Part shown: positions 1 through 64,000 of the stretch, one piece after another | Numbering within the stretch: the stretch's first letter is position 1 | How the letters are laid out: each line of letters opens with the position of its first letter | Assembly (NCBI GenBank): GCA_946965045.2 | Contig: OX337240.1 | Coordinates: 1,798,001-1,862,000 of the forward strand | Source: Epithemia pelagica | Lineage: Eukaryota; Protista; Bacillariophyta | Direction: 5' to 3' | Length of the DNA stretch: 64,000 nucleotides | Made by a program: the position numbers and the translations under genes | The notes under the pieces: model-generated | What the model saw: the letters and a program-made list of their open reading frames with translations, nothing else | What the model was told of the DNA's origin: nothing | The model's database searches: none

Positions 1-1120
1 GAATGGCATTGGGATGCCGCTTTAGGCACTCCAACAAGGCTTCCACTGTAACACCATGCGGCTGTGCACACAAGATATGCAAAGGCGTGGTTGTGTTGTT
101 GTGGGAACTTTTTCGTTCGTGGCGTTTGGACCGAATGGAATCTGGAATGTATCGAAGCGTCTTGGTAGTTGCCTTGAGAACTTTGCGCAACAAATTGAAA
201 CCCGACAACTTCCTCGTCGTGCTGCTGTTATTCTTGTCGTTGGCTACTTCCATCGACGTCGATACTGTGGAGACTGGTGGAGGAGCGCCGCCGGCGGAGG
301 TTGGAGTGGGACAGGGAGATGCCGCCATCATCATGCGGGGTACAGGAGCAGGGGCCGGTCGATAACTAGGGGCAACGTTGCTTGTCGTAGGAGTAGGAGT
401 TGCAGTACTGTTTTCATTTTGGTTCATCAAGGTGGTGGCGACTGTTAGAAAGCCCAAGCCAGTGCCCAGTCCATCATTATTACTCTTATTGTTGTCGCTC
501 GAGCTTGTGGGTCGGGGAGAGGATTCCGGTTCATGGGCAAAATTCTCTGGCGTCGGCGGTGGTAGTTGAGTCGTTGTGGTGTTGGACGACAGAGCGGCTG
601 CGGCCGCTGCTTCGGCAGCAGCGACTTGAGCTTCCGAAATACTTAATTGTCTTGCACTGCCACTGTTATGAGTCGAGGATTCACCCAATTCCGATAGGGC
701 ACGGACACTACCGAAATGGGAGACACTGGACTCGGAAAAGAGAGAATTCGCATCGCTCTCCGGGTTGAAAGCGGAGGATATGACACGGTGAAAGACCAAT
801 CGTCCAGTAAAATTGGTCAATGAAATGGACTTCAAACCTTCGGGGGCAAACTCCAAGGGGCGAACGTGGTTCATGGACATGGGACCATGGCCTGCTGTTT
901 CTGCAGGGTTGTTACCCCCTTCCAGTTGCTGCTGTGGTTCTTGATTATTATTATTGTTGTCTTCGTCGTTTGAAGTGGATACCAGTTGAACACCCAACTG
1001 AGGTGTGACACGATAACTGACGCTCATTTCTCCAGGTACCTGCGTGGTCACTGTGGTGTCATCGCCATCGCCTACTGCCGCAGCCGCCTCCATGGATGCA
1101 ATACTGGTGGAACGGCTCAT
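1..1120 (-). CDS. 5' part of an ankyrin-like repeat protein, paralog of the channel gene at 11320 (runs off the left edge)
   Basis: Not in the ORF track because it has no stop in the window. Translated by hand from ATG 1120 (MSRSTSIASMEAA...) over 1120-781 and about 365-1; the middle was not fully checked. Contains LKSISLTNFTGRLVFHRV and TTPLHILCAQPHGVTVEALLECLKRHPNAI, matching LRSIGFFSFTGRLVLHHH and TTRLHQLCALPHVTLDELMECTNHFPQAI of ORF 11320. Confidence 0.75.
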   Translation of the reverse strand, partial: MSRSTSIASMEAAAAVGDGDDTTVTTQVPGEMSVSYRVTPQLGVQLVSTSNDEDNNNNNQEPQQQLEGGNNPAETAGHGPMSMNHVRPLEFAPEGLKSISLTNFTGRLVFHRVISSAFNPESDANSLFSESSVSHFGSVRALSELGESSTHNSGSARQLSISEAQVAAAEAAAAAALSSNTTTTQLPPPTPENFAHEPESSPRPTSSSDNNKSNNDGLGTGLGFLTVATTLMNQNENSTATPTPTTSNVAPSYRPAPAPVPRMMMAASPCPTPTSAGGAPPPVSTVSTSMEVANDKNNSSTTRKLSGFNLLRKVLKATTKTLRYIPDSIRSKRHERKSSHNNTTTPLHILCAQPHGVTVEALLECLKRHPNAI

Positions 1121-2057
1121 TGTTGAGCGAGAAAGTTTGTTTCAGAAGCCAGCGCTTCTTTTTCCAGGGGGCTAATGCCAAACAAGGAAGACCAACTCTC
1201 TTCAACAAAAAGACTTTTGGTTGGTCCGATGAATCTGAATCTTCACGATACTTTCGCACCCCCTTGCCCCTTGTCTCTTCCAACCTTATATATTATCGAC
1301 TTTCAGGACGTCCCTGTCTCTTAAAATTGAACGAAATGGAGATCGTAAAAATGGAAGACAAACACACCCGCCTTGATTCGTCTATTGATTCTTCGTTTCA
1401 GGGGCAAACTGGGATGACAGATGATGAAACAAGTACCACCTTTCTGGAGTCCGTAGCCGGATCCTCTCTCAACCACAACGTCTTGCCTTTTTCTTTCTTC
1501 AACAACGTCCGCTCAATTCTGTTTGTCTCGTTCTCTTTCGGTTCTTGTCTAGAGGTAAGGACCTTTTGTCATCCATATGGACAGAGAAACGATGTCTCTG
1601 GAATGGATCTTGTGTGGAGAGATGCAATCATCCCCCCAATCAACGCATGGATGGCGTCCGCGCGATGACCCCCAAGCCATAAAAATTCCCATCGTTTGTA
1701 TAGATCAATTTTTGTGAATCATAATTATACAGGATATCATTGATTCACTGGAGAGTAGAGATACCGGCTGGCGTTCTTGTTTCCCAGGAGCCCTGACCCC
1801 CTTTTTGATGGTTGATGGGTCTTTTCCTTTTTCTATCGCACGATCACTTGCGCGACCATGAGGATGATGCACACCAACGGCTTGGCTCCCCGTTCCATGA
1901 GCGGGTGAAGAATCAGGATGGGGAAGGACTTACGAACTATCAAGCCTGAGTAACTCCAGCTACAGTGACCTTGCAAGGGGTCTGATTGGCAACAGGTGTG
2001 AGCCTACCGAACGCTCAAACTCTACGAACAGCAAACGATATACCCCCGAGGAGTTGG

Positions 2058-2512
2058 TGTTGTTTTCCTTACTAGCGAGTAAAGAAAAGGACTCTTGTTG
2101 AAAAATTGTGTGTCTACGGTGTTAGGTACTACGTCTTCGTTCCCTACTGTCATCGATGCGTTGAATCGTTGGTGGAGACGTTGTGTCACCAATTTGGGCG
2201 ACGAGATGTGTCATGGACGGGCCTGCCACCGTTCGTGGGATACCGCTGCCTCTAAGTATCTTCTGATTCACTTAGGGCCATGGACCGTTACGACAATGGT
2301 CATGGGATCCCGTCCTTAAGAACGACAATCGTTACATAGGCATTGTCGATCGTTACATAGGCATCGTCGCCTAGATCCATCGTCCGTCGTTTTTGCATTT
2401 TGTGAAAGGTGGTTCGATGATGCGTTGGGCCTAATGGAGTCATGAGGTTTGCGTCTGCGGTCCCCCAAGGTCCCCATCAGTTACATATGCCCGCATGTAC
2501 AATATTCGAACA
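2058..2512 (-). repeat. 3' LTR (455 bp)
   Basis: Direct repeat of 7822-8276; I see only 2 substitutions (gggcctgcc/ggtcctgcc; aaggtggtt/aaggcggtt). Contains an internal ~21-bp tandem duplication (atcgttacataggcatYgtcg). Confidence 0.97.
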
Positions 2513-2520
2513 CTCCCTCA
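2513..2520 (-). promoter_or_regulatory. Polypurine tract of the copia element
   Basis: Minus strand TGAGGGAG directly abuts the TG start of the 3' LTR. Confidence 0.8.
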
Positions 2521-2538
2521 CGCAGCGTGAAAATCTGA

Positions 2539-5500
2539 CTACCAGCCCATAATACGCGTGCGATGCCGCTCGAACGTCTCTTTATCCAGTGCTTTGGTAA
2601 AGATATCCGCGGTCTGCAACTCCGTATCGCAAGGGAGGATCGTAATCTCTTTCTTCTCGACATAGGACTTGAAATGAAATAGCTTGGTACAGAGGTATCG
2701 CGTGCGTGGTCGATACTTGTAGACCGTAGCCAATTCGTAAGCTCCGTTATTGTCTTCAAAAGCTCGACAATGTACTCTGGGTTGTGTTGATAGAACAGGG
2801 AAGCCGAGTGATTTCATCTCTTTCGTAATGTGCATAAGTGGAATGACTGTACGCAATGAAGTAGAGAGGCTGATAATTTCCGCTTCCGTTGTGGACAGTG
2901 CAATCTCGGACTGTAACTTTGATGCCCACACTATGGGACAACCTCCATAAAAGATGACATATCCGGAACGGGATCGGGCCATGTCTGATCGTGGTACATC
3001 TGTTTTGTTGAAGTTGCCACAAAAATCGGCATCGGCATAAACGTCGAAATTTTCCTTGTCCTGTGGTTTGAGCACTAGTCCTCGTGACCGTGTACCAGCG
3101 AGGTAGCGCCCAATCTGCTTTACTGCTCGTCCGTGTACCTGCTTTGGATTCGCGGAAAAGCGTGCACATTGATGTACTGCGTAGGATATATCGGGTCGTG
3201 TACTTTTCTCGAGGAAATTCAGTTTCCCGATGACCGAGCGATAGTTGAAGTGTCCATCAAAGGGCTCCCCATCATCATCGGCGCGCATCTTCACTGTGGT
3301 TGCTGCCGGCACGTCGCGAGTATTCGTGTCCGCTGGTAATCGCAGATCATCAAGGATAGCGTCGATCAAGCGAGTCTGGGAGAGGTGAAGATGTCCGGTC
3401 TGTTGTTTTGTAATGTTGACTCCAAGAAAATCTTCAACTCCGTCTTCATATGTAATCTTAAGCCCAATGTCCTGCATCTGGGTGATGATGTCATCGAGTT
3501 CTTGTGGATCAGGCCCTGTTAAGATGGAGTCGTCTGTGTACAGGATATAGAGGCTGCGTCCTTTGTAGAAGACACATTCATCATGATCACTCTGTTTGAA
3601 TCCCACTTGTTCCAATTGCTGTACTAGATGTTTATTCCAGACACGCGCGGCCTGTTTCTGACCGTAGTAATTCCGTTTAATCTTGAGAACAAAATCTTCG
3701 GCTCGTTGTTTTCCGGTCATGTCGAATGTAAACCCTCTAGGTGCCTCCATGTACATATCAGTTTCCGCCACGGCTTGAGTATAGGCGAGGACATAGTCTA
3801 TCTGCTTCATCGCCCATCCTTGCGAAATAGCCGTCGTTAAGACATAGCGGACCACAGGCCATTGGACTACAGGAGCATAAGTCTCCCAATAGTTCACTCC
3901 TTTGGTCTGTCTTGATCCATCAAATGCCAAGCGTGACTTCCATTTATAGATTTCACCTGTCTGCAGTTTCCGCTTCCGGACACAACTCCATACTGCTCTA
4001 GTCACATAGCTACCCGGTGGTATATCTTGTCGTCGAACCACTTCCCAGAGACCGTTTGCGGTGTGATCCTGGACCTCCTTTTGGGCAGCCTTTATAAATT
4101 CCAATCGATCTGGTTGTCGCATGGCTTCGTGCCAATACATGACATCTGGATTTGCTTGGGCCTGTGCGGTCATGGAGATCAACCCAGGTAACGTCACTGC
4201 CAGCTCACCTAGAGGATCTAGGTCGTCCCCCAAGGAATCCATATAGTCTTGATATCGCATAGTTGGTTTGGGTTGTCGTTGTGACCTGCGGACTCCAAAG
4301 GCTCCCTCATTTGTCGGCTGGATTAGCTCTTCGTTGTCGATTGGTAACGGAACTATAGGCGGCTCCTCTAGGGTAGAATTGTGATCTACCTCCCTCATTT
4401 GTGAGGGTAGTTGTGAGTCACGTGTGTGGGTAGTGTGGTGATCTGGTTGGGACTGATCCATGGTTTTACCCTTGCGGAACCCGGCCTTCTGCTGCCAGTA
4501 GGAGACAGGTTGTGCTTCCCCGAAACTACGTCGCATAGTCTCAAAACGGTCATCATATTGAACATGGAATTGGGGAGAAGATAAACCGGAGGACAATGAG
4601 AGAATAAGCCCCACGGTTCTTGAGTGTTGGGCAGAGTATCCCAAGAAGATACCAACCCGAGAGCGTTCGGACCATTTGGGAATCCCTTTTCCTGATTGTA
4701 GAGCATTGTCTAGGACATAACTTGGACATCCAAATGTATGCGCATGTCGCAAGTTGAATCGTGCTGGGGAACCAGAGAAGAGTTCCAAAGGCGTCGTTGT
4801 CTTATGTTTCGCCATAGGTGCAGAGTTGAAGATATCCGATGCATAGCGTACTGCATAGGGCCAGAGGTTCGGAGTAATAGCAGAGGGCCATCGACGATGT
4901 GCATGGAGTAGCATAGTCCGTGCTGAATCTTGTAGGTCCCTTATGCGCCTCTCGGCCATACCGCTCTGAAAATGCGCGTTGACTCCGCTGAACGTCAAGC
5001 GCTGTCCTTTGTCTCTTACTGCTTTGCGAAATTGGTTGTCGGCAAAAATGCCGTTGTCTGCATGATAGTGCATGATTGCGACCCCGTGCGTATCCGCCCA
5101 TGCTTCGAATCGCTCCTTTGCTTCGATGGTATCTGCAGCCGACGTCGATCGTTGTAGGTGGACGTACCCTATACCAGAGTAGTGGTCCACGAAAACAGTC
5201 GCTACCCGATATCTATCGCGTGTTGGAGTACCTCGTAAGTGGGCAATATATCCTGGTGTTGTCGATATGAGTTGGTCGACCGATACACATTGGCCTGGAC
5301 GAGTCATAACATCCAGTGTACCCCTTGTACCTTTCACTCGCCACGGTTTCTTCGTCGCTTTCCCGTACATACAGGCTGTACATGCTGGAACAGCGCATGA
5401 ACCGAGTCGCTTGGGCAATTCACCTCGTCGTGCCATTTCTTGAATCTTAGCAAATGACAGATGGCCGAGCCGATGATGAACGCGTAGGAGTTCAACCGTC

Positions 5501-6477
5501 GGGTTTTCGATTGGCACTTCTTCTTCATTGGGAATCACATGTACCACTTTTTCATCTTCGAAGAGAAAATCCGTGGTGATGGGCTGATCCCGTTGTGGAA
5601 AATACTGTTCATTGTGCTCGTCATCCATGTCAAATTCTACATCGTTGGAATCTTGTTCGATCTGGGCGCTTGGTGAGTTCTCATTGATGCTTTCGTCATC
5701 CTCGATCAGATTCGCATGACTAACGATCGGTGGATTCTCATCTTCTTCCTCCGGTGTCGCGTGTACTTTGCAGCAGAAAGCATGGAACTTGAGCATACCG
5801 TTTGCAGTGTACAGCTGTCCCACGTTCGTCCCTCTTCGATTGAGTGGGATGGTTCTCGTGTATTCGCGTTGGTTCCATTCGAGAATGATGTTGTCAGCTG
5901 TGGTGATGCAGCGAGTGCCATCTGGATTCGGCTTGTGGTCTTTGGCTACTTGTGCCCAGTGTTGGGGAGAGAAAAGTCTGTTGGAGGTCGATGGTATGTA
6001 GAATGACCGAGGCAGGACGAATGTATGGATGGCACCGTTGTCGTCTTCGAAGTGCCACTTGATCGTCGTGGAGTAGATTTCCGTTTTGAACAATCCTGCA
6101 ATGCCCTTGATCTTTCTTCTTACGGGTTGGATTGCTGTTATGCAGTCGGTGATATCGTTTGTGATAGACGATGTTGCACAGTTGTCCACAAACACAGGCT
6201 GGCTATCGGAGTCGAACTTGACTTGACGTGCTGCGGCTGGTTTGCCTGTTATTGGAGCTGCGAGTATTGTTGCCATGCATAACATTCGCATTGTTTGTCT
6301 ATTCCATCTTGGTTTCCTTGTTTGTCGTCGTATCCTGTTGCTATTGCATTTTGGTGTTAGAAACCATAGCTTAGGCCGCAGACTCGTCTTGTCATCTTGG
6401 GAAGGGTTAGCCGACCTAGCATCATCATCGCTATATACTAGGACAGACATGTAGAGGATTGTTGTCACTAGTAACAT
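2539..6477 (-). CDS. pol: Copia Pol polyprotein (protease, integrase, RT, RNase H)
   Basis: Protease VFVDNCAT; HHCC pre-integrase HHRLGH...CTAC; integrase VSVDQL/DNGIF/AERRIR; RT KWKSRLAFDG and YTDD; RNase H YADADF, EDN, TADIFTK. No internal stops. The frame is open up to the gag TGA at 6538. Confidence 0.96.
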   Translation of the reverse strand: MLLVTTILYMSVLVYSDDDARSANPSQDDKTSLRPKLWFLTPKCNSNRIRRQTRKPRWNRQTMRMLCMATILAAPITGKPAAARQVKFDSDSQPVFVDNCATSSITNDITDCITAIQPVRRKIKGIAGLFKTEIYSTTIKWHFEDDNGAIHTFVLPRSFYIPSTSNRLFSPQHWAQVAKDHKPNPDGTRCITTADNIILEWNQREYTRTIPLNRRGTNVGQLYTANGMLKFHAFCCKVHATPEEEDENPPIVSHANLIEDDESINENSPSAQIEQDSNDVEFDMDDEHNEQYFPQRDQPITTDFLFEDEKVVHVIPNEEEVPIENPTVELLRVHHRLGHLSFAKIQEMARRGELPKRLGSCAVPACTACMYGKATKKPWRVKGTRGTLDVMTRPGQCVSVDQLISTTPGYIAHLRGTPTRDRYRVATVFVDHYSGIGYVHLQRSTSAADTIEAKERFEAWADTHGVAIMHYHADNGIFADNQFRKAVRDKGQRLTFSGVNAHFQSGMAERRIRDLQDSARTMLLHAHRRWPSAITPNLWPYAVRYASDIFNSAPMAKHKTTTPLELFSGSPARFNLRHAHTFGCPSYVLDNALQSGKGIPKWSERSRVGIFLGYSAQHSRTVGLILSLSSGLSSPQFHVQYDDRFETMRRSFGEAQPVSYWQQKAGFRKGKTMDQSQPDHHTTHTRDSQLPSQMREVDHNSTLEEPPIVPLPIDNEELIQPTNEGAFGVRRSQRQPKPTMRYQDYMDSLGDDLDPLGELAVTLPGLISMTAQAQANPDVMYWHEAMRQPDRLEFIKAAQKEVQDHTANGLWEVVRRQDIPPGSYVTRAVWSCVRKRKLQTGEIYKWKSRLAFDGSRQTKGVNYWETYAPVVQWPVVRYVLTTAISQGWAMKQIDYVLAYTQAVAETDMYMEAPRGFTFDMTGKQRAEDFVLKIKRNYYGQKQAARVWNKHLVQQLEQVGFKQSDHDECVFYKGRSLYILYTDDSILTGPDPQELDDIITQMQDIGLKITYEDGVEDFLGVNITKQQTGHLHLSQTRLIDAILDDLRLPADTNTRDVPAATTVKMRADDDGEPFDGHFNYRSVIGKLNFLEKSTRPDISYAVHQCARFSANPKQVHGRAVKQIGRYLAGTRSRGLVLKPQDKENFDVYADADFCGNFNKTDVPRSDMARSRSGYVIFYGGCPIVWASKLQSEIALSTTEAEIISLSTSLRTVIPLMHITKEMKSLGFPVLSTQPRVHCRAFEDNNGAYELATVYKYRPRTRYLCTKLFHFKSYVEKKEITILPCDTELQTADIFTKALDKETFERHRTRIMGW

Positions 6478-6537
6478 ATAGATGAGCTGCTCGACCGTCT
6501 TGTAGAACAGCCCGAGGAATGACCTCGGGTTTCGTTG

Positions 6538-7779
6538 TCACTCTTCGTCAGAAGATTCTTCTTGGGCCGGTAGATCAGCTAGAGCACTCGCGAGGCGAAG
6601 GGCAGGAGTTGTACCATCATTGTTCTTCTCGGCATGAGCTAAATCATAGGCCTTCTTTTTCTCGCCGGTTAAGCCCCGTCCGTTGCACGTGTCGGAAGTG
6701 TGTTTCTTGTTGAGTGACCATTTTTCATGCCACTTACACCAATAGTACATTTTTTTGTTGACTTCTTTTACTTCTGGGCCTCCCTCATGTGGCCCAATGG
6801 TGAGCCACGATTCTTTTGCTGATTCTTTGGTCTTTTGCTCGCCCTGTTTGGATCCCTTGGTCGTGGACAGCGGGGCTGTTTTTCCTTTCTCCATCTTCTT
6901 GACTTTGGCCTCAAGGGCAATAATCTTCTGGTCACGTTCGGACAGAGCCTGCCATTTCTTCGCTTCTACCAGGCCTTGGTACTTGAGACGGGCCCAATCC
7001 ATGAGTTGCCTCGCCGAGAGATTCGGAGAATCTCCTTCTTCGTATGCGTTCTTTCGACGACGGATCATCTCCAAGAAGTTCTCATCACTCACAGTCTCAT
7101 AAGCTTTGAAATGGTTAGGGAGTAAGTCCAGCGTTCGTTCACCGCGGGCATGCAAACCTTGAAGAGTAGCCTTCACATAGGAGTTGAACTTGATGATGTC
7201 ACCGTTGAAGTCTGCAATATGAATATGCAGATCGGACAAGCGCTGGCGAAGTACCATCACGGTCGCCTCGGTATCCACATACGCGAGGGAAATGATCACT
7301 TTGAGAAGGAGTGGACCACTGCCAACGTCGTCGATAATAAAGTCTTCGCGTTGTAGATTTACTTGCGCCTTCGCATCGTCGTTGAGCGACGCCATCAAAC
7401 ACATGTAGGACATATAGGAATTCTGAGAATTCCTGTTCTGTCCGATGAAACTATCGACGTAGGTGCGAACCTGGGCGAGCGAGACGCGACCGTAGGCTTG
7501 AGTCAAGAGATGCGTAGGTGCTGGTGGCGGTGCTGGTCCAGCCGCTGGAGGAACCACAATGTGTTCGGGAATGGAAAAGGTGCTGGTCCAAGACTGTTCG
7601 ACGATCCGATCTTGGAATGAGTCGAGAAATGTCTTCAGCCCTTCCGCGTGGAGATCGTAGAGATCACCACCGTCAAAGAGTCCAGTCGTTGCCTGCTTGT
7701 AGAGCTTTGCTCCAGCTGCGGTTGCAAAGTTCACGATGTTGTTCGCGTTTGCGTTAGCGGGGGAGATTGCGAAAGCCAT
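6538..7779 (-). CDS. gag: Copia Gag
   Basis: First ATG inside the 5' LTR boundary is 7779 (MAFAISPA...); C-terminal YWCKWHEKW...HTSDTC zinc-knuckle-like motif; same frame as pol. Confidence 0.88.
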   Translation of the reverse strand: MAFAISPANANANNIVNFATAAGAKLYKQATTGLFDGGDLYDLHAEGLKTFLDSFQDRIVEQSWTSTFSIPEHIVVPPAAGPAPPPAPTHLLTQAYGRVSLAQVRTYVDSFIGQNRNSQNSYMSYMCLMASLNDDAKAQVNLQREDFIIDDVGSGPLLLKVIISLAYVDTEATVMVLRQRLSDLHIHIADFNGDIIKFNSYVKATLQGLHARGERTLDLLPNHFKAYETVSDENFLEMIRRRKNAYEEGDSPNLSARQLMDWARLKYQGLVEAKKWQALSERDQKIIALEAKVKKMEKGKTAPLSTTKGSKQGEQKTKESAKESWLTIGPHEGGPEVKEVNKKMYYWCKWHEKWSLNKKHTSDTCNGRGLTGEKKKAYDLAHAEKNNDGTTPALRLASALADLPAQEESSDEE

Positions 7780-7807
7780 GGCAGACGATGGACGTGTGCT
7801 GTCTAAA

Positions 7808-7823
7808 GCGCAGAGGAAGCGTG
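7808..7823 (-). promoter_or_regulatory. Putative primer-binding site complementary to the D-arm of initiator tRNA-Met
   Basis: Plus strand GCGCAGAGGAAGCGTG abuts the 5' LTR and matches 15/16 nt of GCGCAGCGGAAGCGTG, the D-arm of animal/plant tRNAiMet as I recall it. There is no canonical TGG PBS. Confidence 0.55.
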
Positions 7824-8276
7824 TTGTTTTCCTTACTAGCGAGTAAAGAAAAGGACTCTTGTTGAAAAATTGTGTGTCTACGGTGTTAGGTACTACGTCT
7901 TCGTTCCCTACTGTCATCGATGCGTTGAATCGTTGGTGGAGACGTTGTGTCACCAATTTGGGCGACGAGATGTGTCATGGACGGTCCTGCCACCGTTCGT
8001 GGGATACCGCTGCCTCTAAGTATCTTCTGATTCACTTAGGGCCATGGACCGTTACGACAATGGTCATGGGATCCCGTCCTTAAGAACGACAATCGTTACA
8101 TAGGCATTGTCGATCGTTACATAGGCATCGTCGCCTAGATCCATCGTCCGTCGTTTTTGCATTTTGTGAAAGGCGGTTCGATGATGCGTTGGGCCTAATG
8201 GAGTCATGAGGTTTGCGTCTGCGGTCCCCCAAGGTCCCCATCAGTTACATATGCCCGCATGTACAATATTCGAACA
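7822..8276 (-). repeat. 5' LTR (455 bp)
   Basis: Near-identical to 2058-2512; followed by TSD GTTGG. Confidence 0.97.
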
Positions 8277-8581
8277 GTTGGTTGCATTTGTTACAAACAG
8301 ATCCAACTGGCAGTCCATTAAGCTTCGATGATGGCAGATTTCCCAGCAGAAACGCTCGTGATTCGAAGCACGATTCTACCAGAATTCTTTTCTGTGGAAT
8401 TGAACAGGTCATAACTCATAACACCAACTCTTGTATTTACGGAAAACTACAATATGGTACGCGATTTCTCATGCATGCAACACATCTTTCAATCTTTCCA
8501 TGGGGCCTAGCTACCAATGTTCTTGTCTTATGGACATTTGTTTGTTTGTCAGCTTGGATTCACACAGCGCCACCCATATCA

Positions 8582-9603
8582 CTATATTTTCTTCCTCAGG
8601 GACTTTGTTGTGATGCGGCCACAGGCCCTGGGCTGGTTTTGAGAGCATCCTTGGCCTTGGCCACCGCACGTCCCCCTACATTGTTCCAAGGAAGAAGAGC
8701 CAAGGCGGCTGCTTCTAGTTCTTGTGCACCCACCACTGCCAAATTCTTGCCCGTGGCGTTGTCGCACGCTTTGGTAACAATTTGGTGAATGACCTCCATG
8801 CCAAGTTGAGACCGCCATGCAAAGTTGACCGAGGTAGGCCATACCCTCTACGGAGATAACCTTATCAGCTTCATCCCTTTGCTGGTAGAGGAGCTGGTAC
8901 AGGTAAGGATACCAAAATTGCTGGTCGAAACGTTGCTTTGTATCCAGCTCAAAAAAGGTCTTGAAGTTCTCGTCCTTGGCAATAGTGTCCAGGACGTATT
9001 GGCTACCCATCATTTGACTATAGTACTGAGAGCCCTCCGTCTGGCGGAAACCGCCACAGAGCAATCCAATGAACTCAGAGATAGATTCAGAGAAGATTAC
9101 GGTCATGGCCACAGGGGCGTTCTCGTCACCCTGCATCCCCTTTTCTTGTAAGATGCTTTCAAGATGCTGCGCAATCTGATCCTGCAGAGCCTTCATGCCG
9201 CTCTTGTTCGGATCAAAACCAACGGGTAGCACATAAGTGAGTCGATCATTTTCTGCAACATGTCACGAGAAGGGTGCACATGGCATGATACACAATCCCA
9301 TCCGAGAACATTGTGATGAAGACAAGTGTGGTCAGACCCATTTGCTCGGTGACTGTCAAAGTATGCCACCGTGTGGAACGTACCTCCCAATCCCGTATAC
9401 TTTATGGGTGTCACGGCACTCAAGATGCGTCGCAAGGAAGTCTGTTGCAAGGCTTGCTCAAGGCGTAGGGGGTGGTTACCACGAGTAGCACCTCTCAGCT
9501 TGGGTCCTTGCTCTTCTTCTCTTTCCATCCCCCAACAAGGGCTGGACCAGAAGGCACCCAGGAGGAGAAACGACAACAAGAGAGGAGACATCTGTTTGAC
9601 CAT
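8582..9603 (-). CDS. Secreted hypothetical protein, 2 exons, probable frameshift near the 3' end
   Basis: Signal peptide MSPLLLSFLLLGAFWSSPCWG; plausible intron 9383-9253 (GTACGT...TTGCAG) joins ORFs 9193-9603 and 8582-9232; the more protein-like C-terminus (MEVIHQIV...) lies in another frame (8596-8799). Confidence 0.55.
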
Positions 9604-11319
9604 GCCAAAAACGTTGACGATGAAATTATGGCAGCAGTCAACTATCCTGCGATCTGCGACGTGTTGAAAATTGAATGAGCTCTGTAAGCATAATTCGACA
9701 TATTTTTCACCGGCAAATAGAGGTGTTGTTTGGTTTTCAACTGTGGGTTTAGGTTAAACTGTGTTTTCAGATTCAAGATTGCTTTCAGAAATTGTGAGAT
9801 CGGCAGCAAAACAGAATGTGTGAAAAGAGAGCAGAATCGGCGCGCGTGACGTACACTATAAAAATGCCAGACTGTAGAAATCTAGTGTGTGAATTACACA
9901 TTTGAATACCTGTTGATCTCAAGATTGAGACCACCCCAATCCATCATCCTCCTTTGGCAATTGGCATGGTACATGGTGCATCTCCCGACTTCCAACACGA
10001 AAACTCCCACCATCCAAAAGGTTTCGAGTTTCTCGAGTCTCCAACACTGGTTTGCCTAGTTATACTCCGACCAAAACTACTTGACGTGGTGGTTTCGGTC
10101 GAGACGAATGATCTGCTTGGATTGTCTCAAGACCCAGATCCACTCAAGACAGAGATGAGGAACTACACAGAAGTTTGGCTGCATACCGTGTCACTTGGTG
10201 GGTGCTTTTGTCTGGGCATCTGTTCTTGTTCTACAACGAGACAACCGTCTGCGGCGAAAGCAGACTCTCAAGAAAGGAAAAAAGCACTTGTCTCTCGAAA
10301 CATGGAGCTGTAAAATACAGCCGTGCATTATCAATGACTCCTTCCATGCTGCTTCTGACTATCTGACTCCTAGCTAGAGTACCTAGCTAGGTAATAGAAG
10401 TACTTAGGAGTAGCTATGACAAAACCGTTCACCATACTAGAGAGTTATCGGGTTTTTCTTCTCACCCCTCCCGATATGAGTTTCTTTCAGCTTCCTATCT
10501 TTAAAACAAAGTCATCCATTGGAAGAGAAGATAGAAGGAACTGCATGGTTGAGTAACCATAAAGTTAGGAGCACCTCACTGGGACGACGTTGAGCATCAG
10601 ATAGAGATCACATAGATAGCATATTTTAGTCCATTCAGTAAAATGACGTCACACGGGAATCGGGAACGCTTTTATGCGGCGCACTCTCTCATTGCAATTG
10701 TGGGAGGAATAGAATGTCAACCTTTTGGTGAGCACAAGGATTGCAGTGACAAGAACAAAGAAACCAAGTGCCGAGGCCAAGCGAGAGGACACCCACAACG
10801 AGTTGGCTGATCGGACTGGATGAGCCAGTTGTGAATCGCGAATGAAACGATTATAACGCTCATTTTTCTTTGAGTCGTTACACTCATCTTCCCGGAAAGT
10901 GAGAGCAACGACCGAGACGCTGCAGTTGCTGTTAAGCAGATATTAGATGCAAAAAACGGATCTGAGGCACACGCTCTCGTTTGGCTTCCACCTGGAGGAA
11001 GCAGGAAATAGTTGGAGGTCTCTTTGAAAACTCAGAGGGAATAGTGTTGCTGTATTCTTGTTTACTCATTGGTCAGTTCTACCGCAAGATCCATTTTTTC
11101 TCAACTCAGTGGTTTGCTTCGAATGTGATCCAGCTCAAGAAACTATACAGAAATAAGAAGTTGTATCTTGATAGCTCATTGTAGAGAAGCAGATATTTAT
11201 TCCAAGCGAGGTATCAGAGGCTGGCGATTCAAGAAATACAACTTTCTCAATTTCGCACCATTACAAGCTCAGAAACAAAGAAACAGCCCGCGACGAGGAC
11301 TTTTCGGATATCCAGCCAT

Positions 11320-14300
11320 TTGAGCCTTGAGTTGACCCATGTCCATGATAGCCATAACAACCAAGATTTGGGGTCTTCCTCCTTGGAATATTGGGGCGAC
11401 GGAACCTTGCGATCCATCGGCTTCTTTTCCTTTACCGGTCGTTTGGTCCTTCATCATCATAATATCAAAGAGAAAACAAAAGAAGATGAGGAGAAATCTA
11501 AAAACATGCACATGTCCAGGGACTTCCGCCCTGAGCACAACACCGATCCATTGAACAAACCTGTCGAAGTCAACCAAACGGACGAATCTCTGCAAGTACA
11601 ACGTGCTGAGCGAGCGTCTCAGTCTCAGGCCCCGCCGACTCCAGTTCCACCCAATGTTGTCAACCTTACAAGTGATGTGCAATGTCGTGACCTCGAGCTC
11701 ACAAAATCGTTGAGTGTTTTGGATGACGCAACGGCAAGCCGCTTTTCGGATGATATGGTTGGTGATAAGGACGGCGACGACAGCGGAGAGGAAGAAGAAA
11801 AGTCGAGCAAGGTGGAAATGCTACCAACAATCGAAGGTGCGACTCGGTTGGCAGTCGACATGGATGGTAAATCTCCTCTCAAGACTTCAAATTCGTCTTT
11901 GGAGAGGGTCGATCCCCCATTGTCGTTCCAACAAGCAACAGCACAGCTCAGAACGACTCCTCCAAGTGTTTCTACCGAGGTTGCGGCTTCTCCCCCGAAG
12001 TTTCTTGAGACGATGCCTTCCGCAAAAGAAACAGAGCCATCAGCACCAGCGACTCCAACCACAGTGTGGCGCAACAAGGTCAATCGTGTACGTCAAGTAT
12101 TGCGCGCCACCAATCCACCGCCGCGTGTCACCATTCCGGAAAGTTTGCGTTGGAAACGAAAGGAATCCCGAGATGCGTCGTCTACTGTGTCGACCATGAC
12201 TCCTTCTACAACGACGCGCTTGCACCAGTTATGTGCCTTGCCCCACGTTACCCTGGATGAATTGATGGAATGCACCAATCATTTTCCTCAGGCTATTACC
12301 ACCCTGGATACTCAAGGACGATATCCGCTGCATATACTGGGTGATAATGAAACTCTCATTACATCTTCCTTATCAGGACGTGATGTTGCCACCATATTTG
12401 CTGGACATTTGATGAATGAGTTTCCTTCGGCTATCATTGTGACGGATCACGATGGATTTTTGCCCTTTGCGCGTATCGTAGCTGACTGGATTGATTGGGC
12501 ACATGATAGAGAGAAGCCAGAGGATCAAGAACAAGAAGCCCAAGAGCAGCGTTCCCGGCAACAACGGCCACAGTCATCAAAACATGACACTAAATTTACC
12601 GGTGATGACGGAAGTGCCGATCGTGACAGTTCCAACATGAGCTCTGGTTTGAATACGGAACGCCAAACATTCGGTGTAGTCACCCGCCTCACCTCTAAAA
12701 ATGAATATTACAGTACCCGTAAAGGTCTGTTTTCAGGACGGGGAAGCCACCACTCCACTGGGACCCGACGTACTAGCAATGCAAATGACAGTGATGGTTG
12801 TCACAGAGCCTCTCCTAGTGCTGGAAGAACTCAATATTGGCAGTTGGGAAGCTTCCACCGACGACTTTTTCCTCGCCTGGAATCGTGGGAAGAGGTGGAG
12901 TGGTGTTTTGCAATGATGTCCACAGCATTTGATATTTTGACTCGTTCTCAAAACGCTTCTTCAGCAACAACGTTTCCATATACTTCTCTCAGTCCTCCCG
13001 GCACCCCCACCCGACGAAACACGACCAGAGTCCAGCAAGTGCCGTATGCCAATGCATTAGATTCGTCGCAGTCATCATCAGCACATCATTCTTCGGTCTG
13101 CGATCAACAGAATTCGCAGAAGGACCCGACGCGATCGACGAAGAAGGCGATACCGAAGAGAAATGGTTCTACGGTCTTTGTGGAAACCATTGCACAGAAG
13201 ATGCCCAGGCTTCTCTCCACAGTTTTCTTGGTGGATGATGACGGAAGGAACTCTAGAGAACGCCTGTTGGAAACGTTGATTGTTCGTCGCTTATTATTGT
13301 GTCCTCAAACGGTTGGAATGTGGATTATCGAAATGCTTAATCATGGAGGCTCGCCAGCCAAACGGGCGGTGGATTACCTGGAGCTTGTGTCACGTGTATC
13401 TGTGGAAGACTATACAGGAAGTTACGGGGACGTTCATTCTAGCGACATGGAATCCTTCAATAAAGACCGACAAGATGTCTTTGAAGCTGTCGGATCGTTG
13501 AGAGGCACGATTGCTTCCTTGATCTCACTTGATTTGAGGGAAACGGAACGAGCAGCTTCCAGCGCTGTAATTTGGCATACCATGAATCAAAAACTGAGCC
13601 GTCCATTTGTGCTGGGTCTTGTTCTCATTGATTTGCTTCTTCATGTGATATTGATGGTGGCATTCCGTCCCATTGCGAACCTTTCTGCTGAACTTACTCA
13701 ACTTGGTGTAGACCCATCCGGAGTGGTTTATCTCATTTCGATACACTATCTGTTACTGAAAAGTTGCGAAGCATGGGTGCTCTTCACTGTATCGCCTTTG
13801 GCGCTTCGAGCGTACTTCGGCAACATGTGGACACTCTTTGACTCGGTTTGAACAATTTTAACCTTATGGGCTACTGTCTGGTACGAGAAATCCAAGGAGG
13901 GCGAATACCACAATGGTCTGAATGCTCTGGTGACTGGCATATTGTGGGTGAAAGTACTAGGCTTTCTTAAAGTCGTCAACAAGGAAATGTCTACATTCAT
14001 TCTCGCTCTGACACAGATTCTTCATGATATTCGTTTATTCATGGTGTTGCTGGTGATATGCGTAATCATGTTCGGGGACATGTTTTACATTGCAATCAGC
14101 ACAAAAGACGATGGTGCATTCTGCAAAAATATCGAAACGGCCGAGGACTTTGACTCTGGAACCATTGATGACTTTTGTGATTCGACATTTGCTTCATATC
14201 TTCGAGTTTATGTAAGTGCGTTGGGAGACAACCCCACATAAGTGATCAAGAGCAACTGATTTTACATGCCTCTTTTTTCTGAACAGAGCATGCTTCTGGG

Positions 14301-15267
14301 CGACTTTGAACTAGATGATCTGACCGAGACAAGTGGGACTATTGCTCTATTCATTATTTTCACTGTATTTGGTGTGATCATTCTGCTTAATGTGTTAATT
14401 GCCATAATTTCGGACTCGTATGAAAGAGCGACCATGAGCGGGACGCTGCTCTTCGGACGTGCTCGAGTTTTGTACGTGGCACAAAACGAAGCCTTGGAGA
14501 GATTTCTACAACCTCGTGGTCAACCCGGTTCCACCTCGGCCTATGCGGCTCTTGATACTGAAAACAGTCGCCACAAAAAGGCACGTCAAGCGACGCGATG
14601 GACGATGCTCCTTGCCATTGTGGGAACGGCCATTTATGCATTGTTGTTTATGGTGGGATTATGTATTACCTTGGCACAAAACGAAAGTTGGTTCAGCTTT
14701 TGCCTCGGTAAGTTGTCATGCATAATGGAGGATGTTCACGCGAGGACTTCACACTTCTCTTGACACTCATTACTGCTGGGTGGACTTATCCTATGCCTGT
14801 AGCACTTGGTGTTGTTCTCGTTTTGCTATGTGCTCTCTGGGTTGTCGTGACCTTCATACTGGACGGAATCCTTCGAGATTTACTTCCAGAGGCAGCGGAG
14901 CGTGTCTACGACTTGATTGGTACCATAAACAATGCCATTGTACGTGTGATCTCCAATTTCTTATTTGGGTTGAACAAACAAAAGGTCCCAACAATTGGTG
15001 CCAATGGAGCGACTGAGGAGGAATGGAATGGTCGTGTCAAGTATTTGGAGACTGTTTTGGAACGGTTGGTTGCTGAGACTAAGGTTGAACTCAAATCTGA
15101 GATATTAGAAATGAGAACGGTAAGTGTGCCGTTAAATCATTCACGATACTGAAGACAAAAATTGATTCATACTTTCGTTGACAAAGTGTTCCTCACACAG
15201 CTTTATTGATATAAAACAGGAGGTTCAGGAAATTCATGAGCACGTAACGACGACATGGGATAAATAG
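11320..15267 (+). CDS. Ankyrin-like repeat, TRP/polycystin-type cation channel; 4 exons; one in-frame TGA at 13849-13851
   Basis: Ankyrin-like motifs (GRYPLHIL, DHDGFLPF); multiple TM helices; pore/S6 MLLGDFELDDL...IILLNVLIAIISDSYER; GT-AG introns 14212-14286, 14708-14802 and 15120-15219 keep the frame; stop TAG at 15265-15267. Confidence 0.8.
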
Positions 15268-17456
15268 TTCCTCGATACGATGCAGTGGTGGTTGGTGGTG
15301 AGATTGTGATGAAGTGAGATGCAGTCGTAGCCATGCTATTTGCGGAGGAATGTTAGTATCCTATGAACTATTGATACCAAGAGAGCACGGACTGACACGA
15401 CTGTGGAGATAACTGAACACTTGATTGCGGGAAATTGAGGATATTCTTTGTCAGCAGCTTATGCTGCGGCGACTTGGCAAAAGAATATTCATTCTTAATG
15501 GCGGTGGAACAATGAGATTGCAGATCGTGATGCTCACCTCAAATTCAGAATTGATGATCAGCATGTTAAAGAATCAACAGGGCCCTTAATATGAATGACA
15601 TACGGGAACTGTTCGGAGGAGAAAAGGTAATGATCTGGTGGGAAATTCCCAACATATCTTGCAATGAACAACGGCTGTATCTGAAGCCTGTCTGTATGTT
15701 GTTATCAAGAGAATCAATGGCACTAACACTTGCCTATCATCGGTCACAGATTCGGTCACTTTAACTTCGAGGCTTTCTAAAGAGATGAAATGCGTTGACC
15801 CATCTTCCTACCTAGTCATGGGTGATGAGTTGCGAGTGGATCAGAACAACCGTCGTGGCACTGAGCGTTTTGCGTGATTGTGAGCTACATTGGTATGTTT
15901 GCTGCCAAATACCAAGCACCTCGTCTTTCGACCCAAACACCTGTTAATCTAACATCTTCTCAACATCATCTCTGTTCTTGGCATCATGATTACCAAGAAT
16001 GCCAGTGATCGCCCCATGGTGTGCCCAACCATTCAAAGGCGTTGTATCGTCTCCCGGAAGACTGACAGAAGACAGAAACGCTTGGCTCATTCCAGAATGC
16101 GAATTCGCATACGTTGCACTCAATGCCTATCCCTTTTGCCTTTTGTTCCAGATGTTTCTCGCACTCGTACTGGAGTTCAAGTCACGCTCTGTTTCTGAGT
16201 TAAGATCTATTCATTTTTTTACGGCCTATGACCGTTTAGGATCTGTAAGCAGTAAACAGTTGTTTTTCGACAACAAAGTGCTTCTTTTATGTTCTGACGA
16301 ACCTCTGCACAGAGACCAGTGACCCAGCAGACTTTGTGTCTACCTACAGCGATGAGGATGGGAATTGGAAAGGGAGGTTGGAGTTCCGCTATGGCTGATC
16401 GAAGTCCATAGCTGCGGATAGGATAGAGGGCTCTAGGAGTACAATAGTGGTGATGATCTTGTCGACCTACTCCTAGATCTAGAGGAGTAGTCCACAGTCC
16501 ACAAACAGGACAAACCACAACAGCCAAAGGGTCACCCCCCCAAAAGTCCCCAGTCGTGCCCTCTTTTCCACACAGCACACAGCATTTAAGGCGCATTCAC
16601 CCATTCACATTCACATCAGAGAACTAGGTACTCGTACGTACGAGTACTCCTACGAGTAATACTCGTACTCGTAATAACTAATGGATCTTACCCATGACAC
16701 TAGCATTGAGTATCCGATGACCATTGCATCTGGGGGCATGAAAGTTTTAATATTCCCCCAAATGCCGAGATGCCTGGGCATAAAGTCGATGAATCTTGGG
16801 GCAATATGGATCTGTGATGGTAGTTATGGATGTGTCATCACTTGAAGCTCAGTAACCATTAAGGAAAGGAAAGACCACAAGACGGTAGGGAATTTCTGGT
16901 ATTCCCTTAACTACTCCTAATAATGTTTCTTGTTTCTGGCCGTCGAACAGCATAGACGTGGTAGCTTCATAGACCCCCACTCCGCACTCGCCATCTCCAT
17001 TCTCCATTGTAGAAAGAGAGTAAAGACAGACGGAAACTGCGGACACCAAAACCCGAACCATTTCATCTTCATGGGATCCACAATAAATAATAATGGGACA
17101 AAAAAAGAGAGAACAAGAAGGCCGTCTGGGTCTGGGGTCTGGGTCTGGGTGTGTGGAGTCTGGAGTGTGGTGGAGAGCGGAGAGCGGAGAGTGGAGAGTG
17201 GAGAAGAGTGGGATTGGACCTTGACCCGTGACTGTGACTGTGGTCCGTGTGGCGCTTTTCCGCCTCTCTGTTTTTGTGTTGGTCTTTTGGCCGTCACGGC
17301 CATGAGGAGCAACGACTCTGAGCAACCGACCAACATGGCCGAAATAGCACTCCAGATGTTTCTAAAACAACTTAATGTTTATCTTTAAAATGAGCAGCTA
17401 GGATCATCAAATTGTCCAAAAACTGGTAGGCACCATGTTTCGCTTCGTCTAAATCT

Positions 17457-18110
17457 CTAGTAGTAGGTTTGGGCACTTTGTCCTCGTTGTGCCATGCTGT
17501 TGTTCCCTTCTGCTCGTCGGCGCATGATTTCTGCTTGCCATTTAAAGAGTTCATCAAAGGTGAATCCCAATCCAACTCCTCCATTTTCTCCAACGCCGTT
17601 ACCAGCGCCCGCAAAATGTCCATTTCGTTCGTGATGGGGTGCATTCTCAATCGGACTGACAGTCTTGCAACTGGGGCAAAGTACATAGGAAGCGTCCTGA
17701 ATGCAGCAGAGTTCTAACGAGCAGGCAAAGCAAACAACTGGGATATGAAAATCATGTTCGATGCAACTCCACGTTTCTTGTGCTCCACGAAGTCGAGCAT
17801 AGACGCCTGGTCCCAGTTCCACCATGGTGTCATTCGATGGATTCCGTGCCGGACGATGTGGTTGTGGCGGACCTCCTCCACCTCCTCCTCCATAGGCAGC
17901 TTGTTTCCGGGCTATAACATCATCGTAGGCTGAATCATAAAAGCTGGTGGGTGCATGATTTCTCCGACCTGCGGGATGCCGGCGATTCCGCTCCATCATA
18001 CAATCGTCTAGGGCAGACTGTCGCGGTGGTTGTGGCGGCTCTCCCATATTTTGTCCTCGACCTTGATGTTGATGGTGTGGGTGATGGTTGTAATAGTTGT
18101 CGTAGCTCAT
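17457..18110 (-). CDS. Hypothetical protein with Cys-rich zinc-binding-like motif
   Basis: MSYDNYYNHH... low-complexity N-terminus, then LGPGVYARLRGAQETW...CFACSLELCCIQDASYVLCPSCKTVSP (CxxC...CxxC) and GGVGLGF. Confidence 0.7.
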   Translation of the reverse strand: MSYDNYYNHHPHHQHQGRGQNMGEPPQPPRQSALDDCMMERNRRHPAGRRNHAPTSFYDSAYDDVIARKQAAYGGGGGGGPPQPHRPARNPSNDTMVELGPGVYARLRGAQETWSCIEHDFHIPVVCFACSLELCCIQDASYVLCPSCKTVSPIENAPHHERNGHFAGAGNGVGENGGVGLGFTFDELFKWQAEIMRRRAEGNNSMAQRGQSAQTYY

Positions 18111-19151
18111 GGTCGTGTGTTGTTCTTGTAGTTGATCTTGTACAACAATGCTTCGATGTTCGATGTGACGAGATGCGAAATAATGGTCCGAACACAAACA
18201 CAAACCAGGGGGAAGGGGGGCAGTCTGCAGTCTGCGCACAGCGCATCTGGTTTCTGGTCGCGCCCCTTTACTTCCATGTTGAACACCGCGGGATCTAATG
18301 GTGAAAGGAGCAAAGTATGATGTTTTTCGTGCGGAAACTTTGGCAGTGACTCCCAAATTCCTTTGGGGGCGACGGGAGTTCTGTGTGGGAGTCGAGACAT
18401 GTGGTGGGAGTCGCGAGATTTGTCCTGAATCTGAGTCCCGTGGGTGGGGTCGAAAGCTGTCGAACGCCTCCTTTTCAGCTTAGTACTTCGTACGAGTACA
18501 ATACAAAATCCTCCATGGAGTGGTCGTACTCGTATGTCCGGCAGTTGTCACACAGGGCTATTAAAGCCATAAAGTCCCTACCAATTGCAGCCTCCAGTGC
18601 AAACGAGCGCGGAGGTACGACTACCGCTCAAAATAATCGAAATTCTGTGAGGAAACAGAAACCATCAAAGAGTAAGTAGTAAGTCAACTGACAAAATATT
18701 TTCTCTACTGACGACAGTCTTTTCAGTTGACACTTGACACTCTACTATTGTATTGTACTCGTACTGGTACATCAAAGGGCATAATAATATATTTTATTAT
18801 TACAGGTTCCAGGTTCCGGTTGTCTTCCGGAGATGACAGACAGCAGACAGAGTCCCCCAGTCCCCATTCCCCCATTATTATTATTGGGCCACAAAACTCG
18901 TTGGGAAATGGGATTACACAATCACCACACAAAACACAAAACCGAAGCTTGAGGCAAGAAACAACACTAGAAAATGAAAGACCTCAAGAAAGCGCATGTG
19001 GAACAGAAGATGATGATGGACAGACGACACGAGATGAGAGATGAGAACAGAGCTGTTAGAGGTTAGAGGATCTTGAGCTGCGGAATTTCAGGCGTTCTTT
19101 TTCGGAAATAGATTTCGCACTTCGTCCATCCTTACTTTCTTTGTGTCTTTT

Positions 19152-19301
19152 GGGCCCCCCGACGCCTCCTCCCATATTCGAACAGAGTTTTCCTGTCTAC
19201 GTAGCTTCGGATTCTTTGCTGGTAACCTCAAGAGTTTTAATGGTGTGTTCACCACCAGTTCGAACTTGAGCCTCGTGGACTTTCAATCCCCCCAAACCCA
19301 A
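19152..19301 (-). repeat. 3' terminal direct repeat (150 bp) of the YR retrotransposon
   Basis: 149/150 identical to 27952-28101 (gagttttcct vs gagtttccct). Confidence 0.95.
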
Positions 19302-19748
19302 TGCACGCCGACCTTGGGCCCTTCCTCGTAGCCATCCAAGCAAGAGATCCCTCGCAGCCAAAGATACAAGGCGAACAAACAGATGAAACAACTCAATAAC
19401 TTAAACAAATTAGATTCTCGCGATCATAATCATATGATTAGATCGTGTTGTGGGGGGAAGGCGACACCTTCTCCACTCAGGGCCAAAGCCGGTGTTCTGT
19501 AACCAGCTAAGGGTACCAATTTATCAGCCACGGGTAAATGAACCATGTCGAGACTCCTGTTTGTTCCCCTGGATTCCCCCAACGCAATCAGGTAGCACCA
19601 TGCAATCGCAAAGGGGGCAAGGGACAGCAGACTGTGACGGAACAAACCCATAAACCAACAATCAAGAAGAGAAAACGCCTTGCCATGTCGGCTTTCTCTC
19701 AACTTGTAGGAACCAAAACCCCCTCCACCAAGAATCTCGACTGGGCAA

Positions 19749-21378
19749 TCACATGGACCGAGTGTACCTCAATAACGGACCCACAAGCAAGTTTAGATCG
19801 GCATACATGTGGTCTATCCTGGCTCCTGGCTTGTTTGTGCCCGCATTTTCTTTCGTTCTCCAGCGGTTGACTGTATCAACGTCTGGAGTGGCAACGCCAA
19901 TTTCTTTGGCTCTCGTATTTGATCCTCTCCGGAAGGATCGAAAGACTGCGTATCTTGATATTATGTCCTCTTCGTCTTTGATGGCAGCAAGCGGGAATGT
20001 CGTCCAAAGCTCTTGACGTGATGGGGGTCCCATTGCGATTGAGCATCAATGGTCCCGACCATCGTCCTATCTCCTGGGACAGGCAAACTGCCCGATTTAT
20101 CCATCGTCTTATCTTTATTCCACTGCTGGTCTCGTCGCAACATGGCAAAAGGTGTGAGCGTTCGATGTGCTCTCCTTTGAACTGCCCCCACAACCCAACC
20201 ACAATACAGTTTCGTTGCCTGTAAAGATCCATGTATTTTACAAGCGCATTCAAGTCCAGCAGCAAACCCTCCGGGCCTCGTAACGACAAAACGTATGACG
20301 TAGCAAAGAAGGTGCCAGCAAGAACAAGGAAGAACGCGTCGTGTTCTTCTCGGTTCTCCACAATCTCCTCTTCGATTGAGCCCAACAAGGCTTGCATTAG
20401 TTCACTGGTGGTCACAGCCTGATCAGGTCGCCAGTCTTGGCCCATTCGACGTCGACATCCTTCCACAAATCTGGAGAACCATAACGAACCGCTCTCATCC
20501 TGACCCATTCGGGAAAAGGCCTTTCCATTGTTGTCTGTAAGCACCAACGGATGGCCGTTTACCAACGTAGAAGCCGTTGCCCTCACATGATTTGAATAGG
20601 TAGAGCAAAATTTTCGTATTGTATCAAACTGCTTTCTGTCTCGATGATACTTTCCTTGATCCAACGACGCATCCAGCATTAGGAAAGCCACATGATAGCC
20701 ACAATGGTCGTAATTTGGGAAAGGACCAGGGCTTCTGAAGGGTCCGAATGGAATCCCAACTTTCTTGGATTTTTCTATCATCATTTTTGCATTCCTCGTG
20801 TTCTGCATGACCGTACTCGTAGCCCTGCTCCAAAAGGCGTCCAAGTTCATTTGTCTTATGCAGGTGAGAAGGTACTGGTCTTTTAGGTTTTGCGAGTCAG
20901 GCTCCTCTTGTCGCAGTTTCCGGAACACGCACAAATCGCATTCGAACGGCGTGACCATGTGATCGCCGGCTCGTGCTTGATTGAAATCCTCCCGACGGTC
21001 TCTGGTGCGACTCCTCCAAGTCTCAGCCACCAGACGGTCTTGATCCGATTCTTCTACCATGGTGTTCCGCGACGCGACGTAGAACCGGTCATCGTCGCTC
21101 AAAGAATAACACCCTGGACACCATGCGCTCCGACATGGAGCGCATTTTCCAACACTGTACGCAAAATTTGCGCAGAAGATCCCGTCCCCCCACGGGATCT
21201 TCTTTCCACATTTTCCGCAATTTCCGATCCATTGAGAACATCTTCGGTGTTCCTCGGAGTTGCCATGGCTGTGACCTGATAAAAGGAAAAACAAAACGAT
21301 TAGAGGTTCGAAGTTTCCTACAGGCCAAAACGAAGTTCCCGCTGGAATTTCCGGCACAAGGTCGCAAGCCTTGTGCAA
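19749..21378 (-). pseudogene. Tyrosine recombinase, split by a frameshift near 20000
   Basis: LSLRGPEG (first catalytic Arg) in ORF 19876-21378; FRSFRRG, NRWR and DHMY (catalytic Tyr) in ORF 19749-20033; N-terminal CxxC clusters. Confidence 0.8.
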
Positions 21379-21411
21379 TTGTTTAAACCACTTAGGTGTA
21401 AGTAAGCGTTG

Positions 21412-22410
21412 TCACAAGAAGACGTGCATGGAAGACTGACGCTTATGACGGGCTTTTCGAAGCTCTTCTAAAGCCACGTCTGCTCCTCCCGGGGGAGGAG
21501 CCCATACGAAATGTCCTGGCCGAAGGATTGGCAGGGACAGATCGTTATGATCCGACGGGAGCGTCCATCCCCTGATGTCATGGCCAGTGGTGAACCAATC
21601 CATGGGGGTTAGGAGCTCCGTCTTGGCACCCAACCAAGATCGGACCCATTCAAAGAGAGTATCTGACATTTGGATAGGAGTTTTGTGAAGGGGGATGTAG
21701 GACAGCATAGGCGACCCTGCCATCACCCCTTCATTCAATCCGTCAACTCCAACAGCGATCATCCGTTTACCCGAGACGTGAGAAATGTGGAGTCTCAAGG
21801 CATGCTTCATCTCTAGTCGCCTCAAACGGATTACGAGGTCTAGGAGTTTTGGGCTGGACGACGACCCCTTATAGAAACACCTTTCCACCGTGGAATTATC
21901 GGTGAAGAAGAATACTTCCGTGGAATCAAGTTGGCCTGTTGTTGCTTCTTCCTCGAGCGACTCAACACAGTTGGTAAACTCTTTCCAGTTGGAGGATTCT
22001 TCAACAATGATGTCTCTTCCCCAGACGCCCACTCTGTAGGACAATTTCTTCTGTGGCAACTGGAAGGCCGCGCCGAATCCGCATCCCGACGCGTCTCCAC
22101 AACCAAACAAGGCCACGTAAACGGACGAAGCTCTCACTTGGACCTTTGGAGGCTCTTCTTCCACGAGCATCGCTGCCAGCGCTTTGACATCCGACTTGAG
22201 ACGCGGAACAGCTTTCACTGACTTGTGTGGATTTTCCGAACGCACTTTCGTCCCCTTTGTATCCTGCATGGACGGTTCGCTTTCCTCGTCCTCTTCTAGG
22301 AAACCACACAAGGTATTAACCTCGGCATGCAAGAGTTTCCTGCAACTGAGATATCCATTCTCTTGTCGAAAGCTTCCAGCCATCCCCGTTCCGGCCCGGC
22401 CGCCAGACAT
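21412..22410 (-). pseudogene. RNase H domain of the YR retrotransposon (frameshifted from RT)
   Basis: FGCGDASGCGFG, SSNWKEFTN, FFFTDNSTVE, HISHVSGKRMIAVGVDGL are typical DIRS-type RNase H motifs. Confidence 0.85.
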
Positions 22411-23350
22411 TCATCGTCAAGTAAAAGCCCTTCAAAAATGGCATCATGGAACTAAAGGTCAGGGCTTGGTGGACGAAGAAACCGACATCTCTCTGCATTT
22501 GTTTGTGGTCGAAGATTGGAGCGTCGCTTTCGACAAACGCTTCCACGTATTTCTTCAACAGGGCTTTCCCCTTATCCCATTTCTTTTGCGTCAGCGTTTT
22601 CGACACTGCTGACTCCGAAATGTGATGGACGCTACCCGCCCAAGCTCCTGGTGTTTTCGACGGTGGGCGGCGCTTTCGAGGAGCATCTTGAATGCCCAAG
22701 TACTGTAATCGAGAGCCCAACCGTCTTGCCACTTGCCATACGTGCTCAGCAGACGACCCCACAGTTCGAAGGTCGTCCATACAGGTTACCACATCACCCG
22801 CAATGTTGTCTAGCTTCGAGTTCCATTTCATCACCCAGGGAAGTGTTGGTGTGTAGTCGGCGGACCCTGGAATGTTGAACCGCACAGCATCAAACCCACA
22901 CGGGCTCGTCGGGTCTTGTGGGGATCCCTTGGCTATTTCTTCCGCAATGTGTAATGTGTAATGCCGCGCTGCGTGGAAAGGACTGGGCAACATGCCCATG
23001 AAAAGGCGGTTCCAGCGTGCGAGCTTGGGTTTGGATTCAGATGGTGGTGTAGCAAGATGGTCACGTAACGGAGTTAGATCAACACCAGCAAATGGACGAA
23101 GGTGAATGTCCATCGGGAAGTTGAGGAACATCTCGCCTAAGTCCATGTCACCACAGTAGGAATCGCACGTTAGGAGACGTAGCGCAGATTCGGAAGATGG
23201 TAACCAAAAGTTTGGGGCCCACAACGATGCATTGAGTCCACAACTTGTGCCGTTGTAGACCATACGAATATCACTGTCACCTTTTGGTACAGCAAAGTAG
23301 TCCGACATGCTTGCAATAGGCGCGTTTAGATCAAAATACCCGTGGTTCAA
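22316..23350 (-). pseudogene. Reverse transcriptase of the YR retrotransposon
   Basis: FAVPKGDSDIRMVYNGT, GDMDLGEMFLNF, RLFMG...SPF; YxDD box reads CMDD (TGT, one change from TAT); frameshifted at both ends. Confidence 0.85.
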
Positions 23351-24998
23351 AACTGTCGATTTTTAGCGCCGACTTGAGCGAGCATATCGTCGGAAGGAGG
23401 ACGTTGCTTGCGATGATAGGACGGAAGAGCACCGGTGACATGAACGGGTGTCCCAAACCAGGCCTCATTTTGTTGGTCGAGGCCATTCCACCGCCAAAAA
23501 ATGAGAGAAGATCCTGCATCCCAATCCCACCACGTGCTTGCCAACAATTGCGAAAGCACTTGACATCCAGCGGCACGCACAAGAGGATCAGAGTGCAACA
23601 AAAAATCAGAGTCCCCCCCTGGAGTGTCGAATCGGACACCAAAGATGGCCATGCCTTTCCAAACCGAAGACGTAAATAGGCGATAAAGCTTCGATACAGT
23701 CGACGACGCCACCAACGGAGCCCAAGTAAACGAAGCCCAGCCAGAGCCCGATCAGAAATCCAAGGAAACAATCCACGAATCCGACCGTTCCATATCCAAA
23801 AAGGTGCGACCGCGTCATCAGATTTGACGGCAATATCCAATATTTTGGAATCATCTAACCAAGCAGCGTGAGGCAAGAAGGCGGGCAAAGAAGGAATATG
23901 TGTGCCCAGTACGCCATTCTGCGTGTGTTCGGCCAAGGCTGACAGCCACCGTCCTCGTTTGGCGGGACGCAAAGGCGACGGTGGACCACCGTGTTTGGTG
24001 CCAGCGGTGCTAAGATGGTGAATCAGCACCGGCTCGAGAAAAGGGAGGGCGGTGGTCAAGACTTGGCCTGGGATTTTGACGGGTGTGAAACGAGGGGACA
24101 ACACATGCTGGATCCACCAATCAAACGAATCGTTTATCTGCATGATCCACAATGGGAGGTCAAAAGCCGCACCCAGTTCCAACGGAGTAAGGGAACGGGA
24201 GCCCCAGCCGTTCTTGTAAAACCGAGTGGCGAACTTGACCGGTTTGTCCAGTTGACGTGTGTGCAGTAAGTCGTCACTCCCGTAAGTCGACAAGGATACG
24301 GACGGCGGGGAGCACGGTTCAGGTCGAACCGAATGTATCAGGATAGATCCAATCGTGCGGCGTGACGATAACTTGAAGAATAAAGGCGACAAGCCACGCC
24401 GTCCCACATGCACCCGAGCGGTAGTAACTCCGCCGCACTGCTTATGAGTGACGGCCAACCATTGGACTTGAGGCAAATTTGGCCGAGACCATCCCGATGG
24501 TAAGAGAAGCAGTACCGGCCAACTGGAAGGGACAAGCGCCAAGGAAGAAGCTAAGAAGTCCGGATCTCCCTCCAACAACACCACAGAAATGATACCACGA
24601 CCCAACACCATGTCGATGCTTGGAACCAGATGCAATTTGTCATGGCAGTGAGCCAAAACAGCGCTCCAAAAAGGGTCAGCCCGTCGTGCCTCGTACTCAC
24701 TGGCCAGCATGTAAATGCCATGCCAGTCACCCACACTCAATGCAAGACCCCAGGTAATGGCGGATTGACCAAGGATCAAGCACGAAAGATCACTGCGAAA
24801 GGTCTTGGAGCCGCGATCAACTGCCCGAACACATGGACGCTTTGTTCGAATGGTGACAGATGGAGGGGGAGCCGAACGTTTTACGCTAGCAGGAGGATCT
24901 GGCGGATGGTGGCTGCTGAGCGAAGAAGCAATACTACCTGCGTCTAAACCAGATGGGTCACATGAAACATCATCGTCTAGGTTAGACGCGGCACACCG
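23331..24998 (-). pseudogene. N-terminal pol region with a degenerate DNA cytosine-C5 methyltransferase-like domain
   Basis: In frame with ORF1 across a single TGA. VTHKQCGGVTTARVHVG resembles motif VIII and WGSRSLTPLELGAAFDLP resembles motif IX (RxLTxRE...GFP). No clear FxGxG or PC motif. Confidence 0.5.
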
Positions 24999-27431
24999 TC
25001 ACTTTTTGTCACCACCCTGACCATTGCGGCGTTGAGCTTGCTTTTTCAGCTCCGTCACATCTTTCTTGACAGTGTCGATAGAGCTGCTAGCCGTGTCCGA
25101 AGCCTTTTTGGCGGCTGTAACATCTTTAACTAACTGACAAGAGGTTTTCTTCAAACTGTCGACTTGATCCTCTAGTGTCTTCAAGGATTCGAAACCGGAA
25201 TTGGTAGAAAGGAAGCGAATATATTCGCTCGACACCGATGGATGATTTTTGAAACGTGCCTTCACATATTCACTCATGACGTCATGTGTGCGAAGAACCC
25301 CATAAAGGATCCATGCACACTGCCCAGCGCTATCAGTGGTGGACAAGGAGGAGTACACCTGAGCTCTCACCTTGTAAAGATCCATGAAGAAACGCCGAAC
25401 AACTTGAGTAACAAGACTGAAAGCCTTACAGGTTGTGAACTTCGATTTGATGGTCAATTCGTTCATAGTCTCGTCGAAGTACGTAACTAATTCACGGCAA
25501 CATCCAACAGACACAGATAGCATCGACAAAGCTAAGGCTCGAGCTTCGGGTTCCGCAGCCATCGTGGTAGCAATTTGCTCATCAAACATGGAGCTCATGT
25601 TGCCCAGGCAATTGAGGATTTGATCACGTACCCCTGTCTCCGGGGCCTCCCAATCACCAAACTCCTTCATTGCTGTCAGAAACGACGGATCTCGTCCAGT
25701 TCCCGGAAAATCCTTATACAACAACTGTGGAAATTCATTCTTCATGGAGTAGATGGCTCGAGCTTCATTCGTGGTTGCAATCTGCATCTTGTGACGTTTC
25801 TCCATGGTCGTGAGCATGGAGAGAACGTCACCGTTTTCTTGAGGAGCACACCATTCCAAGACAAGATTGAGATCGAACAAAAGTCCATAGGCTTGGGATC
25901 CAAACTTGAGGGCCACCCAGGCTTTGCAGTCGTCGACCGACGCCACGCCAAGACTCCCGAACTTGATAGCAGATGTGTCCACTTTGCTTTGGAGACGTTG
26001 CATCGCAGTGTTTGCGTCCTTGACGATGGTTTGAAGATGTGCAATCTCAGCTTCCATCGCCATGAATTTTGGGTCTTTCGAAAAGTCAGGCGCTGGGATG
26101 CTGGAAGATCCAGTGGCAAACGCGGTTCGAGTTGCAACCCGATTCAATGCCAGGTCGTGAGCTTGCAATTTACTTTCCAGTTCCAAAAGCTTTTCTGCTG
26201 TGGAGGAATTAGATTCAAGGGCCGACATCCTACCGATTAGACCCTCAAAACCTTTGACAAACTGAGAACGGAGCTTGTCCACACCATTTCGAGATTCGAT
26301 TTGAGCGGCTGAGAGCTTGGATGACATCTCAGCTCGAACACGTGAGAAGAAGGTTCCAATCGACGATTGCACCCCAGCAAGTCGACTGTCCATTGCTTGT
26401 TCGTTTGCTTCAGCTGTCGACGGTGATGTTTCCTGGATGCTCCTGATCATAGAAGAAATGATCCCCCAGAGGGTGGGAGCTTGGTATTCTTCTGGTAATT
26501 CTTCGCGGGGTCCAATTTCCATAGAGAGTTGGTCAAATTTGACTCCGAGACCTTCTACCGCATCTCCTGTTTCCCTCGCCATCTCCTCTTGTTCCAAGAA
26601 AAGAGCTCGAATGATGTCACCTGCTTCTGTGACTGAGTCCTCTATCTCACGGATGGTGGTGGGGATGAGGGTCGAATCAGACGAAATCTGGCGGACAACT
26701 TCCTTTAGTTCGCCAGATAAGATCTTGTGGTGTGGGGAAAAGTTCTGAACTAGAAAAGAAGTGGTCTTCGACTTGGATCTCTGTAAAGTAAACGGAGTGC
26801 GTAAATCCTTCATGCTTGAGATCTTGTTTTCCGTTTCCTTGAGGCTTGCTTCTAGGTTTCCTTCGTTTGTGACTTGTTTTAAGCGTTTGAGAGCGACGAA
26901 TTTCTTCGTCCAGTCTTCCATAGAATGTTTCTCGCCCTGAATTTCTTCAAGGGTGGTCTGAGAAATGTCTTCTAGAGGTACCACGGGGGTACAGAAAGCG
27001 GAGGCTGGGTTCTTGGCAATAAACAGTCCTCCATTGGGCCCCAAATCGTAGGCGGGCAGTCCAGTTCCATGGTCCCCGGCTTTCGCGCACTTGGGGTCAA
27101 TGCAAAAGGTGCTACCGCCTCGTTTGAGGCCCAAACACAACAACTTTTTGGCGCATTCACTTGTACGTAGAACAACCACTCCAAACTTACTTGACGACGT
27201 GTGACGACCGAGGGTCGACGACGTGGAAGATGGGAAAGTAGTGGAGTCCGATGCTTGCATCATGTCTTCCGCGGGTTCCGCAAAAGAGATCTGACCGCGG
27301 TCCCCCCTTAGAGCCGACGTAGAAGAACGGGCGGCCCCAATAGCCGAGGGAGTGGCAATCGACGGCTGAGCGACGAGCGAAGCGAGGACAGCATCCTCAT
27401 CGTCAGCAGGAGGAGGCGGAGGAACAGACAT
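24999..27431 (-). CDS. ORF1 (Gag-like) of the YR retrotransposon
   Basis: 810-aa intact ORF at the element 5' end; C...CIDPKC...H Cys/His cluster and long coiled-coil-like region. Confidence 0.75.
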   Translation of the reverse strand: MSVPPPPPADDEDAVLASLVAQPSIATPSAIGAARSSTSALRGDRGQISFAEPAEDMMQASDSTTFPSSTSSTLGRHTSSSKFGVVVLRTSECAKKLLCLGLKRGGSTFCIDPKCAKAGDHGTGLPAYDLGPNGGLFIAKNPASAFCTPVVPLEDISQTTLEEIQGEKHSMEDWTKKFVALKRLKQVTNEGNLEASLKETENKISSMKDLRTPFTLQRSKSKTTSFLVQNFSPHHKILSGELKEVVRQISSDSTLIPTTIREIEDSVTEAGDIIRALFLEQEEMARETGDAVEGLGVKFDQLSMEIGPREELPEEYQAPTLWGIISSMIRSIQETSPSTAEANEQAMDSRLAGVQSSIGTFFSRVRAEMSSKLSAAQIESRNGVDKLRSQFVKGFEGLIGRMSALESNSSTAEKLLELESKLQAHDLALNRVATRTAFATGSSSIPAPDFSKDPKFMAMEAEIAHLQTIVKDANTAMQRLQSKVDTSAIKFGSLGVASVDDCKAWVALKFGSQAYGLLFDLNLVLEWCAPQENGDVLSMLTTMEKRHKMQIATTNEARAIYSMKNEFPQLLYKDFPGTGRDPSFLTAMKEFGDWEAPETGVRDQILNCLGNMSSMFDEQIATTMAAEPEARALALSMLSVSVGCCRELVTYFDETMNELTIKSKFTTCKAFSLVTQVVRRFFMDLYKVRAQVYSSLSTTDSAGQCAWILYGVLRTHDVMSEYVKARFKNHPSVSSEYIRFLSTNSGFESLKTLEDQVDSLKKTSCQLVKDVTAAKKASDTASSSIDTVKKDVTELKKQAQRRNGQGGDKK

Positions 27432-27951
27432 GACCGAGAGGAGAGAGAGGGTGAGCCCAGCGAAACCGAAGTTGGAGATTCAGCTTTTCAGAGAACTCAG
27501 AACAACGCCAAAGGTGATCAAGCCTTCGCCGTCGAACCGTAGGAAATCCAAAGAGTGAGAGCTCCTTCTCCCTCTTGTCTTGTTTGTTGCGTCTTTGGCT
27601 CAGTGGATCTGGTCGATGCTTGCGCTCCACTAGGGACCTCATTTTGGCGCATTGTTGTCTGCTTCCATATAAGCCAGGTCTCTTGAAAGGCCGAGTCCTT
27701 GGTTCTTGTATGATAGCACTTCAGAGATTGAACTGGAAGTGTTTTGTCGCAGTAGATGTGATACACATACTTTCTCAAATTCGACTTCCGAATTGCACGC
27801 CTGTTCTGCCTCATTTATTTTCTGTTCGGTGTACCGGCAATGTTCTCTGAATCTCGCCCGGCTCTCTCTCTTCGCTCACAATCAATGCGCAGGCTCCGTG
27901 ATGTGGTCCAATCCCGCTTCTTGATCCCGCTTAAACTTTGATGTACATTGA

Positions 27952-28101
27952 GGGCCCCCCGACGCCTCCTCCCATATTCGAACAGAGTTTCCCTGTCTAC
28001 GTAGCTTCGGATTCTTTGCTGGTAACCTCAAGAGTTTTAATGGTGTGTTCACCACCAGTTCGAACTTGAGCCTCGTGGACTTTCAATCCCCCCAAACCCA
28101 A
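27952..28101 (-). repeat. 5' terminal direct repeat (150 bp) of the YR retrotransposon
   Basis: Copy of 19152-19301. On the minus strand it starts TTGGGTTTGGGGGG and ends GGGGGGCCC. Confidence 0.95.
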
Positions 28102-28874
28102 CTTCATTCAGGCCAATACCAGCAGCTTGAAGGTCCCAGCGTCCAGCCGGTTCCTTCGTCCCCCCCCGCAACGCCCTTCATCCGAAATAATAATCAAACA
28201 CCCCCAACGAAGGAAAACGCAAAAACATCACGAAGAAGGATCTATAGAATTTGTTCTTTTCCATGATTCGTGATGGTTCATGAAAGATGTGAGGAGAAAC
28301 TGAACGACTACACGATGGAAGTTTCTATTCTGCCATCTGCGCGACAAAGCAAAAAATAATTACACATCATGGATCAAGGGTCAAGTTAGATGCGTCTATT
28401 CACGCTTTTGGTGAATGGACGATTTGATATCGAGCCAGCACCCGGTACTCTTACCTTATAATAGAACAGTAGGGTTTGAGGTCCGCAATGTGGTGTTGTC
28501 TTCGGCCCTTCATCCTTCATGCACTGGTTCTGCACAAGATATTGGAGGAAAGACAAGCATTCATGGTTCTTTGTTTATCCACACTTCAAAGCGTATTTTC
28601 ATTCTGCGCGTCCTGCGTCGCTAGAGACAATAGAGAGGGAGCTCTTGAGTTAGAGGAGTGACAATGGATAGTGTAGCTATTTCCCCTAGTAGCAACAAAG
28701 AGCGACTCCAAAAACGACTTTATATGCGACCACAGACAGAAATCTTTGCTTTTTCATTGTTCTGTCAACAAATTCCATTGAGATTTGAGATCGCTGGGCT
28801 GGTTGGAAGATCAAGTCAGCAGACTTTATACAACTATCTGATCGTCACTTTTGTGAATCGAATTTGCAAGTCAG

Positions 28875-29822
28875 ATGTGGCATCTCCTCCTGTTGTTGGT
28901 TTGGTTCCAGATTGGCCTGCCTACTTTTGTGGCTGGGTGGACATGGACAAGCCCACTCAAGCAACCATCCGTCTCGTCGTTACTTCAAGAAAATGCTCAG
29001 CAAATTGCTCAACTCAAGTCGGTTGCTACTGAAGAACTGAAAGATGGAATTAGTAAAGAACCATATTCCAACGACGTTTTCTTCTTGCGTTATTGTCTTC
29101 AATTCGGTGACAGTGAAGATCCACAGACGGCGGCTCACGACTGTTTGATTCAAAATTTGCAGTGGCGCTCGAGCCCGAAAGGGCAGCGCATTTGTACCGC
29201 AGCCTTGGATGCCGTACAAAAAGCTACCGCAACGGCTGGAAGCTGGGACAATGAACCCGTCTTTGCCAATGCCCCACATTCCACCGCCATTGGAGCGTTT
29301 TTGACACCCGAAAAATGTTTGACCACCACCACAGGACAAGACGATTTGATTTATTGTATTCGAGCTGGCCAAATTGACGATGTAAGTTTGATGGAACGTG
29401 TCTCGGTGGACGAATTGACTGATTTCTTTCTCTACGCCAAGGAAGTGAACTACCTCGTATCCCTGCAACGCTCCTTGGACACGGACAAGATGGTATCGGT
29501 CTTGACTGCTAATGACTTGAGTGGAGTCAAATTGATTGGTGGATCGGCTGATTTTCGCAAGGCGCTGGGTGCCTCGAGTAAGGAATCCGATGCCTTGTAC
29601 CCAGCCACCAATGGGCCGACGCTATTGCTCAATTTGCCCGCTGTCTTGAATGCCTTGGTCAAACTCTTTACCCCCCTCTTTCCCAATTCGGTCAAGGCCC
29701 GGTTGCGATTTGAACAAGGACCCCTCAAAGACATTCAACAACTGGTGGACATTGCCAAGCCGGGCAGCAGTGAACGCAATACCTTTCTGGAACAAATTGA
29801 CAGCCTCGTCTACAAAGACTAG
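28875..29822 (+). CDS. CRAL-TRIO (Sec14-like) lipid-binding protein with signal peptide, possibly plastid-targeted
   Basis: DVFFLRYCL...NLQWR (CRAL-TRIO N-terminal), TANDLSG, LLLNLP...LVKLFTPLFP...RLRF; hydrophobic leader FVAG-W. Confidence 0.75.
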   Translation: MWHLLLLLVWFQIGLPTFVAGWTWTSPLKQPSVSSLLQENAQQIAQLKSVATEELKDGISKEPYSNDVFFLRYCLQFGDSEDPQTAAHDCLIQNLQWRSSPKGQRICTAALDAVQKATATAGSWDNEPVFANAPHSTAIGAFLTPEKCLTTTTGQDDLIYCIRAGQIDDVSLMERVSVDELTDFFLYAKEVNYLVSLQRSLDTDKMVSVLTANDLSGVKLIGGSADFRKALGASSKESDALYPATNGPTLLLNLPAVLNALVKLFTPLFPNSVKARLRFEQGPLKDIQQLVDIAKPGSSERNTFLEQIDSLVYKD

Positions 29823-30437
29823 GTCTCATGTTCAGTCGAACCCCCAAATACATTGAAACCACAAACCTAAAAAATCGCTATCGCCAAAGCTTCACTCTTT
29901 AAAAGAAGTGACGGACGAATTCACTTTCCAAATAGCCAAAGTAGGACGCCTTGTACCGAGAAAAGTAACGATGATTTTTCCTGCTCTCTTGTCTTATCTC
30001 TGTCGCCCGATAGATTGCTACGGGGACAACGGGCGATTTGATGTACTCAATCAAACTCTAATTTGTTTTTGTGAGACTCTCATGCACAGACGGCAACCTC
30101 AATTCATTTGTACCACTCTTGCCATGGCCCAAAGCTGCGTCGTCACGAAACAAAGGACTTGTATTCTACGGGTGATCGTGGTTGATTTGATAGTATGTTA
30201 CGTTTGAATTAGTCGAAAAAAGAAATTACACTCTCGCAACGGCCGTGTTCCAAAGGAAATGAATAAGAGAGCGAGACCAATGACACAGATTCATGCACAA
30301 CATATAGGAGAGAGTACAAGGAACGGCCCAATGCGAATGCGCTATGGTAATAAATGGTGAGACACACAAAGTGTTGTCTCGCGTGAAATGAATGTGAAAG
30401 ATTTCATAGAATTGTGGAATAGAATGATGGTGCGTCT

Positions 30438-31934
30438 CTAGAAGGCTCCATCCATGCGTTGATAGGAGCTTTCGTCTTCGTCACGACTGCGTCGATGGTT
30501 CGTGTCGTCGTCATCATCGTCACGTTCCAGATGATCACGAGGATGATGCATTCGGCGTCCTCGCGACACAAATCCGGAGGACCACCAATAGGCAAATTCT
30601 TCAAAGGAAATCAGTTGATCGCCATTCGTGTCAATAGTATGAAAGGCCTTGAGAGTATATCGGTCATCCAGTTCGACACCAATGTCTTGCAACAGGTAGG
30701 CGAATTCTCGTGCATCAATGTATCCATCCGCGTCACCATCGTAATTCGTAAAGACGAGCAACAAAAAGGATTCGTCCGCCAAGGAATTGCGCAACGAGGC
30801 AAATTTTCTTGATGCATGGATACCCACCAACGCCGACACGGCTCCCAAAGCCACCCACAAGCTTCCCAACCATATGGCCGGTCCGTACATTTGTCCAATG
30901 TTTAAGGCACCGATAATGACATAGAGGATCGCACGGCCCCACACAAAGCGAAAAATGTTGCAATTGCGGGTCATGACATTACGAACGTGTGCTCGTATAC
31001 TGAGAGGATGCGACGCCAAGAGGCGACTGTCCAAAATTAACACGACAATGGCCATGGCAATGACGGTTACATAAATGACAATGGAATGGGCTTCCAACGA
31101 ATTCGGTTGATCTTCCACAAAGGCGCCCGCGGCGACTCCAAACGTCCCCAGCGATAAGAGAATGGCCGGAAAGCGCAAAAACAAGGTTCCTTCCTCGGCT
31201 TCAAACTTCCATTTCATTAAATGGCCATTGAAGAGGGAATTCAAATGGTTTTGATTTGGTGCCATGGCACCGACGACACTGTCACCCGGACCGACTCCTG
31301 TCGATCGACTGTGATGGGTACTGTCACCTGCTTCCTCATCATCATCGTCGCCGTAATCGTAGGTGGGCGCATCGTCGTAGGATGGATACCCACCGTCGGT
31401 TGGTCGCTTCTGTTGTTGTTGTTCTTGTCGTTTTTGTGGTCGTCGTCTTCGCGGTTTGTCTTGTTCCATGGCCGACAGTTCATCGTCTGACGTATGATTG
31501 GGATCGACCACGGAATGATGGTACGAGGCGGTCGGGTCTTGATTCAACGAAGGAGCAGCCGACGCGGAGGATGCCACGGTTTGCGGTTGCGGGGAAGAGG
31601 TCAATTCCTCATTTGTAATACTAGGAGTATTGTTGTTGTTATTGTTGTTGCTGTTGTGGGAATCTGCCACGGAAGAGGACGATCTACCAGTGGTAGGTGG
31701 TTGATAGGTTCCTTGTTGTTGCTGCTGTTGTTGGTTTGGTGTTGAAGGTGTCGATTTGACAGTGCCTGTTTTTAGGGTTCCACTCTTGGAGGGCTGTCGT
31801 TTGTGTTTGGGAGGTAGTTTCTTGTTGCTCGAATTTGGTTTGGACGCAGCTCCTCCTCCTGGACTACTTCCACCAGCCGTTCCGGCATTGGTCGGACTCT
31901 GGCCTGGAGTTTTGCGTTGACCGAACCAACCCAT
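30438..31934 (-). CDS. Membrane protein with COPI-associated (TVP15-like) domain and two EF-hands
   Basis: FRFVWGRAILYVIIGALNI; EF loops DGDADGYIDARE and DTNGDQLISFEE; long low-complexity N-terminus. Confidence 0.75.
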   Translation of the reverse strand: MGWFGQRKTPGQSPTNAGTAGGSSPGGGAASKPNSSNKKLPPKHKRQPSKSGTLKTGTVKSTPSTPNQQQQQQQGTYQPPTTGRSSSSVADSHNSNNNNNNNTPSITNEELTSSPQPQTVASSASAAPSLNQDPTASYHHSVVDPNHTSDDELSAMEQDKPRRRRPQKRQEQQQQKRPTDGGYPSYDDAPTYDYGDDDDEEAGDSTHHSRSTGVGPGDSVVGAMAPNQNHLNSLFNGHLMKWKFEAEEGTLFLRFPAILLSLGTFGVAAGAFVEDQPNSLEAHSIVIYVTVIAMAIVVLILDSRLLASHPLSIRAHVRNVMTRNCNIFRFVWGRAILYVIIGALNIGQMYGPAIWLGSLWVALGAVSALVGIHASRKFASLRNSLADESFLLLVFTNYDGDADGYIDAREFAYLLQDIGVELDDRYTLKAFHTIDTNGDQLISFEEFAYWWSSGFVSRGRRMHHPRDHLERDDDDDDTNHRRSRDEDESSYQRMDGAF

Positions 31935-33366
31935 GGTTGCTCTTGTTGTTTGTTGTTGTGGCTCCTACTAAGTAGAGTCTGGAAGTTTATTTCACAATCG
32001 ATATTCAGACTGACGCAATGATAGAGGTGCAATTGTCGATCCTTTGGTTGACTCAAGACGACAATCCGGTATTCGCAGAATGTCAAACAAGAATCGAGAA
32101 CCAGGATCACCTCCAATAATTGTATCTCTCAAACACACACACACACACAAATCTCAATCGACAGAATCGGCTGTCTCTAGGAACAAAATGTGTTGTTGCG
32201 TCTTGTCGTCTCTCTGACAATCACCAAATTCTTGCAAGGATGGGTCTTTGAAGTCGCCTATAATTTTGGATTTGTTCGTAGAGGACAACACAAGAGAGTG
32301 CTCTCCACCAAAAGAAGAACAAGGACCGATTAAAAAAAGAATAATTCAAACACTGTTTTCGTCCGGAAAGTCATTGCTATTGCGTGTTGCGTGTGTTGTT
32401 TGATGTGAAGCATAGGATCACTTTTTGTCTCCCCACCGAGCGTGGAGTTCTCAAGAAAAAATTGTCCAACCACGTAGGTTCGGCAGGCTGGCTCGTTATA
32501 GTATTTAATCAATGACACGTGCAATACATAGAGACTCGGAACGCCATATGGATACTTAGAGTCAGTCGTGGAGTGAACCGAAGCAGTTACCACCACGAAT
32601 CAAGGGATGCGAGGAAATCCAAAAAAGCTTCGCGCGCACGTCGACGTACCAAAAACGTCCGCCATTGGACCGTTGCAGATACTGCACCCGACAAAATTGA
32701 CTATGCTTCGGCGTCTTTGTATCCACAAGAAGACTCCCACAAAACTCTACCTATTGTCTCTTGGTCTTGGTTCGCGAATGTCGACTACGCCTTGGTAAGG
32801 CGTAGATAGTCCTCTTGTTCCAATTCCAATCGGATTCCGGATAAGCTCCCCCATCCCTAACGCAACAACATGCGAGAGGACATAGAGGATGGAGGTGATG
32901 GGCGAACATGACTTTCCTCATGGCGGCGATGACACAAGACTTTGCTGTCCTGCCGCTCTGGACAACATGAAAGTTGTGTGGATGGGAACACTGGCCACTT
33001 GACACAAGTGTTACCTTGTAGGCGAAAAAACGCTGGCAGAAACTTTTGATGTTGAGCGACCTTTACATGTGTAGGAGGACTTACCATCTAGAGCATGCAT
33101 AAGCCATACAATGCGTGCTGTTCCGAAAAATTTCGTAAAGGAGTACCAAAGTTCGGAAGATTTCGCAACTCTGTATTTGCATATTCGTACGTTTGGATTC
33201 AACACATTGGAATATCAAGTTTTAATAAGAAGATTGGTTACGAACTACAACTCGGCACACATTCAAAACAAGGAAAGGACAAGACTCCTTTCCGTCAGCA
33301 GGCTGGTGGGGGTGCACACTCATTGGTGATATATAGCATCTGTTTTCAAAATAATCGATAAAGTCT

Positions 33367-35997
33367 TTACAAGTCTTCCACCACCAGATCACCATTGTCG
33401 TCATCTCCCGACACTACAGCTTGTTCTTCCTGCACAGCATCGCCCGAGGTACCACCATCTTCCACGTCCTTGTTGTTCTTGGCGGAGCTTGGACTGGCGG
33501 TAATATCGTGCGTTTCGCGCCAAAAGGCATGGTACACCAAGTAGGTACCAATCAACAAGACACCCAAAGGAATGAGACCATAGTACCAAACATCCCAATC
33601 GTCGTCTCCCTCCATCAATGGTGCAATGGTCAAGGAGATGATACTCATGAGCTTGATCAGAATGTTGAGGGCTGGACCGGATGTATCCTTGAAGGGATCT
33701 CCCACAGTGTCACCAACCACACATGCCTTGTGGATTTCGGTTCCCTTGCCACCCTGTGCTCCTTCAATTTCAATGTACTTTTTGGAGTTGTCCCAAGCTC
33801 CACCGGCATTGGCCATCATAATCGCCAACATCATACCGGAAGCAATGGCACCTCCAAGCAATCCCGTAAGACAGCGAGGACCAATCAAGAAACCAATGGT
33901 AATGGGTGTCAAGACCGCATACAAACCGGGCAAAATCATTTCTTCGACTGACGATTGTGTCGAAATGGCCACACATTGATCCGAATCAGCTTCGGCGGTA
34001 CCATCCCGCAAACCTGGAATCTCGTCAAATTGACGGCGGACTTCAATGATAATGGCTCCAGCTGCCTTTTGTACCGACAACATGGTCAAGGCGGCAAACA
34101 AGAATGGAAGCATGGATCCCAACAAGACACCCGACAAGACGACAGGGTCTCCAATCTCGGTCGAGAAACCAGCTTCTTTCAATCCAGCCTTCTCGGTAAA
34201 GGCAGACAAGAGGGAGAGGGCAGTCAAGACAGCCGAACCAATGGCAAATCCCTTTCCAGTAGCAGCTGTGGTGTTTCCCAAGGCATCCAAAGCATCGGTC
34301 GTGTCGCGAACGTGTTCGTCGAGGTTGGCCATTTCGGCAGTAGGCATCTGTGGCCAGTGTGACACCCAAGGTACTGAGCATACCAACAGCGGCCATGGAA
34401 ATACCGTATTCACCTGCCAAGGCATTGCAACCAAGGATAGTTGCCACCAAAATGATAGTAGGGAAGACAGTGGAGATCTTGCCCACACCCAAACCTTGAA
34501 TAATGACGGTAGCTGGACCTGTCACACCGGCTTCGGTGATGGATTGCACAGGCCAGTACGAGTAACTTGTAAAGTATTCCGTAACCTATACGATAATACA
34601 AGTCACCAAAATACAGGGCGGAGAGTGAGAAGTGAAAAGGTGGGTTACAGCCACAAAGCCCTCACAAAAAGGTTCGACACGTACCTGTCCAATCATGATC
34701 CCGGCAAAGAGCCCAATACCAATGCAGGCATAGACCCTCCAACCGTAGTCTTCGCGATCTTGAAAGACAAAGTGTACAATGACGGCAGTAAAGGCCAAGA
34801 CCAAGACACTGCTCACCACCGTTCCCTTGTGAAGCGCCATCATCAACTGTTTCTGATTGGCTCCATCTCGTGTACCAACGGCAAAGAATCCATAAACGGC
34901 CGCCAGAATTCCAGCTCCAGCCACCCAAAAGGGCAACATGACCAAGGCAACGTCTCCATCGGCCAAGGTGACAGCAGCAATAATGGAACCAACCTGCAAG
35001 ATCAACACGCAATCGTGTGAGAGTACCTTTCCTTATCGTCAACAACAGTCACCAAACGAACCGAAACGATACGTACAAAGGATTCAAACAAATCGGCCCC
35101 CATACCCGCGACATCACCAACATTGTCTCCGACATTATCGGCAATGACGGCAGGATTTCGTGGATCGTCTTCAGGAATGTCCATTTCGACTTTGCCGACC
35201 AAATCGGCTCCAACATCGGCCGCCTTGGTGTAAATACCACCAGCGACACGAGCAAAGAGAGCAATACTGGAGGCACCAAAGCCAAAACCAGTAATGACAT
35301 CGGCAGCAAACTTCAAACGTTCTTCCAGTTCCTCATCGCCATACCCGTAGGTCACAAAGAGGAACATGGCAGACAATCCGAGCAATCCGAGTCCCACTAC
35401 CATGAAACCCATGACGGCACCACCGGTAAAGGCCACGCGCAAGGCGACCGCCAACCCTCGTTCTTGAGCTGCCTGAGTCGTTCGCACATTGGCATCGGTC
35501 GCCACGGACATGCCGCCCCATCCAGCCATGGCGGACAAGATAGCCCCAGCCAAAAAGGATGCACCATATCGAATGCCATCGGTATGGTCGTCGGAGGGTG
35601 GGTCAATCGAATACAAAATGAGGAGGGCACCAAACATCACAAAGACGAAGATAGACAAGTACTTGTATTCGGCCAATAGAAAGGCGCGAGCGCCTGATTT
35701 GATCTTGTCGGAAATGTTATCCATCAAATCATTGCCACGGGGAGCTTTGCGCAGCTAAACCATAAACAACAATCAAAATTGAAAGGATACAGAATCGAAA
35801 TAAAGCATAAATCAGAGAAGCATGGTTCCAATCCGTCACCAGAACCTTGTACTTACCTGATAGAGAAGGAAAAAGACAAAGAAAAGGGCAACACCACCAG
35901 CTCCTAATCCGACGGAAACGGCCGTGGCGGCATTGATATCACAGGGGAACCGGGTGCTTCCACCCGATTCAACGGAACACAGGGAATTCACTCCCAT
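33367..35997 (-). CDS. hppA: Membrane-bound ion-translocating pyrophosphatase, K+-dependent, Na+-PPase-like signature (copy 1, multi-exon)
   Basis: [64 protein letters not shown]; GT-AG introns link ORFs 35002-35727, 34586-35008, 34043-34549 and 33367-34488; start MGVNSLC at 35997. Confidence 0.92.
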
Positions 35998-36884
35998 CGT
36001 GGTAGATAGGATGCTGGTATGTCAGTTCGGGAGAGACCAGGTAGTCGGGGGGTTTCAACAATGAGGCAAAAAGTCTTGGTGGTCGTTCAACCCTGTAATG
36101 GAACAATCAATCAATCAAGAGGTCTTGGGAACAAAGGGGAGAAACAATGACAAGAGGAAGCGCGACGACGACAACAACAAGGACGACGGCGTGCCAACGA
36201 GACAAGGTTTATTCTGGAGTAAAGTATGAGAGTGCGTGTTTTTGAAACAAGAACTGGATCTATTATGAGTTCAATCGAGTGCTCTTTGACACCAACTCAA
36301 CAAAAAATCTTTTTTTGGGAGTGTTCCCTCCATGCGAACTCGTTTGCTCCTCCTCACACATGTCCATGTCCCGGCTGTGCCTCCCTTCTCTTGACACCCT
36401 TCTACAATATGGTTTGTTGACTGTTGACACAGCAAGACATATTTGTTTATATCATTGATGGATGGGAAGAAGAGAAGCGGAGCCAGGGCACTTCTCGTTT
36501 CCTTGACACCAGCATTCGATTTTTGCTTCTACCAACAAGCGTCTCCTCGATCAAAAATTGTGCGTCTCGTACTCGTACCTCGTACGTGAGCCGCGTGTGC
36601 ACGCACATGGCTCGTTCGCTTCGTCTTCTCGCATTTAGCAATGCTGTCCTGACTCCCGATTAAACACACCCAGTTTTTCAATCCCATTTCCTTTTCAAAC
36701 TCCGGGTACCCTTCCAATCACGCACGCCCCCCGGCCAAGGGCTAGTCACCTATGTATTCCAAAGAGCATTGGATATATAGACAAACAACCCGCTTTCATC
36801 GTGACCATAAAATTGGCCACCCCGCGCTGGACAAATTCAAATCCATTTCCAGTTCAAAAACCGTCACATAGTTTGTATCCTATC

Positions 36885-39800
36885 ATGGTGGACAATGACG
36901 CTCAGCCCCTATCTGAGGATAACCTGGTTCCTATCCAAGATCTAACACAACAATACCTGGATGATCTTTTTGCATCATTGGACAAAGAATGGCACTCGCC
37001 ACTACAATTCCAAATGCATGTAGGCAACAATTGTGCCAACAGTGACACAACTGTGGAACTGGACATTTGTGCATTCTTTGGCCGACTACAAGCAGCGAAT
37101 GGCATCAAGAGCAAGTACGCATACTTTGATCGTAGCACATACCCTCCTCTCCAATCTGCAGATGAACTCTCAAAGGAAGGCAATTCAATGGCAAATCTTC
37201 ACCAAGATTTAGTTACAAAATCTTTAACATCCGGTTTTGTTCTTGTGAGCAACGGTAACTCCACCAAGAATTCTGCGCTTGCTTCCCGTAAACACTTCCC
37301 TGAAGGAAGTTCCCCTCCCTTTTTTTCAAGAACCTTTCGATGTGAACGTTACAGAGTCTACCGAAAGCGTAAAGCAAGTGATGAACCTTCCATTCAGCAA
37401 TACCGTGGCATTTCTCTGCACAACGATCAACGAGCTAATAGTCGAGGACCGGAGGGTAGGAAACAAGCGCGTAAACGCATCACCAACCGAGCACTACATC
37501 GTGATCATACTTGCTCTTTTCATTTCACGGTCTTTGCCAATTCCAAAGGTTTCTATATCACCAGAGTCGCCGGGAATGCATGTCACTGCAACCACATGAA
37601 GAAGATGTCATCTGACATTCCATTTCGCATTAGGAACTTTACTGCTCAACAACGCAAACGTGCGGGTGAACTTGGTAATGCATTTACAGGACCAGCGGCT
37701 GGTCGCAACTACTTCCACGCAAATGGCAATTTAACCATTACTCGTGATCAAATGCGATATGCTTTTCGTGTAACTGACACAACAGGAATGTACCACTTTG
37801 ATGGAATACATGCATCTGCAGAAGCCGTAGTTGAATGGCTTCGTACTGCCGAAAGTTTAAGCTACTGCATTTGGGGAGCGCGCCCAGACAGTGTTACCGA
37901 TGCTCATATGGAACGGCAGTCAGGGTTAATCTTCAATGAGAACAAAGACGAAGATGGGAACCACAGTGTTTCAGACTTGACTCACTTTTGTCAAGAGATC
38001 CTCCATGAATATACTACTGAAATGGAAAATCTGAAACTTGATGTTGACCAGAATATGTTCATTGCTTGTGCTTGGATCACGAATAAGGAGCGGCGAATGT
38101 TTCGACTGTTTCCGCATGTACTGAAGATTGATGTCACCAAAGGAACAAATAGAGAAAACCGCCCCTTAATGACTGTGTCAATGCGCACGGCCTATGGAAA
38201 ATATCTTGTCATCATGCGAATGTTTCTATCCAATGAGAGAAGAACAACATTTCGATGGGTTTTCTGTATTGCTTTTCCGACTCTTCTTGGAACACAATGG
38301 ATAGCACGGGTCAAGGCAATAGTAACTGATGGAGACTCCCATGAAATTGAAGAATTGGAAGAATCGATGCGTCGATACATGCCACACTGCATCAGAATCC
38401 GTTGTGGCTGGCATATCATTTTCAAGGGTTGGAGTAGGCAGTGCTCCATTGAGGGAGCAATTCCACGGGAATACAAACGCACATACCGGCAATTTGCAAC
38501 CACTGTAAAGAAGTGGTGTTACTCATTCATGTATCCACGCTACTGTGAAAGTGAACAGGAACTCCACATCTCAAAATGTCTTCTTCTTGCCTTTGTTTAC
38601 TCCAGGCCTGTTCGCACTTTCTTGACCCCCCAGCTCCGGAAAGTTATCCATAACTTTCTTATTGGCTATGTCTTTGTTCACGACAGGCACTTGTGCTTCC
38701 ATTATCGTAAAGGAATCCGCTATTATGAAGAATCGACAAACAGTAGTCATGAAGGCACAAATCTTGGCTTAAAGGAACATTCTGCACCAGTGTTGGCCAA
38801 CAGAACTGTTGCATTCAATGCAGCTATGCTCAAGCTCCAGTCTGACATGGCCATTGATGAACAGATGCGTCGTGCGTCCTCGAGTGTAGAAGCAACGGCC
38901 ACCTGGACAAACCACCTTCCAGTCAACGGTTTTGTCACAGAATTGTGTCTTGATCTGGCAACAAAATCATGGAATTTCGGGAAGAACTATAGTGTCCGTC
39001 GTGCACCTGTCCCCTTTTCTCCATGGCAATGGCACGTTGTTATAAGCGACCCCTCTATTGTCAACAATGAAAAAAAACATTTGCTTCCTGTGTGGCATCG
39101 CACTCGATGTGTACATCTGAACAAAATGGGACGCCTGGAGTGCACCTGTATGTCTTTTGAACGACGCGGGATACCATGTGCTCACCAAGCAGCTGTGCTT
39201 ATGCACGAGTATCCTAGCTACAAAGGATTTACCCACCATGATGTGAGTATTGTGTGGTGGAAGAAACATGTCTTCCTTGGTCTCCGTGACGGGGATAACA
39301 ATGTTGATGAGTGCATCCAGCACTTGCTGGACAACGACATATCTGGACCTAAATTTCCCCTTCCCCTTCAAAATATAGATGGCTGGACAGAAGGCCCGTA
39401 CAACACGGGAGACAATCCCATCAAATTCAAACATCTGCACGTTGATCCAAAAAATAGTTGTGTCAACTATACAGAAGATCAAATACTGCGTGCTATCAAT
39501 ACATTTGGAGGAAGTCTTGTCTCAAATGCAACAGCAGCAACAACAACAACAAGGGAAAGGGAGATATGTCCTGATCCTGGATATCTGTCCCAAGAATGTT
39601 TTGTCACAAATGATGACATCACAAACAATGCTTACACAACCCAAATGCCAGCATTTCCTTCGTTTCCAGAAGAAAAAGAAGACTATGACACAGATGGCCA
39701 AGGCACGTACGACGCGCATTTCTCCACCCAGGAGAGTGAGGAGAATGAATTTTTCCTGCAGGCAATTGAAGAAGAAGCTGGGGAGCAAATGACAACACAA

Positions 39801-40055
39801 CAATTCATTTCATGTATTCGCGAAGAGGTTTCAGAACTACAGGATCTTTTCCGGTCTGGTAACTATGTCGCTTCTGATCACAATCTTTTATCCCATCTTG
39901 AGTCATTTCGCCAACTACGTCGAGACATACGCCGGAAAATGGCAGAACGGGGACATCACAACCAAGGTCAGGAATGGGTTTCAGCAAATGCTGAACAAAC
40001 CCAGCATAAACGTCGTTTCCGTGGTGCCACATTAGGTCTGACATCTTTCACCTAG
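36885..40055 (+). CDS. MULE transposase with SWIM zinc finger
   Basis: LKIDVTKGTN (D1), IVTDGD (D2), RCGWH (CxxH), SHEGTN (E); SWIM CTCMSFERRGIPCAHQ; FAR1-like N-terminal C/H cluster; uninterrupted ORF. Confidence 0.9.
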   Translation: MVDNDAQPLSEDNLVPIQDLTQQYLDDLFASLDKEWHSPLQFQMHVGNNCANSDTTVELDICAFFGRLQAANGIKSKYAYFDRSTYPPLQSADELSKEGNSMANLHQDLVTKSLTSGFVLVSNGNSTKNSALASRKHFPEGSSPPFFSRTFRCERYRVYRKRKASDEPSIQQYRGISLHNDQRANSRGPEGRKQARKRITNRALHRDHTCSFHFTVFANSKGFYITRVAGNACHCNHMKKMSSDIPFRIRNFTAQQRKRAGELGNAFTGPAAGRNYFHANGNLTITRDQMRYAFRVTDTTGMYHFDGIHASAEAVVEWLRTAESLSYCIWGARPDSVTDAHMERQSGLIFNENKDEDGNHSVSDLTHFCQEILHEYTTEMENLKLDVDQNMFIACAWITNKERRMFRLFPHVLKIDVTKGTNRENRPLMTVSMRTAYGKYLVIMRMFLSNERRTTFRWVFCIAFPTLLGTQWIARVKAIVTDGDSHEIEELEESMRRYMPHCIRIRCGWHIIFKGWSRQCSIEGAIPREYKRTYRQFATTVKKWCYSFMYPRYCESEQELHISKCLLLAFVYSRPVRTFLTPQLRKVIHNFLIGYVFVHDRHLCFHYRKGIRYYEESTNSSHEGTNLGLKEHSAPVLANRTVAFNAAMLKLQSDMAIDEQMRRASSSVEATATWTNHLPVNGFVTELCLDLATKSWNFGKNYSVRRAPVPFSPWQWHVVISDPSIVNNEKKHLLPVWHRTRCVHLNKMGRLECTCMSFERRGIPCAHQAAVLMHEYPSYKGFTHHDVSIVWWKKHVFLGLRDGDNNVDECIQHLLDNDISGPKFPLPLQNIDGWTEGPYNTGDNPIKFKHLHVDPKNSCVNYTEDQILRAINTFGGSLVSNATAATTTTREREICPDPGYLSQECFVTNDDITNNAYTTQMPAFPSFPEEKEDYDTDGQGTYDAHFSTQESEENEFFLQAIEEEAGEQMTTQQFISCIREEVSELQDLFRSGNYVASDHNLLSHLESFRQLRRDIRRKMAERGHHNQGQEWVSANAEQTQHKRRFRGATLGLTSFT

Positions 40056-40124
40056 TTTGTAAAACTCCCATAACAGATCTAAACAATATTGAGCGTTTGT
40101 TTATGCAACATATTATGTTTTACT

Positions 40125-41408
40125 TTAATGACTAGTTTTGTTCTTGGCAGCTGCCAAAATTGCTTTTTCATTGTCTGTGATAGAAATTGTGTTGTCGTTC
40201 TTACCCACCACTGCAGTCTTCAAATAGCATGTCAGACAAAAGATGTCATGTTTGGTTGCCCGCTTGGAGACACAATGGTACTCAAGAGGATTGAAAATGA
40301 TTATGTCGAGGTGTCGTAACGCCACAACTTGTCCATGTTCTGGGAAGACAAATTTAGCCAAAACTTCATCCTTGTCTTTGTTACTTGGTTCCACAAGCAT
40401 GACAACAGAAATGGACAGACCAAAGTCGTTGTCTGTATGGGCTTGAAGGAAAACGTTTCGTCCGAACGCAACAGAGGAGAAGAAATGTGTACTCTTGCCC
40501 TTGTGGGACCACAACTTGAATTCACCATTTCTTGCAGCGTTCTCGAAGGCAAAAGAATAAGACCAGTCGATCCATTTTTCCAGCTGTGTCTCAAGCTGTT
40601 TGATGAATTGTAAGATTACCCGTTTCTCCTTTGCTTTCAACTTAGAAAACTTTGAATCTACCAGCCCTTTTCTTCCCCGATTTGCATGGACACCAAGAGT
40701 GATGTAGTTTGTCTTGTGTTCATCACATCCGACATAACGTGACTTGCCACGTGATTGATGGTTGCACGTTGTCTCCAACTTCTCAAGAACATCAAGTAGG
40801 TTCTGTGTCACATTATCACTTGTTATAATTTGACGTGGCGGTTTGAGAAACACAGGAAGTTTCTGTTTATCTGGACGAAAGATACTTCCTTGGTCACCAG
40901 ACTCTCCAATAACTTTCCAGCTTGACAAGGAAACAGGGTGGGGGACATATGGAGTGCATTTTGATAGCTCCAGCGGACCATTGGTAGGGTCATTTGTGAA
41001 GACTAGGCAGAACTTGTGTAGAACAGAAGAAGAAATCTTCAAAGAATCAGGTGCTTCGGTAATCTCTTTCAATGCGTCTTCCTGCTTTTGTCTCTTCTTA
41101 TTCCGGCGATATCGTTGTGCAGAAGACCTTGGCATGGAAGATGCTTTGGCAACCAAAGCAGCAACTTGTGTCCTTTGAGAACATGGTTTGTTGGACTTGA
41201 AGACATGAAAAGCATTAGTAACATCAAAGCCTGTATGTTCTTCAGCTATGTTCTGCAGAATCTCATCCTGAGTTAATCTCCGTGCAAGCCCCCCCGTACT
41301 TTTGTTGGCATGTACATTTGAAGATGTACTGCCTAAGCACTGGGCGGTGAGAGCCTGACCATTATGGTCTGGTTCTAAACGACCTCCCTTGAGGGCTTGC
41401 TTGGACAT
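40125..41408 (-). CDS. TET/JBP-like Fe(II) dioxygenase with basic NLS-like segment
   Basis: FFSSVAFGRNVFLQAHTDND (HxD), FVFPEHGQVVALRHLDIIIFNPLEYHCV (distal His), LTCYLK; RYRRNKKRQK upstream. First ATG outside the array is 41408. Confidence 0.7.
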   Translation of the reverse strand: MSKQALKGGRLEPDHNGQALTAQCLGSTSSNVHANKSTGGLARRLTQDEILQNIAEEHTGFDVTNAFHVFKSNKPCSQRTQVAALVAKASSMPRSSAQRYRRNKKRQKQEDALKEITEAPDSLKISSSVLHKFCLVFTNDPTNGPLELSKCTPYVPHPVSLSSWKVIGESGDQGSIFRPDKQKLPVFLKPPRQIITSDNVTQNLLDVLEKLETTCNHQSRGKSRYVGCDEHKTNYITLGVHANRGRKGLVDSKFSKLKAKEKRVILQFIKQLETQLEKWIDWSYSFAFENAARNGEFKLWSHKGKSTHFFSSVAFGRNVFLQAHTDNDFGLSISVVMLVEPSNKDKDEVLAKFVFPEHGQVVALRHLDIIIFNPLEYHCVSKRATKHDIFCLTCYLKTAVVGKNDNTISITDNEKAILAAAKNKTSH

Positions 41409-41435
41409 CACCCACGACAAATCCTGATGTAGACA

Positions 41436-42850
41436 ACCAAAAAGACCCCCAATTTCAAAATCAAATCGCTTCTGAAGGACCCAATCAATCAAACCAAACA
41501 AGGTATTGTTAGAACCGTCTTGCAAAGGGCTTTCCAACAAGCCATTCAATTTGGAAATCCGACTTACATGTAGAAAGTTATCAAGGGTAGTAGGAGAGAG
41601 TGTTGGAACAGCCACCAAAAAGACCCCAAATTCCAAAATCAAATCGCTTCTGAAGGACCCAATCAATCAAACCAAACGAGGTATTGTTAGAGCCGTCTTG
41701 CAAAGGGCTTTCCAACGAGCCATTCAATTTGGAAATCCGACTTACATGTAGAAAGTTATCAAGGGTAGTAGGAGAGAGTGTTGGAACAGCCACCAAAAAG
41801 ATCCCAAATTCCAAAATCAAATCGCTTCTGAAGGACCCAATCAATCAAACCAAACGAGGTATTGTTAGAGCCGTCTTGCAAAGGGCTTTCCAACGAGCCA
41901 TTCAATTTGGAAATCCGACTTACATGTAGAAAGTTGTCAAGAGTAGTAGGAGAGAGTGTTGGAACAGCCACCAAAAAGACCCCAAATTTCAAAATCAAAT
42001 CGCTTCTGAAGGACCCAATCAATCAAACCAAACAAGGTATTGTTAGAGCCGTCTTGCAAAGGGCTTTCCAACAAGCCATTCAATTTGGAAATCCGACTTA
42101 CATGTAGAAAGTTATCAAGGGTAGTAGGAGAGAGTGTTGGAACAGCCACCAAAAAGACCCCAAATTTCAAAATCAAATCGCTTCTGAAGGACCCAATCAA
42201 TCAAACCAAACAAGGTATTGTTAGAGCCGTCTTGCAAAGGGCTTTCCAACAAGCCATTCAATTTGGAAATCCGACTTACATGTAGAAAGTTATCAAGGGT
42301 AGTAGGAGAGAGTGTTGGAACAGCCACCAAAAAGACCCCAAATTTCAAAATCAAATCGCTTCTGAAGGACCCAATCAATCAAACCAAACGAGGTATTGTT
42401 AGAGCCGTCTTGCAAAGGGCTTTCCAACAAGCCATTCAATTTGGAAATCCGACTTACATGTAGAAAGTTGTCAAGGGTAGTAGGAGAGAGTGTTGGAACA
42501 GCCACCAAAAAGACCCCAAATTTCAAAATCAAATCGCTTCTGAAGGACCCAATCAATCAAACCAAACGAGGTATTGTTAGAGCCGTCTTGCAAAGGGCTT
42601 TCCAACGAGCCATTCAATTTGGAAATCCGACTTACATGTAGAAAGTTATCAAGGGTAGTAGGAGAGAGTGTTGGAACAGCCACCAAAAAGACCCCAAATT
42701 TCAAAATCAAATCGCTTCTGAAGGACCCAATCAATCAAACCAAACGAGGTATTGTTAGAGCCGTCTTGCAAAGGGCTTTCCAACGAGCCATTCAATTTGG
42801 AAATCCGACTTACATGTAGAAAGTTATCAAGGGTAGTAGGAGAGAGTGTT
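41436..42850. repeat. Tandem array, about 8 copies of a 178-bp unit
   Basis: Near-identical short ORFs recur at exactly 178-bp spacing (41506, 41684 ... 42574); units are head-to-tail with no spacers. Confidence 0.97.
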
Positions 42851-44246
42851 TGAAAAGGAAGGAAAGGCTGTGAGAGTGGGTTTTTTGGCCCCTCTCATGC
42901 AACATGCAAGTACAAAGGTAGTAGGTGATTTTCTTTGGGAGACCGTTGGAAGAGGGGACAGTTGATACACGTGTCTTGACACGTGCCTGGAGCGGCAGCA
43001 TGGGGTGCTGACAGGCGTGGGAATGCAGATGGGGTCAGTTCTTATGCGACTGAAAGCGACCAAAAAACTGGGTGTGCTTAATCGTTTCTCACCTCCATGC
43101 ATGTCGGTCCCCCATAGAGAACAACCAGAGAAGGTTTGGGCATATGACAAAACTTGGGGCAGTAGTAAATATTTACTATGCCCTTCATACAGGCTCAGGT
43201 ATGCGCGACTGTTGGACATCCGCCAAAGGACAAAGTGCACGCCGGGCCTGGGGATGACGCACGCACGGGGGAGTTGGGGTTTGGTCTGATTTTTCCGATC
43301 GAGCTTTTTGCAACCGCCGACGAGGAGGATCCAACGTTCCCTCTGAACAAAGAGAACTCATTCAACGAGGCATGGTCACGGTCCTTACTTTCAATACTGT
43401 ATCTACAATCGATTATCTTCGGAATCGGCCGAGACTGTGCGCGATGGACCTGGGAAATGAGAAGGCTCTCGTTTCGAGGAACAATGCAACTGCAAATTGT
43501 GAGGCAATGGGGAGCGAGAACAATGCGTCCAAGCTCACCTCCTCATCCGAAATGTGAGACATAACGATACGAAAGGAAGGAGACGATATAAACAGGTTGT
43601 CTGCCTTGAAATTCATCATTGCATCAAAGGTCACAACATCTATTCTGTGACACGGTTTGACATGTTTGTATGTGGATGAGACGACCTTTGATGTCAAACT
43701 GCCGATTGTGAATCGGTCTCCGAAAAATCAAATGAACCAATGGAGACATGATTGGGAGAACCTTGTAGTATCCTTGTTCGGTCTCCGTCTTGGACGATCC
43801 ACCACTGGGTGCCAGTGCCACCAAAATGTGTCGTTGTAGTAGTACTTTGGGTGTTTGTTGTGGCCTCAAGGAATTTGCCTCAAGCATCCCGAACCCCGCA
43901 ACAAACCATGTGTCTCATATGAGAAGTGGTTCTTGTTCCAATGGTCGTAAGGGAAAGGCAAGGATTACATAGGAGGACTTCTTGCTCCTTCTACTAATCC
44001 TTTCGACTCTTATCATCCACATAGCAACAGTAGCGTTTTCATTTTCTGTACGCCCCAGAGTGTAACATACAAAATGTATTTTTGAAATAAACCAAAGATG
44101 ATGAGATAGACACGATAGGAGTTGTTTGTGATGTTGCGAATTCGGCGCAAGTCTCAATCAACTCTTGCTCTCATCAACTGTTGTTGATGAAGTAAGTGCT
44201 TTCCTGTCTTCCTCTGACGTTCGAATAGAGACAAGAAGAAAGCACC

Positions 44247-45545
44247 ATGTCCTCGTGGTTCAATTCGTTGAAAGAGAGTGCGACCGCCTTCACAGAAAGT
44301 GCTGTCAAGGCAACGGAAAAGGCCGTGGAATCCATATCTCACGGTCCGGAGCAAGGCGGCGAGTCCCAGTCCAATGGTAGCAATCCTCTGGGAATGCTTC
44401 AAAAATTAACCTTATCATCTCCAGAATTTATGGCTGAACGGCAACAGTTGGACGAGCAAGAGAAACGAAAGGAACAAGTCCGAGATCAATTGGCTGGCTT
44501 GTTGCCATGGGAAACGCGGGATCCGGAACGAGATATATTGGTGGAAGAATGCAAAGAGGCCATTTTGCAATTGAGTGCCAAATCAGAAACCTTTTTTGGA
44601 CCGTTCGCCATGCCCAACAGCTATGAGGATACCGGAGCAGAGGGTGAGGACACCACCCCAAATAGTACAAGAAATGTAACAACGACACTCCCACCGAGTG
44701 CCGAGTCCTTGGAGCGCTTGTCCAAATTACAGCCCTTACCCAAACTGTTGTCCGACTTTGATTTGGACGCTCATGTTGGATTGATTCAAAGAGTGTTGGA
44801 GGTTGATCCGGCCTTGGTACATGCTCAATCGCAGTGGTCTGGGGGTGGTGCACGAGAGATTTTGTTTTGGAAGAATTACTTTTTTCACTGTGCCTTTAGT
44901 CGGTACGAAGCTGGCTTGAGTGTCGACGAAGTTTGGTCAGAAGAAGCTATTCAACGCAACGACCTGGAAAAACAACAACAATTAGAGGCCGAGAAAGCCA
45001 AGAAGAAAGCCAGTTTGCCGCAATCCTTGCAAGCCGCCACGAAATCCGTCATGACTCATTTGGCTGCCACCACCGCTGCCGCGGCGGAGGCTGTTACTGA
45101 CACCGTGGTCGAGTCGTCCATCACAAATGATCCGGAACATGAAATTTCGTTTGAGGCGGACAGTAATACAGAACCGGTCTCCAGTACCAGCAACGAAACA
45201 GCTACAGACCCGGCTACTGAGGAAGCCGCTAGTGGATCGGCAACGGCCGCTGGTTCTGAACCAGTATCATCAACGACGGGGCGTGAGGCAGCTCCCGAAA
45301 CTACAACAACTACACCGACGTCGGCGGATGCTTCTTCCACCGATTATGAATTGGTCGAAGACTCACAAGACTCTACTGGAGCAGCAGCTGCATCAGCACC
45401 CACTGTGAAAACAGAGAGCTTGGCGGTCTACGACAAGGACCAAGGGAATGAAGACGATGACGTGGTGGATTTGGCGGCAGTAGATTACGAGGATCCTGAA
45501 TTGGATGAATTGGAGGCAGAAATTGCTCGAGAATTGGAGGACTAA
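44247..45545 (+). CDS. BSD-domain protein
   Basis: DFDLDAHVGLIQRVLEVDPALV...EILFWKNYFFHC is a BSD motif; acidic C-terminus DELEAEIARELED. Confidence 0.85.
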   Translation: MSSWFNSLKESATAFTESAVKATEKAVESISHGPEQGGESQSNGSNPLGMLQKLTLSSPEFMAERQQLDEQEKRKEQVRDQLAGLLPWETRDPERDILVEECKEAILQLSAKSETFFGPFAMPNSYEDTGAEGEDTTPNSTRNVTTTLPPSAESLERLSKLQPLPKLLSDFDLDAHVGLIQRVLEVDPALVHAQSQWSGGGAREILFWKNYFFHCAFSRYEAGLSVDEVWSEEAIQRNDLEKQQQLEAEKAKKKASLPQSLQAATKSVMTHLAATTAAAAEAVTDTVVESSITNDPEHEISFEADSNTEPVSSTSNETATDPATEEAASGSATAAGSEPVSSTTGREAAPETTTTTPTSADASSTDYELVEDSQDSTGAAAASAPTVKTESLAVYDKDQGNEDDDVVDLAAVDYEDPELDELEAEIARELED

Positions 45546-47363
45546 GATGATGCGTTATATATGCGGAGCAAAGCCAAGACAAGGTACATCGCTCTCGCCA
45601 ACGATATCAGAAACCGGGAGGCACAAAGTGTCGTGGTACTCTATGCATATATATTCATTGAAAAACCTCATTTTCGAAAAGATCATGGTGGAATAAGAAT
45701 TTACGGTTACAATTACAATTCTATCCTGTATCTATGCTCTTTGTTGACGGAAAACGGACCGCTCTGCCGTTTGGAGTTAGATCTGAGAATGAGTGTTATT
45801 GTGTGACTACAACCTAAGACCTGACTACAACCTAAGACCTGTATCAAACCGATACAAAGCCGAGCAATGAGTTTCTTTTTTCTCTTCTTGACATCCAATG
45901 AGGAGAGTCTCACGACTTTCATCAATCGCCATGGTTGAGGCACAGAACGAATACCACGTACAATGAGGTAGAAGATCCCTCCGATTGCGGGGGTACCTCC
46001 CGTCTGCTGTCCATACGGTTATTCCCAAATTTTCCTAAAAATGTAAAAATTATTTCTTTCAAATTTCTTTTGATTTAGCACATTATTATAACGTCCAAGC
46101 CAACTGTAATTGTGTAGCCGCTTGCGCTCATGAATGGGGAAACAGGAACCGTGAGCCGTGAGACTTGACGAGACATGCACTGAGAAATCCACAAGCCCAT
46201 TTTGTACTCTAAAGTCTATACTGTTTCAGAAGCGAGTACTCTTTACGTAGTAGTGGATCAAGCTTCACGGAATCATCACACACACACCATGAAATACACA
46301 CACATGGTGCAACACAAGCTCCTGGCACTTTGTCTATGGGAAAGAGAAAAGCATAGTCCACTACTAGTTTAGGCTTCCTGCTTCCTGGGCTTACATACCC
46401 CATGATGACGCTGTCAAACCTTCGCTTCATCATTGCAGTGGTTGATTGTTCATTGCAGTGGTTGATTGTCATGTTTCATGTTGTCATCCTTCCTTTGATG
46501 TATTCCGCCTTCACCTGTGATCTAGGTGGATGGTTTTGGCCATAAAGTTGTCACTGTGGTCGTTCGTACGGCTGGATGGTTTTCTTTTGGTTTTTGGTGT
46601 GCTCATGGTCGTCTTTTGTGGTGTTGCTCGAAAAGTGAGACGATTCCTGGCCCTTGTGCCAGCAATACAAGGCGTGACCGGCGCGTCTATTTCGAACGAT
46701 CGAAGGGAGGCTGGCGATGTCACCCGGCTGGCGCTTTGGGAAAAAATACGAGACAATTTTTTTCCTTTCGGATGACGGACGAACAAAGGTACCCCCCCAA
46801 ACGCACCCTTATCAAAAGCCCGCGGTGTGACTAACATGCTGTGGGGCTAGGTCGTCTTTCGACCATGGCCGTATCATTCGTTCTTTCCTTTTCACCATTG
46901 TCGATGCTTTTTTCGGAAGATCGGAAATACACTACGAGTACGAGTACTCTATGTGGGCTGGACTGTGCCATGTTGTACGCCCGACGTGCTCGCGTGACAG
47001 ACATTCGTTGGGCCTCCCCCAAAATCACAAAAACTGGCAGGACTCGTTAATTGTAGCTCCCCAAGACATTTCTCCCGTCACGATCCCAACACGTAAAAAT
47101 TGTTGGGAACTATGTGCCGCCAGCCAACCTCGTTGGGCCCACTAATGTCCTTTGACAACACAACACTATAATCACGGGCTTTTTGTCTCTGTAGAATACT
47201 TGCTCGTGTGACCTGATCCTTTGATTTGGTGCATCTACTTTAAAAATTAATTGGCTCGTTGTTCTTTTGGATTGGGCGGGCAGCTGAGACTTACTGCGTG
47301 AAAGCACTTTCCATCACCAATTCACAACAGTCATCTACTTTACGCTATCAACCAACTCTCGTC

Positions 47364-50191
47364 ATGTCTGGAGACAATCCTTTTGACGATGACTCTGACT
47401 CTCTTCGGGATCCTGACAGCGATCCACCGAGTTCGGATTTTCATCCCCACAAGGAACATTTGTGCCGTAATCGACACAATAGCTTTGCGTGTAGCAATCA
47501 AGATGGATTGTTTGCAGTTGCTTGTGGTCTAGCCATGGGCCTTTTCGCTCTCTTGTTTGGTTTGTACCTAATACGTCGTGTACGTGGAAATAGATTGATG
47601 TTGGTATTGCTGTCGTCTGCACCCCATATGACTTGGTTGTGAAGACGATGCCTGTCGTGTCCTCGAACATTTGTGTTGCTGACAATTGACAGCATGGTTC
47701 CCCAGTCGATACTCATGAGTTACTGTTCTTTTCTTCTGTCTTGTCGCTTTGACTATAAATGCTGTTGTTCATTCCACAGGTGAAGCAACATCCTCGAGGC
47801 AACGATACCATGAATTGCATTTCCGATAAGATTCAATCGGGTGCAAGGGCATTTTTGCGCACCCAATATCAATCGGTGGCTTTGTTTGTGGTGGTAGTCT
47901 ACATAGGCTTGCTGGTTTTGTATACCATGGACCATCCAACCACCAGCAACGATGCGAAAGATGGAGCACGGTATAGTTCCTCCTTTTTGTGTGGTGCCTT
48001 CTTGTCAGCAGTGGCAGGATGGCGGAGCATGGCCGTGGCGACCGATGCCAACGTCCGAACGACTCAGGCAGCCAAAGAAAAGGGCCTCTCCGGTGCGTTG
48101 CGAGTGGCATTTGCTGGTGGAGCCGTGACAGGCTTTACAGTTGTGGGTTTGGGGTTGTTTGGATTGTCCATTATGTATTGGTTCCTGACATTGGGATACC
48201 AACATGAAGACAATGAACGCATTGTACTAAAGGAAGCAGCCAAATCCATTGCCGGATTCGGATTTGGTGCATCTAGTGTGGCGCTGTTTGCGCGTGTCGC
48301 CGGTGGGATTTTTACCAAGGCAGCCGATGTCGGCGCGGATTTGGTAGGAAAACTCGAATTGGAGATTGACGAAGACGATCCACGCAATCCAGCCGTCATT
48401 GCGGACAATGTCGGTGACAATGTCGGTGATGTCGCTGGAATGGGAGCCGATCTATTTGAATCCTTTGTACGTCGACATGGTTTGAACTACCAGCCAAACA
48501 TTTGCTGCTTTGTCTTACACATGGACTTTCTTGACAGGTGGGTTCCATTATTGCCGCCTTGAGTTTGTCGGATGGTAGTATTCAAACGATCATGCTCCCC
48601 TTTTGGATTGGTGGTGCTGGAACGCTAGCATCCATGATTGGCTACTTTGCTGTGGGAATCGGTGAACAAAGAGATGGGTCAAGTTTGTCCCAAAAGCGTC
48701 TCTTGAGATCCTTGAACAAGGGGATCTGGGTCACCTCTACTGTAGCAGTTATCCTGTATGCGATTATTGTCCATTTCATTTTTGAAGGCCATGAAACCTT
48801 TGCATGGTATATCTTGGCCTGCATTTGCATGGGTCTGCTTTCTGGAATTGCCATCGGCAAGGTATGACTTCGTTTGCTTGTCTGCGTTTATGCTGAAATC
48901 CTCGAAGAGCCTAATAAACATTGTGGTGGTCCGAGAATGTGATACAACTCTAACACATTTCTTTTTAACATCACCTCTCATTCAGGTCACTGAATATTTC
49001 ACCAGTTATTCATACTGGCCAACTCAGTCCATTGCTCAGGCAGGAATTACCGGTCCAGCAACTGTAGTTATCCAAGGATTGGGAATAGGCATGATTTCAA
49101 CTGTTATCCCCACCATTATATTGGTCGCGACTATTTTGACATGCAATGCATTTAGTGGAGACTATGGCGTTGCCATGGCGGCTGTGGGTATGCTTAGTAC
49201 CTTGGGTCTCACATTGGCGACAGATGCCTTCGGGCCCATTGCCGACAATGCCGGGGGCATTGCCGAAATGGCCAACCTGGACAAACGCGTCCGAAAAACG
49301 ACTGATGCGTTGGACGCCATGGGAAACACAACTGCGGCGACGGGAAAAGGTTTCGCCATTGCATCGGCAGTACTAACGGCTCTCTCCCTCATGGCGGCAT
49401 TTGAAGAAGCTGCTGGAATTGAGAAGAATGGAATTTTGTTGGATTTAGGTGACCCCGTGGTGTTTTCGGGTGTTATGATTGGTGCGGTACTACCGTTTTT
49501 GTTTGCTGCTCTGACGATGCTATCCGTTCAAAAAGCGGCAGGGGCAATGATTGTGGAAGTGCGTAGGCAGTTTGCACAGATTCCTGGCTTAATGGAGGGT
49601 GAATCGGAACCAGATTCAGACAAGTGTGTTGCCATTTCCACACAATCGTCAATCAGAGAAATGATCTTGCCGGGCATGTACGCCATTTTGTCACCGGTTA
49701 CAGTGGGATTTCTTGTTGGACCACGTTGTCTAACTGGTCTCCTGGGTGGATCGATTGCTTCGGGTATGATGTTGGCCATTATGATGTCCAATGCCGGTGG
49801 GGCATGGGACAATGCCAAGAAATACATTGAGAATGAGGGAGCACGTGGCGGGAAAGGTACCGATTCCCACAAGGCATGTGTGGTGGGAGACACTGTGGGT
49901 GACCCTTTCAAGGATACTGCCGGACCATCAGTGAACATTCTTATCAAACTCATGAGCATTGTATCCTTAACTGTGGCACCGCTCATGAAGAACTACGACG
50001 ACGATTGGAAGTACTGGTCCTATGGAATGATCCCTCTGAGTGCCATGGTATTCGGAACTTTGCTTTTATACTGCTTATACTGGAGAGATACTTATGACCT
50101 AGCTCTTGACATGGTGAAGAAAGGAGAGCTGTCGGTGAAAGACGATGAACTCGAGGACTTGAAGATGGATCAAGATGGTGAATACGTATAG
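47364..50191 (+). CDS. hppA: Membrane-bound ion-translocating pyrophosphatase, K+-dependent, Na+-PPase-like signature (copy 2, multi-exon)
   Basis: Same catalytic motifs as copy 1 ([32 protein letters not shown]); introns from 47580 (GTACGT) to 47779, after FESFV and after GKV. Confidence 0.92.
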
Positions 50192-50878
50192 ATAGAGCGT
50201 CAATGAATGTGGAATTTGAACATCTGACTGGATTTTGGTGTTCTCACGTCCGATTATGATCGATGTGTAAATTCTGGTGGCGCCATTACAATCCATTGGT
50301 GCAAAGTCGTTGCAGTAGATCACAGATCACTGTGTTTCGAATGCAACTGAAGTTTGCACATGTGCTTGCATCTTTGAATAAAACGCGAAAGCTATCATAT
50401 CAGTTAGGTCAATGCTTCTTGACAAACTAGTCCTAGGAGCACTCTCATACTCATGCCTCTCTCTCTGCTCTACCTAGAGGTTATAAGTAGGAATAGATAG
50501 TAGGAGTAGTAATACTCTCTAGCGTGGAAGGGGCAACAGTTCATCTGCGACTGTCCAAAATCTGATAATTGTGACTTCAACGAGCGATGTTCCACGCCGC
50601 CTGACAGAACAAAAAGAAAAAGCGTCAAGACAGACGGCAATCGTCCCGAATGTTCTGAAGGCAGATGTCCACGCAGACAGTCGAATGTCGAATAGATTCT
50701 TTCAAGACAGAGATCTCTACACGCGTCTGTCTGCCTTTTATTGCACCCACCCACCACAATCAATCATCGTCCCATTGCATCCATAGTTTGCTTGATTTGA
50801 CTCAAGATAACGCAACAGTTCGCTTGCATTCTTTCGGCACTTGCTTCTTTACGTACCGTCCAAAAATCCAGATTCATC

Positions 50879-51229
50879 ATGCGTAGCGCTGTTGTGAAAG
50901 CTGTCTCCCGGTACGTAAAGGCGTGTGCGTTTGACGATACCAAACTTGGTGACATCTCCCTCATTGATATATCTTGTTTCTTTTACAGGGTTCCGGTCCG
51001 CAACTTTTCCTCCAAGTCCCCAGAAATCTCGACAACTTTCTTGACGATGGAACATGGAAAGACATTTACCCAGAAATATTTGAGTGATAGCAGTACCTAT
51101 CCGTTGATGGTCTGTGTGGCGTTTGGAGGATTCTTGGGAGTTGGTATGGTGGTGAAGTGCATGGTTGAAAGTCCCGATATCCGCATCAGCTCTCACAAGA
51201 AGAACAGTTTTATGCGTGACTGGAAATAG
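50879..51229 (+). CDS. B12D/NDUFA4-like small mitochondrial membrane protein
   Basis: LSDSSTYPLM-TM-SPDIRISSHKK; presequence-like N-terminus; in-frame 78-bp intron 50911-50988 (GTACGT...TTACAG). Confidence 0.7.
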   Translation: MRSAVVKAVSRYVKACAFDDTKLGDISLIDISCFFYRVPVRNFSSKSPEISTTFLTMEHGKTFTQKYLSDSSTYPLMVCVAFGGFLGVGMVVKCMVESPDIRISSHKKNSFMRDWK

Positions 51230-51573
51230 ACAATGTAATGGAGAGGAGTAGAATCAAATATCATTTATTATTGTTCACGTTATGGATAATACCATGATAC
51301 TTGACTATATTTCTGCATGATGAGAGGCTTGTCGAAAGCCATGATGCCTCGTCCACTCACTCATCCCCGTGTACACTCGTTGCTGGCCAATCGATGGAAC
51401 CCATTGGACGCATCATTCTCGAAATAGGCTTCCTTCTTTGGAAATCCACAAGAGACCTGTCATAAAAAAAGGTATCCATAATCCATCGTCAATTGCGATG
51501 TCTGCATGGAACAAACAGATGCCTTCTTTCTCCAATGAAATTTCAAAGCTCAAAATTCCACGCGAGGCAAAAA

Positions 51574-51646
51574 TTCCCGTACCGGGACTCGAACCCGGGT
51601 ATCCTGCGTGAGAGGCAAGTATGCTAACCACCTACATCATACGGGA
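51574..51646 (-). tRNA. trnE-CTC: tRNA-Glu (anticodon CTC)
   Basis: Acceptor stem TCCCGTA/TACGGGA; anticodon arm CTTGC-CTCTCAC-GCAGG; T-arm CCGGG-TTCGAGT-CCCGG; T5 Pol III terminator immediately downstream. Confidence 0.95.
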
Positions 51647-51896
51647 CCGTCAAGAGATGGGCTACATTTAATATAACTCTTTCGTACTAAGTTTCGGATT
51701 TATATGTTGCCATTATTTCTCGAATATTCGAATATGCAAAGTGCGAAGACGTCAAGCTACGAAATCACCGAAGTCTTTCTGATTGGCCCGATGACGTTTT
51801 CCTAGATAAAATGCTAGTTATGATCACAAGTACCGAAGATAACAATGCAATTATTTTATGCCTCGCATGGTTGCTGTCCACTGTCTGTAACATGCT

Positions 51897-53123
51897 TCAC
51901 AGAGAATCGGGAGGCCGGATTGGAACAGGTTCCATCCAGGACAGATCAGCCGGTTCTATTGAATCTTCTGTGTACCCAAATGCTCGGTCCAACAACGCGA
52001 TAAGTGACGATTCTGCTTTACCTGCTTCGACGTTACTGGAGCTTAATGGCACGTCTACGTTGACACTCGGAGTATCGAAAACATCATGGAACGACGAAGC
52101 TACCGCTGGAGAGTTCGAATGTCTGCTGTTCGTGAGGAACGCTCTTTCGTTAGGCAAAGGAGGTAACTCCTCCCGAGTCCTATGTCTTATTGGACTGTGA
52201 TGCTTGAACCATGGGCAGCAAGTGAGAGCCTGATGTGTGGTCGCTGAAGGAAAAGGGAGCATCGCCTTGACCCCAGTGTATTGCTGTGAAAAGTTCTTCA
52301 TGAACGAAACATCATCAAGAGAAAGCAATTGATTTGGAGCAGATGTAGTGCCCATCTCATGTGGTACTTCTCTTTGAATTGCTTCATTCACTGGTGGCCA
52401 GCTCCATGCTGAGACAACTGTATCCACGTAGTTCTCCCTCGGATTAACGGTCTCGAAGGGATGCTTGTTCGGAAGCGCAGGGAAAGAAGCTTTGTCCACC
52501 TGGAGAGATGAACTGGTCGAATCGGGCAGCAAGAGAGGGCTTTCCGTTCTGTGTGGTTGACCATCGTTTGGGCATTGGCTCTTTCGATTTAACTGTTTGC
52601 GTGCCTTGTCCGACCTTCGTAGGTATTCATCCATTTCCACTTTGTACCGCTCGGCCTCCACCGCCGCCAGACTTTTAAGGCGCTGGAGCTCTTGGGGGTC
52701 AATGTTTTTCCACAGGACGCCAATGATTTTCGCAAGCTCTTCGAATGAAATCTTTGCCTTTTTGATCCTACGGCGTGCAATATTGGTGGTTTGCTGTGCT
52801 CGCAGTTGTTCTGTACGTTCATTGACAATGCGCTCCCGTTGCTCTTTGAAGAAAAGATTGTATGCAGAGAGTGGCCGCCGTGGCATTCCATCGGGCTTCT
52901 TAGCTCTGGTCTTTTTGCAAGATCTTGCTCCTTTCACAGGTAGATCTTTGTTGACACTCTGCCTACCCAGAGACGTCGATTGAGCAAGATCTCGCTGTTC
53001 GAAAGAGTCCAGCCATGACTCGTCCCATACTTTCTTTTTACTCTGCACTTCAGTCAATTCGAAATCAAACAGAACGCTGTCTTCGGCTTTTACGGGCTTT
53101 GATTTCATCTTCTCTCCGTCCAT
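51897..53123 (-). CDS. HMG-box transcription factor (copy 1)
   Basis: [16 protein letters not shown]...[15 protein letters not shown]...[10 protein letters not shown]. Confidence 0.9.
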
Positions 53124-53682
53124 AAGCGATCAGTCTCTTTTCTCTTCTGGATTTTGTGTGTTCAGTGCTGCTGGCAGGCGACTGTAAAAGTCAGTGGCGG
53201 ATATGCTTCTCGGGTTCTGTATGCAGCAAATTCAAAACCGCAATCGCAGTACCGTGACATCACCGCAAGCGCCCACCAGATGCCACGTCACGTCCCAGTC
53301 ATTTCAAAACAGTTTCTGCTACTATCCATCGCTTACTGTTTAGGAAATTTCTTATGAATAGTCATTCGAAGTTACCGTAGTGATGGGGTGTATCTGATCC
53401 CAAAGGATTTCTAGTCATCACAACGGTCAACGGTCCTTTTGGAGGGTTCGCGATGGACGGAAAATGACTCGAAGCGACACCATCAATTATCAAGGATGGG
53501 AGATGCGACATTTCGATCCTATCCGGTATCCTTTTGGGCAGCATGTTGAAATAATAATAGAAAAGTGAAGACAGTACTCGTAGGAACCACGATGAATTCT
53601 GGTAATGGAAAATGGAACATCGAACGAAGAAGAGGAGGAAGAGAGTCGAAAAAATGGGATTGTGCAAAGTACGATAATCTTT

Positions 53683-54660
53683 TTATTTCAAAGCTATCCA
53701 GCCCGTTTTAAGCTCCAGTTCTGTTTCTCTTTTGACCCCGAGTTTGATCGCCACCAACATGGCCACCAAGTCCTCGTTGGGAGCCACCGCGACGAGAACC
53801 GCCAGTGCCACGGCCGCTACCTCCACCGCGAGCTGACGATGGTGGGGGCAAAGTCTCATAAACATCTTGCACGGTTCGACGTGCAAGGGAATTCCACATC
53901 GATCAAAACACTGAACGTAGGACGGCTCGACATCAGCAATATAAAGTGATTCCCAGCTTTGGTACCGTGACGGACATGACAGATTGTAGCTACTGAAGGT
54001 ACAGTGGTTGGTTGTTATGATGGATTTGTCGTTCATGGAGGAATAATTAGTGCCGCGAATTAATGTCGCATTCGCTACTCGAACCTGAAGGCGGTCCCGA
54101 AATGCTCTTAAAGCGACTCTCCCGTGTTCATGAAAGAAATCTTCGAGACGGCTAATATTTTTTTCGTCAGGGTGAAGAATAACCTGTACCGTCTTGTCTG
54201 CGCCGTGGTGAAGAATAAGGTCAATGGCATACGGATCGGTAAGCATGTAGCAATAGATTCGAACGGTCGATCGCACCGGTGCTTGAGACAACACCCATGC
54301 TAGAGCACGCAATGGGTGACGGGCAGGGTCACTTGAAGGTTGTGTGCCGCGAGGTCTTGGCGAAAAAGGCACGGCCCGCAGCCAACTCAATTCCATCGTG
54401 AAGAGTGCTCAGTCGTTGATCGAACCAACCATCTCCTATGATTTCTGGTGTTACGGATTCGTAGTACTCACGTACATCATCATCACATCCGTCTTCTGCT
54501 CAAAATTGAGCGTCATAGCCACCGCCATCACTGTCGTCGCCCATCGTCACATGCTCGCTGTTGTTGCTGCGGCTGCTGTCTGTCATGTTTGCACATTGCT
54601 CAACACTTTACCTCCAAGCAGGGGTGAGTCCAGGTCGCACATAGGTCGTACCTAAAGGTA
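53683..54660 (-). pseudogene. Degenerate PLD-superfamily (single HKD, Zucchini/MitoPLD-like) gene
   Basis: VRIYCYMLTDPYAIDLI and SMNDKSIITTNHCTFSSYNLS (HxKxxxxD...GSxN with H, D and G altered); N- and C-terminal parts lie in other frames. Confidence 0.55.
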
Positions 54661-56169
54661 CATCTGTATACGGATGCACATCGTGCATCCAGTCACGCGT
54701 GACTGACTCACCCCTGCTTGGGGGTACTCAACACTTGTACAATCAACAGCAATTTCCGGGTTCTGATCCCATTTGGTCGCACAACGAGAAAACTTTTTGG
54801 GTGGTCTTCTTGCTTCTTGTGTATTCGGTATTCGGCATTCGCCTAAACTTGCTGTCCTCAATGAAGCCAACGTCTCTGCCTGCACAAAAAGGGAAGGCTA
54901 TTAGATGAGTGAAAACCAAAAAAGTAACCCATCAAGTACCAAGAGCCCAGCCTCTAAGGTTACCTGGAGTTGTTCATTTTGCTGCTCGCTGAGAGGAACA
55001 GCCAGATGATTTGTAGGGTTCCCTCACAATTGCAGGATTACGGATTACGATAGGATGGTTTCTCCCATCTTACCCAGGGTAAACCCAGGTACGGGCACCG
55101 TAGAATCCAAACTTCGAATTGAGAGTCTCGGGAATGGTGGGAAGTGGAAAGTGGGAATGCATGAGAAGCAGTCGCAAATTAGTGGTCTGTAACCTCAGCC
55201 TCAGCGAGCCTACATGACCACTTGTTGCGGGATCGGGATGAAAGCATGCGCGGATGTTTAAGCGCCATCCTGGTCTTGGGGGACGATTGCTGCTGCGAGC
55301 ATTCAAAGATGGTTTCTGATTGGGGAAAGAGGAGAACGTTCGAGGTCGGACTCTGAAAATAATAGTACCACTATAGAGATTATTTGTAGCTACTTGGCGG
55401 TATTGGACAAGACTCTTCTGTGCCGTGGTTTGTTCAGTCTTGGGGCAATAATAACTTGCTTTATATGCTTTCGTCAGAGCGTTGACGTGAAGAGCGCTCC
55501 ACAGATACTGTCTCACTTTTTCAATGAAGAGGTCAACATGTCGGTTCTTCTCCAATGATTTGCTTTGAAGTGTTCCTGCAGGACGGCTTCCAGCGAACGA
55601 TTCATGCTTTGTCAGAACGTTGACGTGAAGAGCGCTTGACAGATGCTGTGTATTTTTGTGTTGTGAAGACCAACATCTTGATGGAAAAGAAAATGATACC
55701 GTACAGCTTTCTGCATTCCTGCATGGATTCCGTTGCGATGATCTTCTTCCAGACCAAGCAGATGGCTTAGAAAGAGGAGACAATGTAAGTTCAAAACACT
55801 TTTGGCTGAAACCCTGGTCGCCTCATCATTCTGTTCAGATTCTACCAATTGAAGAAGTTGCTACAGGAACCTCTGCTGGTAAGAAGTAAAATGACACTAC
55901 GCACAGCGATGATGAGGTCCACAAAATGTCGACCCGTTAACGGCACCATGATGGAAATTTGATTTATTCAAGGTTATATGGACATTGATAACAAGAAAAC
56001 AAGCGCCAGGCTGCTTGGCAGTCTTGTACTGTGTGGTCTGTAAGAACTCCGATTGAGTCGAAGACATGGCGGAGTTGAAACGAGATTTCGAGGCTTAACA
56101 AAACGAAGAGGCAAGTGGGCACACTTCTGCGAATTTCGCCTATTCAAAAATTCGGAGGATATACTTTGT

Positions 56170-58302
56170 TCATGAAAAACGATGAAAGAAGTCTTTGTCA
56201 AAGTTGGTTTTGGAAAAGTCCTCCAGTGAAATTGGATCGATACCATTGTCGTCGTCCTTGCCTTCATCCATTGCCTCTTCATATTGGCCATGGACTTGTA
56301 AATTGGCTTCTGCACTTGGTCCGATTGGACGAGGCTCCATCCACGAAAGGTCAGGGAACCCGTTCTCATCTTCTTCGGGCTGCGTTTCTGAGACATTAAG
56401 CCAGTTGGTAGGAGAAGAGTCTGAGGTGGTCACATTGTTGTTCCTGGCAGAAGTACAAGCCACTGTAGTACCAGAAACACACGGAGCAGGAGCAATACCA
56501 GGAACTGTGCCAAAAGATGCTTGTGCAGATGGGCAGCTGTGATCCAAGAACGGATTAGACACCAGTGATGGAGAAGGAAAATTTCTGTTGAAATTGCTGA
56601 TGTCAGAGGCTTGTGTGCCAATGAAAACACTTGACGATGAATCAAGAGATGGCAATTCTCCGATCGCAAGAGGACAATCTGGTGCGAGACTTCCTCTGTC
56701 AACTGGTGGATGGAGAATGTTTAGTCTCTCCAGAGCAGTCGTTCTCCCGGATCCCGCTCGAGGACCTCTTGGTACGTCGTTCAAGACAGAAGACGTATCC
56801 TCGACAGGGATATCTTTCGTCATACCAGTGACGGACGTTAAAGTTCCCGTTTTTTCGTATTGCGTGGACATGCCAGTTCTCACACTAATGGCACCTGTAG
56901 AAGTGTCGGTGCGAGCAGGTACTGATCCTACCTCTCGTGTCTCAAATACGTCAGAGAATGTGTGTCGGGTCGCCGGCAGCTTTCTATTGTCGTTCACCGT
57001 TTGTGGAAGCTGAAGATGCTGTGAGACGTATTGGTGTTCCAGTGAATTTGGATGGTGATTCCCGATGGAGGAATTTAGGTGGGCCGGGAAAGCGGCCGCT
57101 TCTTCTGGGAAAAGGCTCGGATTAGAAAAGGACGGCTGGTATTGCAAGGTTGCTGCATCGCGTCGCTGTTGCTGTAATAGTCGCAGCATTCGCTGTTCCT
57201 GCAGCACGTTCTGATGGTGTTGCTGTTCTACACCATCGCCAAAAAGAACTGATGATGCCGGCCCCGGTGTGCCATAAAAGTTCCTATGACTCAAACGGGG
57301 AGGATCAAAAGATACAAACTGAACTTGTTCCAGCACTGGTCTTTCCCCTGGAGAACTCGAAGACGTATCGGGAGCAGACATATCTGGGGCAGAGCGGACT
57401 CCACGTAACTGGATCGATAAGGCACTTTCAGGATGTCCCAGTGATGTCGTGTTCATTTCTTCGATATCCTCCGGTACCGGAGGAACGGTACCAACACTTT
57501 GGACCCCTGGTGTAGGCACCTTTTGTTCCTCGTCATCATCTTCTTCGGAGGAGGAGCGGTTTGAGACATTCATACAAGCTTACTGGTATTCTTTCATTTC
57601 CGCTTTGTATCTGTTTGCGTCTTCCCGGGCTAAGGCCTTGAGGCGTTTGAGTTCTTCCGGGTCAATTTTTTTCCATCGAGCACCTATCATTTTCGCCAGC
57701 TCCTCAAACGAAATTTTGGCCTTTCTCTTTTTGCGGCGACGACGGCTTGTTTTCTTTGGTTGAGGTGCTGGGAGTTCTCGGGTTCGCTGTTCGAGGATAA
57801 GTTCTCGTTGCTCTCGGAAGAACAAATTGTACGCTGAAAGCGGTCGGCGGGGCAACTCCAGAGGCTTTTTTGATCGCCCAGTATCGCTATCTGGGGACGA
57901 CCTCTCTGCCTTTGCCGAGCTCAATTTTTTCTCTTGCTTTGACTCGTCGCCGTCGCTTCCATTACTGGCACCTCCAATAGAGCCACTGTCCACCTTGCTT
58001 GTTGTGTCAGCACCTGTGGCATTTCCGCTTTGCATTGATGATATATTCGGTTTTCCATCCTCGATCCTTAACTTCTTGTCCATTGCTCCTAAAGTAGGCA
58101 AGCTTGTTTTATAACCTTCTGGTAAAACCAGTAAGGAAGTAAGTAAATTCATGGATGTGAATGTCGCCATTAGAGTGGTTTTGTGAGGCGATTCAAACAA
58201 GTTTTTGGAGCTCACGCTTGCTTCCAGTACCAACGACGCGGTAGTTAGTATAGCCTTCATGACGGCAATTGCAGCTGGAATTGCTGCTGCTGCTTCCTGC
58301 AC
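56170..58302 (-). pseudogene. HMG-box transcription factor (copy 2), interrupted by an in-frame TAA at 57580-57582
   Basis: [16 protein letters not shown]...[15 protein letters not shown]; ORFs 57580-58302 and 56170-57573 are in the same frame (EYQ*ACMNV). Confidence 0.75.
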
Positions 58303-59099
58303 AACATGCGCCCAACTTTAGCCCAACCAAGTTCAAGGACACAGTTCCGAACGCTGGAAAGGAGCATTCATGTCCACTTACTCTTTGCTGTCCTGCTTTT
58401 TTTCTCATCCAATAATGGCTTATAGTCGCTCAAGTTCTCGGGACTAGATCCAGGGTGAATCGGTAATAAAAACAGTACCGTCCAGTACTGTATCTAATAT
58501 CTAATATCTTACCATAGAAGCGGTACCGTATGCACCATGGGCGTAGATCGACAATCATTGCCCCTCTCATAAATTCTTCTTCATTCAACATACTCGTACT
58601 CCCCCCCAACTACAAAATAATAATGACGTAATGATCCATTCTCCGCGGTAGACAGTCATTAGACATGTGGGAGACAACTTTCTTTTATTAGGTGATGTGT
58701 TGACGACATCGTTACGACTCTTTACTACGTCGCTACGACATATTGGACGACACGGAGACAGGAGGACGAGTACAGTCACTCGCATTTTCTTGTACTAAGA
58801 TCTAAAACTGCCAAAGAGTGGATTGCTCATATTATTTTATGGTACACGTCAAGGACTACTTGCAATCCTAGAGATGACGAGTGACGAGTCTCAAGGGCTT
58901 TAGAATCAAGGGTACAGGGCTATAATAAAGATGTCTATCAGTGCAAATTATTAAAGCTCACTACAATTACAATAGTAGTACAACGACTACGAGCTCTACG
59001 GATTGCAACTACCGACTACCGACTACCGACACCAAACGACAAACGACTCCCAGACCAAAAATCCGAATCCCAAATCCCAATTGCCTTTGTATTGGAAAC

Positions 59100-59530
59100 A
59101 AAGCGGGAATGAATATCTACTAGGAGTAGGAGTAGGAGTACTAGGAGCATCTACCTACCTAGGAGTAGGTAGGAGTAGGTTTTCAGACCCGAGCGATCGT
59201 TGGAGGCACTTCTCCTACCTCTAGCTACTCCTAGGTACTCCTAGATGCTACGAGTAATTTTTTCATTCATAGCATGCCTCAGGGGTACAGGGTACAGGTA
59301 CCGGAGTCCGGAGTCCGGAGTACGAGTATCAGCAGCTACTCCTAGCTATTTCAGCTATCATTCCTATGAGTTCCGAGTGTCTATCGTTTCAGTTGGGTAC
59401 CGTAGATATCCCATATCCCATACCTACCTAGGAGTAGGAGTAGGAGCTAGGAGTAGCTTCATACTCCCGACTCCCGTACTCCTACTAGAAATATTATACT
59501 CCTAATAATACTCCTCTACCTAGCTAGGAA
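59100..59530. repeat. Low-complexity TAGGAG/CTCCTA/CTAG tract
   Basis: Dense taggagtaggag, ctcctag and tacctaccta motifs in both orientations; no credible ORF. Confidence 0.7.
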
Positions 59531-59947
59531 AGGAGCCATTATTTGCGCTTTCCCAATACCCAATGTACAATCACCAATCACCCATAATTATACTGGTTGC
59601 TGGCTTTCGTTGCTGGTCCCTGTTCCATGTTGTCTACTTCTTGAACTTTCCTCTTCCATAGTGCAGCTGGAACTTGAACATTGAACATGCTTACGACTTA
59701 CCAGTATTCCATCTAACCCTAAACCCTAATCATGATTCCTAACACTCACACCACCTTATTCCTTACTCGCTACTAATATTCTACCGTATTTTGCGGTGTC
59801 GTGTACCCCGGAATGTTCCATTTTCGCGCAGAAGGGGTACAGGACAACGAAAAAAATAAAATAAAATTCCTTTTGAACATACACAATCCAACACAGTCAT
59901 TTTCGCGCCTATTGGAGGGAGAGTCGAGTGCCAAACAAACCTTGACC

Positions 59948-61315
59948 ATGGAGGAGGCGATTTTTCAAGACGAGACTGATGACGACGCTGCTGTTGTCCT
60001 GGTTCCAGTACCACGACAACTGATTACAAACAAGCGTAAGAATGAAATATGTGACAAGGTAAACCGTGCAAAACAACTTGATAGCAACTTCTCACTGAAA
60101 GCATTCGCTCGAGATGAGGGACTCCAACCAAGCCAGATCCGTCGCTGGATGAAGAATCGTACTGCTTTGAAGGCATTTCTGGATGAGTCGAAGAAGGCAA
60201 AATGGAGTATGCACAGTGGTCGTAAATCAAGTTTTAAAGAAGTCGAGAAGCTGATTGCCAAAATCAAGGACCTACGAGAATCCGGAATGCCTGTTTCCAC
60301 AAACATGGCAATTTTGATGGGCTCTCAAATGGATTCCTCCTTCAAAAGAAAGTCCAAGCATTCAAAATATCACATCATGCGCCGCCTTCTTCGTAGTAAT
60401 GGTATTGTGATACGATGCAAAACCCATGAAGCACAGACTCACCCCAAGGAGAAGCAAGAAGAAGCCCGTTTGTTTGTTGAGGCTATTTGCCCACTCATCC
60501 AACAACCCAAGAGAGCAAAGGAATACATTGCCAACATGGACCAAACACCGGTGTTCTTCTCCATGGTTCCCACGACAACCTTGGAGACTCAAGGTTCTCG
60601 AACAGTAAACGTCCGTGCCTCAAGTGGTAGTACAATCCGTGTAACACTGGCTGTCTTCGTCACGGCTGCTGGTGACACTCTCCCTCCCTATATGATATTC
60701 AAGGGCTCTCCTACAGGAAGGATTGCAAAAGAATTGAAGGACAAGGACAAGGGCTATCCTGAAGGAGCGCACTACAGCTGCCAGCCCAAGGCCTGGATGG
60801 ACGAGAGGTGCTGCCTCGAGTGGGTCCAAAAAGTGTTGAAACCGTGGGCAGATTCAGCTCCAGAAGATATTGTGCCTCTCCTGTTATTGGACTCATATAA
60901 ATGCCACCTCCAAGCCAGTGTGCACAATGCTATTGAGGAATGTGGTGTCCACTTGGAATATATTCCTGGTGGATGCACTTCCTTGTGCCAACCTGTGGAC
61001 ATCGGAATCAATAAACCATTGAAAAATCGAATCCGTAGTATGTGGGAGCAATACATGTTAGAAGAAGGCTTACAAGAGGACACAACAAAGCCACCATCTC
61101 GACAGACAGTGGCACAGTGGTGCACCACTGCACTGAAGGAACTTGATGGGGACCTTGTCCGTAATTCTTGGCGCCGTTCTGAAGGGTACAGCTATTTCCC
61201 TGACGAAGAGAAGGAAAGCAGCAATGAAGTTGAAGAATTAGAAGACCTAATGGATGAACTATCAATCTCACATCTTGAGAGTAGTGATGATGATGATGAT
61301 AACTCTTCTACGTAA
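59948..61315 (+). CDS. pogo DDE_1 transposase
   Basis: HTH and CENP-B-like N-terminus; ANMDQTPV, LLLLDSYKCH, QPVDIGIN with 35 residues between the last two Asp; intact. Confidence 0.93.
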   Translation: MEEAIFQDETDDDAAVVLVPVPRQLITNKRKNEICDKVNRAKQLDSNFSLKAFARDEGLQPSQIRRWMKNRTALKAFLDESKKAKWSMHSGRKSSFKEVEKLIAKIKDLRESGMPVSTNMAILMGSQMDSSFKRKSKHSKYHIMRRLLRSNGIVIRCKTHEAQTHPKEKQEEARLFVEAICPLIQQPKRAKEYIANMDQTPVFFSMVPTTTLETQGSRTVNVRASSGSTIRVTLAVFVTAAGDTLPPYMIFKGSPTGRIAKELKDKDKGYPEGAHYSCQPKAWMDERCCLEWVQKVLKPWADSAPEDIVPLLLLDSYKCHLQASVHNAIEECGVHLEYIPGGCTSLCQPVDIGINKPLKNRIRSMWEQYMLEEGLQEDTTKPPSRQTVAQWCTTALKELDGDLVRNSWRRSEGYSYFPDEEKESSNEVEELEDLMDELSISHLESSDDDDDNSST

Positions 61316-61322
61316 GAAAGAT

Positions 61323-61790
61323 TTATGTGCTTGTTTCATTTACATTTGTTTCATCAATCTCTTTTGTTGTGTCTTCTCCATCTGGTGTTTCAAGACGACG
61401 ACGCTTCCTGGGTGGAGTTTTGACCGTTTCGACCAAACAAGCCCGACAAATACCCTTTCCTCTGTGACTCCGGGCTCTCTCATGGGGAAAGGTGGAGTCT
61501 TCCAGGAACTCAGTTACTTGAGCAATTTTTCCATCATATTGGTCCTTCTTCTTCAGCAGGTACCGCGGCAAAAATCCAACCTTGCATCGTTCAACGCCAT
61601 CAGTGATCCAGTAGGCAGCTACCGCAGTCTCCTCTTTTCCAGTAATAAGAATCTGTTCTTTTTTAAATCGTAGCAGCATATCATGCTTTAGGATGCTTCC
61701 ACATATCGTGTGCTCTTCGCATGAGCGTCCGTTGGAAGAGGCCTTGATGCCTACTATTTCAACAATTTCTCCTGTACTTTCGAGACCCAT
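61323..61790 (-). CDS. HIRAN-like domain protein inside the pogo element
   Basis: VEIVGI...GRSCEEH...LLRF...EETAVAAYWITDGVERCKVGFLPR resembles the HIRAN pattern; C-terminal PPRKRRR NLS-like motif; lies between the TIRs. Confidence 0.65.
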   Translation of the reverse strand: MGLESTGEIVEIVGIKASSNGRSCEEHTICGSILKHDMLLRFKKEQILITGKEETAVAAYWITDGVERCKVGFLPRYLLKKKDQYDGKIAQVTEFLEDSTFPHERARSHRGKGICRACLVETVKTPPRKRRRLETPDGEDTTKEIDETNVNETST

Positions 61791-62636
61791 CTTTCGTGCG
61801 ACACACCGATGGAAAGCTCAAAGTACCACGATTCTACGTATATGGGTGAGAACTACGCGTACTGCTATAGGAAAAAGTTACGACACCATGTACCAATTCA
61901 GGGTCAGGGGGGTACAGGACTATGGGGGGTACATCTATCCGCAAAATACGGTAGGTAGTTGACCTGCCGTCTCCCCTCTCTCCTGTTTTTGGTTTTGGGT
62001 ATGGGTAGTTGCCTCTGGGGACTGGGGATTGGGTTTTGCGTTGTTTGTTTTTGCAGCGGTGCTCTGTTTGGAATTCGGAATGTTTGGAATCTGGCGAAGG
62101 ACGAATAATGAGAAATACAACGAAGAATACGAGAAGTAAAAACTACTCTAGGTAGCTAGGTAGTTCTAGTCCTCGTACTTTGCTCTCGTGTTGGTAATGT
62201 ACCTGTGATACTCCCTTGGTTCTTTGTTGGTCTTGTGCATCTCGCATCTTGCACCTTCAAACTTCTAACTTCTAAAAGCTAAAAGTCCTACAAGTCCCTC
62301 TTGGAGGTTGAAGTATGAAGTACCTCCTTTCTACACTTGCTTTTGCTCCTTGCTCTTGCTCCTTGCTCTTGCTCTTGCTACTAGAACTAGAAGTAGGGTA
62401 GTAGTCTGTCGCATACTGTAGGACTCCGAACTACTACCTAGGAGTAACTGCTCCTACCAGGGAGTAGGCGACTCAACGCTAGCTAGAGGTTCCCCCTAGT
62501 TAAAGATGTTGTATGCAATTGTATCATATTCATTCCTGAAATAGATGAGGCTGCTCTGTTATGATGAATTTGTGCCTCTAGTTTACTTCTGAGGAGTACC
62601 ATCGTGTCCTTGATGACCATTCGACCAATATTTAAT

Positions 62637-64000
62637 TTACATATTGTCTCGCAATACTTTCACAACGGATTTGAAAGCAAACCATTCAGGGATATCTTCT
62701 CCTCCACGCAACATTTGACGGAACTTGGTACCCGACAATTTCATAATGTGCAGTCCCTTTTCCTTGGCATCTTCATCCGTGGTGTATCCTTCTTCTTCGG
62801 TATAAACCAAGTTGAGGGAGGGAACGGGCTGCACACCAAGACGTTCGGAATTGGCCTTGGCAATGTCTTGGGCGTCGTAGGCACCATAATAGTCTTCTCC
62901 CGTGATGGAGGACTTGGATCCAGCCATGTCACGACCGACAATGAAATGGGTGCAACCAAAGTTTTTACGGATGATCATGTGTTGGATGGCTTCGCGGGGA
63001 CCGGCCATGTGCATCGAGTAGGGCAAATATTCCCATTGAACACGGGGATTGGCAGTTTCTTCCTTGAGAACTTCATAGGTCTTGTAGCGAACTTCACCGG
63101 AAATATCATCAGCCTATCGTATCAAGATCGATGAAAGGCAAATTACGTCAAACATTGTTCGATAATACAGCATCAAATGTGAGATGAGAGGAATCGGTTG
63201 AAAAAATGTACAAAATGACAAGATGAATGAATTTCGAATACCACTGCACTTTCCCAATGCTTCAACTCTGTGGCACCATAATTCTCTTTTGACGTCGCAC
63301 GACAAGATACAAACAGCACACGTATATACATACCTGAGTAGGTCCACAAGTGGGGTGCACAAGGACAACACCGCCTTCGCCGACAAGTTCGTCATCGAGA
63401 GAACGGGTGAAGAGTTCGTAGTGGGCACGATGGACAGGGTTGCGACATTGGAAGGCCACCACGTCCTTGTCGGCGGGCAAACCAGCACGAACTTCCTTGG
63501 GAGTTTTGCAGGGGAATTCACGAACGGGAAGATTCAAGCCCGTCACTTTTCCACCCATGTAGTACTTTCCTCGTTCGGTGGCCACCATGAGAGAACCAGG
63601 GTGCTCCAATTCAGAGGTTCCGTAGCATTGTTTGCATTCAATGGCCTTGTTGGGTTCGTACTTGTCTGTCAATTCGACAGTGGCAATGGGCAAATCGCCT
63701 TGTTTCAGCAAAATGGTCGTGCCAGGTGCCAAGTCTTCGTCGTCGGTATCAAAGACAACGGGCAAACCAAAGATGGTGCCATCGGGCAATTCCATGTTTT
63801 CAACGACATGGTTGTACATAGCTTCTTCCATGAAACCAGTCAATGGAGTGAATCCACCATTCATGATCAATTCAACATCGCACAATTGACGAGAGGTGGC
63901 TTGCAATTCAACCGTAGCCTTGGCAATGGCAGCCTCCTTTTCTTCGTCAGACGTCAACATCAAATCGACCAATTCTCCACCACCATGAGGAACTTGCTTC
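62637..64000 (-). CDS. sat: ATP sulfurylase (sulfate adenylyltransferase), 5' end off the right edge
   Basis: PHGGGELVDL, VVAFQCRNPVHRAH, HPTCGPTQ, GPREAIQHMIIRKNFGCTHFIVGRDMAG, LSGTKFR; intron 63333-63114 (GTATGT...TAG). Confidence 0.95.

Follow-up and report, generated by a model that had tools for sequence, protein, structure and literature searches.

A Mutator-like DNA transposon carrying a TET/JBP-like dioxygenase gene and a tandem array: a candidate for self-encoded anti-silencing

Results

Architecture and termini of the element

The window, that is the whole stretch of 64,000 nucleotides that was analyzed, contains an element in which two convergent genes and a tandem array are enclosed by one pair of inverted repeats. 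Its features are given below with the grounds for each in brackets.

36652–36678, plus strand: left terminus, ACTCC (5 nt, common to all copies) followed by the 22-nt terminal inverted repeat (copy similarity begins at 36651/36652)
36885–40055, plus strand: MULE transposase gene (Pfam; copy comparison)
40056–40124, no strand: spacer of 69 bp between the convergent stop codons (ORF coordinates)
40125–41408, minus strand: ORF2, predicted 427-aa TET/JBP-like Fe(II)/2OG dioxygenase (AF2 model, Foldseek, VIA-align, homolog conservation)
41409–41471, minus strand: leader of 63 nt, from the last acceptor-like CAG to the ORF2 ATG (junction sequences in four families)
41436–42854, minus strand: tandem array of 8.0 x 178 bp, non-coding (TRF; motif spacing; cross-family alignment)
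42855–43062, minus strand: unique subterminal region between array and right terminal inverted repeat, possibly the ORF2 promoter (conserved between copies)
43063–43089, minus strand: right terminus, 22-nt terminal inverted repeat (21/22 against the left arm) plus 5 nt (copy comparison)

The sequence-only reading had placed the ends of the element at 36657 and 43084, on the outer edges of a pair of 22-nt terminal inverted repeats (TIRs; 36657–36678 and 43063–43084, 21 of 22 positions matching). The repeat pair itself stood, and a TIR search returned two matches at up to three mismatches with none expected from 100 shuffles, but comparison of four copies moved the extent of the element to 36652–43089, the TIRs measuring 22 nt, or 27 nt when the outer 5 nt are counted. 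The left junction reads ACTCC+CGATTAAAC in all four copies, and the homologous CCCTCCGAC opens the TIR of the L004 family. At the right end, the outer 5 nt are TTTCT in the window copy and L015 and GGATT, near the reverse complement of ACTCC, in L001.

The transposase frame (36801–40055, plus strand; first ATG at 36885; 1056 aa) is uninterrupted. Three Pfam matches exceeded the curated cut-offs, namely ZSWIM1-3_RNaseH-like PF21056 (7.9e-12, 45.7 bits versus 27.2) and the MULE domain PF10551 (3.5e-8, 34.2 bits versus 27.6), both within residues 399–540 of the ORF at about 37995–38420, and the SWIM zinc finger PF04434 (4.7e-5, 23.3 bits versus 19.6) at about 39132–39206, C-terminal to the catalytic domain. 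The intact MULE transposase supposed from the letters is thereby confirmed. A MULE domain, a SWIM finger and TIRs bounding all copies are thus present, and an 8–11 bp target-site duplication is absent: none was found at seven elements (the four copies, L003, L004 and L005) by flank search with alternative end definitions. A missing duplication is atypical for MULEs.

Copies, sister families and linkage

Four near-identical copies (the one in the window, L001, L002 and L015) share 98.5–98.8% identity and matching ends, lie in unrelated flanks and lose similarity at the TIRs. They form a star-like burst with 35–36 private changes each, and genomic read depth over the element is about 3.5 times that of the flanks. 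The window transposase is 97–98% identical to those of L001 and L002, both frameshifted, and the gene is also intact in L015. Three diverged families of the same genome, L003, L004 and L005, possess their own TIRs of 45, 36 and 53 nt, and within them the same layout of array, ORF2 and convergent transposase; the convergent arrangement of the two genes was found in L001–L005 and L015. Across the four families ORF2 is full-length with conserved catalytic residues although identity has fallen to 38–46%, and L003, an internally deleted, non-autonomous derivative, keeps ORF2 intact. The element is an autonomous, low-copy, recently amplified Mutator (MULE/MuDR) DNA transposon with two convergent genes, and the dioxygenase gene, which lies inside the termini in all four copies and in the three sister families, has long belonged to it. 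Co-occurrence of transposase, dioxygenase and array within the same TIRs had been proposed as a check. As it was observed at this scale, none of the outcomes named beforehand as speaking against the proposal (a single-copy syntenic host gene unlinked to MULEs, an inverted repeat not shared by other copies, or a fold other than TET/JBP) was encountered. The RNA trace of the element consists of one 149-nt metatranscriptome contig only; the three sequencing runs in which it was found are genomic DNA, with contigs of up to 509 kb.

ORF2 and its predicted fold

The convergent frame was likewise verified as intact: ORF2 (frame 40125–41666, minus strand; first ATG at 41408) encodes 427 aa, and 69 bp separate its stop codon from that of the transposase. 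The suggested HMM search against Tet_JBP (PF12851) came back empty, as Pfam gave no match for ORF2 alone, either to that family or to 2OG-FeII_Oxy_6/PF20515. Tet_JBP was not assigned in 18 relatives either, and among 79 relatives six matched PF12851 sub-threshold (best E 0.0023) and one matched PF20515 at 0.015. No TET was found for the ORF2 family by phmmer and two profile searches of PDB sequences. Since direct sequence assignment to Tet_JBP failed, the assignment relied on fold comparison.

The AlphaFold (AF2) model of ORF2 has a pTM of 0.80. Its top Foldseek match is CcTet (E 3e-8), followed by CMD1, TET2 and NgTet1, ahead of FTO, and its AFDB structural matches bear the names Tet-like, JBP1/TET and thymine dioxygenase. 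With VIA-align, TET2 scored best (Z 16.1 over 270 residues), followed by CMD1 (14.1) and by NgTet1 and CcTet (13.1 each), as against 9.5–10.7 over about 190 residues for AlkB/FTO and at most 11.1 for AlkB/FTO and others taken together, all with shorter alignments; the fold anticipated from the motifs was thus recovered. With TET2, NgTet1, CcTet and CMD1 the model shares a double-stranded beta-helix with TET-type N-terminal elaborations (Z 13–16, 220–280 residues). Unlike the solved TET/JBP enzymes, ORF2 has no Cys-rich or CXXC domain and is only 9–13% identical to them in sequence, and no DNA-binding domain was detected by Pfam in the window ORF2.

As in the solved enzymes, an HxD...H triad, an upstream Arg (R244, conserved in the family) and an acidic residue after HxD are discernible. 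The candidate iron ligands, mapped by motif position and not by residue-level superposition, are H324 (40437–40439) and D326 (40431–40433) of an HTD motif and the distal H378 (40275–40277). Among 79 homologs of 22–46% identity, H324, D326 and D328 show conservation of 90% or more, and H378 and K397 (40218–40220) are invariant. TET enzymes bind 2-oxoglutarate through two Arg residues (TET2 R1261/R1896, NgTet1 R224/R289), the second with an aromatic residue at +6 (PMC7854593). In place of this second, C5-carboxylate-binding Arg the ORF2 family has the invariant Lys397, so that the two-Arg pair is incomplete; the lysine lies in YLKTAVVG after the distal His, with no aromatic residue at +6, and the aromatic and His/Arg base-stacking pair that follows the second Arg in TET2 and NgTet1 is unrecognizable (PMC7854593). 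The conserved Asp of the family is at His+4, versus His+5 in TETs.

Of the TET/JBP identity first ascribed to ORF2, the fold and the conserved iron ligands were therefore upheld and the Pfam match and the second Arg were not, and the protein is to be called TET/JBP-like and not a proven member. A basic NLS-like stretch, RYRRNKKRQK, predicted from the residues, is conserved across the family. ORF2 is predicted to be an Fe(II)/2-oxoglutarate dioxygenase of nuclear type, and its nearest neighbors in modeled fold are the TET/JBP DNA-base oxygenases.

The tandem array upstream of ORF2

The eight 178-bp repeats reported directly upstream of ORF2 were recovered by TRF (41436–42854; period 178, 8.0 copies, 98% matches), and its last unit continues into the ORF2 ATG. 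On the ORF2 strand each unit carries GTAAGT, CTAAC at +55 and TTCAG ending at +96; GTAAGT is followed by YAG 95–96 nt downstream in every unit of the window element, L003 and L005, and 79 nt downstream in L004. The 63-nt leader is homologous to the exon-like half of the unit. In the unit alignment, 16 of 96 sites vary in the intron-like half versus 4 of 82 in the exon-like half.

Three other identities for the array were considered and rejected. A coding repeat in the window genome is contradicted by stops in all frames within 1.5 units and by putative exons of 82–83 nt that break frame; a structured-RNA or spliced-leader gene array found no Rfam match at E up to 1 and gave a fold z-score of +0.69; and homology to the coding repeat module of environmental relatives was dismissed as the arrays reached no higher scores with the module HMM than control DNA did.

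The wider ORF2 family

The TET-like ORF2 family is large (1,542 cluster representatives) and occurs in marine or freshwater eukaryotes, the nearest atlas clusters being Bacillariophyta; for a flanking gene, the atlas gave only a BSD-domain family of no informative taxon. In environmental eukaryotes its members adjoin Plavaka, Helitron and DEAD-helicase genes. The genes linked to MULEs group in a single clade (support 100/99), and partner labels on the ORF2 tree require at least five changes, the MULE association having arisen at least twice. Wherever 2 kb or more of flank was available (13 context look-ups), a mobile-element or unannotated neighbor was seen, and a conserved host gene neighborhood in 0 of 13; neighbors of the ORF2 homologs in L006, L013, L014, L017, L018 and L027 had no Pfam domain. 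Throughout the family, a tandem repeat is met again and again 5' of the catalytic domain; it is mostly coding elsewhere and non-coding in the window element.

CpG methylation signature

CpG observed/expected ratios are 0.62–0.69 in all five elements versus 0.83–0.94 in the flanks (overall, 0.64 in the element versus 0.87), with GpC at about 0.9–1.0. Polarised CpG transitions among the copies amount to 9.0% versus 1.1% per site (odds ratio 8.8, p 1e-12). The transition excess and the low ratio together indicate that the family has been CpG-methylated by its host; the deamination signature makes 5mC a relevant substrate, and decay of this strength means that methylation was not prevented on the element copies.

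Discussion

TET/JBP-carrying DNA transposons were reportedly described in fungi by Iyer et al. in 2014. Such genes are documented in fungal DNA transposons of ten superfamilies (Kyakuja, Dileera, Zisupton, Plavaka, EnSpm, ESTA, hAT, Harbinger/PHISTA, IS3EU and Helitron), where escape from 5mC silencing is their proposed role, and MuDR is named in that work only for VANDAL and SET cargo (Kojima 2025, PMC12730594). The present element resembles them in having a dioxygenase gene beside the transposase inside the termini and in the switching of this gene between transposon superfamilies, as seen from the partner changes and the Plavaka and Helitron neighbors of ORF2. It differs in its host, a probable diatom, with relatives in other aquatic eukaryotes; in its superfamily, MuDR/Mutator, which is outside those named; in its enzyme, whose sequence family stands apart, falls short of Pfam Tet_JBP and carries Lys where the second Arg would be; and in the tandem repeat directly 5' of the catalytic domain. 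The novelty first supposed for the combination is accordingly narrowed: TET/JBP cargo as such is known from fungal transposons, while a MuDR/Mutator or non-fungal case was not found in the literature searched.

In maize MuDR (mudrA/mudrB), the transposase and a helper gene are transcribed convergently from the two ends, an arrangement matched here; however, MURB is not an oxygenase, and MuDR has TIRs of about 215 bp with 9-bp duplications, as against 22–27-nt TIRs and an undetected duplication. Arabidopsis VANDAL21 with VANC (Hiun), as cited in PMC12730594, likewise unites a Mutator-superfamily element, an accessory protein and family-specific tandem motifs, and VANC is thought there to undo the DNA-methylation silencing of VANDAL21 itself; VANC is a non-enzymatic, sequence-specific DNA-binding protein, whereas ORF2 has an oxygenase fold and no detectable DNA-binding domain. 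Chromatin-modifying cargo in stramenopile DNA transposons has a parallel in the oomycete MuDR and HarbingerS elements with a SET histone methyltransferase (Kojima and Jurka 2014, cited in PMC12730594), although that cargo serves histone lysine methylation and ORF2 has a DNA-base oxygenase fold.

The whole is best explained, with a probability of roughly 55%, as a MULE whose TET-like enzyme may counter silencing and whose array may act as leader or promoter. The ORF2 enzyme would be imported into the nucleus and would oxidize 5-methylcytosine of the element's own DNA or of DNA generally, so that CpG-methylation silencing would be weakened and the transposase and the enzyme itself would stay expressed, as proposed for the fungal TET-carrying transposons. 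Anti-silencing by the element is plausible; for the specific chain of nuclear entry and 5mC oxidation we would give slightly less than even odds.

The enzyme may instead serve the element through another chemistry, such as thymine hydroxylation (JBP-like), ascorbate-dependent hypermodification of 5mC in the manner of CMD1, demethylation of 6mA, which CcTet performs, or modification of RNA or protein, and might mark element DNA or aid transposition without erasing 5mC. CMD1 and CcTet, whose activities are unusual, rank high among the structural matches, the invariant Lys397 and the missing R-x5-aromatic motif imply a co-substrate pocket different from that of TET2/NgTet1 (PMC7854593), and CpG decay continues in the copies, contrary to efficient 5mC removal. 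TET2 is nevertheless best by Z-score and has the longest alignment, the Asp after HxD is conserved as in cytosine-reading TETs, offset by one residue, and a family that is a demonstrated target of CpG methylation has a selective rationale for 5mC oxidation; we regard another chemistry as unlikely, though a serious contender. ORF2 could also have been taken up passively from the host (Pack-MULE-like), or be some 2OG oxygenase that does nothing for the element; MULEs are known to capture host gene fragments, and ORF2 lacks a Pfam assignment. This reading is highly improbable, given that a full-length ORF2 with its catalytic residues persists in four families, each inside its own TIRs, and even in the non-autonomous L003, that Plavaka, Helitron and helicase-type elements elsewhere carry homologs as cargo, that the neighbors seen were mobile-element or unannotated ones, and that the fold match is specifically TET/JBP.

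For the array, the unit structure points tentatively to an amplified ORF2 leader with a short intron, which would serve ORF2 as a non-coding 5' leader that is spliced, or as its promoter region, and not as a protein-coding repeat; we hold this to be rather doubtful, for splice-like motifs occur in the arrays of only 3 of 21 environmental relatives and the putative exons keep no frame. It could alternatively be a nucleosome-length cis-regulatory or chromatin element (a promoter/enhancer, a nucleosome-positioning satellite or a binding platform for enzyme or transposase) co-evolving with ORF2 in the manner of the VANC-bound VANDAL motifs, a possibility of a little over one in three. Consistent with such an element, the period of 178–180 bp is held in four families although their units can otherwise hardly be aligned, ATAACTTTC is conserved in the arrays of three families, copy number varies (8, 6.7, 6 and 2) under concerted evolution, and arrays are about 4-fold enriched immediately 5' of ORF2 homologs, irrespective of the associated transposon (29 observed versus 7.5 expected). 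On the other hand, the repeat is in-frame coding sequence of the enzyme N-terminus at 16 of 21 environmental loci, so that what recurs may be a repeat in the protein instead of a target in the DNA, which also weakens the original idea of the array as target or promoter, and the window ORF2 lacks a detected DNA-binding domain.

A broader proposal, which we consider improbable on present evidence, is that a TET-like gene with a 5' tandem repeat constitutes a portable epigenetic counter-defence cassette that diatoms and other aquatic eukaryotes have in their MULE, Plavaka, Helitron and helicase-type elements, among which it has moved, the nucleosome-length non-coding array of the MULE lineage being both spliced leader/promoter and the enzyme's site of action. 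If true, it would represent a catalytic, self-targeted analogue of VANC, acting on the CpG methylation that diatom DNMTs deposit.

Diatoms are ecologically dominant algae with CpG-methylated transposable elements, and to our knowledge no TET pathway has been reported in them. The compact, intact two-gene system, with its sister families, internally deleted derivatives and array-length variants, is suited to tests of self-5mC oxidation and of the contribution of the array, and the CpG-decay signal offers a sequence-only read-out that can be compared across transposable element families with and without the enzyme. Transposon-encoded TET/JBP proteins are the clearest candidates for an enzymatic counter-attack of transposons on DNA-methylation silencing and have so far been described only in fungi; the finding would add the Mutator superfamily to their carriers, and diatoms with other marine or freshwater eukaryotes to their hosts.

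Architecture, copies and sister families

The sequence-only reading had proposed that one pair of terminal inverted repeats (TIRs) encloses a MULE transposase, a convergent open reading frame (ORF2) and a tandem array, and all of these parts were found to be present.

Features of the element in the window
36657-36678 and 43063-43084: TIR pair, 21/22 identical
First ATG 36885, + strand: transposase ORF of 1084 codons, 1056 aa, with ZSWIM1-3 RNaseH-like, MULE and SWIM domains
First ATG 41408, - strand: convergent ORF2, 427 aa, its end separated from the transposase ORF by 69 bp
Immediately upstream of the ORF2 ATG: array of 8.0 units x 178 bp, 98% identity

All three transposase domains exceed the curated Pfam cut-offs, and the TIR pair is unique within the window (2 matches at ≤3 mismatches versus 0 expected). 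Similarity to three near-identical copies (L001, L002 and L015) starts at 36651/36652 and stops at 43082-43089, with DNA identity of 96.5-98.8% and unrelated flanking DNA. In 4/4 copies ACTCC precedes the TIR at the left junction, and the TIR of a diverged sister family, L004, begins with the homologous CCCTCCGAC; together with the shared similarity limits this puts the element at 36652-43089. On the right, TTTCT follows the TIR in both the window copy and L015; in L001 the corresponding bases are GGATT, which nearly match the ACTCC reverse complement. No target-site duplication could be seen at any MULE end examined, neither around the four window-family insertions (window, L001, L002, L015) nor at the termini of the three sister families (L003-L005), although the copies are young. 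MULEs lacking such duplications are atypical.

Among the four copies, both genes are intact only in the window copy and L015; the transposase is frameshifted in L001, and in L002 both genes are. The copies are mutually equidistant at 98.5%, each with 35-36 private substitutions, and are thus products of one burst. Genomic DNA runs cover the element about 3.5 times as deeply as the flank.

Three further families in the same assembly encode ORF2 at 45%, 43% and 38% identity to that of the window. In each, TIRs of the family's own (45, 36 and 53 nt) surround the array and ORF2 together with a MULE transposase convergent to it.

Transposases of the sister families
L003: 53% identical to the window; internally deleted, ORF2 still intact
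L004: 24% identical to the window
L005: 41-58% identical to the window

The co-occurrence of transposase, putative dioxygenase and array within the same TIRs holds in the other copies as well as in the sister families. All MULE-linked ORF2s of this assembly, that of the window included, fall into one clade (support 100/99), and the pairing of the two genes is old and recurrent. The right part of L003 (truncated transposase plus TIR) occurs twice, at 12325-13993 and 19197-20865; these duplicates, offset by 6.9 kb, flank a PIF1-like helicase gene (Herpes_ori_bp/AAA_30).

Fold and catalytic residues of ORF2

The structure of ORF2 was modelled with AlphaFold2 from an 18-sequence alignment (pTM 0.80). 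Foldseek comparison of the model with the PDB was led by CcTet, CMD1, TET2 and NgTet1 (E from 3e-8), followed by FTO. VIA-align gave Z scores of 16.1 over 270 residues for TET2, 14.1 for CMD1 and 13.1 for NgTet1 and CcTet, versus 9.5-11.1 over about 170-200 residues for AlkB, FTO and other 2OG oxygenases. The AlphaFold-DB cluster matches are annotated as Tet-like, JBP1/TET, thymine dioxygenase and KDZ-associated.

An exhaustive profile search recovered 1,542 cluster representatives of the family at E ≤ 0.001; 17 homologs were found in a collection of 5.8 billion proteins, the closest being from one ENA assembly. Conservation was assessed on 79 cluster representatives with 22-46% identity to the window ORF2, among which H378 and K397 are invariant and H324, D326, D328, R244 and S381 are each at least 90% conserved, H324, D326 and H378 being the candidate iron ligands. 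Compared with the TET signature summarized in PMC7854593, ORF2 likewise has the HxD...H triad and an upstream arginine, but it carries a lysine in place of the second 2OG-binding arginine, lacks the aromatic residue six positions after the second basic residue, and has the acidic residue after HxD at His+4 rather than His+5.

The earlier assignment to TET/JBP is sustained by the fold and the triad and not by formal membership: a Pfam search of the 427-aa ORF2 gave no match, 6/79 relatives matched Tet_JBP and only below threshold, and profile searches of PDB sequences with the family found nothing. Owing to the lysine replacement and the sub-threshold Pfam matches, ORF2 is designated a predicted TET/JBP-like dioxygenase, with model-based support for fold and metal site, in a separate sequence family. 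None of the observations by which the sequence-only reading could have fallen was made, and the element structure that it proposed stands.

CpG methylation signature

No other stretch of the window is as CpG-depleted as the element, whose CpG observed/expected ratio is 0.64 (GpC ratio 0.91), versus 0.86 and 0.88 for the 5 kb on either side. Across the window copy, L001, L002 and L003-L005 the CpG ratio is 0.62-0.69 versus 0.83-0.94 in the flanks, and the copia and tyrosine-recombinase retroelements of the window lie above the element at 0.89-1.0. Two further stretches, 8001-12000 and 16001-20000, have ratios of 0.78 and 0.77 versus a window mean of 0.86. With substitutions polarised across three copies, 29/323 CpG positions (9.0%) had undergone a C>T/G>A change, versus 20/1,801 of the remaining C/G positions (1.1%; Fisher p 1e-12, odds ratio 8.8). 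This excess bears the signature of 5mC deamination, indicating indirectly that the host methylates these copies and that their methylation has not been prevented over their lifetime. For an element methylated by its host, a 5mC oxidase would have an obvious use.

The array upstream of ORF2

In all four families the array has a 178-180-bp period and stops at the start of ORF2, with almost no sequence in common between their units. Every unit in the four families carries, on the ORF2 strand, GTAAGT and then a pyrimidine-rich TTCAG whose end lies 95-96 nt further downstream (79 nt in the L004 array), with CTAAC at +55 in window and L004 units and ATAACTTTC immediately before GTAAGT in three families. 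In the last unit, the half after TTCAG forms a 63-nt leader that leads directly up to the ORF2 ATG, and by hand count from the alignment 16/96 sites vary between copies in the intron-like half versus 4/82 in the exon-like half. Our reading, held with low confidence, is that the array arose by amplification of a leader-plus-intron cassette of ORF2. Structured RNAs were ruled out, and a coding repeat was rejected given stops in all frames within 1.5 units, the putative 82-83-nt exons also failing to preserve the frame. Within an array homogeneity is 98.3-99.0%, but between copies otherwise 1.5% apart the consensus units are 3-8% different, which indicates concerted evolution.

At environmental loci too, the 1.8 kb spanning the starts of ORF2 homologs holds about four times as many tandem arrays as expected (29 versus 7.5, p 2e-9, some loci being redundant). 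The array period is a multiple of three in 18/21 (p 1e-6), 16/21 lie wholly inside the ORF2 reading frame and encode N-terminal repeats, and GTRAGT occurs in only 3/21. A conserved module of 57-64 aa, for which a Pfam search gave no match, makes up many of these repeats; its consensus is around VERxSWGKSRCEQMCRFPNTGGLHRTSGDAPLETP, with 2-4 N-terminal copies in environmental TET-like proteins.

Examples of the 57-64-aa module at environmental loci
L068: 626-1312
L058: 1254-1773
L082: 6114-6449
L062: 9144-9500
L046: 1733-2187

Homology of the Epithemia arrays to this module was rejected, the module HMM giving no match to them. The recurrence of repeats beside environmental homologs argues that a tandem repeat directly 5' of the catalytic domain is a recurring feature of the gene family, irrespective of the element that carries it, and that only this MULE lineage has the repeat in a non-coding, 178-bp form. 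Downstream of its non-coding array, L004 has a further array (10038-10511), GC-richer and with a period of 180 bp, inside the called ORF2 N-terminus (60-aa repeats, 2.6 copies), possibly an intermediate between coding and non-coding repeats.

Carriers of the ORF2 family

In other organisms the ORF2 family has different partners. Plavaka transposases accompany ORF2 homologs at L009-L012 and on six metagenome contigs, with an N-terminal Zn2Cys6 fusion in some of the homologs. TET-like proteins with such a fungal-type DNA-binding domain (L009 2926-7489, L010-L012, L022, L074) contain 51-aa tandem repeats, are encoded convergently with the Plavaka transposase and come from marine or freshwater metagenomes. 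Helitron/Helentron Rep-helicases are the partners in L016, L062, L067, L071 and L082; those adjoining TET-like genes at L016 2742-7508, L062 39-6128 and L067 439-4050 (all Helitron_like_N plus PIF1, L062 with an additional GIY-YIG) are a non-fungal parallel to the TET-carrying Helitrons of fungi. Another partner type is a DEAD/Helicase_C protein of about 1,300 aa. L008 1-15984 (ENA ERZ26165376) consists of a 5.76-kb unit repeated three times head-to-tail, each unit holding a 288-aa ORF2 homolog, an ORF of 77 aa and a DEAD/Helicase_C protein of 1,327 aa; the contig name ends in _c, and the locus is possibly a circular or concatemeric element. More distant MULE transposases are co-directional with the homolog in L025, L033 and L056. 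Partner labels are strongly clustered on a 62-sequence tree (5 changes versus a shuffled mean of 11.3; 0/200 shuffles as low), on which the MULE association has at least two origins, the second nested among Plavaka-linked genes.

Function and novelty

Self-directed removal of 5mC by ORF2 is given a probability of about 45%. In its favour are the fold, the conservation of the metal site, the long-lasting linkage, the scar left by methylation and the precedent from fungi; the atypical co-substrate residues and continuing CpG decay weaken the case. One 151-nt metatranscriptome contig ('subsurface metagenome') matches ORF2 at window 40563-40711 with one mismatch, and is the sole hint of transcription, though it may reflect DNA carry-over.

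Kojima (2025, PMC12730594) described TET/JBP genes in ten fungal transposon superfamilies with transfers between superfamilies, and the ORF2 family is likewise spread over several element types; that study covers fungi only and gives no MuDR/Mutator element with TET. Our search of the published literature, Iyer et al. 2014 not included, for TET/JBP with diatoms or Mutator found nothing beyond it, and an Ectocarpus TE survey does not mention TET cargo. Overall, the tests contribute the CpG evidence, the refined ends, the missing target-site duplication, the multi-superfamily distribution and the repeat analysis, and what is new relative to transposon-encoded TET in fungi is its occurrence in Mutator elements of a probable diatom.
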